From Patescibacteria group bacterium (GTDB lineage: Bacteria; Patescibacteriota; Microgenomatia; UBA8517): a stretch of 64,000 nucleotides of DNA. The position numbers and the translations under genes are program-made. The stretch covers positions 64,783 to 128,782 of the forward strand of contig JAHJHG010000009.1 of the NCBI GenBank assembly GCA_018823885.1, in the 5' to 3' direction. A model generated the notes under the pieces. The model was not told the origin of the DNA. It saw only the letters and a program-made list of their open reading frames with translations, and searched no databases. Shown piece after piece: positions 1-64,000 of the stretch; position 1 is the first letter of the stretch; each line of letters begins with the position of its first letter.

Positions 1-3
1 CGA

Positions 4-309
4 ATGAAAATGGAAATCGGAATGGAAAAATCGCAAGAAGAACGGGATAGTTATGTGCAAGAGTTGCATGGAAAAGTGATTGAGGGAGACGCTTGTGCAC
101 TAGAGGAGCTTTCAAAAATCGCCATGGGTGGTGCGTCTCAATTGGCGAGAGATTTGATTAATAAAACGGAAGACAGGATGGTAACAAAGCATACAGAGAA
201 TCAAACTTGGGGACCCGGTGTTCCTAAAGAAGCTTGGTCTAAAAATGATCAAGAACGAATGGAAAGAGGGGAATTACCAGAAGGGACCCCCCTACATCCT
301 AATATTTAA
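4..309 (+). CDS. hypothetical protein (edge ORF, coding status uncertain)
   Basis: 101-aa ORF at window start; highly charged sequence, no recognisable motif; ends 2 nt before the convergent helicase gene. Confidence 0.3.
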   Translation: MKMEIGMEKSQEERDSYVQELHGKVIEGDACALEELSKIAMGGASQLARDLINKTEDRMVTKHTENQTWGPGVPKEAWSKNDQERMERGELPEGTPLHPNI

Positions 310-311
310 AA

Positions 312-2135
312 TTAACTGATTGTTTCTAACAAATCTTCAGGTATATCCATGATAAAGCGACTGGGCGGGTTTGATGTTTTTTGGCCAAAATATAACCTTC
401 GGTCGGCAAAGGTTAAATACAGAAGTTTTTTAGCTCGCGTCATGCCAACGTAAGCAAGGCGCCTTTCTTCCTCAAGTGCATTTGTGTCCCACAGGCTTCT
501 TGAGTGAGGGAAAAGCCCCTCTTCCATTCCCACGACAAAAATTACAGAGAACTCTAACCCTTTTGCGGCATGCAAGGTCATCAAAGAGATTTTTCCACGA
601 GTAGGGCCTAGAGTTTTAATGACTCCTTTTTCATTTTGCTCCGATTCCATCAAGGCTACATTTTCTAAAAATGCTGATATTTTTGGAAATTCTGTTGCAA
701 CAGACCTTAACTCTTTAATATTTTCTAGTCGCATTATATTTTCATCCGTCTCTCTTTTGTATTTGGCCAAATAGTCGGTTTTTTGTATTACGGCATCGAG
801 CAGATCAAGTGTCGAAAATTTCTCGATATCACCAAGCTTTTTCGCAAGTTCTTTGAATTTCGTAAACCTTCTTTTTCCTAGTTTTAGTGCCCTATTTTTT
901 GAGACAGTATCTCTGGAATTAACAAGAAGTCTTAGGTAGGAAAGTATATCTTTAATTTCTTTACGACCATAGAAACGAGTACCCCTTATAAGTACGTACG
1001 GTATTCCGGTGTGGAGAAGCGCTTCCTCGAGAACTCTTGATTGTGCATTTGTTCGATAAAGTATGGCCACATCTTTTAATTTGTATCCATTGGAAATTAA
1101 TGATTGGGTTTGGTTAACAACAAAGGTAGCTTCGTTAAGCCCGTTTTTCGCCCGGTGTATTTTTATTTTTTCGCCATTGCCTTTATTGGTCCACAGCTTC
1201 AAGATAGGATGTCCGGTGTTTTTTGAAATGACAGAATTAGAAGCCGAAAGTATGTTTTGAGTTGAACGATAATTTCTTTCAAGATTTACAACCTTTATTT
1301 TCGGGTAGTCGCGCATAAGGTTAGAGATGTTTCGATGATCTGCCCCTCGCCATGCATAAATGCTTTGTGACGCGTCACCAACCGCGGTTAAGTTTTCTTT
1401 ATCTCCAACAATGAGCTTTGTAAGATTGTATTGAACTTTGTTGGTATCCTGCCATTCATCAACAAAAACATGAGTTAGTTTGTTTTGCCATCGAGACAAT
1501 ACTTCTGGGTTTTTTTGAAACAGGGTAACCGTTTTTAAAAGAAGGTCGTCAAAATCCAAAGCGCCAACGCGCTTTAGATACTTCTCATATTCTGTGTAGA
1601 ACTTGAAAACTTTTTCTTGCCAATCCCCTTGGGCTATTTCACCAAACTGCAAAGAAGACAACATTTGATTTTTGGCATCGGAAATTACGGAGGCAATTGC
1701 AGCCGGTTTGTACGTATCAGTCGACAAATTAAAATTATTAACAATTTCTTTTATAGATTCTTTGGTGTCACCCTCATCGTATATAAGAAAATGCTTTGGT
1801 ATGTCGATAACCGATCCGTCAATTCTTAGAACTTTAACACAGAAAGAATGAAAAGTTCCCGAATAAGGAGGAGCAGAGCCAACAAGTTTTTCTACTCTCT
1901 CTTTCATCTCGGTCGCTGCTTTATTAGTGAACGTCAGTAACAATATATTTTCAGGCTTTGCTTGTTTTTGTGCCAAGAGATAAGCGGCCCGATGAGTTAA
2001 TACTTTTGTTTTACCACTACCTGCCCCAGCAAGTACTAATAGTGGACCGCCCTGATAGGTAACAGCATTTTTCTGTTCTTTGTTAAGGGTAGAAACCAGC
2101 TTGTGGCTGATTCTCTTATCTAATACAATAGTCAT
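312..2135 (-). CDS. ATP-dependent DNA helicase, UvrD/PcrA/Rep superfamily 1
   Basis: 607 aa; Walker A GAGSGKTKVLTHRAAYL near N-terminus, motif II FVDEWQDTN, NYRSTQNIL motif and C-terminal LMTLHAAKGLEF...VGMTRA typical of UvrD-like helicases. Confidence 0.85.
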   Translation of the reverse strand: MTIVLDKRISHKLVSTLNKEQKNAVTYQGGPLLVLAGAGSGKTKVLTHRAAYLLAQKQAKPENILLLTFTNKAATEMKERVEKLVGSAPPYSGTFHSFCVKVLRIDGSVIDIPKHFLIYDEGDTKESIKEIVNNFNLSTDTYKPAAIASVISDAKNQMLSSLQFGEIAQGDWQEKVFKFYTEYEKYLKRVGALDFDDLLLKTVTLFQKNPEVLSRWQNKLTHVFVDEWQDTNKVQYNLTKLIVGDKENLTAVGDASQSIYAWRGADHRNISNLMRDYPKIKVVNLERNYRSTQNILSASNSVISKNTGHPILKLWTNKGNGEKIKIHRAKNGLNEATFVVNQTQSLISNGYKLKDVAILYRTNAQSRVLEEALLHTGIPYVLIRGTRFYGRKEIKDILSYLRLLVNSRDTVSKNRALKLGKRRFTKFKELAKKLGDIEKFSTLDLLDAVIQKTDYLAKYKRETDENIMRLENIKELRSVATEFPKISAFLENVALMESEQNEKGVIKTLGPTRGKISLMTLHAAKGLEFSVIFVVGMEEGLFPHSRSLWDTNALEEERRLAYVGMTRAKKLLYLTFADRRLYFGQKTSNPPSRFIMDIPEDLLETIS

Positions 2136-2158
2136 AGCTTATTTTTCAAAAGATTTTA

Positions 2159-3271
2159 ATGCCCGTTAAGTTTAACATGCAAAACGCTGAGCAAAGTTTC
2201 AAAAAACCAGACAAAAGAAGAATTGTCAGATCTAGAATAAAAAGAAGATTATTAAAACACATCTGGCTTGTAAGAGTTGGCCTGATTACATTAATTTTCT
2301 TGGGCATATATATTTTCTACCTTCTCGCTTCTTTGATATTCGGGAGATTGGGTGTTACCAGTTATTTGGGACTTATTGGAGATTTTATTTTTACACCGAC
2401 CCAAAAAATCCAAACAATGGAAGATAGGACAAATATTCTTATTTTAGGTAAAGGGGGCGAGGGGCATGACGCCCCTGATTTAACAGACACTATTATCTTT
2501 GCCTCAATTACTCATATTAATCCTTCCTTGTCTTTAATTTCGCTTCCAAGAGATATTTGGATACCTGAACTCCGCGCCAAATTAAATAGTACCTATTACT
2601 GGGGAAATCAACAGAAAGAGGGTGGAGGCTTAATTCTTACTAAATCAACCGTCGAGAGTATTGTTGGACAACCAGTACATTACGGACTAGTAATAGATTT
2701 TTCGGGTTTTATGAAAATAGTTGACGTTCTAGGAGGTATAGAAGTAGATATTGAAAGAGGGTTTGTGGATGAAAAATATCCAGTTGTGGGAAAGGAAAAT
2801 GATGAATGTGGCGGAGACATGGAGTATAAGTGTAGATACAAAACAGTAAGCTTTGAGAAAGGATTGCTTATTATGGATGGAGAGACGGCCCTAATTTTTG
2901 TGAGGTCAAGGAATGCTGAGGGAGATGAGGGAACGGACTTGGCTCGTGAGACAAGGCAACAAAAAATCCTAGCCGCCATTCAGACAAAAATATTAAGTTC
3001 AGAAGTCCTTCTTTCCCCTAAAAAAATGCTTTCTGCGTGGGAAGTGGTGCGAGAGTCTATAGAAACGGACGTGGATGCTTCGGCCGGTGCGATATTGGCG
3101 AGGAGACTGTTTCAAACAAGAAATCAGATAGAATCACATATCTTGTCTGGAGAGCTATTGATAAACCCCTCCATTCAATTTAAATATGACAATTTATATG
3201 TTTTTATACCACAAGCAGGAAGTTGGGAAGAGGTGCAAAGTTGGGTAGAAGGTTTGTTGTTTAGTAACTAA
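2159..3271 (+). CDS. LytR-CpsA-Psr (LCP) family cell-wall polymer ligase/attenuator-like protein
   Basis: 370 aa; N-terminal basic stretch + one TM helix, then LCP-like core (NILILGKGGEGHDAPDLTDTIIFASI ... LPRDIWIPELRAKLNSTYYWG ... ALIFVRSRNAEGDEGTDLARETRQQKILAAI). Confidence 0.75.
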   Translation: MPVKFNMQNAEQSFKKPDKRRIVRSRIKRRLLKHIWLVRVGLITLIFLGIYIFYLLASLIFGRLGVTSYLGLIGDFIFTPTQKIQTMEDRTNILILGKGGEGHDAPDLTDTIIFASITHINPSLSLISLPRDIWIPELRAKLNSTYYWGNQQKEGGGLILTKSTVESIVGQPVHYGLVIDFSGFMKIVDVLGGIEVDIERGFVDEKYPVVGKENDECGGDMEYKCRYKTVSFEKGLLIMDGETALIFVRSRNAEGDEGTDLARETRQQKILAAIQTKILSSEVLLSPKKMLSAWEVVRESIETDVDASAGAILARRLFQTRNQIESHILSGELLINPSIQFKYDNLYVFIPQAGSWEEVQSWVEGLLFSN

Positions 3272-4418
3272 CCCAACCAAATTTATTAATCCAAATTACT
3301 CCCCATAGATTTACCAGTATTCCCAGAAAGAGAAAAACCCAATGGATTGGTTTAAGATTAGTTTTTGCAATCCCCTTTATTGTTAGAAAAATGAGAAATG
3401 GATAGAAATCGACGGCAAAGCGATAACCGAACTGGGCAAAACCTGTTCCCCCATGTATTCCTACAACAAGGAAAATCAATAATATAGAAAGCCATGAAAG
3501 CTTCACAGCCATTTCTTTTAATGAAGCCTTGAGTGCAAAGACAAATGCGGGAGTTGTCATCCAAATAGCCATACCGGCCCAAGAAGGCTGGAGATAGGGG
3601 AAATGGTTTAGAATTTTAGGGCCCATCAAAAATGCAACTTTCAGATCTTCAAGAATATAAGAAGGATGGACAATGCCTTTTGAGAACCAAGGTTCATTTA
3701 GGGTTCCCGGTATCAAAAAATATCCTTTATTCCATGGAACACCAAAGCGTGTGAAATTGTAAATTGAATCAAAAGCGAAAAACATTAAAAAAGGAATGGC
3801 AAGTTTTAGATAACTTTTTATGTTTGGCAAGCTTTTCCTTAATAGAAATAGATAAAGCGGTAGAGAAAGAATTGTGTGAGGTCGAGACAAATATGCAGCT
3901 CCCAAGAGGATGGACACAATAATTGGTCTTTTTTTATCAAGACTTTCCGTAAGAGCGGCCATGAGGAAGAAGGCAGCCGTAATTTGACCCAGATACCATA
4001 CAGAACCGACGGATGATAAGTAAAATATTATGCTTCCGAGTCCTACCAAAATCCCTGACCACAATGCTAGTTTTTTATCTTTTTTGATCAAATATGACAA
4101 CTTCATAGTTAACACAACCAATAGTGCGCCGAGGAAATGAGCGAGATATTGTTGAGGAAAACTTTTTCCAAAAAGAAAAACAAAGGGCATTAGAAGAATT
4201 GCCGGCATGGGCGGGTAAACAACGTAAAAGGTGTTATTCTTGGCAGGGATTAATTCGCTTAACCAAGAAGGGTTTTCTTCTAACCAATATTTACCTTGAA
4301 GAAAAGAATGGCTAAGTCGGGTAAAATAGTCGTAAGGTGTATCGCCGGGGGAGGTAACTAGGTAAATTATGAAGATTAGAAAGAAAGAGACGAGAATTAA
4401 TTTTTTCACTTTCACCAT
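3261..4418 (-). CDS. polytopic membrane protein, GT-C fold glycosyltransferase-like (ArnT/PMT-like)
   Basis: 385 aa, ~10 hydrophobic helices, aromatic/Pro-rich loops typical of lipid-carrier dependent glycosyltransferases; 5' end overlaps the divergent GT-C gene by 50 nt, so one start may be mis-set. Confidence 0.55.
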   Translation of the reverse strand: MVKVKKLILVSFFLIFIIYLVTSPGDTPYDYFTRLSHSFLQGKYWLEENPSWLSELIPAKNNTFYVVYPPMPAILLMPFVFLFGKSFPQQYLAHFLGALLVVLTMKLSYLIKKDKKLALWSGILVGLGSIIFYLSSVGSVWYLGQITAAFFLMAALTESLDKKRPIIVSILLGAAYLSRPHTILSLPLYLFLLRKSLPNIKSYLKLAIPFLMFFAFDSIYNFTRFGVPWNKGYFLIPGTLNEPWFSKGIVHPSYILEDLKVAFLMGPKILNHFPYLQPSWAGMAIWMTTPAFVFALKASLKEMAVKLSWLSILLIFLVVGIHGGTGFAQFGYRFAVDFYPFLIFLTIKGIAKTNLKPIHWVFLFLGILVNLWGVIWINKFGWVSY

Positions 4419-6801
4419 TTTACTTCTTCTTTTTACTGCTTTGGTAGTAAGACTTGCTCTTTCTCCATTTGGGACGTTGACCCTTGATCAAAATACCTTT
4501 ATAGGTTGGAGCAATAGGTTGATTGAGGTCGGATTTAGCAGATTTTATGATACATGGTCTGATTATTTGCCTGGCTATTTATATGTACTTTGGGCTTTAG
4601 GTTGGATTAAAGAAGCAATTTCATTTCCGAGCGTGCTTCTTTTTAAACTACCCGCAATATTTTCAGATGTACTAACTGGTTTCTTAATTTACAGGATTGT
4701 TGGGAAATTAAAAAACAAAAGATGGGGAATAGTTGCATCAGGACTGTATCTTTTTAATCCTGCGGTTTTGGCAAATTCCGCTTTATGGGGACAAGCAGAC
4801 TCTTTAACGGCACTTTTCTCACTTTTGGCCATATGGCTCATTGATATTAATCCACTTATTTCGTCCCTTGCTCTTGCATTCGGTACTTTAATAAAGCCGC
4901 AAGCCGTGCTTGCAGCGCCAGTTGTTTTATTTGTGATGTTGAAAAGAAAGTGGACAACACAGAAAATACTAATCTATATTTTCACTTCCCTTGTATTTTT
5001 TGTGATAGCCTTTATTCCTTTTGCTGGCGAAAAAAGTTTGGTGTTATTTATTGTAGAAAGAATCTCGGCAACTTTAGGGCAATATCCTTATACAAGTGTC
5101 AACGCCTTTAATTTTTGGGGACTTTTTGGTTTTTGGCAGAAAGATGTTTTTGTAACCTCGCTTTTAGGTATTGCAATAACGGCGGCGCTTTTCTTGTTTG
5201 GCGCAAAGAAATTATGGAAAAGAAAAAACTCTCGCTATTTGTTGTTGGCTACAATTTTTGCCGCGAATTTTCTCTTTTTTACAAGAATGCACGAGAGGCA
5301 TCTTTTACCTGTATTTGCACCTTTGGCAATAGGTGCTTCGCTATGTTGCAATCTTTGGTTGTCATATGCTGGCTTCTCCCTGGTTTATATCATTAATCTT
5401 TACTATTCTTTTATCTGGATTACACAAAGCTTTACAAGTGTTCTCCCGCCTTCAGTGATTGTTGTTTGCATCATGTTTAATCTTGGTTTTCTTTTGCTGA
5501 TTCTTTTTGAGATATTTAAGAAGAAGGAGCACCAACACTTTGTCCAATTTTCCAAAAATCTAAACAAAAAACTTCGTTCTTTTTCAAAAGTTCCGAACCA
5601 AAAGATAAAAAAACTATCCGCAAGAACCGTAAAGATTTCTCTGTTTGCTATTTTTATCTTTGCATTGGTTTCCCGCACTTTGTGGCTAACCACCCCCAGC
5701 AATGAGTATTTTGATGAGGTCTATCATGCTTTTACAGCAAAAAGAATGCTTCATGGTGATCCAAAAGCTTGGGAGTGGTGGAACACGTCTCCAGAAGGGT
5801 TTGCTTATGAATGGACGCATCCTCCTTTGGCGAAGTTAGGAATGGTCTTAGGAATGGTTGTTTTTGGAGAGACCCCTTTTGGATGGAGAATTCCGGGAGC
5901 GCTGCTTGGAGTAGGTAGTGTCATGTTGATATATTTAATTGCAAAGAAACTTTTTAAAGATGAGTTAATAGGTTTGCTCTCGGCAAGTGTTTTTGCGCTA
6001 GAAGGACTCCCCCTTGTTATGAGCAGGATTGGAATGAACGATAGCTATCTTTTGTTTTTCTCACTTCTGGCGCTTTATTTGTTTCTTGTTGATAAATGTT
6101 TTCTGTCAGCAATTTCTTTTGGCCTTGCTATTTCATCTAAGTGGAGCGCTGTTTGGTTAGTTCCGATCCTGTTTGTTTCCTTCTTTGTTTTGAAGAAGAA
6201 ATTTAAAATAAAGTATTTCTGGTTTCTAATTTTGCCGCCATTGATTTATCTTGCTTGCTATATTCCAATGTTTTTAACAGGACATGATTTTAATACTTTT
6301 GTTGGGGTTCAAAAACAGATGTGGTGGTATCATACGAGACTTGAGGCAACTCATTCGTATACGTCTTCTTGGTGGAGTTGGCCATTTTTAGTAAGACCGA
6401 TTTATTTATATACAAGCAATGTTGTTAACGGGACTGTTGCTAGGATTTATGCGATGGGTAATCCAATTATTTTTTGGTTTGGTATATTTTCTATTCTATT
6501 GGGCGCCTTTTTTGCTTTTGTTGAGAAGAATAAAAAACTGGGTTTTGTAATTTTTTCCTACTTTATATTTTTTGCCCCCTGGGCGGTAGCTCCGAGAATC
6601 ATGTTTTTATACCATTATTTGCCCTCAATCCCTTTTATGGCAATCGCAATTGGATTTGTATTAAAAAGGTTTCCGCGAATAATTATTCCTTTTCTGGCGA
6701 CTTCTTTAATTGTCTATATTTTCTTTTTTCCACACTTGGCGGGTTTACAGGTACCAGTTTGGTTAGATAAATTGTATTACTTAATTCCTTCGTGGAGATG
6801 A
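4369..6801 (+). CDS. large membrane glycosyltransferase with two GT-C (PMT/ArnT, GT39/GT83-like) modules
   Basis: 810 aa, >16 TM helices; second module carries EYFDEVYHAFTAKRML...WEWWNTSPEGFAYEWTHPPLAKL...FGWRIPGALLGV, the DE-loop/first-helix signature of dolichyl/undecaprenyl-phosphate-sugar dependent glycosyltransferases; first module has a similar TM-loop layout. Confidence 0.65.
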   Translation: MKIRKKETRINFFTFTILLLLFTALVVRLALSPFGTLTLDQNTFIGWSNRLIEVGFSRFYDTWSDYLPGYLYVLWALGWIKEAISFPSVLLFKLPAIFSDVLTGFLIYRIVGKLKNKRWGIVASGLYLFNPAVLANSALWGQADSLTALFSLLAIWLIDINPLISSLALAFGTLIKPQAVLAAPVVLFVMLKRKWTTQKILIYIFTSLVFFVIAFIPFAGEKSLVLFIVERISATLGQYPYTSVNAFNFWGLFGFWQKDVFVTSLLGIAITAALFLFGAKKLWKRKNSRYLLLATIFAANFLFFTRMHERHLLPVFAPLAIGASLCCNLWLSYAGFSLVYIINLYYSFIWITQSFTSVLPPSVIVVCIMFNLGFLLLILFEIFKKKEHQHFVQFSKNLNKKLRSFSKVPNQKIKKLSARTVKISLFAIFIFALVSRTLWLTTPSNEYFDEVYHAFTAKRMLHGDPKAWEWWNTSPEGFAYEWTHPPLAKLGMVLGMVVFGETPFGWRIPGALLGVGSVMLIYLIAKKLFKDELIGLLSASVFALEGLPLVMSRIGMNDSYLLFFSLLALYLFLVDKCFLSAISFGLAISSKWSAVWLVPILFVSFFVLKKKFKIKYFWFLILPPLIYLACYIPMFLTGHDFNTFVGVQKQMWWYHTRLEATHSYTSSWWSWPFLVRPIYLYTSNVVNGTVARIYAMGNPIIFWFGIFSILLGAFFAFVEKNKKLGFVIFSYFIFFAPWAVAPRIMFLYHYLPSIPFMAIAIGFVLKRFPRIIIPFLATSLIVYIFFFPHLAGLQVPVWLDKLYYLIPSWR

Positions 6802-6803
6802 TA

Positions 6804-7415
6804 TTAGAGAGCCAGAGCGAGCGATATTAATATTAAGAGAATACCAGCTGCTCCACCGATAATGGTTGGGTAGGACACTCCGGCGTCAGGTAGCTCTGGT
6901 TCGGCAGTTGGTGAGCCGGTTGGAGTGGCAGTCGGACTTTCGGTTGCTGTTTCAGTGCAATCCTCTTCTTCGGGAAAGTCTTGATGGCGACAGGTATCCG
7001 TAGTCGCATAACAAATATAATTTTCGTCGACATCCTGACATTGAGCATCGGTTGTACATGCAGAATCACAAGCATAGGTTACTACTTCACCACAAGCGCA
7101 AGTTTCCTCCTCTGGACAATCTGGATTGACGCAAAGCAATTCACCTCCGACATCCTGACATTCTAGACCAGACGAGCAATTATCAGGAGTATCAGTACAA
7201 GCTTCGTAACAAATTGGCCCCTCGGGGATTGTAAGGGTAAATGTCAAAGCAGTACAGCTTTCAGGAGCCGCTGCTTTTGGTTTACTTGTTGGGGCAGTAG
7301 GTGCAACAGGCTCTTGTCTTAATTGATAAAGCCTTATTGCCGTAAACACAGCAATGCCGGCGAGTGCGATTGTTGCTATTACTATTAATATTGTTACGAT
7401 CCTTTTCTTATTCAT
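6804..7415 (-). CDS. small cysteine-rich surface protein: N-terminal signal/anchor, internally duplicated Cys module, C-terminal LPDAG + hydrophobic tail
   Basis: 203 aa; N-term MNKKRIVTILIVIATIALAGIAVF (TM); ~20 Cys in two repeated modules (..ECQDVGGELLCVNPDC.. / ..QCQDVDENYICYATTDTC..); C-term PT-rich linker then ELPDAGVSYPTIIGGAAGILLILISLALAL; last gene of the PilN-PilO operon. Confidence 0.6.
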   Translation of the reverse strand: MNKKRIVTILIVIATIALAGIAVFTAIRLYQLRQEPVAPTAPTSKPKAAAPESCTALTFTLTIPEGPICYEACTDTPDNCSSGLECQDVGGELLCVNPDCPEEETCACGEVVTYACDSACTTDAQCQDVDENYICYATTDTCRHQDFPEEEDCTETATESPTATPTGSPTAEPELPDAGVSYPTIIGGAAGILLILISLALAL

Positions 7416-7416
7416 A

Positions 7417-8613
7417 TTAGAACCAGCCTAAAGTTGTATGATGTATTTCCGCATTTATAGTAAATGTGGTTATGTCTTCTGGAATAGTATATTCGTCGTA
7501 GAATTCGTTAGTACTTGGTCTTTTTGTGGTAACTTCGGTTCTTAAGACTCCATTTATGGTGAATCTTGCTTTATCAAAACTTCCGGAATTAGTCGTACCC
7601 GCAACAGTAAAGCGGACAACATCACCAGCCACTAGACTTGAAAGATTTGTTATTGGGCTCCATTCGATATCAAACACACTTATATCTAAACAAGATGCGG
7701 TGGTTTCCGAGTCGTCCGAGTCGTCCGAGTTGTCATCACCTGGGTCGTCATAGACGTATGATCCGACACAAAATTTTGATGCAAAACTAGTACCAGCAGT
7801 TCCAGGTACTTCGTCTCCTGTACAACTAGGAGCGCTTTGAGGGCAAGTGCAACCGCTTGAACAAACTGGCTTTCCGTCAACTAATCCGATGCAGACTGGC
7901 CACCCACAATAGCCGTAATCGCCAATATGTATGCTTGGAGTTTGAGTGAAACATTGAGAAGTACTTGTATCATTTTCATCATCGGAATCGGAAGTTCCAC
8001 TACATTCGGTTGGTGTATTACCATCTGCGATACATTGTTCATAGTCCGAAAGTTCAGGTACTGATACAGCAACACAATATTTTCCATATGGCGTGGTCAC
8101 ACAATTACCGCTTTTGCACTCAGCGTCATAACTACAACGCTCTCCATTGTCTTTTAGGGATTCACTGTAGGGGATATAGGCTTCTTCTCTGATATCCTGT
8201 TGGTTTTGGACAAGAATTACACCTGCCCCGATTCCTCCAACTAAAACCAAAACCCCAAGAATTGTTGCAATCATCCTTTTACCCACGGGCTTTTTCCCTC
8301 CTGTATCGGAGGTTGTTATTACTGGTGGGATATCAGGAATTGTTTGAGTGCCCTCAGTTGCTCCTGTGACTTGAGCGGGTGTAGTTGTTTCTTCTGGTTT
8401 CTTTTCTTCAACCATTGGTGGAGGTGGAGAAACGGCTCCATCTTCCATTGGTGGTGGAGGTGTGTCAATCGCCTGACCCGAAATATCAAAAGGTGTAGCT
8501 GTTGGGGATGAAACAGGGGTTGTGGGCGCCGTTGTTGTAGCTGATTGGCCAACAATCGGTGTTCCTCCGGTGATTGGTTGATTTGTATTTGTAGCTTTGT
8601 CTTCGTCGGGCAT
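7417..8613 (-). CDS. membrane-anchored Pro/Thr-rich, cysteine-rich extracellular protein
   Basis: 398 aa; PT-rich N-terminal 110 aa, TM helix MIATILGVLVLVGGIGAGVILVQNQQ (paralogous to the anchor of the upstream 444-aa protein), then Cys-rich region (CxxxxCxSGNC, CSSGCTCP) and an acidic DDPGDDNSDDSDDSE tract; start may be the internal Met before the TM. Confidence 0.6.
   Translation of the reverse strand: MPDEDKATNTNQPITGGTPIVGQSATTTAPTTPVSSPTATPFDISGQAIDTPPPPMEDGAVSPPPPMVEEKKPEETTTPAQVTGATEGTQTIPDIPPVITTSDTGGKKPVGKRMIATILGVLVLVGGIGAGVILVQNQQDIREEAYIPYSESLKDNGERCSYDAECKSGNCVTTPYGKYCVAVSVPELSDYEQCIADGNTPTECSGTSDSDDENDTSTSQCFTQTPSIHIGDYGYCGWPVCIGLVDGKPVCSSGCTCPQSAPSCTGDEVPGTAGTSFASKFCVGSYVYDDPGDDNSDDSDDSETTASCLDISVFDIEWSPITNLSSLVAGDVVRFTVAGTTNSGSFDKARFTINGVLRTEVTTKRPSTNEFYDEYTIPEDITTFTINAEIHHTTLGWF
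7705..7737. repeat. 9-bp tandem repeat (tccgagtcg x2 + tccgagttg) inside the Cys-rich protein gene
   Basis: seen directly; encodes DDSDDSDDN acidic tract on the minus strand. Confidence 0.85.
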
Positions 8614-8632
8614 GTTTTAATAATACATTCCT

Positions 8633-9967
8633 TTAGGTTTTTCTAAAAGTAAAGAAACCAAGCGTCAAACTAAAAACAATTAGTCCTAATCCCATTATGG
8701 AGTATAAAATTGTCGGTTTCAAGCTTCCAGAATCTGGGATTCCAGAAGCAGTGGATGTAGGTGTTGCAGTTGGTGTTGCCGAAGCAGTAGGTGACGGACT
8801 TATAGTAGGTATTGGCGATGATGTAGGCGTTGCTGATGGCGTTGATTCAAAGGCTGGTCCTTCGGCTGCTTGAACTACGAAAGTGCGTGTCAGAGTTGTC
8901 AAAATCCCAGTAGCATCACGCCAGGTAATTGTAATTTTGTGCACTCCCTCGCTGAGTCCCTCAGGAGGACTCCAGCTCCAATCACCCGAAGAACTTATTG
9001 TTGTTTGGTCAGTAACGGGGTTGGACTCGACTGTTATAGTAATTGTTGTTCCAGGGGGGCCTTCACCGAAAAATTCGGGTTCGGTGCTCGTGACAATTTC
9101 TCCTTCCTCATGGCTTTCTAATGTGACCTTTTCTGTGGAAAGACCGGTAGTGTCGTCGTCTGTTATTTCAAATTTTGAAGATTCAGTTGCATCGTCAGGA
9201 AGATTGACGTTTGCTTTTGGAATACCCCCGATTTCACTAGCCGGTTCATTTTTAAAATCCAAACTTTCACCTAGAATAATTGGAGGAGTGGGTTTAGCTG
9301 AGGCTGGATAAATCTGAGCTGTGGCAACACCACGAGAACCCGCCTGGACAGATATTTCAATAAGAGTTGTGGTTTCGTTTATTTCGATAAAGGAAGATAA
9401 ATTCTGATTTCTTGCAGAGGAAATAGGGATGACCCAACTACCATTCTGTGAAGTTGTAGTTGACAAAGGACTTGCTCCAGCCAGTGTTATATAAACAATT
9501 GCTTTCTCGGCAGGGGTTCCGGTTGCCGTAAGAATTGTACCAGATATTGAATTTGAGATTGTTTGGCCAAAAAGCTCTGGGCCAGTAGTTATTTGCCAGG
9601 GAACTCCATTGTTGTCAAAAGTGGTCCCGTCCGAGCTTATTTTAAAAAAATATGTTCTATCAGGAGAGAGTCCTTGAGCGGTGACAGAGTGAGTTTCACT
9701 TATTTCACTTATTTCATTAAGCTCCGTTTTTGTTAGTGAGTTTTCGGTTTCTCCCCAAAGAATAAATCCGCCAGTTTCTTTATCAGTTGCCCAAGAGACA
9801 GTGAAAGAAGAGTCCGTTATATTTGTGATTCTTATATCTTTTGGCGAAGTCTGTGGAGTAGCTCCTAATCTAAAAATTTGTTTGTTTTGGACAAGAAGAA
9901 TTCCGGCTGCTAGACCAAAAACCAGAAGAATAATACCTAAGAAAGTGGGAATTTTGTTTTTTCTCAT
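8633..9967 (-). CDS. surface protein with N-terminal anchor, fibronectin-III-like domain and C-terminal IPDSG-TM-RKT sorting-signal-like tail
   Basis: 444 aa; N-term MRKNKIPTFLGIILLVFGLAAGILLVQNKQ; FN3-like segment (ITNITDSSFTVSWATDKETGGFILWGE...LSPDRTYFFKISS); beta-rich middle; PT-rich linker then GIPDSGSLKPTILYSIMGLGLIVFSLTLGFFTFRKT at the extreme C-terminus. Confidence 0.65.
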   Translation of the reverse strand: MRKNKIPTFLGIILLVFGLAAGILLVQNKQIFRLGATPQTSPKDIRITNITDSSFTVSWATDKETGGFILWGETENSLTKTELNEISEISETHSVTAQGLSPDRTYFFKISSDGTTFDNNGVPWQITTGPELFGQTISNSISGTILTATGTPAEKAIVYITLAGASPLSTTTSQNGSWVIPISSARNQNLSSFIEINETTTLIEISVQAGSRGVATAQIYPASAKPTPPIILGESLDFKNEPASEIGGIPKANVNLPDDATESSKFEITDDDTTGLSTEKVTLESHEEGEIVTSTEPEFFGEGPPGTTITITVESNPVTDQTTISSSGDWSWSPPEGLSEGVHKITITWRDATGILTTLTRTFVVQAAEGPAFESTPSATPTSSPIPTISPSPTASATPTATPTSTASGIPDSGSLKPTILYSIMGLGLIVFSLTLGFFTFRKT

Positions 9968-10323
9968 TGAATTATGTCTCCTGATTCTGTGGCTTCATCG
10001 GTTTCATTTGTCGCACTTTCTGTTGCCTGTTCTTGTTCTTCTGGTAATTGTGTGGGCGCAGGAGAGGCAGTAGGTGATGGACTGGGAGACGAAGTTAGAA
10101 TTATTTCTGCTAATTCATGTTCCTGGAAAAATAACTTATTAACAACTTTACTGAGTGTTATTGTATCGAGCGTGGGAGAAATAGGCTCCAATATTTCATC
10201 CGGGACTTTTATGGGAACCTCAGAAGTGAAAGAGCGATAGGCACTAAATCCAATCCAAAACAACACAGTGATTAGGGTTAATATTCCTAAAACTACCAAG
10301 TTGGGTTTCTTTTGCTTTTTCAT
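9964..10323 (-). CDS. small bitopic membrane protein with acidic Ser/Pro-rich C-terminus (pilus-operon component)
   Basis: 119 aa; MKKQKKPNLVVLGILTLITVLFWIGF TM, then SPSPSPTASPAPTQLPEEQEQATESATNETDEATE; start and stop codons overlap neighbours (translational coupling). Confidence 0.5.
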   Translation of the reverse strand: MKKQKKPNLVVLGILTLITVLFWIGFSAYRSFTSEVPIKVPDEILEPISPTLDTITLSKVVNKLFFQEHELAEIILTSSPSPSPTASPAPTQLPEEQEQATESATNETDEATESGDIIQ

Positions 10324-10994
10324 TTTTCTTCCGTATTTGAGTTCTCCTTAAGATAAGGTGTTCGGCCAGTAACCACAAGAACCAGATTTTGTGTCTCTTC
10401 CAGTTGCGGAGAAATGATATTGAGAGCATCGATTTTTACAGGTCTTCTCATGTCCTCCAAGGCGGAAAGAAAATTGACTACTCCTTGATAACTTCCAGCA
10501 ATACTTATTGAAAAAGTAATTCCTTTTGACTCTTCGGGTAGCGGTTGTAGTTCGTCTTTTGATCTTTTTTCCTTCTCATCACCAAGAAGAGTTATCTCGC
10601 CTATTGTAATTCCTAGTAAATTTACGGGATAACTTGTTGCAAGGCCCTCTACTTGTCGGACAAAAAGATCGGGCGCAGGGTTATCAGGAATGGCTGTTTC
10701 AAGAAGTTTGATTCGCGCCCCTTCTTGAATGTATAAGGTTTGTGCTTGTTGTAGATTTTGGATTTTTGTGTTCATTTTATCGACAGTTTCTTCTTTTGTT
10801 TCTATTTCTTTAAGAAGCTCGATAATAGTGAGGAGTGTTGGTTTTAGGGCAAAAAGAGCAAAAAAAGAAATTGTTACTAAAGTGAGAATTAATTCCAAAA
10901 AACTCTTTAAGTCTTGCCTCTGTTTGTAAATGTTTACGATATTCAAAAAATACGATCGATATCTTAGATAATCTTTTCTCCAGCCCAATGCCAT
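10320..10994 (-). CDS. pilO: type IV pilus assembly protein PilO-like
   Basis: 224 aa; short cytoplasmic N-term, one TM, coiled-coil (EIETKEETVDKMNTKIQNLQQAQ) then ferredoxin-like repeat segment ITFSISIAGSYQGVVNFLSALEDMRRPVKIDALNI resembling PilO cores; 1-nt gap from pilN. Confidence 0.65.
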   Translation of the reverse strand: MALGWRKDYLRYRSYFLNIVNIYKQRQDLKSFLELILTLVTISFFALFALKPTLLTIIELLKEIETKEETVDKMNTKIQNLQQAQTLYIQEGARIKLLETAIPDNPAPDLFVRQVEGLATSYPVNLLGITIGEITLLGDEKEKRSKDELQPLPEESKGITFSISIAGSYQGVVNFLSALEDMRRPVKIDALNIISPQLEETQNLVLVVTGRTPYLKENSNTEEK

Positions 10995-10995
10995 A

Positions 10996-11559
10996 TTATT
11001 TTCCTCCTTTGCTGTTTAGTGTCAATTTAAGCGAAAAAGTTAATAAAACTTGAATTTCTTTGTCCGTGCTAATTTGAGTTATGGCTACTTCCTCGAATTC
11101 GTCGCTCGCATCCAAATTTGCAACAAATTGAGCAATCCCTCTTTCGTTGGGCGAAACGCCCTCTATTTTTATGTCATCGCCAACAAAGGAAAAAGAAGAA
11201 AGGACAATCTCAGGGGGAACAAGTGAGGAGGTAGTATTTAAGTGGCCAGTAGTCGGCTTATCTACGGCTGTTAGTTCGGAGAAGATACTCAGCTTTTTTT
11301 GAGCACCCCGAAACTCGTTCTCAAAATCAACAGAAGCGACAAGGACGGCCTGCCTTTGCTTAATCAGGTCGTTTAAGTCAGCTGATTTTGCGTCAAGCCA
11401 AAAACGTGACAGAAAGACCATCATTACAAACACCTCTGTAATAATCACTATTACCCTGAAACTAGAAAGAAGCCAGGCTAAAACACGACCAAGTGTTGAT
11501 TGGGCAAACTCTTCCTGGGGAAGTAGGTTTATTCTATTTTTCTTTTTTCGGGCAGCCAT
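10996..11559 (-). CDS. pilN: type IV pilus assembly protein PilN-like
   Basis: 187 aa; N-terminal RINLLPQEE (the INLLP PilM-binding motif of PilN) followed by a single TM and periplasmic/extracytoplasmic domain. Confidence 0.7.
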   Translation of the reverse strand: MAARKKKNRINLLPQEEFAQSTLGRVLAWLLSSFRVIVIITEVFVMMVFLSRFWLDAKSADLNDLIKQRQAVLVASVDFENEFRGAQKKLSIFSELTAVDKPTTGHLNTTSSLVPPEIVLSSFSFVGDDIKIEGVSPNERGIAQFVANLDASDEFEEVAITQISTDKEIQVLLTFSLKLTLNSKGGK

Positions 11560-11675
11560 ATAGATTTAGTAAAATCAGTCAAATAAACACACTAGACAAG
11601 AGTAGTAAAAACTACTATTTCGTGCCTTTTTACCTTAATTCAAACTATACCACACAGAGAGCCTTCCACAGAAGC

Positions 11676-11948
11676 TTATTTTTTTGAAGATTTCTTGGGT
11701 TTTTTTGAAGATTTCTTGGGCAATAATTTAGAAAGACCGCTTTTTATTCTGGCTGCCTTGTTTCGGTGGATGATGTTTCTTTTTACGGCACGGTCTGTCA
11801 GAGAAATTGCTTCCCCAACTGTTTTTCCCGATTTTTCTTTTTTTGCAAGTCTTACGGCAATTTCAAGACGAGATTTAAGAGTGCGGTTTATTAACGCTTT
11901 CTTTTTTGATGACCTTAAAGCTCTTTTGGCTGTTTTTGTAACTGGCAT
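11676..11948 (-). CDS. rpsT: 30S ribosomal protein S20
   Basis: 90 aa; MPVTKTAKRALRSSKKKALINRTLKSRLEIAVRLAKKEKS... typical S20; Lys-rich C-terminal extension encoded by a perfect 21-bp tandem duplication. Confidence 0.85.
   Translation of the reverse strand: MPVTKTAKRALRSSKKKALINRTLKSRLEIAVRLAKKEKSGKTVGEAISLTDRAVKRNIIHRNKAARIKSGLSKLLPKKSSKKPKKSSKK
11679..11720. repeat. perfect 2 x 21-bp tandem duplication (tttttttgaagatttcttggg) at the 3' end of rpsT
   Basis: seen directly at 11679-11699 and 11700-11720; encodes KKSSKKPKKSSKK tail on minus strand. Confidence 0.9.
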
Positions 11949-12081
11949 ATTGTTGGTAATAAATGATAAGAAATAATAAATTTTCCTATTCGATAATTCC
12001 TGATTTGTGAGTATAATCTAACAAGGCTAAAATATCAACAGAGCCATAAATCAAGTATAGATACTTAATTAGATAAAAAAA

Positions 12082-13815
12082 ATGGTTAATAAGATTATTT
12101 CAAAAAGTAAAAAACTGCTTACTTCGCCACAATCTTCTGTTCTATCGGCAGCAACAATAATCATGCTAATGGTGATTGCTTCTCGCATACTAGGTTTGGT
12201 TCGCCAAAGAGTATTGGCACATTACTTTTTACCGGCTGATTTGAGTTTATTTTTTGCAGCATTTAGACTCCCAGATTTGATATTTGAAGTTCTGGTTTTT
12301 GGCACATTTTCTTCTGCTTTTATCCCTGTCTTCACCAAGGCGCTTAAGAAAGGAAATTCTGATGCTTGGGAAATAGCTGGGTATGTTACAAACATAAGCC
12401 TTTTGATTTTTGGAAGTTTTGCTCTTCTGGCTGGTATTTTTGCAAATAATTTGTATGCCATTTTTGCGCCTGGTTTTGGACCGGCCGAGAGAGTAGAGAT
12501 TGTAAAAATTGCTAGAATACTTTTCGCAGCCCAAGGCTTTTTCGTAATAAGCTATGTTTTGACTGGAGTTTTAGAATCATTAAGGCGTTTCTTGATTCCT
12601 GCCCTGGCTCCTCTGTTTTACAATTTGGGAATTATTTTGGGAACGATACTTTTAGTGTCAGACATGAAGCTTTTATCTCCGGCAATCGGTGTTTTTGTTG
12701 GGGCGGGTTTGCATTTTTTGATTCAATTACCATTGGCGATAAAGCTTGGTTTCAGGTTTATACCATCGATTCGTTTGACTAAAGATGTAAGAAAAATCGG
12801 AAAGCTCGCGCTACCAAGGGTAATAGAACTTTCCTTTTTGCAAATATCTAAAACAGTTGAGCTTTTCTTGGCATCATTAATATCGACTGCTTCATATACG
12901 TACTTCACTTTTGGTAACTCTTTACAGCTCTTGCCTGTTGGACTTTTTGGAACCTCTATTGCAAAGGCCGCTCTTCCTACGTTGGCACGGCAGGCAGAAG
13001 ACAAAGCGCAATTTAGACGAACTCTTTTTAATGCGCTTTATCAAATTGTTTTTTTGGTGTTGCCCGTAGCCACGATCCTAATTGTTCTAAGAATACCGCT
13101 AGTGAGACTTGTTTTCGGCACTGAGATATTTGATTGGGAGGCAACTGTGCAAACCGGCATAGTGGTTTCTTCATTTGCGATGGGGGCCGTTTTTCAGGCA
13201 GCCAACTCCCTGCTTGCCCGGGCGTTTTATGCATTGCATGATACAAAGACCCCAGTTATAGTTTCGATAAGTGGAATTATCATAATAGTACTCGCCGACT
13301 TTATTTTTATTAAAGGATTTGGACTGCCTGTTTGGGGGTTGGCTCTTGCCTTTTCCATCGGAAGTGCCTATCAAGCAATCTTACTCTTTTCCCTTTTAAG
13401 CAAGAGGGTGGGGAAAAGCTCTTTCATTAAACTAGCTGTCCCCATTTTAAAATCCGGAATTTCTGCTGTTGGGGCTGGTTCTGTTATGTATTTTGTTCTT
13501 AAAATTTTTGACAGATCAGTTTGGGTCAAAAGACTGTCGTTTTTGGGAAAAATAGAGGCTACGTCAGTTATTCCTTTTGAAAAATTTGTTTTAGATACGC
13601 GCTATACGGCCAATTTATTGATTTTGACAATTGCGGTTTCTTTAATGGGAGCCTTTGTCTATTTAGGAATAGCCATTTTGTTAAAACAAAAAGAAGTAGG
13701 GATATTTTTTGACTTACTAAAGAGAACTTTTATAAAGCACAAGATAACCCCTATTCCGATCAAAAAACAAGAACAAATTACTCCAACACAGACAGATACG
13801 ACCTCTATTCAATAA
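12082..13815 (+). CDS. murJ: lipid II flippase MurJ (MviN)
   Basis: 577 aa, 14 predicted TM helices; N-terminal ...IIMLMVIASRILGLVRQRVLAHYF and internal motifs characteristic of MurJ/MviN; C-terminal extension with extra TM helices. Confidence 0.85.
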   Translation: MVNKIISKSKKLLTSPQSSVLSAATIIMLMVIASRILGLVRQRVLAHYFLPADLSLFFAAFRLPDLIFEVLVFGTFSSAFIPVFTKALKKGNSDAWEIAGYVTNISLLIFGSFALLAGIFANNLYAIFAPGFGPAERVEIVKIARILFAAQGFFVISYVLTGVLESLRRFLIPALAPLFYNLGIILGTILLVSDMKLLSPAIGVFVGAGLHFLIQLPLAIKLGFRFIPSIRLTKDVRKIGKLALPRVIELSFLQISKTVELFLASLISTASYTYFTFGNSLQLLPVGLFGTSIAKAALPTLARQAEDKAQFRRTLFNALYQIVFLVLPVATILIVLRIPLVRLVFGTEIFDWEATVQTGIVVSSFAMGAVFQAANSLLARAFYALHDTKTPVIVSISGIIIIVLADFIFIKGFGLPVWGLALAFSIGSAYQAILLFSLLSKRVGKSSFIKLAVPILKSGISAVGAGSVMYFVLKIFDRSVWVKRLSFLGKIEATSVIPFEKFVLDTRYTANLLILTIAVSLMGAFVYLGIAILLKQKEVGIFFDLLKRTFIKHKITPIPIKKQEQITPTQTDTTSIQ

Positions 13816-13829
13816 AAAGCAAAACATGC

Positions 13830-13868
13830 TTGACACGAATTAGCACTCATGCTAATCTTCTGCTAATG
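13830..13868 (+). promoter_or_regulatory. -35-like TTGACA followed by CIRCE-like inverted repeat (TTAGCACTC-N9-TTCTGCTAA) abutting the hrcA ATG
   Basis: TTGACA at 13830-13835; TTAGCACTC 13840-13848, 9-nt spacer, TTCTGCTAA 13858-13866 (6/9 match to the right half GAGTGCTAA of the CIRCE consensus). Confidence 0.5.
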
Positions 13869-14594
13869 ACTGATGGAATTACAGCAAGACAAACACAAAT
13901 ATTAAAAAGCCTAATTGATGAATATATCGAAACGGCAGAACCTGTTGGTTCAGAGGCGTTGGATAAAAAATATAATTTAGGAGTATCTCCTGCAACTATA
14001 AGAAATGAGATGGTTTTGCTTACTAAAACCGGTTTTTTGAGACAACCCCACACTTCAGCCGGTAGAATTCCCAGCCCAAAGGCAATGAAGTTTTATGTAG
14101 AACAGCTCATGGAAGAAAAGCAAATGAGTTTGACCGAAGAGGTGAAAGCAAAAGAGGAAGTTTGGGATTCAAGGAATGATCTGCCGCTTCTCTTAGAAGG
14201 AGTAGTCCATGCCTTAGCCGAGCGAACGAAAAGCTTGGCAATTGCCGTTATCGATGAAGGAAAAGCCTCATATTCTGGTTATTCAAACATTTTCCTAAGC
14301 CCGGAATTTGCGGATTTGGAAATTTGTGCAAATATATTTACTTTTCTTGAAGAAACCAAAAGACTCCAAGAGCTTTTCTTCGAGAGAGTGCAAGGGGGAT
14401 CTCCGGTCGAAGTTGTTTTCGGAGAAGAACTTGGTTGGATTGGCATGTCCCCTATAGGAATAATTGCAACTAGATTTAATGCTGGGGAAAAGCGCGGAGC
14501 TCTCGGAATAATTGGACCAGTAAGGCTTAGTTATCCGACGATTATTCCTATTTTGCGATATTTTGGAAATTTGGTGCAGGAGATTTCAGAATGA
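13830..14594 (+). CDS. hrcA: heat-inducible transcription repressor HrcA (probable true start ATG 13866)
   Basis: ARQTQILKSLIDEYIETAEPVGSEALDKKYNLGVSPATIRNEMVLLTKTGFLRQPHTSAGRIPS = HrcA winged-helix N-domain; ORF-table start is a TTG that would place the CIRCE-like operator inside the CDS. Confidence 0.85.
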   Translation: MTRISTHANLLLMTDGITARQTQILKSLIDEYIETAEPVGSEALDKKYNLGVSPATIRNEMVLLTKTGFLRQPHTSAGRIPSPKAMKFYVEQLMEEKQMSLTEEVKAKEEVWDSRNDLPLLLEGVVHALAERTKSLAIAVIDEGKASYSGYSNIFLSPEFADLEICANIFTFLEETKRLQELFFERVQGGSPVEVVFGEELGWIGMSPIGIIATRFNAGEKRGALGIIGPVRLSYPTIIPILRYFGNLVQEISE

Positions 14595-15031
14595 AAAAAC
14601 AAAAAATAACTAAAATTAACGAAAAAGAATTAGGAAAAGTAAAAAATCAGCTGATGCGAGCTTTGGCTGATTATGATAACTTAAGAAAGAGGATTGAAAG
14701 AGAAAGAGAAGGGTTTGAGAAGATAGTGAGTGCCAGGTTTGCCACCAAGATACTGTCTGTTTTTGATATGATTGAAGAGGCACAGAGGCACTTGAAAGAT
14801 TCTGGAATTGCCTTAACATTAGAAGAGTTCAAGAAAATCTTAAGCGAGGAAGGAATTGAAAAAATTATGGTAGGACAGGGGGATAAATTTGACGAGAAAG
14901 TATGTGAAGCGGTAGAGGTTGTAGAAAACGGCAAGGATGGTAAAATCGCAGAGGTTATTTTGACTGGTTGGAAGTTTAAGGAAGGGCCAGTAATTCGCCC
15001 AACGAAAGTAAAAGTATCTAAAGGAAAATAA
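14591..15031 (+). CDS. grpE: nucleotide exchange factor GrpE
   Basis: 146 aa; KNQLMRALADYDNLRKRIERERE GrpE signature helix; overlaps hrcA stop by 4 nt. Confidence 0.85.
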   Translation: MKKQKITKINEKELGKVKNQLMRALADYDNLRKRIEREREGFEKIVSARFATKILSVFDMIEEAQRHLKDSGIALTLEEFKKILSEEGIEKIMVGQGDKFDEKVCEAVEVVENGKDGKIAEVILTGWKFKEGPVIRPTKVKVSKGK

Positions 15032-15037
15032 AACAAA

Positions 15038-16954
15038 ATGTCTAAAATAATTGGTATAGATTTAGGGACAACGAACTCAGTTGTTGCCGTTATGGAAGGG
15101 GGAAGGCCAAAAGTTATCCCTGCGGCCGATACTGGCCGAAATCTCACGCCAAGCGTTGTTGAGCCAATCAAAAATTTAGTTGGAGACGTGGCCAAACGTC
15201 AGATGATTCTTAATCCCAAAAACACAATTTATTCCATTAAAAGACTTGTTGGGAGAAGAATTGGAGATGCAGAGGTTGAGAAAACAAAGAAAATGGTTCC
15301 GTACGAGATAGTAGCAGGAAAAGATAGTACGGCCGCTGTTTCAGTTGAAGATAAAACATATACATCTCAGGAAATCTCAGCAAGAATATTAATGAAGCTC
15401 AAAAAAGATGCTGAAGATTATCTCGGAGAAAAGGTTGAAAAAGCGGTGATTACCGTTCCGGCATATTTTGACGATGCTCAGCGTCAAGCAACTAAACAAG
15501 CCGGGAAAATTGCTAACCTTAAGGTTGAAAGAATAATTAACGAGCCGACGGCAGCCGCTCTGGCTTACGGGCTTGACAAGAAAAAGGCAGAAAAAATTGC
15601 GGTTTATGATCTTGGCGGTGGAACTTTTGATATTTCAATTCTTGAATTAGGAGAGGGTGTTTTTGAAGTGAAAGCAACAAATGGTGATACGCACTTAGGG
15701 GGAGATGATTTTGACGAAGCGATTGTTGATTGGATCGTGGCAGAATTTAAAAAAGATAATATTGTAGACCTTAAACAGGACAAGCAAGCACTTCAGAGAG
15801 TAAGAGATGCGGCCGAAAAGGCAAAAATAGAATTGTCAGCGACTCAGGAGGTTGAAATTAATCAACCCTACATCACTCAAAGAGATGGACAACCTCTCCA
15901 TTTAACAATGAAATTGACCAGAGCAAAATTTGAGAGTTTGGTTGAAGATTTAATTGAAAGAACAATGAAGCCGGTTGAGGCCTGTTTTAAGGACGCAAAG
16001 CTTGATCCACACAAGATAGACGAAGTTATCATGGTTGGCGGAATGACCAGAATGCCAAAGATAATTGATTTGGTTAAAGAATATTTTGGGAAAGAGCCAA
16101 ATAAATCTGTTAACCCAGACGAGGTTGTTGCTGTAGGGGCGGCAATTCAAGCGGGAGTTTTAGGGGGAGAAGTAAAAGACATTCTTCTCTTAGATGTAAC
16201 TCCTTTAACCTTGGCAATTGAAACTCTAGGAAATGTCGCCACGCCCATGATTCCTAGAAACACAACTGTTCCTACAAGTAAAACCGAAGTTTTTTCAACT
16301 GCGGCTGACAATCAAACCCAAGTTGATATTCATATAACCCAAGGTGAACGGCCAATGGTAGCCGACAATAAGAGTTTAGGGAGGTTTATTTTAGACGGCA
16401 TTCCCCCAGCACCCCGAGGGGTTCCGCAGGTAGAAGTTTCGTTTGACATAGACGCTTCTGGAATTTTAAAGGTTACTGCAAAGGACAAGGCTACGGACAA
16501 AAGCCAAAACATAACAATAACGGGGGCAATTGGTTTAAGTGACGATGAGGTCAAAAGAATGCAAGATGAGGCAGAGAAACACAAAGAAGAAGACGAGAAA
16601 AAGGCGGAACAAATTAAAGCAAAAAATCAAGCTGATGCAATGGTTGCCACTGCGGAAAAAGCATTAAAAGATGCTGGTGATAAAGTAAAAAAAGATGTTA
16701 AGGAAAAAGTTGAGGAAAAGATAAAGTCCTTGAAAGACATTATGGACAAGGGAGATAAAGAGGAGCTTGAAAAGAAAACACAGGAATTGTCAGAAGAGCT
16801 TCAAAAAATAGGTCAGGCTATGTATGACGCACAAGGTTCTCCTGAAACTGGTGAACAGAAAGAGGGCAAAAAAGATGAGAGTAAAGGATCGAAGAAAAAA
16901 GACGCAAAAGAAGAAAAAGACGGGGAAGTTGAAGAGGGAGAAATAGTTGAATAA
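15038..16954 (+). CDS. dnaK: molecular chaperone DnaK (Hsp70)
   Basis: 638 aa; [28 protein letters not shown] Hsp70 signatures; acidic C-terminal tail. Confidence 0.97.
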
Positions 16955-16959
16955 AAGTT

Positions 16960-17223
16960 GTGTCGATTAGCATAGAAAAACTTCAAAAAGTTCTTGCCTC
17001 CGACGATATAGCTACGCAAATATTAACCTCGAAAGATAGAGACCTTCTTATCAAATTTGATGAAAAGGTTGATAGATGGAGGGAAGTAAACAGGATCCCC
17101 TCTTTTTGCGACGAGCCGGAAGAGATAATAAATGAAGCTTTTCGATTGGTGCCAGGTTCAGAGAGAGTTTTAGAGAAACAAATGGAAATATTGGACTGTA
17201 TTTTTAAAACAGGATTGGGATAA
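16960..17223 (+). CDS. hypothetical small protein between dnaK and dnaJ (GTG start)
   Basis: 87-aa ORF co-directional in the chaperone operon; no recognisable motif. Confidence 0.35.
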   Translation: MSISIEKLQKVLASDDIATQILTSKDRDLLIKFDEKVDRWREVNRIPSFCDEPEEIINEAFRLVPGSERVLEKQMEILDCIFKTGLG

Positions 17224-17267
17224 TCTTCGGATAAATAATTTTTTAAGAAAAGAGATAATATTAAGTT

Positions 17268-18143
17268 ATGGCAGCAAAATCAGATTATTATGATATTTTG
17301 GGAGTCTCCAAAGGAGCCTCTCAAGATGAAATTAAAAAAGCCTATCGTAAACAGGCTCTTGAGTGGCATCCTGATAAACATAAAGATAACAAAGAAACTG
17401 CCGAAAAACGCTTCAAGGAAGTAAATGCAGCGTACCAGATACTTTCCGATCCCGAAAAGAAACAAGCATATGACCAATTTGGACATGCCGCTTTTTCTCC
17501 AGGAGGTATGCCGGGGGGCCCTGGACGAGCTGGCTCTCCTTTTGGCCAAACAGGTAGGCAGGGTCCATTTACATATACTTATACAAATACAGGAGGGAGT
17601 CCCTTTTCTGGCTTCGATTTTGGTGATCCATTTGAAATATTTTCTCAATTTTTTGGAGGCGGCGCTTCCTTTGGAGGACCAAGAAAGCCTCGCTACTCGG
17701 TTACGATAGATTTTATGGAAGCCGTTGAGGGGGTAGAGAAAGAGGTAGAAATAGAAGGCAAAAAGAAGAAAATAAAAATTCCGGCTGGTATAGACGAAGG
17801 TTTAAGAATAAATTTCAACGATTTCATTCTTTCAGTTAATGTCAGGCCCCACAAAGTTTTTGAAAGGGATGGGGAGAATATTTTTGTAAAATTAGTAATT
17901 CCTTATTCTTTGGCTTCCTTGGGTGGCGCAGTTGAGGTGGCGACAATTGACGGGGATGCAAAAATTCGCATCAAGGCAGGAACGCAGTCAGGAACAATGA
18001 TTCGTCTTCGGGGTAAAGGGGCACCTCGGTTAAGAGGGAGAGGAAGAGGAGACGAATACGTGCGTGTGATTGTCGCTGTTCCTGATAAGTTAACGAGAGA
18101 ACAAAAAAAGACAATAGAAAAAATGAGAAAGAAGGGGCTCTAA
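17268..18143 (+). CDS. dnaJ: DnaJ-class co-chaperone lacking the Cys-rich zinc-finger domain (type II / CbpA-like architecture)
   Basis: 291 aa; J domain DYYDILGV...HPDK; Gly/Phe-rich linker; C-terminal client-binding domains; no CxxCxGxG repeats. Confidence 0.8.
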
Positions 18144-18697
18144 GAAATGTTTCCTAATTTATAGTTGATGGCAATTCCTTGCTCTGTACCAATGGGCAAA
18201 ACAATAGAGACCCCTCTTATTCCTAATTCTACTTTTTTATTACCCACTTCCCATTCGGCCTTGAAAAGGCTTCCTTCGTGTTTTGTGGTTATCATTTCCC
18301 CAGGTTGGAGAACAGCAATTCCTTTAACGTCGGCCTCTTTGTGGGTAAAATCCTTGGTATAAACGTATCTAAAGTGATCTTCATCTGGGTATGAAAGAGA
18401 TAGTTTCAAAGACTTATTGCCTTTGTTCATCACATTTACCCAACCATCAACTGCAAGCTGGAGAGAAAGTTTTGGCCCTTCAGGGTCTGATGGAATATCA
18501 ACTAAATTTACGTGGGCTGAAGAATCCCTTTTTTGTTTTTCACGCCTTGATCCAATAATACAAGATCCATATCCAAGATTAGACCAGGAGAGCCTAAATG
18601 TTTCTCCGTTTTGTATATCGAGCTCTTTTCCAAGAAGAGCCGTTCTGGCTTCTTTTAATTGTGTTTTTAATGAAGCTTCAACACCTTCCATTAGCAA
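18140..18697 (-). CDS. hypothetical protein
   Basis: 185-aa ORF on opposite strand, beta-rich composition, no recognisable motif; divergent from nusA promoter. Confidence 0.4.
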
Positions 18698-18710
18698 AAT
18701 CTTAGCACAA

Positions 18711-18739
18711 TTGACTTAGCTTTTCTTCTGGGTTAAAAT
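18711..18739 (+). promoter_or_regulatory. sigma-70-like promoter upstream of nusA (TTGACT-N17-TAAAAT)
   Basis: TTGACT 18711-18716, 17-nt spacer, TAAAAT 18734-18739, ~58 nt upstream of nusA ATG. Confidence 0.5.
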
Positions 18740-18797
18740 ATCAGCAGAATAGAGAGGAAGAAATGGTGGGATATTAGCCCGCCCTTTTTTTTAGATT

Positions 18798-19931
18798 ATG
18801 GTACAAACACCTAGAACTGAATTTGCGCAGGCTTTAAAAGCCATCTCGACTGAGAGAGGGCTTGATGCAGATGTGATACTAGAGACAATTAAACAAGCGA
18901 TAGTTGCAGCATATAAGCGTGATGTAAAAGAAACGGAGGGAGAAGAAGAAGAAATAGAATATGATGTCGAGCTTAATTCAGTAAGCGGTGAGGCAAAAAT
19001 TTTTGCTTGGCCAGAAGGAAAACCTAAAGAAAAAAAAGATGTAACACCACCAGGTTTTGGGCGGATTGCTGCTCAAACTGCCAAACAAGTAATTCACCAG
19101 AGAATAAGAGAAGCAGAAAAAGATTCAATTATGGATGAGTTTTCAGGGAGAGTTGGCACTTTGATTTCAGGGATGATCTTACGTTTTGATGGCCCCGATG
19201 TGAGAATAGATTTGGGTCGCTCAGAAGGAGTGATGCCGGCAAGCGAGAGAGCTCCAAATGAACGACTGTCTGCTAATCAAAGACTTACATTTCTTATGAA
19301 GGATATTGTTGAAACACCGAAAGGTAAACAAATTATTCTTTCTCGAGCTGACCCGGAATTTGTTAAAAAGCTTTTTGCGCGAGAAGTTCCAGAAGTTTCT
19401 TCGGGCAGCGTCGAAATAAAAGCTATTGCGCGAGAAGCTGGAACAAGAACAAAAATTGCCGTTCTTTCAACACAATCGGGAGTTGATCCTGTCGGCTCTT
19501 GTGTCGGGCAAAAGGGAATCAGGGTACAAGCAGCAACAAATGAGCTAGGAGGAGAGCGAATTGATATTATCCCTTGGAGCGATAAGACTGAAGAGTTAAT
19601 CGAGGCGGCACTTTCACCAGCGGAGGGTTTGAGTGTTACTTTAAATAAAAAAGAAGAAACAGCACAAGTTGAAGCACCAGAAGATCAACTTTCTTTGGCC
19701 ATTGGAAAGGATGGTCAAAATGTGAGGCTTGCATCAAAATTGACAGGCTGGAGAATAGAAATAGAACATTATGCGGGAGTGAAAAAGACTATCAAAAGAA
19801 AAAAAACTAAAGTTAAAAAGACGAAAACAAAAAAGATTGTTAAAAAGGATGAAGATATTGACAGTCAAGAAAAAGAAGTAAAAACAAAACAAGTGGGAAA
19901 AAAGAAAAAAGTGGCATCGAAGAAAAGTTAA
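18798..19931 (+). CDS. nusA: transcription termination/antitermination factor NusA
   Basis: 377 aa; N-terminal domain, S1 (GRVGTLISGMILRFDGPDVRIDLG) and two KH domains (GSCVGQKGIRVQAATNELGGERIDII); Lys-rich C-terminal tail, no AR1/AR2 repeats. Confidence 0.9.
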   Translation: MVQTPRTEFAQALKAISTERGLDADVILETIKQAIVAAYKRDVKETEGEEEEIEYDVELNSVSGEAKIFAWPEGKPKEKKDVTPPGFGRIAAQTAKQVIHQRIREAEKDSIMDEFSGRVGTLISGMILRFDGPDVRIDLGRSEGVMPASERAPNERLSANQRLTFLMKDIVETPKGKQIILSRADPEFVKKLFAREVPEVSSGSVEIKAIAREAGTRTKIAVLSTQSGVDPVGSCVGQKGIRVQAATNELGGERIDIIPWSDKTEELIEAALSPAEGLSVTLNKKEETAQVEAPEDQLSLAIGKDGQNVRLASKLTGWRIEIEHYAGVKKTIKRKKTKVKKTKTKKIVKKDEDIDSQEKEVKTKQVGKKKKVASKKS

Positions 19932-19990
19932 AATGAAAACTTTACTTGGGTACAAATTGCCGCCAATTGAATTAAGAAAAGAATTAATAT

Positions 19991-21388
19991 ATGGAAAAAT
20001 CTCGACAACCAATAGTTACAGTTCTAGGCCATGTAGATCATGGGAAAACAACACTTCTTGATGTTATAAGGAAGACTTCTGTAGCAAAAAAAGAAACTGG
20101 CGGAATTACTCAAGGTATTGGGGCTTCTATGATAACGACGAAAGAAGGAAAAAAAATTACTTTTATTGATACTCCTGGACACGCCGCCTTTGCTCAAATG
20201 CGTTCTAGGGGTGCAAAATTGGCTGATATCGCCATATTGGTAGTTGCAGCAGATGATGGAGTCAAGCCTCAAACAAAAGAAGCAATTGATTATATAAAAA
20301 AAGCGGAAATCCCCTTCATTGTTGCTATTACTAAGATCGATATTTCCTCCGCTTCCATAGAAAGTGTAAAAGGACAGATTGAGACAGAGGGTATTTTGTT
20401 TGAAGGAAGAGGGGGAGATACTCCGTTGGTACTTCTCTCGTCAAAAGAAAACAAAGGAATAAATGAACTTCTGGAGATGATTCTTTTGGTTTCTGAAGTC
20501 AACGAGATTAAGGCGGATGAAAAAGCAGATTTGGAAGCGGTTGTTATCGAGACAAACAAAGATGCAAGGGGCTCACTTGTCTCAGTTGTTGTAAGAAATG
20601 GAACACTCTCTGTGCGAGACGAAATTTCAACAGATGAAACTGGCTGTAGGATAAAAGGCTTGTTTGACAAGGAAGGAAAGCCTATGAAGAAGATTTTCCC
20701 TGGAGAGCCGGGGTTAATATTGGGTTTCAAAGAGCTCCCGCTTATAGGATCGCAAGTGAGACTTGCAACTGGAAGCAAAACAATAAAGGAAGAAAAAAGA
20801 ATGGGAGCAAAGCCTTTTTTGGTAAAAGAGGAACAACTACCAGCCGTTTTTAAGGCTGAAAGCGCAGGGGCACTAGAGGCACTTTTATTAAATTTACCAG
20901 CGGATGCAATAGCTGTTTCTTCTGGGGTTGGGCCAATTAACGAGTCCGACGTCTTTTTTGCAAAATCAGCGGGGGCAGCTTACATTTTTGGTTTTGAGGT
21001 AAAAACAGCTCTTTCTGTTAAGAAACTAGCAGACACAGAAGGAGTGAAAATAGAAACTTTTGACATTATTTACAAACTTCTCGAAAGATTAGAAGAGCTA
21101 ATTAAAGAAGGGCAATCGGTAATACTAGGCAAAGCAGAAATTGTGGATTCCTTTCCTTTTAATAATAAGAAAGTGGCGGGATGTAAGGTTATTTCAGGAA
21201 AGATTAGCATGAAAGACACAGCTGTATTAATGCGAAAAGATAGTGAGTTGGGTAAGGCAAGGGTAGTTTCATTACGGAAAGAAAAAAGTACCATTCAGGA
21301 GGCTAAAGAGGGTGAGGAATTTGGAGTCATTTTAAGTCCGCAACTTGATTTTGAAAAAGGGGATATGTTAGTATCCGTCAAACAGTAA
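19991..21388 (+). CDS. infB: translation initiation factor IF-2, very short form (G domain + C-terminal domains only)
   Basis: 465 aa; [12 protein letters not shown] (G1), DTPGH (G3), TKID (G4); positioned directly after nusA as in the nusA-infB operon; lacks the long N-terminal region of typical IF-2. Confidence 0.8.
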   Translation: MEKSRQPIVTVLGHVDHGKTTLLDVIRKTSVAKKETGGITQGIGASMITTKEGKKITFIDTPGHAAFAQMRSRGAKLADIAILVVAADDGVKPQTKEAIDYIKKAEIPFIVAITKIDISSASIESVKGQIETEGILFEGRGGDTPLVLLSSKENKGINELLEMILLVSEVNEIKADEKADLEAVVIETNKDARGSLVSVVVRNGTLSVRDEISTDETGCRIKGLFDKEGKPMKKIFPGEPGLILGFKELPLIGSQVRLATGSKTIKEEKRMGAKPFLVKEEQLPAVFKAESAGALEALLLNLPADAIAVSSGVGPINESDVFFAKSAGAAYIFGFEVKTALSVKKLADTEGVKIETFDIIYKLLERLEELIKEGQSVILGKAEIVDSFPFNNKKVAGCKVISGKISMKDTAVLMRKDSELGKARVVSLRKEKSTIQEAKEGEEFGVILSPQLDFEKGDMLVSVKQ

Positions 21389-21405
21389 ATTGCCCTATTA
21401 AATAT

Positions 21406-22248
21406 ATGGATAATTCCTTTGGGTCAATAATAAATTCTGCCAACTCGGTGCTTATCTTATTGCCAACAAAACCTTTCTTTGATCAAGTTGCTGCAGGTCT
21501 TTCTTTGTATTTGAGCTTAAGAGAGAAAAAGGACGTCTCAATTTCTTGTCCTTCGCCAATGGTTGTTGAGTTTAATAGGCTAGTTGGTGTTAATAAAATA
21601 ACCCAGGAACTTGGAAACAAGAACTTGGTGGTGAGACTAGTTGATTACCCGGCAGAAAATATAGAGAGAGTAAGTTATGATATTGAGAGTTCCGAATTTA
21701 GGCTCACTATCATACCTAAACCGGGCTTTCCCTCTCCCTTAAAGGAGCAAGCAAATCTTAGTTATTCTGGTGTTTCAGCGGATGTAGTTATATTAATTGG
21801 GGGGGCAAACAAATCGCATTTTCCTGCTGTTATTTCCTCAAAAGAGTTAATTGGAGCAAAGATGATACATATTGGAACCAGGGCTTTGCCTATTTCACCC
21901 GAGAAAAGTATTATGTCGTTTGCGAGACCAGCCTCTTCTTGTTCGGAGATTGTAGCCGATTTAATCAAAGAAAGTGGTTTTGTCTTAGATGTTGATGTTG
22001 CAACAAACCTACTGGCAGGAATAGAAGAAGGAAGTAATAAATTTTCTAGTTCTGAGGTTGTGGCCAACACTTTTCAAGCAGTTGCTGATTTAATGAGAGT
22101 TGGTGGAGTAAGGAAGCAAAAGTTTTCTCACCAAAGAGAGGCTTTTCCTCCAGGGTCTATTCCAGGGGAAAAGGTTGTTGAAGAAAAGAAAAAAGCCCCA
22201 AAGGATTGGCTAGAACCAAAAATATATAAAGGGACATCAATTAGCTGA
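21406..22248 (+). CDS. DHH/DHHA1-like protein (NrnA-like fold) with degenerate catalytic motifs
   Basis: 280 aa; architecture and spacing resemble NrnA-type DHH phosphoesterases but the DxD and DHH motifs are replaced (DQV, IHIGTRA); occupies the rbfA/nrnA position after infB. Confidence 0.4.
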   Translation: MDNSFGSIINSANSVLILLPTKPFFDQVAAGLSLYLSLREKKDVSISCPSPMVVEFNRLVGVNKITQELGNKNLVVRLVDYPAENIERVSYDIESSEFRLTIIPKPGFPSPLKEQANLSYSGVSADVVILIGGANKSHFPAVISSKELIGAKMIHIGTRALPISPEKSIMSFARPASSCSEIVADLIKESGFVLDVDVATNLLAGIEEGSNKFSSSEVVANTFQAVADLMRVGGVRKQKFSHQREAFPPGSIPGEKVVEEKKKAPKDWLEPKIYKGTSIS

Positions 22249-22361
22249 AAATCCTTCTGGGTTGTCAAGGAAATATTTTCGTGATATCATAATCCCTGAT
22301 GTAAAACCGGGTTCTCCCGCCACCTTTGGTTAAGGGGATTACTCAGTTTTTCATGACGCTT

Positions 22362-22631
22362 ATGGCACTATCAAAAGAAGACAAACAAAAAATTGTAAAA
22401 AAATTTGCCCGAGAGAAAAGCGATACTGGTTCTCCAGAAATTCAAGTAGCACTACTCTCCGTACAAATAGATAAATTGGCTGACCACCTTAAGAATCATA
22501 AAAAAGATGTTCATTCAAGAAGAGGACTTCTTTCTATGGTGGCAAAAAGAAGAAGATTATTGACTTATCTTCGCGATCGTGATGAAAAACGATACAGAAG
22601 CCTCCTAGAAGAATTAGATTTAAAAAAGTAA
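22362..22631 (+). CDS. rpsO: 30S ribosomal protein S15
   Basis: 89 aa from ATG 22362 ([56 protein letters not shown]...); ORF table extends to a TTG at 22326. Confidence 0.85.
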
Positions 22632-22641
22632 AAAATATTAA

Positions 22642-24870
22642 ATGAAAAAAATCGAAAAAAGTATTGATTTGGGTGGTAGAAAACTGACCCTTTCAACAGG
22701 ACAACTTGCACAACATGCGAGTTCCGCAGTTTTGGCTACTCATGGCGAAACTGTTGTGTTGGCAACAGTAGTTGCTTCTGAACTAAAAGAAAGTATTGGA
22801 TATTTCCCTCTTTTTGTTGAATACCAAAAGAAGCTATACGCTGGTGGAAGAATTAAGGGAAGTCGCTGGGTAAAGCGAGATGGTAGGCCTACCGATGAAG
22901 ACGTATTAGTTGCTAGGCTTATTGATAGGTCGATTAGACCTTTGTTCCCAAAGAATTACAAAAAAGAAGTACAAGTAATTATTACAGTACTCTCCGTAGA
23001 TTTGGAAAGTACGCCTGACATGGTAGCAGGATTGGCTGTTTCTGCGGCATTAGCAAGTTCTTCAATTCCTTGGAATGGACCAGTATCAATGTTAAAAGCT
23101 GGACTAAAAGATGGCAAATTTATTGTTAATCCTGTGAGATCTGATCTCCCAACATCAGAGATGGAACTGGTTGCTTCGGTAACAAAAGATGCAATTGTGA
23201 TGATCGAAGCAAAAAGCAATGAAGTTTCAGAAAAGAAAATGATTGAGGGAATTGAATTTATTCAAAAAGAAAGCAAAAAAGTAATCACCTTAATTGATGA
23301 TTTTGCTAAAGCAGTTGGAAGGAAGAAAGATGTTTTATTAGAAGAGAAGAAAGACTTAACACTAGAAAAGAAAATTGAAAAACTAGCCAGCGATAAGATA
23401 AAAGATTTAATAAAAAACATGTCGGTCATGAAAGCTGGCTACTCTGACCTTAATGCAGCCAAAAAAGCCATTATGGATTCAGCCGATGAGATGGAAAAAG
23501 AGAAATATGGTGAGATTTTTGAAGAACTGTTCACAGCAGAAGTTAAAAAAATGATTCTTTCAGGCAAAAGACCTGATGGTAGAAAGCCAGAAGAACTTAG
23601 AGATCTTTCTGCTGAGGTGGGAATTCTTCCTAGAACACACGGTTCAGCTCTTTTTAATAGGGGACAAACTCAAGCACTTTCAATTGCTACGCTGGGGTCC
23701 TCATCCTTAGAGCAACTACTTGAATCAGCTGAAGGAGAAGAATCAAAAAGATATATACATCATTACTCAATGCCCCCATTTTCAGTTGGTGAAACAGGAA
23801 GAATTGGCTATCCTTCAAGAAGAGAAGTTGGGCATGGAGCATTGGCTGAAAATGCATTACTGCCAGTAATTCCTTCCAAAGAGGATTTTCCATACACAAT
23901 TCGCGTTGCTACAGAAATATTAGGCTCAAATGGTTCAAGCTCAATGGCTTCGACTTGTGGATCTACCCTATCCCTAATGGATGCGGGTGTTCCTATAAAA
24001 GCACCAGTCGCGGGTATTGCCATGGGCTTGGTAATTGAAAACGAAAAGAAAAGCGTGGTTTTAACAGATATTGTGGGAATGGAAGATGGGAATGGAGATA
24101 TGGATTTTAAAGTAGCCGGAACAAAAGAAGGCATAACCGCTTTACAGCTCGATGTTAAAACATTGAAGTTAACAGCTTCAATTCTTGAGAAAGCTTTCAA
24201 ACAAGCCAAAGAAGCAAGATTAAAAATCTTAGAAGTAATGCTTAAGGCGCTTTCTGAATCACGCGAAAAAGTATCTACATATGCTCCAAAAATAAAGGTA
24301 ATTAAAATCGATCCAGCGAAAATAGGGGAAATCATTGGTCCAGGAGGCAAGATGATAAGAAAGATAATTGCAGAAACTGGTGCACAAGTGGATGTTGAAG
24401 ATGACGGAAGCGTGAGTCTTTCAGGTACGAAGGAGGAGGAAGTAGCAGCTGCTATAGAAATGATTGAGGGCCTAACAAAAGAGGTCGCTGCAGGTGAGAT
24501 TTATGAGGGAGAGGTCAAAAGGATTCAGCAATTTGGTGCCTTTGTTGAAGTCTTGCCTGGTAAAGATGGGCTGGTTCACGTCTCGGACATGAGTAAAGAT
24601 TTTGTTAAAGATCCTTCAGATATAGTTAAAATAGGCGATAAAGTTCAGGTTAGAGTTAAAGAAATTGATAATCTAGGCAGAATTAACCTTTCAATGTTAC
24701 TTGATGGCGACAAGGATAAAAAATCAGATAGCAAACCTCCTTATAGAAAGCCAAATAAAGATTTTGACCGAAAGAGGTCTTTTCAAAGAGGAGGAACAAC
24801 GAATAGGAAATCCTCAGGGCCACACTTTCCGACTAGTAGATATTTAGAGGAAAAAAAGAAAAACTTCTAA
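22642..24870 (+). CDS. pnp: polynucleotide phosphorylase (PNPase)
   Basis: 742 aa; two RNase PH domains, KH (IGPGGKMIRKIIAETGA) and S1 (GEIYEGEVKRIQQFGAFVEV) domains; basic C-terminal tail. Confidence 0.95.
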   Translation: MKKIEKSIDLGGRKLTLSTGQLAQHASSAVLATHGETVVLATVVASELKESIGYFPLFVEYQKKLYAGGRIKGSRWVKRDGRPTDEDVLVARLIDRSIRPLFPKNYKKEVQVIITVLSVDLESTPDMVAGLAVSAALASSSIPWNGPVSMLKAGLKDGKFIVNPVRSDLPTSEMELVASVTKDAIVMIEAKSNEVSEKKMIEGIEFIQKESKKVITLIDDFAKAVGRKKDVLLEEKKDLTLEKKIEKLASDKIKDLIKNMSVMKAGYSDLNAAKKAIMDSADEMEKEKYGEIFEELFTAEVKKMILSGKRPDGRKPEELRDLSAEVGILPRTHGSALFNRGQTQALSIATLGSSSLEQLLESAEGEESKRYIHHYSMPPFSVGETGRIGYPSRREVGHGALAENALLPVIPSKEDFPYTIRVATEILGSNGSSSMASTCGSTLSLMDAGVPIKAPVAGIAMGLVIENEKKSVVLTDIVGMEDGNGDMDFKVAGTKEGITALQLDVKTLKLTASILEKAFKQAKEARLKILEVMLKALSESREKVSTYAPKIKVIKIDPAKIGEIIGPGGKMIRKIIAETGAQVDVEDDGSVSLSGTKEEEVAAAIEMIEGLTKEVAAGEIYEGEVKRIQQFGAFVEVLPGKDGLVHVSDMSKDFVKDPSDIVKIGDKVQVRVKEIDNLGRINLSMLLDGDKDKKSDSKPPYRKPNKDFDRKRSFQRGGTTNRKSSGPHFPTSRYLEEKKKNF

Positions 24871-24913
24871 ATAGTTGCCACTTCGTGATACATTTTAGTA
24901 AGGAAATCAAAAT

Positions 24914-25960
24914 ATGGACTCTGCCGGCCAGGAATTAGTTAGCCTCAAAGAAAAAGTTAATGCCTTATCTCTTCCTGAAAAACTTAAAGAAGGAATAATG
25001 ATTCGTTTGGACCAATTAGTAAAACTTACCAACTCACCGACTTTCCTGCCAGAATACGATAGAATTGGCCGCTACATAGAATGGATTGCTTCGATTCCTT
25101 GGAGCAAGAAAACAAAGGACATTCTAGATTTGGAGCGAGCTAGAGAAATTCTTGATAAAAACCACCATGGGCTAGATGAGATTAAAGAGAGAATTTTAGA
25201 ATATATTTCAACAATGAAGCTAAAGCAAGAAAAAGGAGAAGGAGAAGACATTATGAGAGCGCCGATATTGTGTTTTGTTGGTCTTGTGGGTACAGGGAAA
25301 ACCACAATAGCAGACTCTATTTCTCAAGCTTTAGGTAGACGACTTGCGAGAATTCCTTTTGGAGGAATGGGCGATGCTCTAGATTTAAGGGGTCAATCAA
25401 GAATGCATCCAGAGGCAGAGCCAGGGAAAATAATTAAGGCGCTTATTTCTTCCCAGAGTAAAAATACGGTTATTCTGCTTGATGAAATAGACAGGGTTAC
25501 TGATGCTGGGCGAGCTTCAATAATGGGAGTTTTGGTTGAACTTCTTGACCCTGAACAAAATCATGCTTTTATTGATCATTATGTTGATTATCCGGTTGAT
25601 CTATCTGAGGTTTTGTTTATTGCCACGGCCAACAATACTACCAATATTTCGACCGCTGTTTTAGATAGACTGGAGCCTATTTCCATGCCTTCATATACAG
25701 ACGCAGAAAAGATTATTATTGGAAGAAAATACATGCTTCCCAAAGTATTAAAGGAATCAGGCGTAGACGAAAGAGCTTTGACCATTGAAGAAAATGCTTG
25801 GGCGCTAATTGTTCGACCTATTGGTTATGACGCTGGAATAAGAACATTGGAAAGAACAATTGAAGGAATTGTTAGAAAAATCGCAAAATTAATTGTTGAA
25901 GGGAAGGGTCAGGCTTATAAAATAACATCAGAAAATATTAAGGAATATTTACCTCAGTAA
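24914..25960 (+). CDS. Lon-family AAA+ ATPase module without N-terminal LAN domain and without protease domain
   Basis: 348 aa; co-linear with the Lon ATPase region (IEWIASIPWSKKT...HHGLDEIKERILEYIS...ILCFVGLVGTGKTT (Walker A) ...VILLDEIDRV (Walker B) ...ELLDPEQNHAFIDHY...FIATANN...LDRLE); stop codon where the Ser-Lys protease domain would begin; next gene starts 16 nt later. Confidence 0.75.
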   Translation: MDSAGQELVSLKEKVNALSLPEKLKEGIMIRLDQLVKLTNSPTFLPEYDRIGRYIEWIASIPWSKKTKDILDLERAREILDKNHHGLDEIKERILEYISTMKLKQEKGEGEDIMRAPILCFVGLVGTGKTTIADSISQALGRRLARIPFGGMGDALDLRGQSRMHPEAEPGKIIKALISSQSKNTVILLDEIDRVTDAGRASIMGVLVELLDPEQNHAFIDHYVDYPVDLSEVLFIATANNTTNISTAVLDRLEPISMPSYTDAEKIIIGRKYMLPKVLKESGVDERALTIEENAWALIVRPIGYDAGIRTLERTIEGIVRKIAKLIVEGKGQAYKITSENIKEYLPQ

Positions 25961-25975
25961 GAAGTACAAAGTTAA

Positions 25976-26602
25976 ATGACAAAAGAAATAAAAACAAAAA
26001 AGTTAAAAGAATTGTATATAAAAATGAAGGCAGACAAAACACTTCCGCTTCAGGAAGAGGCAGCAAACTTGGTATTTGGAACAGGTAATCCTGCGGCAGA
26101 AATTATGTTTATTGGCGAAGGACCTGGGTATTGGGAAGATCAGAAGGGGGAGCCATTTGTTGGAAATGCAGGCAAGTTTTTAGACCAATTACTTCATTCG
26201 ATCAAACTACCTCGAGAATCAGTATTCATTACAAATGTGGTTAACTATAGACCCCCTGAGAATAGAGATCCGTTGCCCGAAGAGATTGCTGCCTTCGGGC
26301 CATATATAGACGAGATGATTGATATAATAAAACCGAAAATTATTGTCACACTAGGTCGGTTTTCCATGGCGAAATTTATTCCGGGCGTAAGAATAAGTGA
26401 TGTGCATGGAAAGAAAAAATTAATAGATTGGAAGAAGCGTAAAATAACAATCATTCCAATGTATCATCCAGCGGCGGGTTTGAGGAATGGAGAGGTCAAA
26501 AGAAGAACGATTGATGACTTTGGTAAGATTCCTGATATATTAACTGAAGTTGAGCAAACGGAAGTTGTACAAACTGAGGTTGAACAAATGGAGTTGATAT
26601 AG
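25976..26602 (+). CDS. uracil-DNA glycosylase, family 4-like (no cysteines, so no Fe-S cluster)
   Basis: 208 aa; GTGNPAAEIMFIGEGPGYWEDQKGEPFVGNAGKFLDQLL (GEGPG motif A region) and HPAAGLRN motif B; protein contains zero Cys. Confidence 0.7.
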   Translation: MTKEIKTKKLKELYIKMKADKTLPLQEEAANLVFGTGNPAAEIMFIGEGPGYWEDQKGEPFVGNAGKFLDQLLHSIKLPRESVFITNVVNYRPPENRDPLPEEIAAFGPYIDEMIDIIKPKIIVTLGRFSMAKFIPGVRISDVHGKKKLIDWKKRKITIIPMYHPAAGLRNGEVKRRTIDDFGKIPDILTEVEQTEVVQTEVEQMELI

Positions 26603-26617
26603 GATTATTAATATACG

Positions 26618-28270
26618 ATGGCAGGCCTAAAATTTATTGCCCTTTCGGGGACAACTGACGTAACAGAAAATTTATACGTTTACGAATATGGGAACGATAT
26701 GATTATTGTTGATTGTGGAATAGGTTTCCCAGAAGCCGAAATGTATGGGGTTGACTTAGTGATTCCGGATTTTAGTTACATTGTAAAAAACAAACACAAA
26801 CTTCGAGGAATACTAATTTCCCATGGACATGAAGACCATCTTGGCGCATTGCCATTTCTTCTTAAAGATGTCCAGGCCCCTATTTATGCTACAAAGCTAG
26901 TTGCAGGATTTATTCAAGACAAATTCTCCGATCACAAAATGAAGGGGGTAAAAATTAATGTTATCGATCCAGACAAAGATACTTTGTCGCTAGGTGTTTT
27001 TAAAATACAAATGTTCAGGGTTTCCCATTCAGTTCCAGATGGTGTTGGCTTTGCCATAGATACACCAGAAGGGAGCATCTTCCATGTTGCTGATTACAAG
27101 TTTGATTGGACGCCTGTTGATGGAAAGCCTTTTGATATAGCTAGAGCTGCTACACTGGCTTCTTCGGGGGTTTTGGCAGTAGCCTCTGATTGTTTAGGCG
27201 CAACGACTCCAGGCTACACACAAAGCGAAAAAGAGATAGAAACACAAGTGGGACAGATTGCAAGAGACGTAAAAGGTCAAATTTTTTTTACCACAATTTC
27301 TTCGAATATTTCAAGAATGCAGCAAGCAATAAATGTAGCCAAGATGTTAAATCGCAAAGTTGTTTTTGTTGGTCGTTCAACTGAAGCGAAAGCGCAAATT
27401 GCAAAAGACCTCGGATATTTGCACGCTCCTGAGAATTTAGTAGTACCCTTCAAAAAAGCAGGGAAGATATCGAAGCAAAAAATCATGTATATTATTTCTG
27501 GAAGTTACGGTCAGCCTGGCAGTGCTCTTTATAGAGTGGCTAACGCAGAACACGATTTCTTGTCAATAGGTGAGGGCGATGCTGTAATCTTTTCTTCTGA
27601 TCCAGCCCCACCAGGATCAAAGGCGAATGTTGATGGAGTGGTAGATAGATTAATTGAGATTGGCGTAGATGTGCATTATTACGAAATGCAAGAAGATCTC
27701 CATGTTTCGGGGCATGGTTGCCGAGAGGATATTAAAATGCTTTTTGCGCTCCTGAAACCGAAATATTATATCCCCATCGGTGGAACTATAAGGCATATGC
27801 GGGAATATAAAAATATTGCGATTAGTATGGGCGCTGCATCAGAAGCAACATTTGAGCTTATGCCTGGAGATATTATTGAGTTTAATAATGCTAGAGGAGT
27901 GCGTGCAGGGAAAATCGACGTAAAAAGTGTTTTGGTAGATGGATTAGGGGTCGGAGATGTTGGCAATGTGGTGTTAAGAGATAGAAAGAAACTGGCGAGG
28001 GATGGGGTTGCTATTGTTCTTCTTCAATTAGATAGGTTGGGCAATAAGCTCATTGCCAGCCCAGAAGTGATAAGTCGTGGCTTCGTGTTTGAAAAGCAAG
28101 AAAAAGATTTTTTAGCTGAATCAGCAAATCTTCTTGTAAGAGAATTGGAGAAAAAAGAACGTCTCGATAGACATGTTGTGAGACGTATTACTATCGACTT
28201 CTTAGAAAAGTATTTCTTCAGACAAACAGGTCGTAGGCCCATGATTCTTCCAGTTGTGGTCGAAGCTTAA
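26618..28270 (+). CDS. rnj: ribonuclease J (metallo-beta-lactamase / beta-CASP RNase)
   Basis: 550 aa; ISHGHEDHLGALPFL (HxHxDH), beta-CASP motifs, C-terminal domain. Confidence 0.9.
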   Translation: MAGLKFIALSGTTDVTENLYVYEYGNDMIIVDCGIGFPEAEMYGVDLVIPDFSYIVKNKHKLRGILISHGHEDHLGALPFLLKDVQAPIYATKLVAGFIQDKFSDHKMKGVKINVIDPDKDTLSLGVFKIQMFRVSHSVPDGVGFAIDTPEGSIFHVADYKFDWTPVDGKPFDIARAATLASSGVLAVASDCLGATTPGYTQSEKEIETQVGQIARDVKGQIFFTTISSNISRMQQAINVAKMLNRKVVFVGRSTEAKAQIAKDLGYLHAPENLVVPFKKAGKISKQKIMYIISGSYGQPGSALYRVANAEHDFLSIGEGDAVIFSSDPAPPGSKANVDGVVDRLIEIGVDVHYYEMQEDLHVSGHGCREDIKMLFALLKPKYYIPIGGTIRHMREYKNIAISMGAASEATFELMPGDIIEFNNARGVRAGKIDVKSVLVDGLGVGDVGNVVLRDRKKLARDGVAIVLLQLDRLGNKLIASPEVISRGFVFEKQEKDFLAESANLLVRELEKKERLDRHVVRRITIDFLEKYFFRQTGRRPMILPVVVEA

Positions 28271-28308
28271 TTGTTAAGATCAGCACGGTTTTAGACAAGA
28301 TAGTATGG

Positions 28309-30429
28309 GTGGCATATAATGTATTTATGGCTAAAAGGAAGCATAAAAAACGAGCAAAAAGCTCTTTCAAGTTAAAACTTAAAAAAGGAACGATTCATTC
28401 TATTGGCCAGATATTTTTTTTCTCTTTGGCGGGTTTAATTATCGTTTCTTTTGCCAGACAAGGAGTTGTTTTGGTGAAACTAAACGATTTTTTGGTCTCT
28501 TATCTCTCTTGGACAACAATATTTTTACCGTTTGTTTTATTATCTGCAGGTTTTCTTTTAACTAAATTTAAAATCCCTTTTGCTCAGGCAAACGTTTTGG
28601 TTGGAAGCCTTTTGTTTTTTATATCAACACTAACGATAACAAGAGCTGGAATTTTGGGTAAGTTTTCTTGGGACGGAGTAGCAACTCTTATCACATCAGT
28701 TGGTGCCTTCATTGTTCTTTTAGGAACAGGCATAATCGGTCTCATTATTCTTTTTAATACATCAGTCGACCAGGTGGTCACTTTTTTTGGGGTTTTACTG
28801 GCTCAGATAAGGCGCTACTTGGTTGGAGATAAGGCAATAAGGAGAGCTGAGAGTTTAGCAAAAAGGAAATTAAAAGTGTCTGGGAGTCAGGCAACATCGA
28901 CAGCTTCTGCAAGAACTCCAGGGAGAGATGCAGCACAAGAGGTTTTGGAGCCAAAATTAGTAAGTAATATTCCCGGCGAAAATAAAGTGTGGAAACATCC
29001 TTCTTTAAACATTTTGTCAGAAACACAAATAGGCAAGGCTGATAGGGGCGATATAAAGGGCAATGCACACATTATTGAGCAAACATTAGAGTCTTTTGGA
29101 ATAACGGCTCGTGTTGTTGAGGTAAATCTTGGACCGGCTGTAACCCAATATGCTCTTGAGGTTGCTCTTGGGACAAAATTATCAAAAATTACCTCCTTGG
29201 AGCGTGATTTAGCTTTGGCTCTCGCCGCTCCAACTGGAACAATAAGAATTGAAGCGCCTATTCCTGGACGCTCTCTGGTTGGAATTGAGTTGCCCAATAG
29301 AAGTCCGGAGTTTGTTCCTTTGAAAAAAATGCTTCAGGCAGATTCCATGCGAGAGGCGAATTCGAAATTAACTTTAGCTTTGGGTTTGGATGTTTCCGGG
29401 AAATCTTTGGTAGCCGATCTTGCCCTTATGCCGCACATTCTTATTGCAGGACAAACAGGCTCCGGTAAAAGTGTTTGTATTAATACTTTTCTCTCAACTC
29501 TTCTTTTTCGAGCCGCACCTTCAGAGGTGAAGCTGATTATGGTAGATCCGAAGAGAGTCGAACTTACTGGCTATAATGGTATTCCACACCTTTTGTCTCC
29601 CGTGATTGTTGATCCGAAGAAAGTAATTTCTGCCCTGAGGTGGGTTCTTTCGGAAATGGACAGGCGTTATAAATTATTTGCCCAAGCAGGAGTTAGAAAT
29701 ATGACTACTTATAATGAAATGTCTGGGTTTCAGGCGCTTCCACATATTGTTGTTGTTATTGATGAACTTGCTGATATTATGCTTTTTTCCCCGGTTGAAG
29801 TAGAAGATGCAATAACTAGAATTGCCCAGATGAGTCGAGCTACTGGAATTCATATGATTCTTTCAACTCAAAGACCATCGGTTGACGTTATCACGGGACT
29901 TATTAAGGCTAATATTCCTTGCAGAATTGCTTTTGCGGTTTCTTCGCAGGTTGACTCAAGGGTAATACTTGATATGCAGGGGGCAGAAAAATTATTAGGA
30001 AAAGGAGACATGCTCTATTTGCCACCTGATCAAGCGAAGCCGATAAGAATTCAAGGAGCATTTGTATCAGACAAAGAAACTACTGACCTTGTTTCTTTCC
30101 TTAAAAACCAGGGCGTTGAACCTCAGTATACTGAGGAAGTTGTTTCGATGCCAAAACCGGGCACAACTGTTATTCCTGGAGTTGATGAGGAACTAGATGA
30201 GTTGTTTAAAAGCGCAGTTGAAGTTATTTGTCAGTATGATAGGGCGTCGGCTTCTCTTCTTCAAAGAAGGCTGTCAATAGGGTATGCTAGGGCGGCAAGA
30301 ATTATTGATCAATTAGAAGCGGCCGGTGCGATAGGGCCGGCAGAAGGATCGAAGCCCAGGGATGTTTTAATTCAGAGTCCAGAAGAATTTTTATCGGCCC
30401 CACCTCCGGGAGGACAACCTGCCACATAA
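28309..30429 (+). CDS. ftsK: DNA translocase FtsK/SpoIIIE
   Basis: 706 aa; N-terminal 4-5 TM helices, linker, motor domain with Walker A AGQTGSGKS and VVIDELAD Walker B, C-terminal gamma winged-helix (LLQRRLSIGYARAARIIDQLE). Confidence 0.9.
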   Translation: MAYNVFMAKRKHKKRAKSSFKLKLKKGTIHSIGQIFFFSLAGLIIVSFARQGVVLVKLNDFLVSYLSWTTIFLPFVLLSAGFLLTKFKIPFAQANVLVGSLLFFISTLTITRAGILGKFSWDGVATLITSVGAFIVLLGTGIIGLIILFNTSVDQVVTFFGVLLAQIRRYLVGDKAIRRAESLAKRKLKVSGSQATSTASARTPGRDAAQEVLEPKLVSNIPGENKVWKHPSLNILSETQIGKADRGDIKGNAHIIEQTLESFGITARVVEVNLGPAVTQYALEVALGTKLSKITSLERDLALALAAPTGTIRIEAPIPGRSLVGIELPNRSPEFVPLKKMLQADSMREANSKLTLALGLDVSGKSLVADLALMPHILIAGQTGSGKSVCINTFLSTLLFRAAPSEVKLIMVDPKRVELTGYNGIPHLLSPVIVDPKKVISALRWVLSEMDRRYKLFAQAGVRNMTTYNEMSGFQALPHIVVVIDELADIMLFSPVEVEDAITRIAQMSRATGIHMILSTQRPSVDVITGLIKANIPCRIAFAVSSQVDSRVILDMQGAEKLLGKGDMLYLPPDQAKPIRIQGAFVSDKETTDLVSFLKNQGVEPQYTEEVVSMPKPGTTVIPGVDEELDELFKSAVEVICQYDRASASLLQRRLSIGYARAARIIDQLEAAGAIGPAEGSKPRDVLIQSPEEFLSAPPPGGQPAT

Positions 30430-30443
30430 AGTAAATATTTAAG

Positions 30444-31070
30444 ATGAAGACAATCGGCATTTTTATAAAAGAGGCTCGTATCAAAAAAAGATTTTCGCAG
30501 GATAAAATTGCGAAAGAGACAAAAATTAAAGAAGAGTTTGTTGTTTCTATTGAAAAAGAAAATTGGGAGACTTTGCCGGAATACCCTGTTGTTATTGGTT
30601 TTGTGAAGAAAATTTCCAAGTATTTGAAGCTTGACGAAAGACAGGCGGTTGCATTCTTAAGGCGAGACTACCCGCCAAGAGTCCTTCCAGTTAACCCAAA
30701 ACCAGATGTTGCAAAGAAGTTTGTATGGAGCCCAAAATTGACATTTGTTATTGGGATTGCAGTTATTGCCATTGCTGTTTTGGGGTATCTTGGTTTTCAA
30801 TACTCAAGCTTTGTTAGCCCGCCAAAACTAGTGGTAGATGAGCCACAAGAAGAACAGGTTATTAAACAGAAAAATTTAATCGTGTCGGGAAAAACAGACC
30901 AAGATGCAACTATAAAAATAAATAACCAGCCAATACTCGTTGAGGAGGATGGAAGCTTTAAAGCGGAAATCGAAATATTCGAAGGAACAGAGGAGATAGT
31001 AGTTAAAGCTGTTTCAAGGTCTGGTAAAGAAACAACAATTCGTCGTAAAATATATCCAGACTTGGAATAA
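30444..31070 (+). CDS. RodZ-like protein (XRE-type HTH + single TM + extracytoplasmic domain)
   Basis: 208 aa; N-terminal HTH (IKEARIKKRFSQDKIAKETKIKEEFVVSIEKENWETLPEYPVVIGFVKKISKYLKL) resembles RodZ, then TM FVIGIAVIAIAVLGYLGF and C-terminal beta domain. Confidence 0.5.
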   Translation: MKTIGIFIKEARIKKRFSQDKIAKETKIKEEFVVSIEKENWETLPEYPVVIGFVKKISKYLKLDERQAVAFLRRDYPPRVLPVNPKPDVAKKFVWSPKLTFVIGIAVIAIAVLGYLGFQYSSFVSPPKLVVDEPQEEQVIKQKNLIVSGKTDQDATIKINNQPILVEEDGSFKAEIEIFEGTEEIVVKAVSRSGKETTIRRKIYPDLE

Positions 31071-31075
31071 TAATT

Positions 31076-31345
31076 ATGGACCCTGTTCAAAAGCTTTTAA
31101 TTGCAGTGGTTGTTTCATTAACAACGCTTCTTGTTATTGTTGGAGCCCAGGTAATATTAATAATCATTGATCTCAGACGAGCATTAAAAAGATTAAATAG
31201 TATTTTAGAGGATGCCATTTTAGGTGGAGGTCTAATTCGCCCCGAAAAATTAACGGGAGTAATGGAAATTTTGAGAAGAAATAAGAAGATGAAATCTCAT
31301 GGTCAGGCTTTTCGAGAGCCCTCTAAGGAGCCTAGGGAAGTTTGA
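31076..31345 (+). CDS. small hypothetical membrane protein
   Basis: 89 aa; one N-terminal TM helix then basic C-terminus; follows the RodZ-like gene after 5 nt. Confidence 0.35.
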   Translation: MDPVQKLLIAVVVSLTTLLVIVGAQVILIIIDLRRALKRLNSILEDAILGGGLIRPEKLTGVMEILRRNKKMKSHGQAFREPSKEPREV

Positions 31346-31598
31346 GTACTTTTCTAGCGAAATTTTTAATTCTTCTTTTTTTGTCCTCGATTTTTCCCTC
31401 TCTTGCCCGGCGGCTTTGCCATGCAACGATGCGTCTGAAATCGATACGGTTTTCATTTTCGCGGCAACCTTGAAAGTAATCTTCAAGAGAGATTTCTCCT
31501 CTCAGGTATCCAATATTTAATTGTCTTAGTTTTTCTTCCCTTTCGTCGACTCTGTCAACCGAGTCATTTCCCAGCATTCTTTCTCGCATGGACACCAT
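31332..31598 (-). CDS. hypothetical small basic protein
   Basis: 88-aa ORF convergent with the previous gene; Arg/Lys-rich; no confident family assignment. Confidence 0.35.
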   Translation of the reverse strand: MVSMRERMLGNDSVDRVDEREEKLRQLNIGYLRGEISLEDYFQGCRENENRIDFRRIVAWQSRRAREGKIEDKKRRIKNFARKVLKLP

Positions 31599-31652
31599 TA
31601 TAAGGTGCGTTAAACTTATTGTCTAGATAAGGCTAACAATAAACGATATAAT

Positions 31653-33497
31653 TTGGGCATGACCTCAGATGAAGTTCGTAAAAAATATATAAATTTCTTT
31701 AAATTAACACCAAAAAACCACAAAGAAATTAGCCCGGCACCTCTTGTGCCCACCGATGATCCCACCACTCTTTTTACGTCCTCGGGGATGCAGCAACTTG
31801 TCCCATATTTAACTGGAGATCCTCATCCCGAGGGCAAACGATTAGTTAACTCCCAGCCCTGCTTAAGATTAGAGGATATGGATAAGGTGGGAGACAATCG
31901 CCACACAACGTTTTTTGAAATGTTGGGGAATTGGTCGTTAGGAGACTATTTTAAAGAGGAGCAACTTGTATGGTTCTGGGAGTTTTTGACAAAAGAATTA
32001 AGTCTTCCCAAGGAAAAACTTTGGGTAAGTGTTTTTGAAGGAACAAAAGAAGTTCCAAAAGATGAAGAATCAGTCAAAATTTGGGAAAAAATCGGAGTAC
32101 CCAAAGAGCGAATCCATTTTTATGGAGTGAAGGAAAACTGGTGGTCTCGCTCAGGCCCACCAGATAAAATGCCGGTTGGTGAAATCGGGGGTCCCGACTC
32201 AGAAATATTCTTTGAATTTACCCAGGTTAAACACGATCCAAAATATGGGAAAGAATGTCACCCGAACTGTGGATGCGGAAGATTTTTGGAAATTGGCAAT
32301 TCAGTTTTTATTGAATACATCAAAAAAAAGGACGGGTCTTTAGAAGAACTGCCCCAAAAAAATGTTGATTTTGGAGGGGGATTAGAAAGAACAACAGCGG
32401 CAGTTAATAATAATCCAGATATTTATCAAACCGATCTTTTTAAACCAATGATAGAAGCACTAGAAAAACACTTTGATATCAAATATGGAAGTGAAAAGGA
32501 AGTAGACGAGATGTATAGGACTGTCGCCGATCACATTAGGGCATCTGTATTTTTGGTGCAATTCGGAGTTAAGCCAGGCAACAAACTTCAAGGATATGTT
32601 TTAAGAAGGTTGCTCCGTCGAAGTGCGACAAAGACTTACCTTAAAGATCGAAGCTTTAAAGATAAAAGCTTCGATAGTAAAAAGTATAAGCTTTTGGTAA
32701 GAAGGGTGATTGACAGCTATCCAGCATTTTTCAAGGGAGCCGATCAAGAAGAAATTGAACAGGAGATTGTACGCGAGCTTCGAAGATTTCGAAAGACTAT
32801 TGAGCAAGGGATAAAGAAACTTGAAAAAAGAATGAGCGATAAGCAAAAGATTGATGGGAAATTTCTCTTTGATCTTCACCAGACTTATGGAATTCCATAT
32901 GAAGTGACTGAAGAAATTTTTCAGAAAGCGCGCGGCAAAAAGCTGACAGAAAAAGATAGAGAGGAATTCGACAAAAAATTGGAGAGCCATCAAGAACTTT
33001 CCAGAACAGCAAGTGCTGGAATGTTTAAGGGTGGGTTGGCTGATTCATCGGCCGAGGTAACCAGGCTTCACACAGCCACTCATTTGTTGCATGCGGCACT
33101 TCGGAAAGTTTTAGGAGAGCATGTCCAGCAAAAGGGCTCTAACATAACGGCTGAGCGGTTGCGCTTTGATTTTACTCACCCACAAAAACTGACAGAAGAT
33201 GAAACAAAAAGAGTGGAGGATTTGGTAAATGAACAAATTCAAAAAGACTTGCCAGTAAGTTTTGAAGCAATTAATCTTAATAAAGCCATAAAGGAAGGCG
33301 CTCTCGCCTTTTTTGGGGAGAAATACGACCAAAAAGTTAAGGTTTATACTGTAGGCGACCCAGAAGGCAAATGGTTTTCAAAAGAAGTGTGTGGCGGTCC
33401 ACATGTCTCCTCCACTTCTGAAATTGGGCGTGTTAAGATATTTAGGCAAGAGAAAATTGGTGCAGGGATAATGCGGCTATACGCAAAAACAGAATAA
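31653..33497 (+). CDS. alaS: alanine--tRNA ligase, short form (catalytic + tRNA-recognition + editing domains, no C-Ala domain)
   Basis: 614 aa; class II AlaRS motifs (FTSSGMQQ, RLEDMDKVGDNRHTTFFEMLGNWSLGDYFK), editing-domain HxxxH...CGGPHV motifs (HTATHLLHAALRKVLG, CGGPHVSSTSEIG); ends right after the editing core. Confidence 0.9.
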   Translation: MGMTSDEVRKKYINFFKLTPKNHKEISPAPLVPTDDPTTLFTSSGMQQLVPYLTGDPHPEGKRLVNSQPCLRLEDMDKVGDNRHTTFFEMLGNWSLGDYFKEEQLVWFWEFLTKELSLPKEKLWVSVFEGTKEVPKDEESVKIWEKIGVPKERIHFYGVKENWWSRSGPPDKMPVGEIGGPDSEIFFEFTQVKHDPKYGKECHPNCGCGRFLEIGNSVFIEYIKKKDGSLEELPQKNVDFGGGLERTTAAVNNNPDIYQTDLFKPMIEALEKHFDIKYGSEKEVDEMYRTVADHIRASVFLVQFGVKPGNKLQGYVLRRLLRRSATKTYLKDRSFKDKSFDSKKYKLLVRRVIDSYPAFFKGADQEEIEQEIVRELRRFRKTIEQGIKKLEKRMSDKQKIDGKFLFDLHQTYGIPYEVTEEIFQKARGKKLTEKDREEFDKKLESHQELSRTASAGMFKGGLADSSAEVTRLHTATHLLHAALRKVLGEHVQQKGSNITAERLRFDFTHPQKLTEDETKRVEDLVNEQIQKDLPVSFEAINLNKAIKEGALAFFGEKYDQKVKVYTVGDPEGKWFSKEVCGGPHVSSTSEIGRVKIFRQEKIGAGIMRLYAKTE

Positions 33498-33515
33498 TAG
33501 TTCTGTGAAATATAT

Positions 33516-35738
33516 ATGGATTTAAAAAGTTTTTTATCAACAAAAGAAGATAAATCGGTTGAATATTACTGGGCTTTGGTTATAGAGCCGGAGTGGGTGC
33601 AGGCTGGAATTTGGGAAATTGTGGAAAATAAAGCTCGGGTCATTGCAGTTAGCCCCCCAGCGGCGTGGGCTTCTGAAGAAGAATTGACAAGCGCTTGTGA
33701 CACAGTTCTTTCTTCTGCTGTTTCCTCTTTCCCGGAAGATGCGAAAGAGCCTTCAAAAACTGTCTTCGGCGTATCTTCAACTTGGGTGTCAAAAGGGGAG
33801 ATAAAAGTAGAATATTTAGAGACTCTAAAGAAAATTTGTGCAGAGCTTTCTCTAACGCCGGTAGGCTTTGTTGTTTTACCGGAAGTGATGGCTCACTTGA
33901 TTAAATCAGAAGAGGGGTCTCCGCTCAGTGGTGTGGTTTTGGGGGTTGGAAGTCAAAACATTGAACTCTCGATTTTTAGATTGGGGAATTTGGTTGGTAC
34001 CGCGAATATTGCAAGAAGTGTATCTGTGGTTGATGATGTAGCGGAAGGTCTGACGAGATTTGCAGACGGAGATAATTTGCCTTCACGATTTCTTCTTTAT
34101 GACGGAAAAGAAGGAGAGCTTGAAGAAACAAAACAAGCTTTACTTAAAGCAAATTGGAGTAATTATGAAAAGATAAAATTCCTTCATACTCCTAAAATTG
34201 AGGTTATTACACCCAAAAGAAAAGTTCATGCAGTATCTTTGGCTGGAGCATCGGAGATTGCTGATGTTTCCTTTCTTGAATCAAAGAATGAGGAAAGACA
34301 GGAAGAAAAGGTTTCTTCGAAACCTGACCTTATGTCCACGGCGGTAAGTCCCGCAAAACCTGAAGATGTAGGGTTTGTGATTGGACAAGACGTGGTTTCT
34401 GCACAGGGACGTGAGCCCGCGGTCGATGCGATTGAGAAGTCAGCTCAAGTAGAAGTACAAAAAGAATCGATAGAGAACATACGAGATAAGAAGGTGACGC
34501 AACAACCTGGAGGATTCAAAAGTAATTTTGTTTTAGATATTTTTAGAAAAATGAAACTAAATATTGCTTCTCTTTCGGCAAAAAAACCAAAAGTAAAAAT
34601 GGGTGGCAAGAGAACGCTTGCCATTGGGGGCGGGTTTCTTGTTTTTCTCATACTCATCGGTTTTATCTCTTGGTGGTTCTTTCCCAAGGCAACGGTTACT
34701 ATTTATGTTTCTCCTAAAAAACTTGATGAAAAAATGACAATTTCCGTAGATTTAAATATTTCTGATTCCAACTTTTCGAAAGGGATACTCCCTGGAAACA
34801 TAATTGAAACGACCGTATCGGGTGAGAGAACGACACCGACTAGTGGGACAAAAACAATTGGAGAGACAGCCAAAGGGAGTGTGACAATTCAAAACGGAAC
34901 TGCTCAGGCGTTAAAACTTCCAGCGGGTACTTTTATATATTCTGCGAATGATTTAAAATTTGCCCTTGCAGCTGAAGCTTCGGTGTCTGCCGCTCTTTCG
35001 CCTAGCTCACCTGGGACGGATACTGTTGAGGTCGAAGCAGCCGGTATTGGTGCGGAATACAATTTAGCGAAAGATGAGAGTTTTTCCGTTGGGAATTATC
35101 CTAAGGCAGAAGTTGATGCGGTGGCGATATCAGATTTTTCAGGAGGGTCAAGCCGCCAAATATCAGCTGTTTCAGAAGAAGATATGGATGAGTTAGAAAA
35201 CGATTTAATAGAGGAGCTTCTTGAAGAAGCAAAAAATGAATTAATAAAAAAAGCTTCAGAAGACCAATATTTAATTGAAGAATCTATGGAAACTACTCCT
35301 TCCACAAAGAGTTTTAGTAACAAAGTGGGCGATGAGGCAGACAACCTAAAGCTGTCTCTTTCCTTGGATGTAATAAGTTTGGTGGTTGAAAACCTAGCAC
35401 TTTCAGATTTTGCAAAAGAGGTTCTAAAAGACAAAATTCCTTCGGGATTTGTTTTAAGAGAAGATCAAATTGATATGCGTTTTGAACTGGAAGGAGAGGA
35501 CGATGAAGTATATGAACTAATTGTTTACATGGAAGTAAACCTTTTGCCTGAGATGAAACCTGATGAGATTGCCAAAGAAATCGTAGGTAAAAGAACTTCT
35601 CTCGCGAAAGATTATTTGACCTCAATCTCAGGATTTACGAGAGCAGAGATAAATTTAAAGCCACAATTACCCGGATGGCTTGGTACGCTTCCGCATGTTG
35701 TAAAGAATATAGAAGTAGAGCTTGCTGCTGAACGGTGA
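33516..35738 (+). CDS. large bitopic membrane protein; cytoplasmic N-domain with possible FtsA/PilM-like actin-fold features, extracytoplasmic C-domain
   Basis: 740 aa; single TM (LAIGGGFLVFLILIGFISWWFF) near residue 365; N-domain segments (YYWALVIEPEWVQAGIW..., SGVVLGVGSQNIELSIFRLGNLVGTANIARS) reminiscent of the two beta-sheet cores of FtsA/PilM-like ATPases but lacking phosphate-binding Asp/Gly motifs; C-domain acidic with coiled-coil-like stretch. Confidence 0.55.
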   Translation: MDLKSFLSTKEDKSVEYYWALVIEPEWVQAGIWEIVENKARVIAVSPPAAWASEEELTSACDTVLSSAVSSFPEDAKEPSKTVFGVSSTWVSKGEIKVEYLETLKKICAELSLTPVGFVVLPEVMAHLIKSEEGSPLSGVVLGVGSQNIELSIFRLGNLVGTANIARSVSVVDDVAEGLTRFADGDNLPSRFLLYDGKEGELEETKQALLKANWSNYEKIKFLHTPKIEVITPKRKVHAVSLAGASEIADVSFLESKNEERQEEKVSSKPDLMSTAVSPAKPEDVGFVIGQDVVSAQGREPAVDAIEKSAQVEVQKESIENIRDKKVTQQPGGFKSNFVLDIFRKMKLNIASLSAKKPKVKMGGKRTLAIGGGFLVFLILIGFISWWFFPKATVTIYVSPKKLDEKMTISVDLNISDSNFSKGILPGNIIETTVSGERTTPTSGTKTIGETAKGSVTIQNGTAQALKLPAGTFIYSANDLKFALAAEASVSAALSPSSPGTDTVEVEAAGIGAEYNLAKDESFSVGNYPKAEVDAVAISDFSGGSSRQISAVSEEDMDELENDLIEELLEEAKNELIKKASEDQYLIEESMETTPSTKSFSNKVGDEADNLKLSLSLDVISLVVENLALSDFAKEVLKDKIPSGFVLREDQIDMRFELEGEDDEVYELIVYMEVNLLPEMKPDEIAKEIVGKRTSLAKDYLTSISGFTRAEINLKPQLPGWLGTLPHVVKNIEVELAAER

Positions 35739-35756
35739 TAAAATCCTTCCGGAAAC

Positions 35757-36440
35757 ATGGACAATAAACTTTTAAGAATCGCCGCAATTATTTCTGGAAT
35801 TTCAGGGATAGTAATTCTATTTTCTGTTGTTCTCCCCATTGTTTCTTACCAGTCGATTTCAAATCAGAAATATCCATCCCTTTTAAGCCCTATTGTTCAA
35901 AGTACTTCAAAGGTCACCCTAGAGGAAGTTGACTATACAAAGGCAAGTAATTGGTTTATTGACAACAAAGACACGAGTTTTTCAACTTCAAGTATTTCTC
36001 ACTATGTTATTTCTATTTCTAAGTTGGGAATAAAAAAAGCAACGGTTACAATTGGGGGAGAGGATCTGTCAGGAAGCCTTGTTCAGTACCCTGGTACCGC
36101 CTTGCCGGGAAAGAACGGGAATGCGGTTATTTTTGGTCATTCAATCTTGCCTCAGTTTTATGACCCTGAAGATTATTTGTCAATTTTTTCTACCTTGCCA
36201 ACTCTTGATGAAGGAGACGAAATTCAACTTGATTATGATGGTGTAGTTTATAAATATATAGTGGAGAAAATGTTTGAGGTGTTGCCGTCAGACATAGGGG
36301 TTTTAGAACAAGACAAAAGCGATTCATTTTTAACACTTGTGACTTGTGTTCCTCCGGGGCACCCCTTAAAACCAAAAAGATTAATAATTAGGGCTAGAAT
36401 AGTGCCCATAGAACAAGCAAATGCGAATATTAGCAATTGA
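35757..36440 (+). CDS. sortase family transpeptidase
   Basis: 227 aa; N-terminal TM anchor; catalytic His context (NAVIFGHSILP), active-site TLVTC motif (TLVTCVPPGH) and downstream Arg (RLIIRAR). Confidence 0.75.
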   Translation: MDNKLLRIAAIISGISGIVILFSVVLPIVSYQSISNQKYPSLLSPIVQSTSKVTLEEVDYTKASNWFIDNKDTSFSTSSISHYVISISKLGIKKATVTIGGEDLSGSLVQYPGTALPGKNGNAVIFGHSILPQFYDPEDYLSIFSTLPTLDEGDEIQLDYDGVVYKYIVEKMFEVLPSDIGVLEQDKSDSFLTLVTCVPPGHPLKPKRLIIRARIVPIEQANANISN

Positions 36441-36804
36441 TTATGGACAGAAAAAGGTAGGAGTTGCTTTGGCAACTTCCCAATTGGCGGAGCCTTATAA
36501 GGTGATCCGATTTACTTCAAGCAAAACCCTCGTGAAGGAACTTGGGAAGATCATCGAGGAGGAGCAAATAGAAAAATTAATAATCGGTGTATCTGAAGGA
36601 AAAATAGGAGAAGAATCAAAGAGGTTTGGAGAAAAACTAAAAATACAATTTAAATTACCCCTATCTTTTCAAGATGAAACATTAACGACGCAAGAAGCTC
36701 AAAAATTATCCTTTGAGGCGGGGATAAAAAGAAAAAAACGAAAAAAGTTGGAAGACGCTTTCTCTGCTGCTTTGATTTTACAGGCATACTTGGACTCTAA
36801 GTAA
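36421..36804 (+). CDS. ruvX: Holliday junction resolvase-like protein RuvX/YqgF
   Basis: 127 aa; MRILAIDYGQKKVGVALAT N-terminal RNase H-like motif. Confidence 0.85.
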   Translation: MRILAIDYGQKKVGVALATSQLAEPYKVIRFTSSKTLVKELGKIIEEEQIEKLIIGVSEGKIGEESKRFGEKLKIQFKLPLSFQDETLTTQEAQKLSFEAGIKRKKRKKLEDAFSAALILQAYLDSK

Positions 36805-36841
36805 AACTCCCAACAAGCCTAGTTTATGCTATACTTGCTCA

Positions 36842-37042
36842 ATGCTAAAAAATGTGATTGCACCAATTCAAGCGTGGTTTCTTTCTCAAAGCAGGTGTGT
36901 TGGTTGTGGGAGACCGTTAGCGGATGGGAAAAAAGAGAAGCAGAGGGATGCAACAGAGAAAATAACCTGTGAGTGCGGAAGAATTTTCATTTATAACTCC
37001 AAAACTAAGAAATATCGACGTGCCCTTCTTGAAGAAGTATAA
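36842..37042 (+). CDS. hypothetical small zinc-ribbon protein
   Basis: 66 aa with CVGCG...CECG Cys pairs; coding status uncertain. Confidence 0.35.
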   Translation: MLKNVIAPIQAWFLSQSRCVGCGRPLADGKKEKQRDATEKITCECGRIFIYNSKTKKYRRALLEEV

Positions 37043-37051
37043 AGTTTGTAG

Positions 37052-38047
37052 ATGAAGCGTCTCATAATTCCGACACTACTAATCACCCTTTTAATTATCA
37101 GCGGGGTTTTTTGGTGGAAGCAAAACAGTAAGCCGGTATCAACAAATGAAAGTCTGCAAAGTTTCCTAATTCCCAAAGGATACTCTGCTTCCCAGATTGG
37201 AAATAAGCTGGCGGACCAAAATCTTATCAAAAGCTCTTTTGCTTTCAAGCTTTATGTTCAAGTGATGGCTAAGTCTAAAAGAATTCAAGCGGGAGAATAT
37301 TTATTAGCGCCAAGTTTTTCTTTATTTAAGATTGTTGTTCAATTAACAAGCGGACCTGTTGAAGAGTGGGTGACCATTCCTGAGGGACTTAGGCGAGAGG
37401 AGGTTGTTGAAAAATATATTAGTGTTTTGAAAAGAAATGAAACAGATGCCGAGGTTTTTCGACAAGATTTTTTAACAATTACTGCGAACAAGGAAGGTTT
37501 CCTTTTTCCCGATACTTATCTTTTCCCAAAAACAGTAAGTGCTTCAATAGTTGCCAACAAGATGCTTTCGACTTTCGACAGCAAAATTAGTGCTCAGATG
37601 GACGCAGATATCAATTCTTCAAAATACAGTTTAGATCAAGTTATTGTTTTGGCCTCGATTATTGAAAGAGAGACAAGGAAGGATGAAGAAAGACCTGTCG
37701 TTGCAGGGATTCTTTTTAATAGGCTTGAAATAGGCATGGGGCTTCAAGTAGATGCGACAGTCCAATACGCTTTGGCAACGGCCAATTGTCGTGTTGGAAC
37801 AACCTGTGACTGGTGGCCAGCCCTTACAAGAGACGATATGAGCATTAACTCTTCTTACAATACTTATAAATATGCAGGAATTCCTTCCACACCGATCGCT
37901 AATCCAAGTCTTTCATCTATTGCAGCCGTGATTTATCCAACTGATTCTTCTTACTTGTATTACCTCCACGATGAAGATGGAGAAATTCATTATGCAGAAA
38001 CACTTGATGGGCATAACGAGAATGTAAGAAAATATTTAGGAAAATAG
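37052..38047 (+). CDS. mltG: endolytic murein transglycosylase MltG (YceG-like)
   Basis: 331 aa; N-terminal TM then YceG-like domain (VTIPEGLRREEV ... ASIIERETRKDEERPVVAGILFNRLEIGMGLQVDATVQYAL). Confidence 0.85.
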   Translation: MKRLIIPTLLITLLIISGVFWWKQNSKPVSTNESLQSFLIPKGYSASQIGNKLADQNLIKSSFAFKLYVQVMAKSKRIQAGEYLLAPSFSLFKIVVQLTSGPVEEWVTIPEGLRREEVVEKYISVLKRNETDAEVFRQDFLTITANKEGFLFPDTYLFPKTVSASIVANKMLSTFDSKISAQMDADINSSKYSLDQVIVLASIIERETRKDEERPVVAGILFNRLEIGMGLQVDATVQYALATANCRVGTTCDWWPALTRDDMSINSSYNTYKYAGIPSTPIANPSLSSIAAVIYPTDSSYLYYLHDEDGEIHYAETLDGHNENVRKYLGK

Positions 38048-38109
38048 CTTGCGTCTCCATTTTTTGTTGTTTGGAGACATTTGCGGTAAATAATAAGCAG
38101 AGACAGGGG

Positions 38110-38137
38110 TTGACAAGAAAAATTACAGTGCTATAAT
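38110..38137 (+). promoter_or_regulatory. near-consensus sigma-70 promoter for rpoBC (TTGACA-N16-TGcTATAAT, extended -10)
   Basis: TTGACA 38110-38115; TG at -15/-14 and TATAAT 38132-38137; followed by GCGTAC-ACTA-GTACGC hairpin in the ~95-nt leader. Confidence 0.6.
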
Positions 38138-38231
38138 CCACGCTAGGCGTACACTAGTACGCTAACTAGCTTTGTCCCAAGTTTTCTTGGGCTTTTTCCT
38201 TGCAATTTTTTTGCTTTAGAAACTATAACTG

Positions 38232-41200
38232 ATGGCTCAAACCGTACGTCGCGATTTCGGTAAAAATGAGGGAGAATTACCAGAACTCGACCTCTCACTT
38301 GTCCAAAGAGAGTCGTGGGGAGGTTTCTTAGAAAATGGCATTGCTAGGCAAATAGCAGAAATTACTCCAATTAGTGATTTTACCGGTAAAAATTGGGAAC
38401 TTCATTTAGGCGAAACCTTTTTAGGTGATCCTTCAGTAAGCGTCAAACAAGCTTCCGAAAAGGGAATAACTTACTCATCTCCTCTTAGAATTACAGCCAC
38501 CCTAACAAACAAAAAAACTGGCAAAAAAACCACACAAGAAGTTTTCTTGGGCGATATTCCCCAAATGACACTGAGGGGAACATTTATTATCAATGGTATT
38601 GAACGTACCGTAATAAACCAACTAGTTAGATCTCCAGGTGCATATTTTTCTGGGGAACTTGATCGATCTTCTGGTCGCTTACTCCATAAAGCAGAAATGC
38701 GTCCTTTACATGGATCTTGGCTCGAGTTTGAAGTTGGGAAAAACGATGTGATTGCGGCAAGAATTGATCGAAGGAGAAAAGTGGTCGCAACGGCATTTTT
38801 GCGTGCCATGGGAATTGAGTCAGATAGCGAAATTCTTGCAATATTTAAGGAAGCCGACAAAGATGAAAATCATAAATATATAACGGCAACTTTAGAGAAG
38901 GATCCTACGACAAATAAAGAAGAGGCATTAATAGAGATTTATAAAAAAATGCGGCCAGGCGAACCGGCTGTTTACGAGAACGCAAAAAATCTTTTTGAAA
39001 ACTTGTTTTTTGAGCCCAGGCGGTATGAATTAGGACGAGTAGGTCGTTTTAAAATTAATAAAAGATTAAACTTAACCCTTCCTAACGAAAAGGCAACTTG
39101 GGTACTAACGAGACAGGATATAATTGGTGCCCTAAGTTATCTTATTAATCTTCAGAATGGTGAAGGAAGAGTTGACGATATTGACCACTTGTCTAACAGA
39201 AGACTTAGAAGAGTAGGAGAATTAGTTGAAACAAACGCTTTCAGGGTTGGATTATTGAGGCTGGAACGATCCGTGAAGGAAAAGATGAGTCTCATTTCAC
39301 CGGATGACCGGCCTGTTCCGGCGAACTTAATTAATGCGAGGCCGCTAATCGCCTCTCTTAATGAATTTTTCCGAAGCAATCAATTATCTACAATATTAGA
39401 CGACACAAACCCTTTAAGCGAAATTGACAATCTTCGAAGAGTTTCCGTTTTGGGAACAGGTGGTATAAGTAGGGAGAGAGCCTCATTTTCTATTCGTGAT
39501 GTTAACTCCTCCCAGTACGGCAGAATAGACCCAGTACGTACGCCCGAAGGTCCAAATATAGGACTGGTAACCTATTTGTCTCTTTATGCAAAAGTTAATG
39601 AGTTCGGTTTTATCGAAACTCCTTATAGGAAAACAAAAAAGATTAAAAAAGATAGAAAAACAAAAATAAAAATAATTGATAAAATAATTTATCTTTCTGC
39701 TGATGATGAAGAGAATTACCACATTACCCACTCGGGTGTAACGACAGATAGATATGGATACATTATCGAAGAAAGGGTGCCGTTTAGGTTTCAAGGCTCT
39801 GTTTCTGAAGGGCCAGTCGAACTTGTTGATTTGGTCGACATAACCGCTAGGCAAGTAGTTGGAACATCAGCATCACTTATTCCATTTTTAGCTCACGATG
39901 AGGGAAATAGAGCGCTCATGGGTTCGAACATGCAATGTCAGGCGGTACCCCTGGTCAGTCCGGAATCACCTATTGTAGGAACGGGTATGGAGAAAGTAAT
40001 TGCCGAGGGTATGGGTCGGGTAATCAGAGCACGTCATTCTGGAACGGTAACGTATGCTGATGCAGACAAAATAGAAATAAAATTAAGCAAAAAAACAGAA
40101 GATCATGACAAAAACGAGGAAGTTGAAATAATTGATGGCGGAAAAACGGAGGTTTACAATCTTATGAAATTTGTGAGAACTTCGCAGTCCACCAGTTACA
40201 ATCAAAGAGTGGTCGTACATCCTGGCCAAAAGGTCAAAAAAGGTGATCTTTTAGCCGATGGCCCATCGATCGATGATGGGGAGTTAGCTTTAGGTAGAAA
40301 CCTTATTATTGCTTACACTTCTTTTGAGGGTTATGGTTTTGAAGACGCAATTTTAGTGTCCGATAGATTGGTGAAAAGTGATTTATTAACATCAATCCAT
40401 ATAGAAGAATATAATTCTGAAGTTGTTGACACAAAACTTGGCCCAGAAGAGCTTACTCGAGACATCCCCAATGTGGCTGAAACAGAATTGGCAAATTTGG
40501 CTGAAGATGGGATTGTTGTTGTTGGGGCAGAAGTTGGACCAAGCGATATTTTAGTGGGGAAAATTGCTCCGAAAGGAGAAACGGAATTAACCGCTGAAGA
40601 AAGACTTCTTCGAGCGATCTTTGGTGAAAAAGCAAGGGAAGTGAGAGATACATCTCTTAGGGTGCCTCACGGAGAAAGAGGTACTGTTGTTGGCGTTAAA
40701 ATTTTAGATAGAGAAAAAGGTGACGAACTGGGCCCAGGAGCTCTTAAGAAAGTTTTTGTTAAGGTAGCTCAGATAAGAAAGATTAATGTTGGTGACAAGA
40801 TTGCCGGTCGCCACGGAAATAAAGGAGTTATCGCCAAAATCTTACCGATAGCAGATATGCCATATCTAAAAGATGGAACACCAGTAGATATAATTATTTC
40901 TCCTCTTTCAATTTTGTCTCGTATGAATTTAGGTCAACTTTTGGAAACACATCTTGGGTGGGCGTTATTTGAAAAAGAAGAAAAGGCAGCTCTGCCTGTA
41001 TTTGATCGAATAGGTGAAGATGTTGTTGAAAAGGAGCTCTCTTCAGCTGGTCTTCCTATCAATGGAAAGACGAGGCTTTGCGATGGTAAAACCGGTGAAC
41101 CTTTTGGTGAAGAAACTGTTGTGGGTATTGCCTATATTTTGAAATTGAAACACATGGTGGAAGACAAAACTCACGCAAGAAGCACAGGACCTTACTCACT

Positions 41201-41597
41201 TGTTACCCAACAACCACTTGGAGGAAAAGCACAAATGGGTGGGCAGCGTTTGGGAGAGATGGAGGTTTGGGCGCTAGAGGCACACAGGGCAGCTTATACT
41301 TTGCAAGAGATGTTAACAATAAAATCGGATGATATTTTGGGAAGGGCACGAGCTTTTGAGGCAATTGTAAAAGGCGTTGAAATTCCTGAAGCAACAGTGC
41401 CAGAGAGCTTTAAGGTGTTAGTACGAGAACTTAATGCTCTCGGGCTTTCACTAGAGGCAAAAGGAGATAGGTCAGTAAGTGATGATAGTTCAACAGAACA
41501 AAAAAGCCCAAAAGAAGGGTTGGAAGAAATAGTTGACGAAAAGGAAAGACTTAATGACACCGAAAGCATTACCGAAATAAAGGGGGTTACGAAATAA
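38232..41597 (+). CDS. rpoB: DNA-directed RNA polymerase subunit beta
   Basis: 1121 aa; canonical RpoB blocks throughout. Confidence 0.98.
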   Translation: MAQTVRRDFGKNEGELPELDLSLVQRESWGGFLENGIARQIAEITPISDFTGKNWELHLGETFLGDPSVSVKQASEKGITYSSPLRITATLTNKKTGKKTTQEVFLGDIPQMTLRGTFIINGIERTVINQLVRSPGAYFSGELDRSSGRLLHKAEMRPLHGSWLEFEVGKNDVIAARIDRRRKVVATAFLRAMGIESDSEILAIFKEADKDENHKYITATLEKDPTTNKEEALIEIYKKMRPGEPAVYENAKNLFENLFFEPRRYELGRVGRFKINKRLNLTLPNEKATWVLTRQDIIGALSYLINLQNGEGRVDDIDHLSNRRLRRVGELVETNAFRVGLLRLERSVKEKMSLISPDDRPVPANLINARPLIASLNEFFRSNQLSTILDDTNPLSEIDNLRRVSVLGTGGISRERASFSIRDVNSSQYGRIDPVRTPEGPNIGLVTYLSLYAKVNEFGFIETPYRKTKKIKKDRKTKIKIIDKIIYLSADDEENYHITHSGVTTDRYGYIIEERVPFRFQGSVSEGPVELVDLVDITARQVVGTSASLIPFLAHDEGNRALMGSNMQCQAVPLVSPESPIVGTGMEKVIAEGMGRVIRARHSGTVTYADADKIEIKLSKKTEDHDKNEEVEIIDGGKTEVYNLMKFVRTSQSTSYNQRVVVHPGQKVKKGDLLADGPSIDDGELALGRNLIIAYTSFEGYGFEDAILVSDRLVKSDLLTSIHIEEYNSEVVDTKLGPEELTRDIPNVAETELANLAEDGIVVVGAEVGPSDILVGKIAPKGETELTAEERLLRAIFGEKAREVRDTSLRVPHGERGTVVGVKILDREKGDELGPGALKKVFVKVAQIRKINVGDKIAGRHGNKGVIAKILPIADMPYLKDGTPVDIIISPLSILSRMNLGQLLETHLGWALFEKEEKAALPVFDRIGEDVVEKELSSAGLPINGKTRLCDGKTGEPFGEETVVGIAYILKLKHMVEDKTHARSTGPYSLVTQQPLGGKAQMGGQRLGEMEVWALEAHRAAYTLQEMLTIKSDDILGRARAFEAIVKGVEIPEATVPESFKVLVRELNALGLSLEAKGDRSVSDDSSTEQKSPKEGLEEIVDEKERLNDTESITEIKGVTK

Positions 41598-41598
41598 T

Positions 41599-44500
41599 AT
41601 GACAGAACCACTTTCAGATTTAAGAACACTTACCGATTTTCAGAGTTTACGCATTAGATTAGCCTCATCGGAGGAAATGAGAAAATGGTCTCGTGGAGAG
41701 GTTACGAAACCGGAAACTATAAACTACAGAACTCTAAAACCTGAAAAGGATGGTCTTTTCGATGAGCGAATTTTCGGTCCAGTAAAAGACTGGGAGTGTT
41801 ACTGTGGTAAATACAAAAGGATTAGATATAAAGGTGTTGTTTGTGATAAGTGTGGAGTTGAAGTAACTCAGTCCAGAGTTAGGCGTGAAAGAATGGGTCA
41901 TATAAGTTTGGCAACTCCAGTTGTTCATGTTTGGTTCTTTAAGGGTGCGCCTTCTAAGATTTCCCTAATATTGGGTGTTCCCCCTCGGGCAATTGAGCAA
42001 GTGATATATTTTGCAAGATATTTAGTTGTAGAAACAAAAGAAAAAAGTCGTAAAGTTGCAATCAAAAACTTAGAAATTGCTGAAAAAGAGCGAGCAAAAG
42101 AAATTGCTGAAATCTATCGAGAACAGAAGGAACAGGTAAGAAATGACGCGAAAGAATCAAAAGAAAAGGCCAAAGGAAAAATAAAAGACAAAGAAAGACT
42201 AGCTCTTACAATTTCAGAAATAGATCTTGACCTAAGAAAAAGAGAAGCCTCGGTTAATGAAGAAGAAGCAGAGGCACAAGAGAGAACGGGTCAATTATTT
42301 AGTAATTTAACTTCTCTTATAAAAAATTTACAGGTTCTTTCAATACTTAGTGAGGAAGAATATGACGAATTAGCAATTCATGGAGCAACAGAGTTTTTTG
42401 AAGCGAAGATGGGAGCAGAAGCGGTACGTGCGGCAATCGAAAAGGTTGATTTAGTAAAATTAGTAGTATCACTCAGGGCAGAACTAGACGAAGTAAAAAC
42501 AGGAAGTGCTAGATATATTAAGCTCACTAAAAGATTAAGATTGGTAGATGGACTAAGGCGAGCCAAAGTTGACCCTTCCTGGGTCATAATGAAGGTAGTT
42601 CCAGTACTCCCTCCGGATTTAAGGCCGATGGTGCAACTCTCAGGTGGCCGATTTGCGACAAGCGATTTAAACGATCTTTATAGAAGAGTTATAAATAGAA
42701 ATAACCGTCTGAAACATCTAATTTCACTTGCAGCACCGGAGATTATATTGCGAAACGAGAAAAGAATGCTTCAGGAGTCTGTTGACTCTTTGATTGATGC
42801 TTCACAAAGGAAAGCAACAAGAAGAGGTAGGGGTAGACAGCCTTTGAGATCTCTTTCAGACATGCTTAAAGGAAAACAGGGAAGATTTAGACAAAATCTT
42901 CTTGGGAAAAGGGTTGATTATTCGGGTCGTTCCGTAATTATTGTTGGGCCAGAGCTTAATCTTAACCAATGTGGTTTACCCAAAAACATGGCGTTGGAGA
43001 TGTTCAAACCTTTCGTGTTGAGAGAAATGATAACTAGAGGGATTGCACCAAATGTAAAAAGTGCTAAAAACATGCTTGAGAGGAAACCCCCGGAAGTATT
43101 CGATATTTTAGAAGAAATTACCAAAGACCATCCGGTTTTGTTAAATCGTGCTCCCACTCTTCACAAGCTTTCTATGCAGGCTTTTTATCCGGTTCTTATT
43201 GAAGGTGCGGCAATAAGAATTCACCCTGCAATTTGTTCTGGCTTTAACGCAGATTTTGATGGTGATCAGATGGCGGTACATGTTCCATTGTCAAAGAAAG
43301 CTATTCAAGAAGCTAGAGAATTAATGCTTCCCGAGTTTAATTTATTGCGACCAGCAGATGGATCTCCTGTTTCAACTCCTGCAAGCAAGGAGATGGCGCT
43401 TGGTGTCTATTATTTAACAAAAATAGATACAAAGATTGCACCAAATAATTCAACTTACACAGACACACAGGAAGCAATAACGGCCTGGCAGGCAAAGAAA
43501 ATTGGATTGAGGCAAAAAATCACAGTCAGAATAAAAGAGGAATTGATAGAAACAACTGTTGGAAGAATTCTTTTCAATGAAACCCTTCCTGAGGGCTTTG
43601 ATTATGTAAATGAGTCGGCAAATGCAACAGTAATCAAGGCACTATTTACCAAAGCTTATACCTCCGTTAAAAAAGATGAAGTGGTTGAAATGATTGATGC
43701 AATAAAGACACTGGGCTTTTATGGCGGAACAATCTCAGGTCTTTCGTTTGGAATAGCCGATGCGACTATTCATCCTCAAAAAGGGAAAATAATGAAGGAA
43801 GCAGATAATAAAATAACAGAAATTGAAAAGAATTTTGCTCAGGGATTGATTACTGCGGAAGAGAAAAAGCGTCTTTCTCAAGAGATTTGGATAGAAACAA
43901 CAGAAGATTTGGCCAACAAAACATGGGACATGCTTGACCCCAACAATACACTTAAAATTGTTATTGACGCAAAGGTTGGACGAACATCGCGTGATCAAGT
44001 TAAACAATTAGCTGCAGCGAGAGGTCTTGTTGTCGATCCTCTCGGGAAGATTGTCGAACTTCCAATTAGGAGTAATTTCCGAGAAGGTCTTTCGGTTTTC
44101 GAATACGTGACTTCATCCAGAGGTTCGAGAAAAGGGTTAACAGATACGGCCTTAAAAACAGCTGACGCGGGTTACCTAACTCGAAGGTTGGTTGATGTTG
44201 CTCATGATGTTTTGATCAGAATGGAAGATTGTGGTGCCGAAGAAGGACTTACAATAAAGAAGTTAATAAGACAAGATTCTTTTGTAAAAAGAATTATTGG
44301 AAGAATGGCTGTCGAGGATATTATTGCGCCCAAGGGGAAAAAGGTAATTGTTTCTAAGGGAGACATTATAGATGAAGAAAACGCACAGAGTATTGAAAAA
44401 GCTGGGGTAACGGAAGTCGTTCTTCGCTCTCCACTCACATGTTTATCGAGATATGGAATGTGTTCTAAGTGTTATGGTCTGGACCTTTCTAATAAAGAGA

Positions 44501-45324
44501 TGGTTGAGGTAGGAACACCAGTTGGTGTGATTGCGGCACAATCTATTGGTGAGCCTGGAACACAGCTTACACTAAGAACAAAACACACAGGAGGAGTAGT
44601 GGGAATTGATGTTACTCAAGGTTTACCTAGGATTGAGGAGCTTTTTGAGTCAAGGACGCCAAAGATTCTCTCACCTTTGGCTGAGATATCTGGTAGGGTA
44701 AAAATAGATGAAATGGAGGAAGGCAATAGAGTAACAATTACTTCCGTTGCGACTAAACCGAAAGAGGAAAGAGAATACATAATCCCTAAAACCAGCAAGC
44801 TTGCCGTTGAAGAGGGTCAACTTGTTGATGTAGGAACACAACTTGCATCTGGATCTTTAGACATTAAAGAAATTTTGGCTGTTCGAGGACTAAGATCAGC
44901 ACAAAAATACTTAGCAAGTGAAATTCAAGGCGTTTATGAATCTCAAGGAATTCCTATTAATGATAAGCACATAGAAGTAATCATTAGGAAAATGAGTGAT
45001 GAAGTAAGAGTTGTCACTTCCGGAGATACACACCTTCTTCCCGGGGAGCTCCTTGAGAAAGCAAGATTCGAGGAAGAAAATGAGAAAGTATTAGCTGCAG
45101 GAGGAGAACCAGCTTCAGCCCAACAAGTTATATTAGGAATTACAAGACGAGCTCTCTTTACGGAATCCTGGTTGTCGGCTGCTTCATTTGAACAAACAAC
45201 AGATGTGTTAACAGAAGCATCGCTTTTGGGAAAAGAAGATTTCCTAAGGGGACTAAAAGAAAACGTCATTATTGGAAGACTTATTCCGACGACTCCGGAA
45301 AGAGCCACCTTGTCTCAAGAATAG
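41599..45324 (+). CDS. rpoC: DNA-directed RNA polymerase subunit beta'
   Basis: 1241 aa; Zn-finger CYCGKYKRIRYKGVVCDKCG, catalytic NADFDGDQMAVH motif. Confidence 0.98.
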   Translation: MTEPLSDLRTLTDFQSLRIRLASSEEMRKWSRGEVTKPETINYRTLKPEKDGLFDERIFGPVKDWECYCGKYKRIRYKGVVCDKCGVEVTQSRVRRERMGHISLATPVVHVWFFKGAPSKISLILGVPPRAIEQVIYFARYLVVETKEKSRKVAIKNLEIAEKERAKEIAEIYREQKEQVRNDAKESKEKAKGKIKDKERLALTISEIDLDLRKREASVNEEEAEAQERTGQLFSNLTSLIKNLQVLSILSEEEYDELAIHGATEFFEAKMGAEAVRAAIEKVDLVKLVVSLRAELDEVKTGSARYIKLTKRLRLVDGLRRAKVDPSWVIMKVVPVLPPDLRPMVQLSGGRFATSDLNDLYRRVINRNNRLKHLISLAAPEIILRNEKRMLQESVDSLIDASQRKATRRGRGRQPLRSLSDMLKGKQGRFRQNLLGKRVDYSGRSVIIVGPELNLNQCGLPKNMALEMFKPFVLREMITRGIAPNVKSAKNMLERKPPEVFDILEEITKDHPVLLNRAPTLHKLSMQAFYPVLIEGAAIRIHPAICSGFNADFDGDQMAVHVPLSKKAIQEARELMLPEFNLLRPADGSPVSTPASKEMALGVYYLTKIDTKIAPNNSTYTDTQEAITAWQAKKIGLRQKITVRIKEELIETTVGRILFNETLPEGFDYVNESANATVIKALFTKAYTSVKKDEVVEMIDAIKTLGFYGGTISGLSFGIADATIHPQKGKIMKEADNKITEIEKNFAQGLITAEEKKRLSQEIWIETTEDLANKTWDMLDPNNTLKIVIDAKVGRTSRDQVKQLAAARGLVVDPLGKIVELPIRSNFREGLSVFEYVTSSRGSRKGLTDTALKTADAGYLTRRLVDVAHDVLIRMEDCGAEEGLTIKKLIRQDSFVKRIIGRMAVEDIIAPKGKKVIVSKGDIIDEENAQSIEKAGVTEVVLRSPLTCLSRYGMCSKCYGLDLSNKEMVEVGTPVGVIAAQSIGEPGTQLTLRTKHTGGVVGIDVTQGLPRIEELFESRTPKILSPLAEISGRVKIDEMEEGNRVTITSVATKPKEEREYIIPKTSKLAVEEGQLVDVGTQLASGSLDIKEILAVRGLRSAQKYLASEIQGVYESQGIPINDKHIEVIIRKMSDEVRVVTSGDTHLLPGELLEKARFEEENEKVLAAGGEPASAQQVILGITRRALFTESWLSAASFEQTTDVLTEASLLGKEDFLRGLKENVIIGRLIPTTPERATLSQE

Positions 45325-45350
45325 GTATAATTATAAAATAACAAACACTT

Positions 45351-45815
45351 ATGCCAACAACATCACAATTAGTTAGAAAAGGTCGAAAAAAGACCAAAAA
45401 GAAAACCCAAAAGGCTGCTTTGGGAAGATGGTTTAATGCAAAAGATCGTAAGTTTAGTGAGCTATCTGCTCCGTTTAAGCGAGGAGTTGTCCTTCAAGTA
45501 AGAACAATGACTCCTAAAAAACCAAACTCCGCATTAAGAAAAGTTGCGAGAGTAAGACTTTCTAATAAACAAGAAATCACTGCCTATATTCAGGGTGAGG
45601 GACATGAATTGGCGGAACACGCTATTGTTATGGTTCGTGCGGGAAGAGTTAAAGATTTACCGGGAGTTAAATATAAAATTGTTAGAGGAAAATACGATAT
45701 GGGTGGGGTTGTTGGTAGAAAGACATCAAGAAGTCGTTATGGAACAAAGAAAGGAGGGGTTGTGGCTCCATCAGTTTCGACTGAGACAGAAGAAGCGGTG
45801 CCAGCAAATGAATAA
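45351..45815 (+). CDS. rpsL: 30S ribosomal protein S12 (with internal insert and C-terminal extension)
   Basis: 154 aa; [18 protein letters not shown]...GEGH...[18 protein letters not shown] core. Confidence 0.95.
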
Positions 45816-45817
45816 TT

Positions 45818-46297
45818 ATGGCTAGACGAGGACGAGCGAAACCAAGAGAAATTAAACCGGATCCAATTTATGGCAACAAAGCTATAACAAAGTTGATAAA
45901 TAGGAGTATGAAGGAAGGAAAGAAATCTGTTGCTCAAAAACAGGTTTACGGCGCTTTTGAGATTATTAAAGAAAAAACAAAAAGCGATCCTGTTGATGTT
46001 TTTTCCAAAGCAATCGAGACAATAAAGCCAACAATGGAGGTTCGACCTAGGCGTGTTGGGGGAGCCGCTTATCAAGTTCCTATGCCTGTGAGGGGTCTAA
46101 GACGGGAATCTTTGGCTATTCGCTGGCTTATTTTGGCTGCGAGGGCACGCCCAAATTCAGATTATCATACATACGCTGAAAAATTAGCAACAGAGATTAT
46201 AGATGCGGCCAATGGTGAAGGTGGGGCAGTCAAGAAAAGGCAAGACATGGAAAGAATGGCAGAAGCGAATCGTGCATTCAGTCATTTCAGGTGGTAA
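45818..46297 (+). CDS. rpsG: 30S ribosomal protein S7
   Basis: 159 aa; canonical S7 sequence. Confidence 0.95.
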
Positions 46298-46349
46298 TTC
46301 TCCACAAAATTTGTTGGTTTAAGCCTAATTGAATGGTAGAATTTTCCTA

Positions 46350-46375
46350 GGAAACAGGGCGTTTCCAATTTTTTG
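46350..46375 (+). terminator. terminator/attenuator-like hairpin (GGAAAC-AGGGC-GTTTCC + AATTTTTTG) in rpsG-fusA spacer
   Basis: 6-bp stem, 5-nt loop, followed by T6 tract, 15 nt upstream of fusA ATG. Confidence 0.45.
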
Positions 46376-46389
46376 TGTAAAATATAAAT

Positions 46390-64000: not shown

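Follow-up and report, generated by a model that had tools for sequence, protein, structure and literature searches.

Six tightly packed open reading frames on the minus strand (6804-11559) of the 64-kb window, by which we mean the whole stretch of DNA that was analysed, join the genes for PilN and PilO to four genes for surface proteins (p119, p444, p398 and p203, in that order), and this arrangement is real and conserved in its clade. The DNA comes from a bacterium of the Woesebacteria group that is uncultivated and has a small genome. The six genes make up an envelope operon that is found across the clade of Woesebacteria-type Patescibacteria and inherited vertically, and its four downstream proteins are lineage-specific. 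An earlier note on this DNA had called the arrangement undescribed, and in the literature that we searched, no description of it was found. Our best reading, which we put forward tentatively, is that the operon specifies an extension of the pilus alignment complex that reaches from membrane to wall, in which the six proteins would cooperate. The features on which the argument draws are collected in Table 1.

Table 1. Operon genes, their sections and other genes of interest, with positions in the window.
Feature	Position	Strand	Basis
PMT-family (protein O-mannosyltransferase-like) membrane glycosyltransferase, convergent	4369..6801	+	Pfam PMT, PMT_2, PMT_4TMC
p203	6804..7415	-	alignment of 42 homologs; AF2 model
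p203 C-terminal sorting signal: LPDAG-VSYPT, hydrophobic segment ending ...LALAL	6807..6893	-	
p203 two small cystine-rich modules, between two stalks (the first Pro/Thr)	about 6957-7256	-	
p203 N-terminal helix LAGVAIFTAIRLYQLRQxxVAP, highly conserved	7296-7415	-	
p398, predicted N-in bitopic protein	7417..8613	-	ortholog consensus and conservation profile
p398 C-terminal Ig-like beta-sandwich, conserved	7420-7716	-	
p398 TM anchor, paralogous to the p444 anchor	8176-8274	-	hhalign
p398 Pro-rich N-terminal tail, conserved MPD start	8275-8613	-	
p444, multi-domain surface protein	8633..9967	-	Pfam domain matches, ortholog profile
p444 C-terminal sorting signal: IPDSG, hydrophobic segment, RK tail	8636..8740	-	direct sequence reading
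p444 Big_13/BIg domain	8888-9103	-	Pfam
p444 CarboxypepD_reg-like domain	9395-9550	-	Pfam
p444 FN3 domain	9623-9847	-	Pfam
p119, small orphan bitopic protein	9964..10323	-	alignment of 35 orthologs
PilO-like bitopic protein, 224 aa	10320..10994	-	Pfam, ortholog profile, NCBI name
PilN-like bitopic protein, 187 aa	10996..11559	-	Pfam PF05137, INLLP, profile match
PilN cytoplasmic INLLP motif	11518-11532	-	
rpsT (S20), immediately upstream of pilN	11676..11948	-	Pfam/NCBIfam S20
Sortase, 227 aa, TLVTC motif; sole sortase in the window	35757..36440	+	Pfam Sortase, 77 bits

Layout of the operon

All six open reading frames of the minus-strand operon proposed earlier are present, and their conservation at 30-85% identity across over 80 species implies that the genes are real and not chance reading frames. 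The junctions are, in order, a 1-nt gap, two 4-nt overlaps, a 19-nt gap (p444/p398) and a 1-nt gap: the spacing of 1-4 nt given before holds at four of the five junctions and fails between p444 and p398. Across related species, the median gaps are 1, -2.5, 1, 6 and 3 nt (46-57 loci per junction), and the start/stop overlaps are kept across some 50 species. The 116-nt spacer between pilN and rpsT, the gene which precedes it in nearly all related loci, yielded no terminator-like site in a promoter and terminator scan, in which the strongest promoter-like site was located upstream of rpsT.

PilN and PilO, with no other pilus machine genes in the window

On profile evidence, the products of the first two genes are, as had been claimed, PilN and PilO, true alignment proteins of type IV pili. 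PilN scores 47.9 bits with Pfam PF05137 (cutoff 22.8), its profile matches M. xanthus PilN (3jc8_N, E=5.4e-6), and its INLLP motif, in which N11, L12, L13 and P14 do not vary among 24 homologs, precedes a TM helix (hydropathy maximum at residues 30-48). PilO barely clears its Pfam cutoff (23.1 bits; cutoff 22); a profile of 35 orthologs matches M. xanthus PilO (3jc8_O, E=2.5e-8) and, weakly, P. aeruginosa PilO, and the NCBI name of the protein is “type 4a pilus biogenesis protein PilO”.

The remark that no pilM, pilus ATPase, prepilin peptidase or pilin gene accompanies the pair is borne out: pilM, pilB/T, pilC, pilD and prepilin genes were not found in the window, nor pilM, pilB, pilC, pilT and pilD within 10 kb of the locus in about 80 species. 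Outside the window, on the same contig and at a distance of ~12 kb from the operon, there is a canonical prepilin gene (KG|FTLVEIL); the genome does, therefore, encode type IV pilins. The prepilin class III signal is absent from all four downstream proteins (0/4), which leaves the “pilus-tip” role once suggested for them unsupported.

The four downstream proteins

Each of the four has one N-terminal TM helix. The first of them, p119, is indeed the small acidic bitopic protein it was taken for (pI 4.4; a single, N-terminal TM helix). Its 35 orthologs conserve the N-terminal ~65 aa, that is, MKKxKxP, then the TM stretch LTxITxxFWV, then an ectodomain motif, VPxEILxPLxPxLD, ahead of an acidic, Pro/Thr-rich and variable tail. 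No match to p119 was found in Pfam, NCBIfam or PDB; relatives amount to 538 cluster representatives at E<=1e-3 among 1.84 billion proteins, and among the 150 matches listed of these 538, the proteins measure 64-167 aa and match at or near their own N-terminus. Similarity of p119 to PilP was not found, nor was a lipobox or an HR domain found in the downstream genes.

The 444-aa protein described as FN3-containing does carry FN3 according to Pfam, in addition to CarboxypepD_reg-like and Big_13 domains, and a Pro/Thr-rich stalk follows the Big_13/BIg domain. Its ortholog profile matches FN3 structures (E=1e-6) and chain 2yn3_A (E=1e-5), a putative inner membrane protein according to its deposition. 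One subclade has p444 missing or truncated, and the protein is, therefore, dispensable for whatever the operon core does.

As to p398 and p203, characterised before as PT-rich/Cys-rich and Cys-rich, respectively, both contain 15 Cys and 26-31% Pro+Thr+Ser. The middle of p398 is Cys-rich and variable (CARDB, Stig1 or TSP3 domains are present in some homologs), and a C-terminal anchor is absent; the AF2 model exceeds a pLDDT of 90 in the C-terminal ~95 aa only and retrieves generic Ig/CARDB/FN3-like matches only in Foldseek. For p203, the AF2 model (mean pLDDT 75.9) consists of a helix (residues 3-33) and beta-hairpin modules, whose resemblance to knottins in Foldseek is not significant; a beta-strand motif, CxxLxFTL, is conserved.

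The N-terminal anchors of the 398-aa and 444-aa proteins are paralogous, as the earlier note had it: hhalign gives 98.2% (E=4.8e-14 over 37 columns), as against <=77% for control pairs of other TM helices. In the sampled genome loci, 133 of the 135 matches to the anchor HMM fall inside the operon. More generally, PilN, PilO, p119, p398 and p203, five of the six proteins, are best conserved in the TM helix. Conservation in the TM region peaks at 70-86% in PilN, 61-72% in PilO, 60-72% in p398 and 66-84% in p203 (residues 11-40); in the middle of the p398 and p203 ectodomains, which is variable and swaps domains, it falls to about 10-25% (residues 61-110 in p203). Ordinary cleaved signal peptides are not known to show such a conservation maximum.

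These anchors speak against the improbable idea that the four proteins are cargo. Exported by Sec and folded, they would cross the peptidoglycan by way of a type IV pilus/pseudopilus piston, a monoderm analogue of type II secretion, and their dependence on it for export would explain the co-expression with PilN/PilO. Cargo would need no conserved, paralogous TM anchors; moreover, p119 and p203 are small, and ATPase, platform and pilin genes are not co-located.

Likely wall anchoring and candidate modifying enzymes

The earlier note overlooked the C-terminal sortase-type signals of p444 and p203. The former appears as xPx[TSA]G in 53 of 66 orthologs (LPETG, VPVTG, IPQTG and others), 51 of these 53 with a basic tail, and its match to the curated LPXTG model TIGR01167 is weak and below threshold (E=0.73). 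In the p203 signal, 42 homologs all share L175, P176, G179 and P183; the orthologs read LPx[AS]G (55/64) or LPxVG (7/64), a classical basic tail was found in none of the 64, and Pfam Gram_pos_anchor remains below threshold (E=0.13). Within the window, tails of the sorting-signal type occur in p444 and p203 only. Judged by these motifs, both proteins are likely sortase substrates and anchored to the wall. This describes p444 and p203 better than the previous wording “membrane-anchored/secreted”.

The sortase of the window, 26 kb from the operon, is a candidate enzyme for the two signals; it passes the NCBIfam model sortase_fam (51.8 vs 39.35) and none of the NCBIfam models of classes A-F. Sortase is near-ubiquitous in Microgenomates (PMC6744442). 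The PMT gene, with its stop codon 2 nt from that of p203, keeps its position in most related loci, and its product is a candidate for the glycosylation of the Pro/Thr/Ser-rich stalks, a functional link that we infer.

Conservation in the clade and gene neighbourhood

Presence was counted in 57 Woesebacteria/Microgenomates genome loci that had 5.2 kb or more of flanking sequence: PilN and PilO occur in all 57, p203 in 56, p119 in 54, p398 in 52 and p444 in 51, and the six-gene set is complete in 44. The order of the downstream genes is kept in Woesebacteria/Microgenomates, and all informative metagenome loci (retrieved via p203) show the same arrangement, as do the contexts of three more distant homologs; the downstream genes were not found in any other context in the related, metagenome and more distant homolog loci. 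The synteny check proposed earlier thus found them co-conserved with pilNO, and profile searches support PilN and PilO, so that neither of the observations named in the earlier note as refuting its proposal was made.

The ~20-kb neighbourhood as a whole is syntenic clade-wide (dnaK-grpE-hrcA-murJ / rpsT-operon / PMT-GT-LCP-uvrD), housekeeping genes included; co-conservation is, therefore, inseparable from simple vertical inheritance, and it is weak evidence of coupling. Several neighbours have to do with the envelope: genes for MurJ, PMT, an LCP enzyme and a GT-C-like protein are located within the window, and two FemAB genes past its left end.

It is conceivable, if rather unlikely, that no functional link exists: PilN and PilO would serve the pilus machine alone, and the products of the four genes would be ordinary surface glycoproteins, bitopic or anchored by sortase (adhesins or structural proteins of the envelope), whose genes share the transcription unit only owing to a compact genome and an envelope-gene neighbourhood. 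With the entire neighbourhood syntenic, the linkage is unspecific; the ectodomains, with their FN3, BIg, CARDB, DUF11 and cystine-rich modules, are generic and adhesin-like, with middle domains as variable as expected of exposed adhesins; p444 is lost in a subclade; and MurJ, PMT, LCP and FemAB are general wall genes, not pilus genes. All this would suit such an absence of coupling, but the genes are single-copy in nearly every clade member, the conserved start/stop overlaps argue against it, and the N-terminal TM helices both surpass the ectodomains in conservation and are operon-specific within the sampled DNA, which is unusual for plain secreted adhesins.

A possible extension of the alignment complex

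According to the reading that we prefer, a membrane-to-wall extension, the TM helices of p119, p444, p398 and p203 would mediate docking of these proteins to PilN/PilO within the membrane, with p119 as a small adaptor that binds PilNO, and PilN would still bind PilM (encoded elsewhere) through the invariant INLLP. Sortase would attach p444 and p203 to peptidoglycan by their C-terminal ends, and the adjacent PMT-family enzyme would O-glycosylate the Pro/Thr-rich stalks. The outcome would be a surface-exposed extension of the alignment complex, in a cell that has no outer membrane; it may do the job that PilP, PilQ and TsaP have in diderms and may display variable, possibly adhesive domains. The earlier interpretation of the operon as an attachment or surface module is partly supported, as regards the PilN/PilO calls, the co-conservation with pilNO and the paralogous anchors; a role in episymbiotic attachment is speculation.

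Comparison with known systems

The PilM-PilN-PilO(-PilP-PilQ) operon of type IVa pili (P. aeruginosa, M. xanthus, Thermus) shares with ours the succession of PilN and PilO, both bitopic, the N-terminal PilM-binding INLLP of PilN, profile matches to the M. xanthus structures, and envelope genes directly 3′ of pilO (there, pilP and pilQ). It differs in that here rpsT, not pilM, precedes pilN, and the downstream genes specify neither PilP nor a secretin, but lineage-specific proteins that are bitopic or carry sortase signals.

Actinobacteria have a pathway for sortase-anchored surface glycoproteins, in which GspA of Actinomyces oris is handled by a housekeeping sortase and an LCP enzyme. LPXTG-type signals and Ser/Thr/Pro-rich regions are common to both systems, with an LCP-family enzyme and a membrane glycosyltransferase encoded nearby. 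To our knowledge, the A. oris pathway involves no PilN/PilO; in the present operon, the motifs are variants (IPDSG, LPDAG), p203 lacks the basic tail, and glycosylation and anchoring are putative.

Type IV pilus loci of monoderm and CPR bacteria (Clostridium, Saccharibacteria TM7x) also combine PilN/PilO with the lack of an outer membrane and of PilQ (PMC6744442; PMC11623550). There, PilM-N-O are found beside the ATPase, the platform protein and pilins (PilB/C/D and pilins in TM7x), whereas here pilNO is detached from ATPase, platform and pilin genes and joined to four surface-protein genes.

The Pam pili of CPR bacteria, reported in Microgenomatia, consist of PamA/B pilins, PamC/D chaperones and the anchor PamR with FnIII domains and a C-terminal TM helix (bioRxiv 10.64898/2026.03.03.709456). 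Like the proteins described here, they form a CPR-specific set of surface proteins, exported by Sec, with Ig/FnIII folds and terminal TM helices, whose genes make up one operon; going by its description, the pam operon differs by having no PilN/PilO and by lying beside ATP synthase genes. These pili lend some plausibility to a very improbable alternative, in which PilN/PilO would have been exapted to scaffold a non-type-IV surface structure made of the downstream proteins, e.g., a fibre built by sortase or donor-strand exchange. CPR bacteria do build non-type-IV Ig-fold pili (bioRxiv 10.64898/2026.03.03.709456), an Ig-like domain ends p398, and p203 has its beta-strand motif; furthermore, PilMNO homologs have reportedly been co-opted by flagellar motors (PMC10823254), and PilN/PilO have been proposed to anchor an archaellum (PMC13319060). 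Such exaptation is opposed by the invariant PilM-binding INLLP, which argues that PilN keeps its canonical partner, by a sortase that is 26 kb off and fails the class C model, and by the absence of a chaperone-like gene and of the ATP synthase context of pam; no YPKN-type pilin lysine motif was seen on inspection by eye.

For the membrane-to-wall extension favoured here, the comparison is with Chloroflexota, in which PilN/PilO occur without PilM/P/Q, and PilO is fused to LysM, a peptidoglycan-binding domain, as a proposed wall-bridging scaffold (PMC13319060). In Litorilinea aerophila, PilN/PilO(-LysM) are encoded beside an archaellum cluster (PMC13319060): the proposed wall contact there is the LysM of PilO and the partner machine is the archaellum, whereas in the present operon the putative wall contact would be provided by separate proteins with sortase signals, with a type IV pilus as the presumed partner machine.

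A Six-Gene Operon Headed by pilN and pilO

Six minus-strand genes, encoding PilN, PilO and four proteins named here after their length in amino acids (p119, p444, p398 and p203), form a compact operon. From pilN through p203, the successive junctions measure +1 (the gap between pilN and pilO), −4, −4, +19 and +1 nt, and a convergent gene for a protein O-mannosyltransferase-like membrane glycosyltransferase (PMT) ends only 2 nt from p203, stop codon facing stop codon. Upstream of pilN, on the same strand, is rpsT; a promoter/terminator scan found the best promoter-like site 5′ of rpsT and no terminator-like site in the 116-nt spacer between the two genes. The same locus is present in several public assemblies, and relatives of PilN carry the labels Woesebacteria/Microgenomates. 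Public annotation already names PilN, PilO (so called at NCBI) and the FN3 protein, p444, the remaining three being "hypothetical". A literature search returned no published description of this operon, in agreement with the earlier note, made from the sequence alone, which had held the arrangement to be undescribed.

Coordinates of the features discussed (window positions unless a locus is named) and presence of the operon genes in the 57 loci whose downstream flank measures 5.2 kb or more
Feature	Coordinates	Strand	Size or remarks	Present in
PilN	10996-11559	-	187 aa	57/57
PilO	10320-10994	-	224 aa	57/57
p119	9964-10323	-	119 aa	54/57
p444	8633-9967	-	444 aa	51/57
p398	7417-8613	-	398 aa	52/57
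p203	6804-7415	-	203 aa	56/57
PMT	4369-6801	+	810 aa	
Envelope genes flanking the operon	2159-6801; 12082-13815			
740-aa protein	33516-35738	+	740 aa	
Sortase	35757-36440	+	Pfam 77 bits; general sortase model passed, class A-F models not passed	
rpsJ	49892-50200			
289-aa ORF and tRNA-like gene (region)	50352-51308	+	289 aa; 87 nt	
rplC	51507-52310			
Orphan prepilin	L169 17645-18106	-	153 aa; 'MKIQKG|FTLVEILVV', Pfam N_methyl	
rpsT-pilN inserts	L083 7293-8958; L048 6492-7493; L024 2093-3031			

The identification of PilN and PilO stands. Both proteins score above their Pfam cutoffs (PilN: PF05137, 47.9 bits with a cutoff of 22.8; PilO: PF04350, a marginal 23.1 bits with a cutoff of 22), and their family profiles match the solved Myxococcus xanthus proteins (PilN: chain 3jc8_N, E = 5.4e-6; PilO, from 35 orthologs: 3jc8_O, E = 2.5e-8). 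The PilO profile also finds 5uvr (0.012) and 2rjz (0.024), and matches P. aeruginosa PilO weakly. Judged by these profile matches, PilN and PilO are genuine. PilO is bitopic (TM residues 32–50), while PilN has a short cytoplasmic N-terminus followed by one TM helix (hydropathy peak at residues 30–48). Residues 9–18 of PilN read 'RINLLPQEEF', and 24 homologs show no variation at N11, L12, L13 and P14. In characterised systems, PilM binds to the INLLP peptide (Karuppiah and Derrick 2011, cited in PMC13319060); that the motif is invariant here argues for a PilM partner still encoded somewhere in these genomes.

Pilus Genes Elsewhere in the Genome

The earlier note had remarked that no pilM, pilus ATPase, prepilin peptidase or pilin gene accompanies the operon, and within the 64-kb window this is the case: family searches found no pilM, ATPase, platform or peptidase gene, and a regex search found no prepilin gene. 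The remaining genes of the window are housekeeping genes (chaperones, nusA/infB, pnp, ftsK, alaS, rpoBC and ribosomal protein operons). One of these, the S10 ribosomal-protein operon, has an unusual break: between rpsJ and rplC lies an orphan ORF of 289 aa with no Pfam match, directly followed by a tRNA-like gene of 87 nt (49.8 bits with the Rfam tRNA model; unassigned by ARAGORN, anticodon 'gg').

In related loci, no pilM was seen between rpsT and pilN. In three relatives, this spacer carries an insert (loci L083, L048 and L024), and since the operon is kept in all three, the spacer tolerates insertion. The L083 insert holds, among other ORFs, a transposase and AAA-type helper pair, IS21-like by eye; the inserts consist of an IS-like transposase pair or unannotated ORFs, none of them pilM-like by eye. 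A tblastn search with a P. aeruginosa PilT query, used without a positive control, gave no match in 1.5 Mb of related loci, which counts as weak negative evidence.

Within 10 kb past either window end, an orphan prepilin gene is the only pilus gene found. It lies on the same contig (in L169, the locus reaching left of the window), ~6 kb beyond the left end of the window and about 12 kb from the operon, between an RmuC gene and a UvrD/PD-(D/E)XK helicase gene. As this is a canonical prepilin, type IV pilins exist in this genome.

Conserved and Paralogous Membrane Anchors

The N-terminal anchors of p444 and p398 had been described as paralogous, and profile–profile comparison of the two 42-residue segments confirms it (98.2% probability, E = 4.8e-14 over 37 columns), control pairs of TM segments reaching at most 77% and mostly staying below 41%. 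In the sampled genome loci, 133 of 135 matches to the anchor HMMs fall in genes of the operon. A wider pattern may be more informative still: conservation peaks in the TM segment of PilN, PilO, p119, p398 and p203. In p203, conservation is 66–84% over residues 11–40 and 10–25% over residues 61–110. The N-terminal anchor of p444 is 53–63% conserved, about level with the rest of that protein. Signal peptides that are cleaved off normally change quickly in evolution, so the simplest reading of the conserved N-terminal helices is that they would be retained, interacting helices.

As prepilin signals, the anchors of p119, p444, p398 and p203 are ruled out: a regex screen of all window ORFs found no class III signal (G at −1, F/M at +1, E at +5, with an N_methyl domain), and no N_methyl match was obtained for them. 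The anchors also bear on the idea that the four proteins are cargo, helped through the wall by the pilus machinery. Such assistance to surface proteins crossing a thick wall has a precedent (bioRxiv 10.1101/2024.11.04.621531), but we rank this explanation lower, since mere cargo would have no need of anchors that are conserved and paralogous.

Architecture of p119, p398 and p203

Conservation in p119 is confined to the N-terminal ~65 residues, comprising MKKxKxP, a TM segment ('LTxITxxFWV') and an ecto-motif ('VPxEILxPLxPxLD'), whereas the rest of the protein is an acidic Pro/Thr tail that varies (alignment of 35 orthologs). Neither singly nor as a 35-member family did p119 match Pfam, NCBIfam or PDB. 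Its relatives number 538 among 1.84 billion representatives, and those among the matches listed (150 of 538) are 64–167 aa long, with the match at or near the N-terminal end of the relative. That p119 is PilP, a lipoprotein with a C-terminal HR beta-sandwich domain, is ruled out, given that p119 has no Cys, hence no lipobox, and no family or PDB match.

The N-terminus of p398 consists of a conserved 'MPD', a Pro-rich tail of ~113 residues, basic residues and a TM helix. By the positive-inside rule, the basic residues before the helix predict that the tail is cytoplasmic. Past the helix come a variable 15-Cys region and a conserved C-terminal domain of ~95 residues. In an AF2 model of residues 121–398, only this C-terminal Ig-like beta-sandwich is confident (pLDDT >90), and a Foldseek search against PDB gave generic Ig/CARDB/FN3-like beta-sandwich matches, none with E ≤ 1e-3. 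Orthologs of p398 (in L028, L033, L050, L055 and other loci) share a recurrent proline motif in the predicted cytoplasmic tail (residues 1–113), 'DLPPLPPDFQ' in many species and 'DTPPPPMEDG...SPPPPM' in the window protein, to which a cytoplasmic partner could dock.

The N-terminal helix of p203 is unusually conserved ('LAGVAIFTAIRLYQLRQxxVAP'). The middle of the protein holds two small cystine-rich modules between Pro/Thr stalks (AF2 mean pLDDT 76), for which knottin-like Foldseek matches were not significant. The cysteine count is odd (15) in p203 as well as in p398. In the p203 family, one conserved Cys sits in a 'CxxLxFTL' strand motif just past the first stalk, outside the six-Cys knot (C116...C153); it might serve an intermolecular disulfide or a donated strand. 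Furthermore, the p398 and p203 families swap middle domains (DUF11, CARDB, Stig1-like and TSP3 modules).

Sortase-Type C-Termini of p444 and p203

Pfam detects FN3, CarboxypepD_reg-like and Big_13 domains in p444, ahead of a Pro/Thr stalk, and the p444 profile matches FN3 structures and chain 2yn3_A. At its C-terminus, IPDSG is followed by a hydrophobic segment and a final RKT; xPx[TSA]G is found in 53 of 66 orthologs, canonical LPETG among them, and 51 of these 53 have a basic tail. At the C-terminus of p203, LPDAG-VSYPT precedes a hydrophobic stretch that runs up to the final residue (...LLLAL in the family), with L175, P176, G179 and P183 invariant across the family. Its orthologs have LPx[AS]G (55/64) or LPxVG (7/64), and none of them has a basic tail (0/55 for LPx[AS]G). 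LPXAG is an accepted sortase motif in staphylococcal and streptococcal surface proteins.

With a sorting signal defined as LPXTG or an accepted variant at most ~40 residues from the C-terminus, followed by a hydrophobic segment, both proteins fit; tails of the xPx[TSA]G/LPx[AS]G type are limited to these two among all ORFs of the 64-kb window. The earlier note had overlooked them. Curated LPXTG models score below threshold (p203 with PF00746: 12.7 bits, cutoff 20, E = 0.13; p444 with TIGR01167: 10.6 bits, cutoff 15.9, E = 0.73), and we therefore call the tails variant sortase-type signals, not confirmed substrates.

The window contains a single sortase gene, 26 kb from the operon; sortase is reported to be near-ubiquitous in Microgenomates (PMC6744442). 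A sortase-assembled Gram-positive pilus is not supported, there being no adjacent class C sortase (with the class C model, whose cutoff is 160 bits, the window sortase reaches 48.9) and no pilin lysine motif by eye: the p444 consensus reads 'IYPQSAxPxP', K is not conserved, and no YPKN-type motif was seen.

Directly upstream of the sortase gene, a 740-aa protein is encoded, in which a single TM helix joins a cytoplasmic N-domain of ~370 residues to an extracellular domain of Baseplate_J-like type (25 bits in Pfam). The N-domain is, by eye, like an actin-like/PilM/FtsA fold ('GVVLGVGSQNIELSIF'); searches of Pfam, NCBIfam and PDB sequences gave no match to it. This GspL-like architecture beside the only sortase of the window could be relevant to surface-protein handling.

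Conservation across Related Genomes

A genome scan through PilN, with one genome per species, yielded 80 loci, almost all of them from Woesebacteria/Microgenomates and one from Blackburnbacteria. The order rpsT-pilN-pilO-p119-p444-p398-p203 holds down to 37% PilN identity, with median intergenic gaps across relatives of 1, −2.5, 1, 6 and 3 nt. All six genes are present in 44 of the 57 loci suitable for counting; p444 is missing or truncated in one subclade. Gene order and presence counts thus bear out the co-conservation of the downstream genes with pilNO in relatives. Within this clade the test is weak, because all nearby genes are co-conserved too: the entire neighbourhood is equally syntenic, with dnaK-grpE-hrcA-murJ on one side and PMT, GT-C-like, LCP, uvrD and two femAB genes on the other, which weakens the genomic argument for coupling. 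We sought a different genomic context in the PilN genome scan (80 loci), a p203 metagenome scan (80 loci) and three distant p398/p203 homologs, and found the same neighbourhood throughout; functional coupling is therefore not separable from inheritance. The main rival is that the four proteins are ordinary surface glycoproteins sharing a transcription unit in an envelope-gene neighbourhood, an explanation that we consider somewhat unlikely.

Envelope genes flank the operon in the window on both sides, and more are found beyond uvrD (in loci L087, L088 and L169). The MurJ gene is divergent from rpsT. The PMT has an extra N-terminal membrane domain of ~400 residues, and the neighbourhood further encodes a 385-aa GT-C-like membrane protein and an LCP (LytR_cpsA_psr) enzyme, with two FemAB-family genes past uvrD.

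A Proposed Wall-Tethered Alignment Complex

From the observed gene identities, gene order, motifs and conservation patterns we infer, tentatively and at slightly under an even chance, the protein interactions, sortase anchoring and glycosylation of a machine tied to the wall. PilN and PilO would stay pilus alignment proteins; in the membrane, p119 would pack against them, together with the conserved helices at the N-termini of p444, p398 and p203. Sortase would link p444 and p203 to peptidoglycan by their C-termini, the Pro/Thr stalks would receive glycans from the adjacent PMT-family enzyme, and the assembly would tie the machine to the wall and present the variable outer domains. A more specific version, which we think rather unlikely, has a PilN/PilO/p119 membrane core recruit p444, p398 and p203 through a shared, conserved TM-helix docking element; with p444 and p203 stapled to peptidoglycan by sortase, the outcome would be a glycosylated collar or conduit, covalently anchored in the wall and replacing PilP/PilQ/TsaP, its swappable outer domains setting attachment specificity.

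In bacteria of the Candidate Phyla Radiation (CPR), attachment to hosts and uptake of DNA are commonly ascribed to pili. In cells that lack an outer membrane, the way in which type IV pili traverse the wall and are fixed in it is poorly understood. A clade-wide operon joining alignment proteins to surface proteins with sortase-type signals is a concrete candidate for the missing wall-spanning part of monoderm/CPR pili, and with it come four uncharacterised families of proteins whose membrane helices are unusually conserved. Should the genes be mere neighbours, the locus still yields, for an uncultivated lineage, conserved surface proteins, a neighbourhood probably devoted to O-glycosylation, and sortase signals that depart from the canonical form (xPx[TS]G, and LPxAG without a tail).

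Comparison with Known Systems

CPR Pam pili demonstrate that non-type-IV fibre systems exist (bioRxiv 10.64898/2026.03.03.709456), and PilN/PilO might have been exapted for such a fibre. This we consider quite improbable; the pam operon is described without PilN/PilO and next to ATP synthase genes. Compared by description, the context of the operon studied here does not fit that of Pam, which encodes PamA/B-type two-domain pilins: proximity to ATP synthase genes is conserved for Pam, whereas none occur within 10 kb here, and the PamC/D chaperone-like proteins have no counterpart among the family matches obtained here.

Among type IV systems, pilus components, PilM/N/O included, are described to co-localise in numerous CPR genomes (PMC6744442), and Saccharibacteria keep PilM-N-O together with PilB/C (PMC11623550). 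One complete Microgenomates genome has a single pilus locus with PilM, PilN and PilO being unmentioned (PMC7143001). By comparison with these loci, the detachment of pilNO from the pilus locus is a lineage feature. A precedent exists for PilN/PilO without PilM/P/Q acting as a wall-bridging scaffold, there via a LysM fusion (PMC13319060).

Follow-up and report, generated by a model that had tools for sequence, protein, structure and literature searches.

The gene at 24914-25960 of the window (the whole 64-kb stretch of DNA that was analysed) encodes a stand-alone Lon-type AAA+ ATPase. That its product is a Lon-derived ATPase module, with the architecture laid out below, is close to certain; the function that we tentatively prefer for it is that of a ring-forming ATPase which would remodel or chaperone proteins without degrading them. 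Judged from the alignments, the motor is under strong purifying selection across a whole bacterial lineage, and its substrate-gripping residues have been systematically replaced. The Lon family is defined in the literature by the fusion of ATPase and protease in one chain (PMC9569914), whereas this lineage keeps the motor alone; our literature search found no description of a protease-less Lon, nor of a Lon in CPR/Patescibacteria.

The gene, its start region and the domains of its product lie as follows:

24896-24901, + strand: in-frame TAG-TAA stops, 4 codons 5' of the ATG
24900-24904, + strand: Shine-Dalgarno-like AAGGA, 9 nt 5' of the ATG
24914..25960, + strand: stand-alone Lon-type AAA+ ATPase gene, ATG start, TAA stop; 348 aa, 38.9 kDa, pI 5.6
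24914..25099, + strand: N-terminal three-helix bundle, aa 1-62 (AF2 helices 3-17, 22-37 and 44-60; alignment to Lon)
25268..25678, + strand: AAA+ alpha/beta (nucleotide-binding) domain, PF00004, aa 119-255 (Pfam)
25751..25906, + strand: Lon-type alpha-helical lid, PF22667, aa 280-331 (Pfam), with the sensor-2 Arg310 inside

Because the two upstream stops are in frame, an N-terminal extension or hidden N-terminal domain of the ATPase ORF is ruled out. The ORF shares its frame with the UDG-superfamily gene that follows, but two stops, at 25958-60 and 25973-75, lie between them. A protein identical to that of the window is in the public record as MBU0572580.1, 'AAA family ATPase [Patescibacteria group bacterium]', and is carried by a 281-kb contig.

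Pfam recognizes only an AAA domain (aa 119-255) and a Lon_lid domain (aa 280-331) in the 348-aa protein. The NCBIfam model TIGR00763, 'endopeptidase La', aligns to it over model positions 256-571 of 795 only and scores 325.6 bits, about half of the curated cut-off of 608.05, and NF008053 also stays below its cut-off (246 against 891). Lons in the PDB align through their residues ~244-579, with E values of 4e-75 to 1e-68 and 36-40% identity over the whole length of the protein, and a profile of our own, built from 59 full-length Lons and 778 positions long, aligns at positions 246-578. The LAN domain (PF02190) and the long coiled-coil helix are absent, the ORF beginning at Lon position ~244-246, and the S16 Ser-Lys peptidase (Lon_C, PF05362) is absent from the 348-aa protein both by Pfam and by the points at which the alignments end (571/795 and 578/778). 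The LonA counterpart of what remains at the N-terminus, the bundle of aa 1-62, is alpha8-alpha10, helices of the HI(CC) domain (E. coli residues ~244-305). The AF2 model of the monomer (pLDDT 89.6) has Lon AAA+ modules as its top structural matches, and the Lon lid (PF22667) and LDPEQN segment that identify a Lon-type AAA+ module are both present. The preliminary description of this DNA had called the ORF co-linear with the Lon ATPase region, with a start inside the last part of the N-terminal helical region and a stop just where a protease domain would follow, and had asked for an AlphaFold model to be set against Lon structures; Pfam, the three Lon alignments and the model all agree with it.

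Neither of the missing parts was recovered nearby. With the 59-Lon profile, the six-frame stop-to-stop segments of the 64-kb window gave no match beyond the ATPase ORF; a tblastn search of the window with approximate versions of the E. coli Lon N and P regions turned up nothing beyond noise (E>2); and Pfam scans of 30 other window proteins detected no S16, ClpP, HslV or FtsH, the other window peptidases being a sortase and an M24 methionine aminopeptidase. The earlier claim that the protease domain has not simply been split off downstream therefore holds, as the UDG gene comes next and no frame of the window contains S16-like sequence. The same profile found no protease or LAN part within ±10 kb of 17 related loci, four further contexts held no Lon_C or LAN-like sequence, and no co-located peptidase gene was seen in the ~25 contexts examined. 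A ClpP-type IGF docking tripeptide was not found in the protein, where the lone [ILVM]G[FL] match sits in the Walker A strand.

The ATPase motifs are placed as follows:

25280..25303, + strand: Walker A GLVGTGKT, aa 123-130; Lys129 and Thr130 kept, the Lon-typical Pro-Pro replaced by Leu-Val
25469..25486, + strand: Walker B VILLDE, aa 186-191; Asp190 and Glu191 invariant
25538..25585, + strand: ELLDPEQNHAFIDHYV segment, aa 209-224; the strongest-conserved Lon signature, invariant in the protease-less and canonical groups
25631..25633, + strand: sensor-1 Asn240 (119/120 of the close family, 12/12 distant members, 59/59 Lons)
25667..25669, + strand: arginine finger Arg252 (120/120 close, 12/12 distant, 59/59 Lons)
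25841-25843, + strand: sensor-2 Arg310, within the lid

The AAA+ set of Walker A (GxxxxGK[T/S]), Walker B (hhhhDE), sensor-1, trans Arg finger and sensor-2 Arg is thus complete in the window protein. The Walker A K/T, the Walker B D-E, the Arg finger and sensor-2 are kept in 100% of the 120 close and 12 distant members, and sensor-1 is Asn in 131 of the 132 protease-less sequences and Lys in one; the segment at aa 209-224 is taken to be the pre-sensor-1 region. The divergent Walker A pointed out in the preliminary description is a family trait, GLVGTGKT occurring in 120/120 close family members, whereas 56-58 of the 59 canonical Lons have GPPG. Since Arg252 is a finger that works in trans, an oligomeric ring is implied.

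The preliminary description, which called the ATPase segments alignable, missed a change in the two pore loops:

25388..25429, + strand: remodelled pore-loop 1, RGQSRMHPEAEPGK, aa 159-172; Lon counterpart RGHRRTY[VI]GA[ML]PG[RK]
25493..25531, + strand: remodelled pore-loop 2, RVTDAGRASIMGV, aa 194-206; the Lon F/Y/W aromatic replaced by Gly199 and the Lon G-D-P by A-S-I

Relative to Lon, the Tyr of pore-loop 1 has become His165, the Gly Glu167 and the Met/Leu Glu169. This Tyr is found in 59/59 canonical Lons, while among the 120 close family members the position holds His in 103, Tyr in 8 and Val in 3, and in 31 diverse members it is H9/F7/S4/N3/R2 and others. The aromatic position of pore-loop 2 is Gly in all 120 of the close family and Gly or Ala across the protease-less set. 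Around the variable Tyr position, the 31 diverse members share a new state (S162 in 26, P166 in 22, D/E167 in 29, E169 in 28, P170 in 29 and G171 in 30), and the conserved motif of the loop reads R-G-x-S-[RK]-x-x-P-[DE]-A-E-P-G, with two basic residues lost and two invariant acidic ones gained. With its flanking residues strongly conserved in a new state, the pore is, on sequence grounds, re-specified and not decayed. In MtaLonA, Tyr397 of pore-loop 1 and Trp431 of pore-loop 2 are needed for substrate degradation (PMC8503904), and the replacement of both the Tyr and the aromatic argues against a canonical threading unfoldase that feeds a peptidase. Some distant members keep an aromatic residue at the Tyr position (Phe, 7/31), and some of the family may therefore still thread.

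The best 120 homologues, from Woesebacteria/Microgenomates, are all 347-349 aa long and 71-93% identical; Levy-, Shapiro- and Dojkabacteria have more divergent protease-less relatives. In an NJ tree the protease-less set is monophyletic with respect to 59 canonical Lons (bootstrap 185/200), and related loci from other assemblies end, in 17/17 cases, at profile position 575-580 of 778. The frameshift, read-through and sequencing-error stop that had been raised against the gene fail on this uniform length of 120 homologues and this shared end of 17 loci. The ATPase protein is 51-65% identical to its relatives, compared in the same genome pairs with 46-55% for PNPase, 50-60% for FtsK, 37-45% for IF-2 and 35-45% for RNase J. 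The family has a median pI of 5.66, against 6.85 for the matching region of canonical Lons. A scan of GTDB genomes gave at least 13 protease-less loci among the matches listed, canonical Lons dominating that listing. The two closest full-length Lons (P0167 and P0175) lie on contigs that are too short or unrelated, and so gave no full-length CPR lon at the syntenic site. We give about an even chance to the combined proposal that this is a vertically inherited, functional LonA descendant, without the LAN/long-helix region and without the S16 Ser-Lys peptidase, that acts as a remodeller.

The gene sits among genes for translation and RNA decay:

22326-22631, + strand: rpsO, upstream of the ATPase gene
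22642-24870, + strand: pnp, encoding PNPase, ending 43 nt before the ATPase gene
25976-26602, + strand: UDG-superfamily gene (Pfam PF03167), next downstream
26618-28270, + strand: rnj, encoding RNase J, downstream of the UDG gene; order conserved

A scan of the window found no terminator-like site within the pnp-rnj stretch, its promoter and terminator scans being at chance level. The row nusA-infB-x-rpsO-pnp-[gene]-(udg)-rnj-ftsK-rodZ is conserved in Woese-, Levy- and Shapirobacteria, among other groups, though such conserved order may mean inheritance only and not function. There is also an alternative context, in which the gene is divergent (head-to-head) from groES-groEL, at loci L014 and L017, and on a Dojkabacteria contig it lies <=5 kb from groES-groEL. 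In the window an hrcA-grpE-dnaK-dnaJ operon lies ~7 kb upstream of the ATPase gene. A search that allowed up to 3 mismatches found no CIRCE/HrcA operator close to the ATPase gene, nor between it and groES at L014 and L017; the sole match in the window is at hrcA itself.

That the ORF is an ordinary lon gene broken by a frameshift or false stop in sequencing or assembly has a practically negligible probability: nothing was found in its favour, and it is refuted by the stops that bracket the ORF on both sides, by the absence of protease-coding sequence from every frame of the window and by the same architecture in independent assemblies (NCBI, ENA, JGI, Logan). The loss of both flanking domains and the variability of the pore-loop Tyr position would suit a decaying lon remnant with no function of its own, but this is very improbable and effectively refuted by the pattern of conservation, with length constant at 347-349 aa in the best 120 homologues, catalytic residues invariant down to 39% identity, conservation on a par with PNPase and FtsK, and a pore loop that forms a new conserved motif and has not drifted. 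A role as an anti-phage defence Lon-like/AAA+ protein (PADLOC, e.g. BrxL) was considered and rejected, with only weak generic AAA+ matches (best DolB, 29.9 bits) and a context of core housekeeping genes.

Two further readings give the ring a working partner. In one, the ATPase would be the unfoldase ring of a split Lon, serving an S16 or other peptidase encoded elsewhere in the genome; two-gene designs do work in the HCLR-clade relatives ClpX (with ClpP) and HslU (with HslV), and conservation here extends to every ATPase residue and to the lid's C-terminal end. Partners of two-component AAA+ proteases are, however, usually encoded next door, and Lon_C or LAN-like sequence is absent from the 64-kb window, from ±10 kb of the 17 related loci and from the four further contexts; with the substrate-translocating residues gone (His in place of the Tyr, Gly in place of the pore-loop-2 aromatic) and no IGF tripeptide for docking, we consider a split Lon quite improbable. 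In the other, fairly unlikely in our view, the ring would act on PNPase, RNase J, UDG or FtsK, or together with them, in the decay of RNA or in DNA transactions, by way of the nucleic-acid affinity of the Lon AAA+ region. Lon is known to bind DNA through its ATPase region, and the gene stays flanked by pnp and rnj, whether or not udg is present, across 45-65% protein identity, the junctions being short or overlapping and, in the window, free of any terminator-like site; but the protein is mildly acidic, the acidic residues gained in its pore loops are unfavourable to nucleic-acid threading, nusA-infB-rpsO-pnp is a widespread bacterial operon in which adjacency may be historical, and other members lie beside groES-groEL or in unrelated contexts. 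The preliminary description had offered two roles, that of a pure unfoldase/chaperone and that of the ATPase partner of a separately encoded peptidase. Its non-proteolytic chaperone, or remodeller, survives as the best reading, while the threading unfoldase and the peptidase partner do not fare well against the replaced pore loops and the ~25 contexts.

As a non-proteolytic remodeller, the protein would form a hexameric Lon-like ring and hydrolyse ATP (the model being of a monomer only). It would degrade no protein itself and would not use the canonical Tyr/aromatic paddles to thread polypeptides, its axial loops having presumably been re-specified; instead, it would use ATP to remodel or chaperone a narrower, possibly basic, client set, and it would be expressed together with housekeeping RNA-decay/translation genes or beside groES-groEL. 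The anti-aggregation activity of LONP1 is reported to require ATP hydrolysis and not protease activity (PMC8368198), and LONP1 is reported to cooperate with mtHSP70 in folding (PMC7801493). A 2026 preprint (10.64898/2026.05.06.723147) ascribes the chaperone-like activity of LonP1 to its N-domain, independently of the ATPase; that domain is absent from the window protein, which counts against the remodeller. EcLon(235-584) appears in crystals only as an open helical hexamer (PMC6722904), so that a stable ring in the absence of these two domains, N and P, has to be assumed here. A more speculative and rather doubtful extension is that Microgenomates and related CPR turned their only Lon from an AAA+ protease into a pure ATP-driven chaperone, shedding the degradation chamber along with the N-terminal substrate receptor and changing the axial pore loops from basic/aromatic to acidic/proline-rich ones that would select basic clients such as the ribosomal/RNA-binding proteins of the surrounding operons.

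If active, the protein would be a natural minimal system for what the Lon ATPase ring does without degradation, with a bearing on the chaperone activity of mitochondrial Lon, and an example of AAA+ pore-loop re-specification. If the conversion of the only Lon is real, it would represent a natural protease-to-chaperone transition inside one AAA+ family and would offer a natural means to isolate Lon's long-debated protease-independent function. Given an active protein, automatic annotations such as 'ATP-dependent Lon protease', which these proteins carry in IMG, would also stand corrected, and the question is raised of cytosolic protein quality control in these reduced-genome bacteria.

Among known systems, LonA (TIGR00763, MEROPS S16; E. 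coli Lon, B. subtilis LonA, Meiothermus taiwanensis LonA, human LONP1) has the same bundle, AAA+ domain and lid, and its Walker B, sensor-1, Arg finger, sensor-2 and LDPEQN segment are identical in the window protein; it differs in having the LAN/long-helix region, the S16 domain, the GPPG Walker A and the pore-loop Tyr and aromatic, none of which the window protein has. ClpX and HslU are likewise single AAA+ modules with no fused peptidase. Both carry aromatic residues in their pore loops as well as elements for docking a peptidase, and their genes usually neighbour clpP or hslV, whereas no aromatic pore loop, docking motif or adjacent peptidase gene was found for the window protein, in the window or at the 17 related loci.

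All Lons contain an ATPase and a protease domain according to reviews, and LonB and LonBA are forms without the LAN N-terminal domain (PMC9569914); these two are membrane-anchored and keep the protease domain, neither of which is true of the window protein. LonC of Meiothermus taiwanensis, for which a dual chaperone-protease function is described (PMC3391209, PMC13069640), is also a Lon-family member minus one of two activities, but as a mirror image: it keeps the protease and has lost ATPase activity, and the window protein keeps the ATPase residues without a protease. The ATP-dependent, proteolysis-independent role in folding and anti-aggregation reported for LONP1/Pim1 (PMC8368198, PMC7801493) is an activity that a protease-less Lon could retain, though it was shown with full-length enzymes that have an N-domain and canonical pore loops. 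E. coli Lon 235-584 (PDB 6N2I), a limited-proteolysis product made up of HI(CC)'s C-terminal portion with NB and H (PMC6722904), is co-extensive with the window protein (TM 0.87 query-normalised, 0.90 target-normalised); it is a laboratory piece of a complete protease whose pore loops are canonical, whereas the window protein is a natural, conserved product whose loops appear re-specified.

The Lon-type ATPase gene at 24914-25960 (+) encodes a 348 aa product, with an AAGGA motif 9 nt 5' of the ATG and TAA as its stop codon. An in-frame TAG-TAA lies four codons upstream of the ATG, so an alternative start cannot conceal an N-terminal domain, and the UDG-superfamily gene that comes next starts at 25976 (+) in the same frame, behind a second stop. 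Pfam finds AAA (aa 119-255) and Lon_lid (aa 280-331) and nothing more. The NCBIfam Lon model TIGR00763 aligns only over its positions 256-571 of 795 (325.6 bits, against a cut-off of 608), solved Lon structures are matched over Lon residues ~244-579 (E 4e-75 to 1e-68), and on a profile made from 59 full-length canonical Lons the ORF covers positions 246-578 of 778; no second match to that profile was detected among the window's stop-to-stop segments in all six frames. The AlphaFold2 model is confident (pLDDT 89.6), and its top structural matches are Lon AAA+ modules. PDB 6N2I, the E. coli Lon limited-proteolysis fragment 235-584, which comprises the last three (C-terminal) helices of the HI(CC) domain plus the NB and H domains (PMC6722904), is essentially co-extensive with it (TM 0.87/0.90). 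The preliminary description of an AAA+ module lacking both LAN and protease domains thus had the architecture right, and its identity as a stand-alone Lon-derived AAA+ module is close to certain.

The best 120 database homologues (71-93% identity; named entries are Woesebacteria, Microgenomates or Patescibacteria) are all 347-349 aa long. At 17 loci of other assemblies, the Lon-profile match always ends at position 575-580 of 778, and neither a LAN nor an S16 part is detected by that profile within ±10 kb of the ATPase gene. These constant lengths and common end refute the frameshift, read-through or sequencing error that had been considered, and leave an assembly or sequencing artefact a negligible chance. 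A search of 50%-identity representatives gave further protease-less clusters of 348-410 aa, plus some of 453-669 aa, all with AAA and Lon_lid only; one cluster, P0144, is from Dojkabacteria. What the longer forms add at the N terminus is Q/P/S/T-rich low-complexity sequence, not a LAN domain. The extensions of P0139 (669 aa; L005 6844-8853), P0128, P0133 and P0149 are 100-320 aa long, Gln/Pro- or Ser/Thr/Pro-rich, and occupy the place of the Lon substrate-binding domain. The same search (P0121-P0169, outside the window) also returned many proteins of 889-1675 aa with two or three tandem Lon-type AAA+ modules, mostly with the canonical GPPG Walker A, and a single Lon protease domain last (A-A-P, A-A-A-P); these look like a 'type II' Lon architecture.

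In a neighbour-joining analysis (200 bootstraps) of 31 diverse protease-less sequences and the 59 canonical Lons, a sample not known to include any from Patescibacteria, the protease-less set formed one side of a split in 185 replicates, with an internal divergence (0.81) as great as that among the canonical Lons (0.78). The nearest named full-length Lon matches are from Anaerolineales and Clostridiales. Between the same genome pairs, identity to the window copy is 51-65% for the ATPase, 46-55% for PNPase, 50-60% for FtsK, 37-45% for IF-2 and 35-45% for RNase J. Seven GTDB records are titled 'uncultured Gammaproteobacteria' (L008, L009, L011, L012, L013, L017) or 'uncultured Pseudomonadales' (L016), although their gene row is of the Microgenomates type and their NusA, PNPase and FtsK are 50-60% identical to those of the window; such titles appear to be wrong taxonomic labels on Patescibacteria MAGs.

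Walker A Lys129/Thr130, Walker B Asp190/Glu191, the arginine finger Arg252 and sensor-2 Arg310 are invariant in the 120 close homologues, in 12 distant protease-less sequences and in 59/59 Lons, and sensor-1 Asn240 is found in 119/120 (Lys in the remaining one) and 12/12 of the two protease-less sets. Retention of the trans-acting arginine finger argues that the protein would work as an oligomeric ring. The divergent Walker A previously remarked upon is borne out, with GLVG where Lon has GPPG. The more important change is in the two axial pore loops, both of them unlike those of canonical Lon. Pore-loop 1, R-G-H-R-R-T-Y-[VI]-G-A-[ML]-P-G in Lon, reads R-G-Q-S-R-M-H-P-E-A-E-P-G here; its Tyr is present in 59/59 canonical Lons, while the close family has His (103/120), Tyr (8/120) or Val (3/120), and the 31 diverse members have His (9), Phe (7), Ser (4), Asn (3), Arg (2) or others. 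The flanking positions have a new fixed state, Ser162 (26/31), Pro166 (22/31), Asp/Glu167 (29/31) and Glu169 (28/31), because of which the pore, as read from its residues, is re-specified and not decayed. That the gene is a relic of lon is very improbable. In pore-loop 2 the aromatic position, F/Y/M/L in the canonical sample, is Gly in 120/120 of the close family and Ala/Gly/Leu elsewhere in the family, and G-D-P has become A-[DS]-I. The aromatic paddle and two basic residues are gone from each subunit, which has acquired two conserved acidic residues. In MtaLonA, Tyr397 and Trp431 (pore-loop 2) make spiral-staircase substrate contacts and are needed for degradation (PMC8503904).

The window reads murJ, hrcA-grpE-dnaK-dnaJ and nusA-infB-x-rpsO-pnp-[gene]-udg-rnj-ftsK-rodZ-like-alaS, and includes the following features:

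8636-9967 and 10323-11559 (-), gene for a 444-aa protein with Ig-like and fibronectin-type domains, and adjoining PilN-/PilO-like genes; probably part of a type IV pilus cluster
19991-21388 (+), IF-2, a short form of 465 aa beginning directly with the G domain
21406-22248 (+), 280-aa ORF between infB and rpsO, no Pfam match
24700-24870 (+), end of pnp; beyond its S1 domain PNPase has a C-terminal tail of ~55 aa, rich in Lys/Arg (...DGDKDKKSDSKPPYRKPNKDFDRKRSFQRGG...EEKKKNF)
25976-26602 (+), UDG-superfamily gene adjoining the ATPase gene, with a GEGPG-type motif and no cysteine in 208 aa
33516-35738 (+), 740-aa protein, its sole Pfam match weak and Baseplate_J-like (E 2.6e-05)
35757-36440 (+), sortase gene directly after it, the surroundings of both being otherwise housekeeping

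The GEGPG-type motif recalls the family-4 UDGs, which normally hold a 4Fe-4S cluster by four Cys. The 280-aa ORF has the same position in all related loci (24-36% identity), in the interval usually occupied by rbfA/truB in bacteria, and the relatives' IF-2 is likewise short (463-511 aa) with a G-domain start.

The row nusA-infB-x-rpsO-pnp-[gene]-(udg)-rnj-ftsK-rodZ is repeated in Woesebacteria, Levybacteria, Shapirobacteria and other Patescibacteria MAGs, and parts of it also surround members of 45-58% identity. Its junctions are short or overlapping, and no terminator-like site was detected between pnp and rnj in the window, in a scan that was at chance level overall. In L014 and L017 (GTDB genomes with ATPases 60% identical to each other) the gene lies head-to-head with groES-groEL, which on a Dojkabacteria contig is 4.7 kb downstream. 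The contexts of more distant members vary: pnp...[gene]...ftsK-rodZ may be interrupted by insertions, or the neighbours are M16 and M23 peptidase genes or are unrelated; in the distant relative L089 (1751-5995), four genes separate pnp from the ATPase gene: a DUF2079 gene, an HTH_17/PIN_3 toxin-antitoxin-like pair and a DUF4012 gene. A search around the ATPase gene gave no CIRCE operator. The window's sole CIRCE-like inverted repeat, at 13840-13866 (+), has 3 mismatches to TTAGCACTC-N9-GAGTGCTAA and is located right where the hrcA ORF begins, in front of hrcA-grpE-dnaK-dnaJ.

It had been proposed that the protein is purely an unfoldase/chaperone, or else has as its partner a peptidase encoded by another gene. 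The former is tentatively favoured, in the form of a remodeller or chaperone; the pairing, a split Lon, is quite unlikely, since none of ~25 contexts examined has an S16 peptidase gene and the residues that bring substrate into the chamber are gone. An RNA- or DNA-linked ATPase is suggested by the neighbours pnp, rnj, udg and ftsK, but is unlikely given an acidic pI (5.6) and acidic pore loops. The remodeller or chaperone would be a non-proteolytic, ATP-hydrolysing, ring-forming LonA descendant, its client recognition altered at the pore, possibly toward basic segments, and it would be expressed alongside core RNA-decay and translation genes, or adjoining chaperonin genes. Lon offers a precedent in an ATP-dependent, protease-independent chaperone-like activity (PMC8368198, PMC7801493). 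This function is proposed tentatively, because a recent preprint (10.64898/2026.05.06.723147) credits the chaperone-like activity to the N-domain, a part that this protein lacks, and because some members (7 of the 31) keep Phe at the pore-loop-1 Tyr position.

No curated Pfam or NCBIfam family matched the whole protein, and our literature search found no description of a protease-less Lon or of Lon in CPR/Patescibacteria. The novelty is bounded, as public databases already contain the sequences, with names that are generic or wrong: the identical protein is MBU0572580.1, 'AAA family ATPase [Patescibacteria group bacterium]', and IMG labels cluster members 'ATP-dependent Lon protease'. The A and P domains are common to all Lons according to a review (PMC9569914). 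The window protein shares its AAA+ module with LonA, from which it is clearly derived, but it differs from the Lon proteases in having neither protease nor LAN domain, a score under the family cut-off and no pore-loop Tyr. LonC, which keeps the protease and is devoid of ATPase activity (PMC3391209, PMC13069640), is its mirror image, and the E. coli Lon fragment in 6N2I, made in the laboratory, has in this protein a counterpart from nature.
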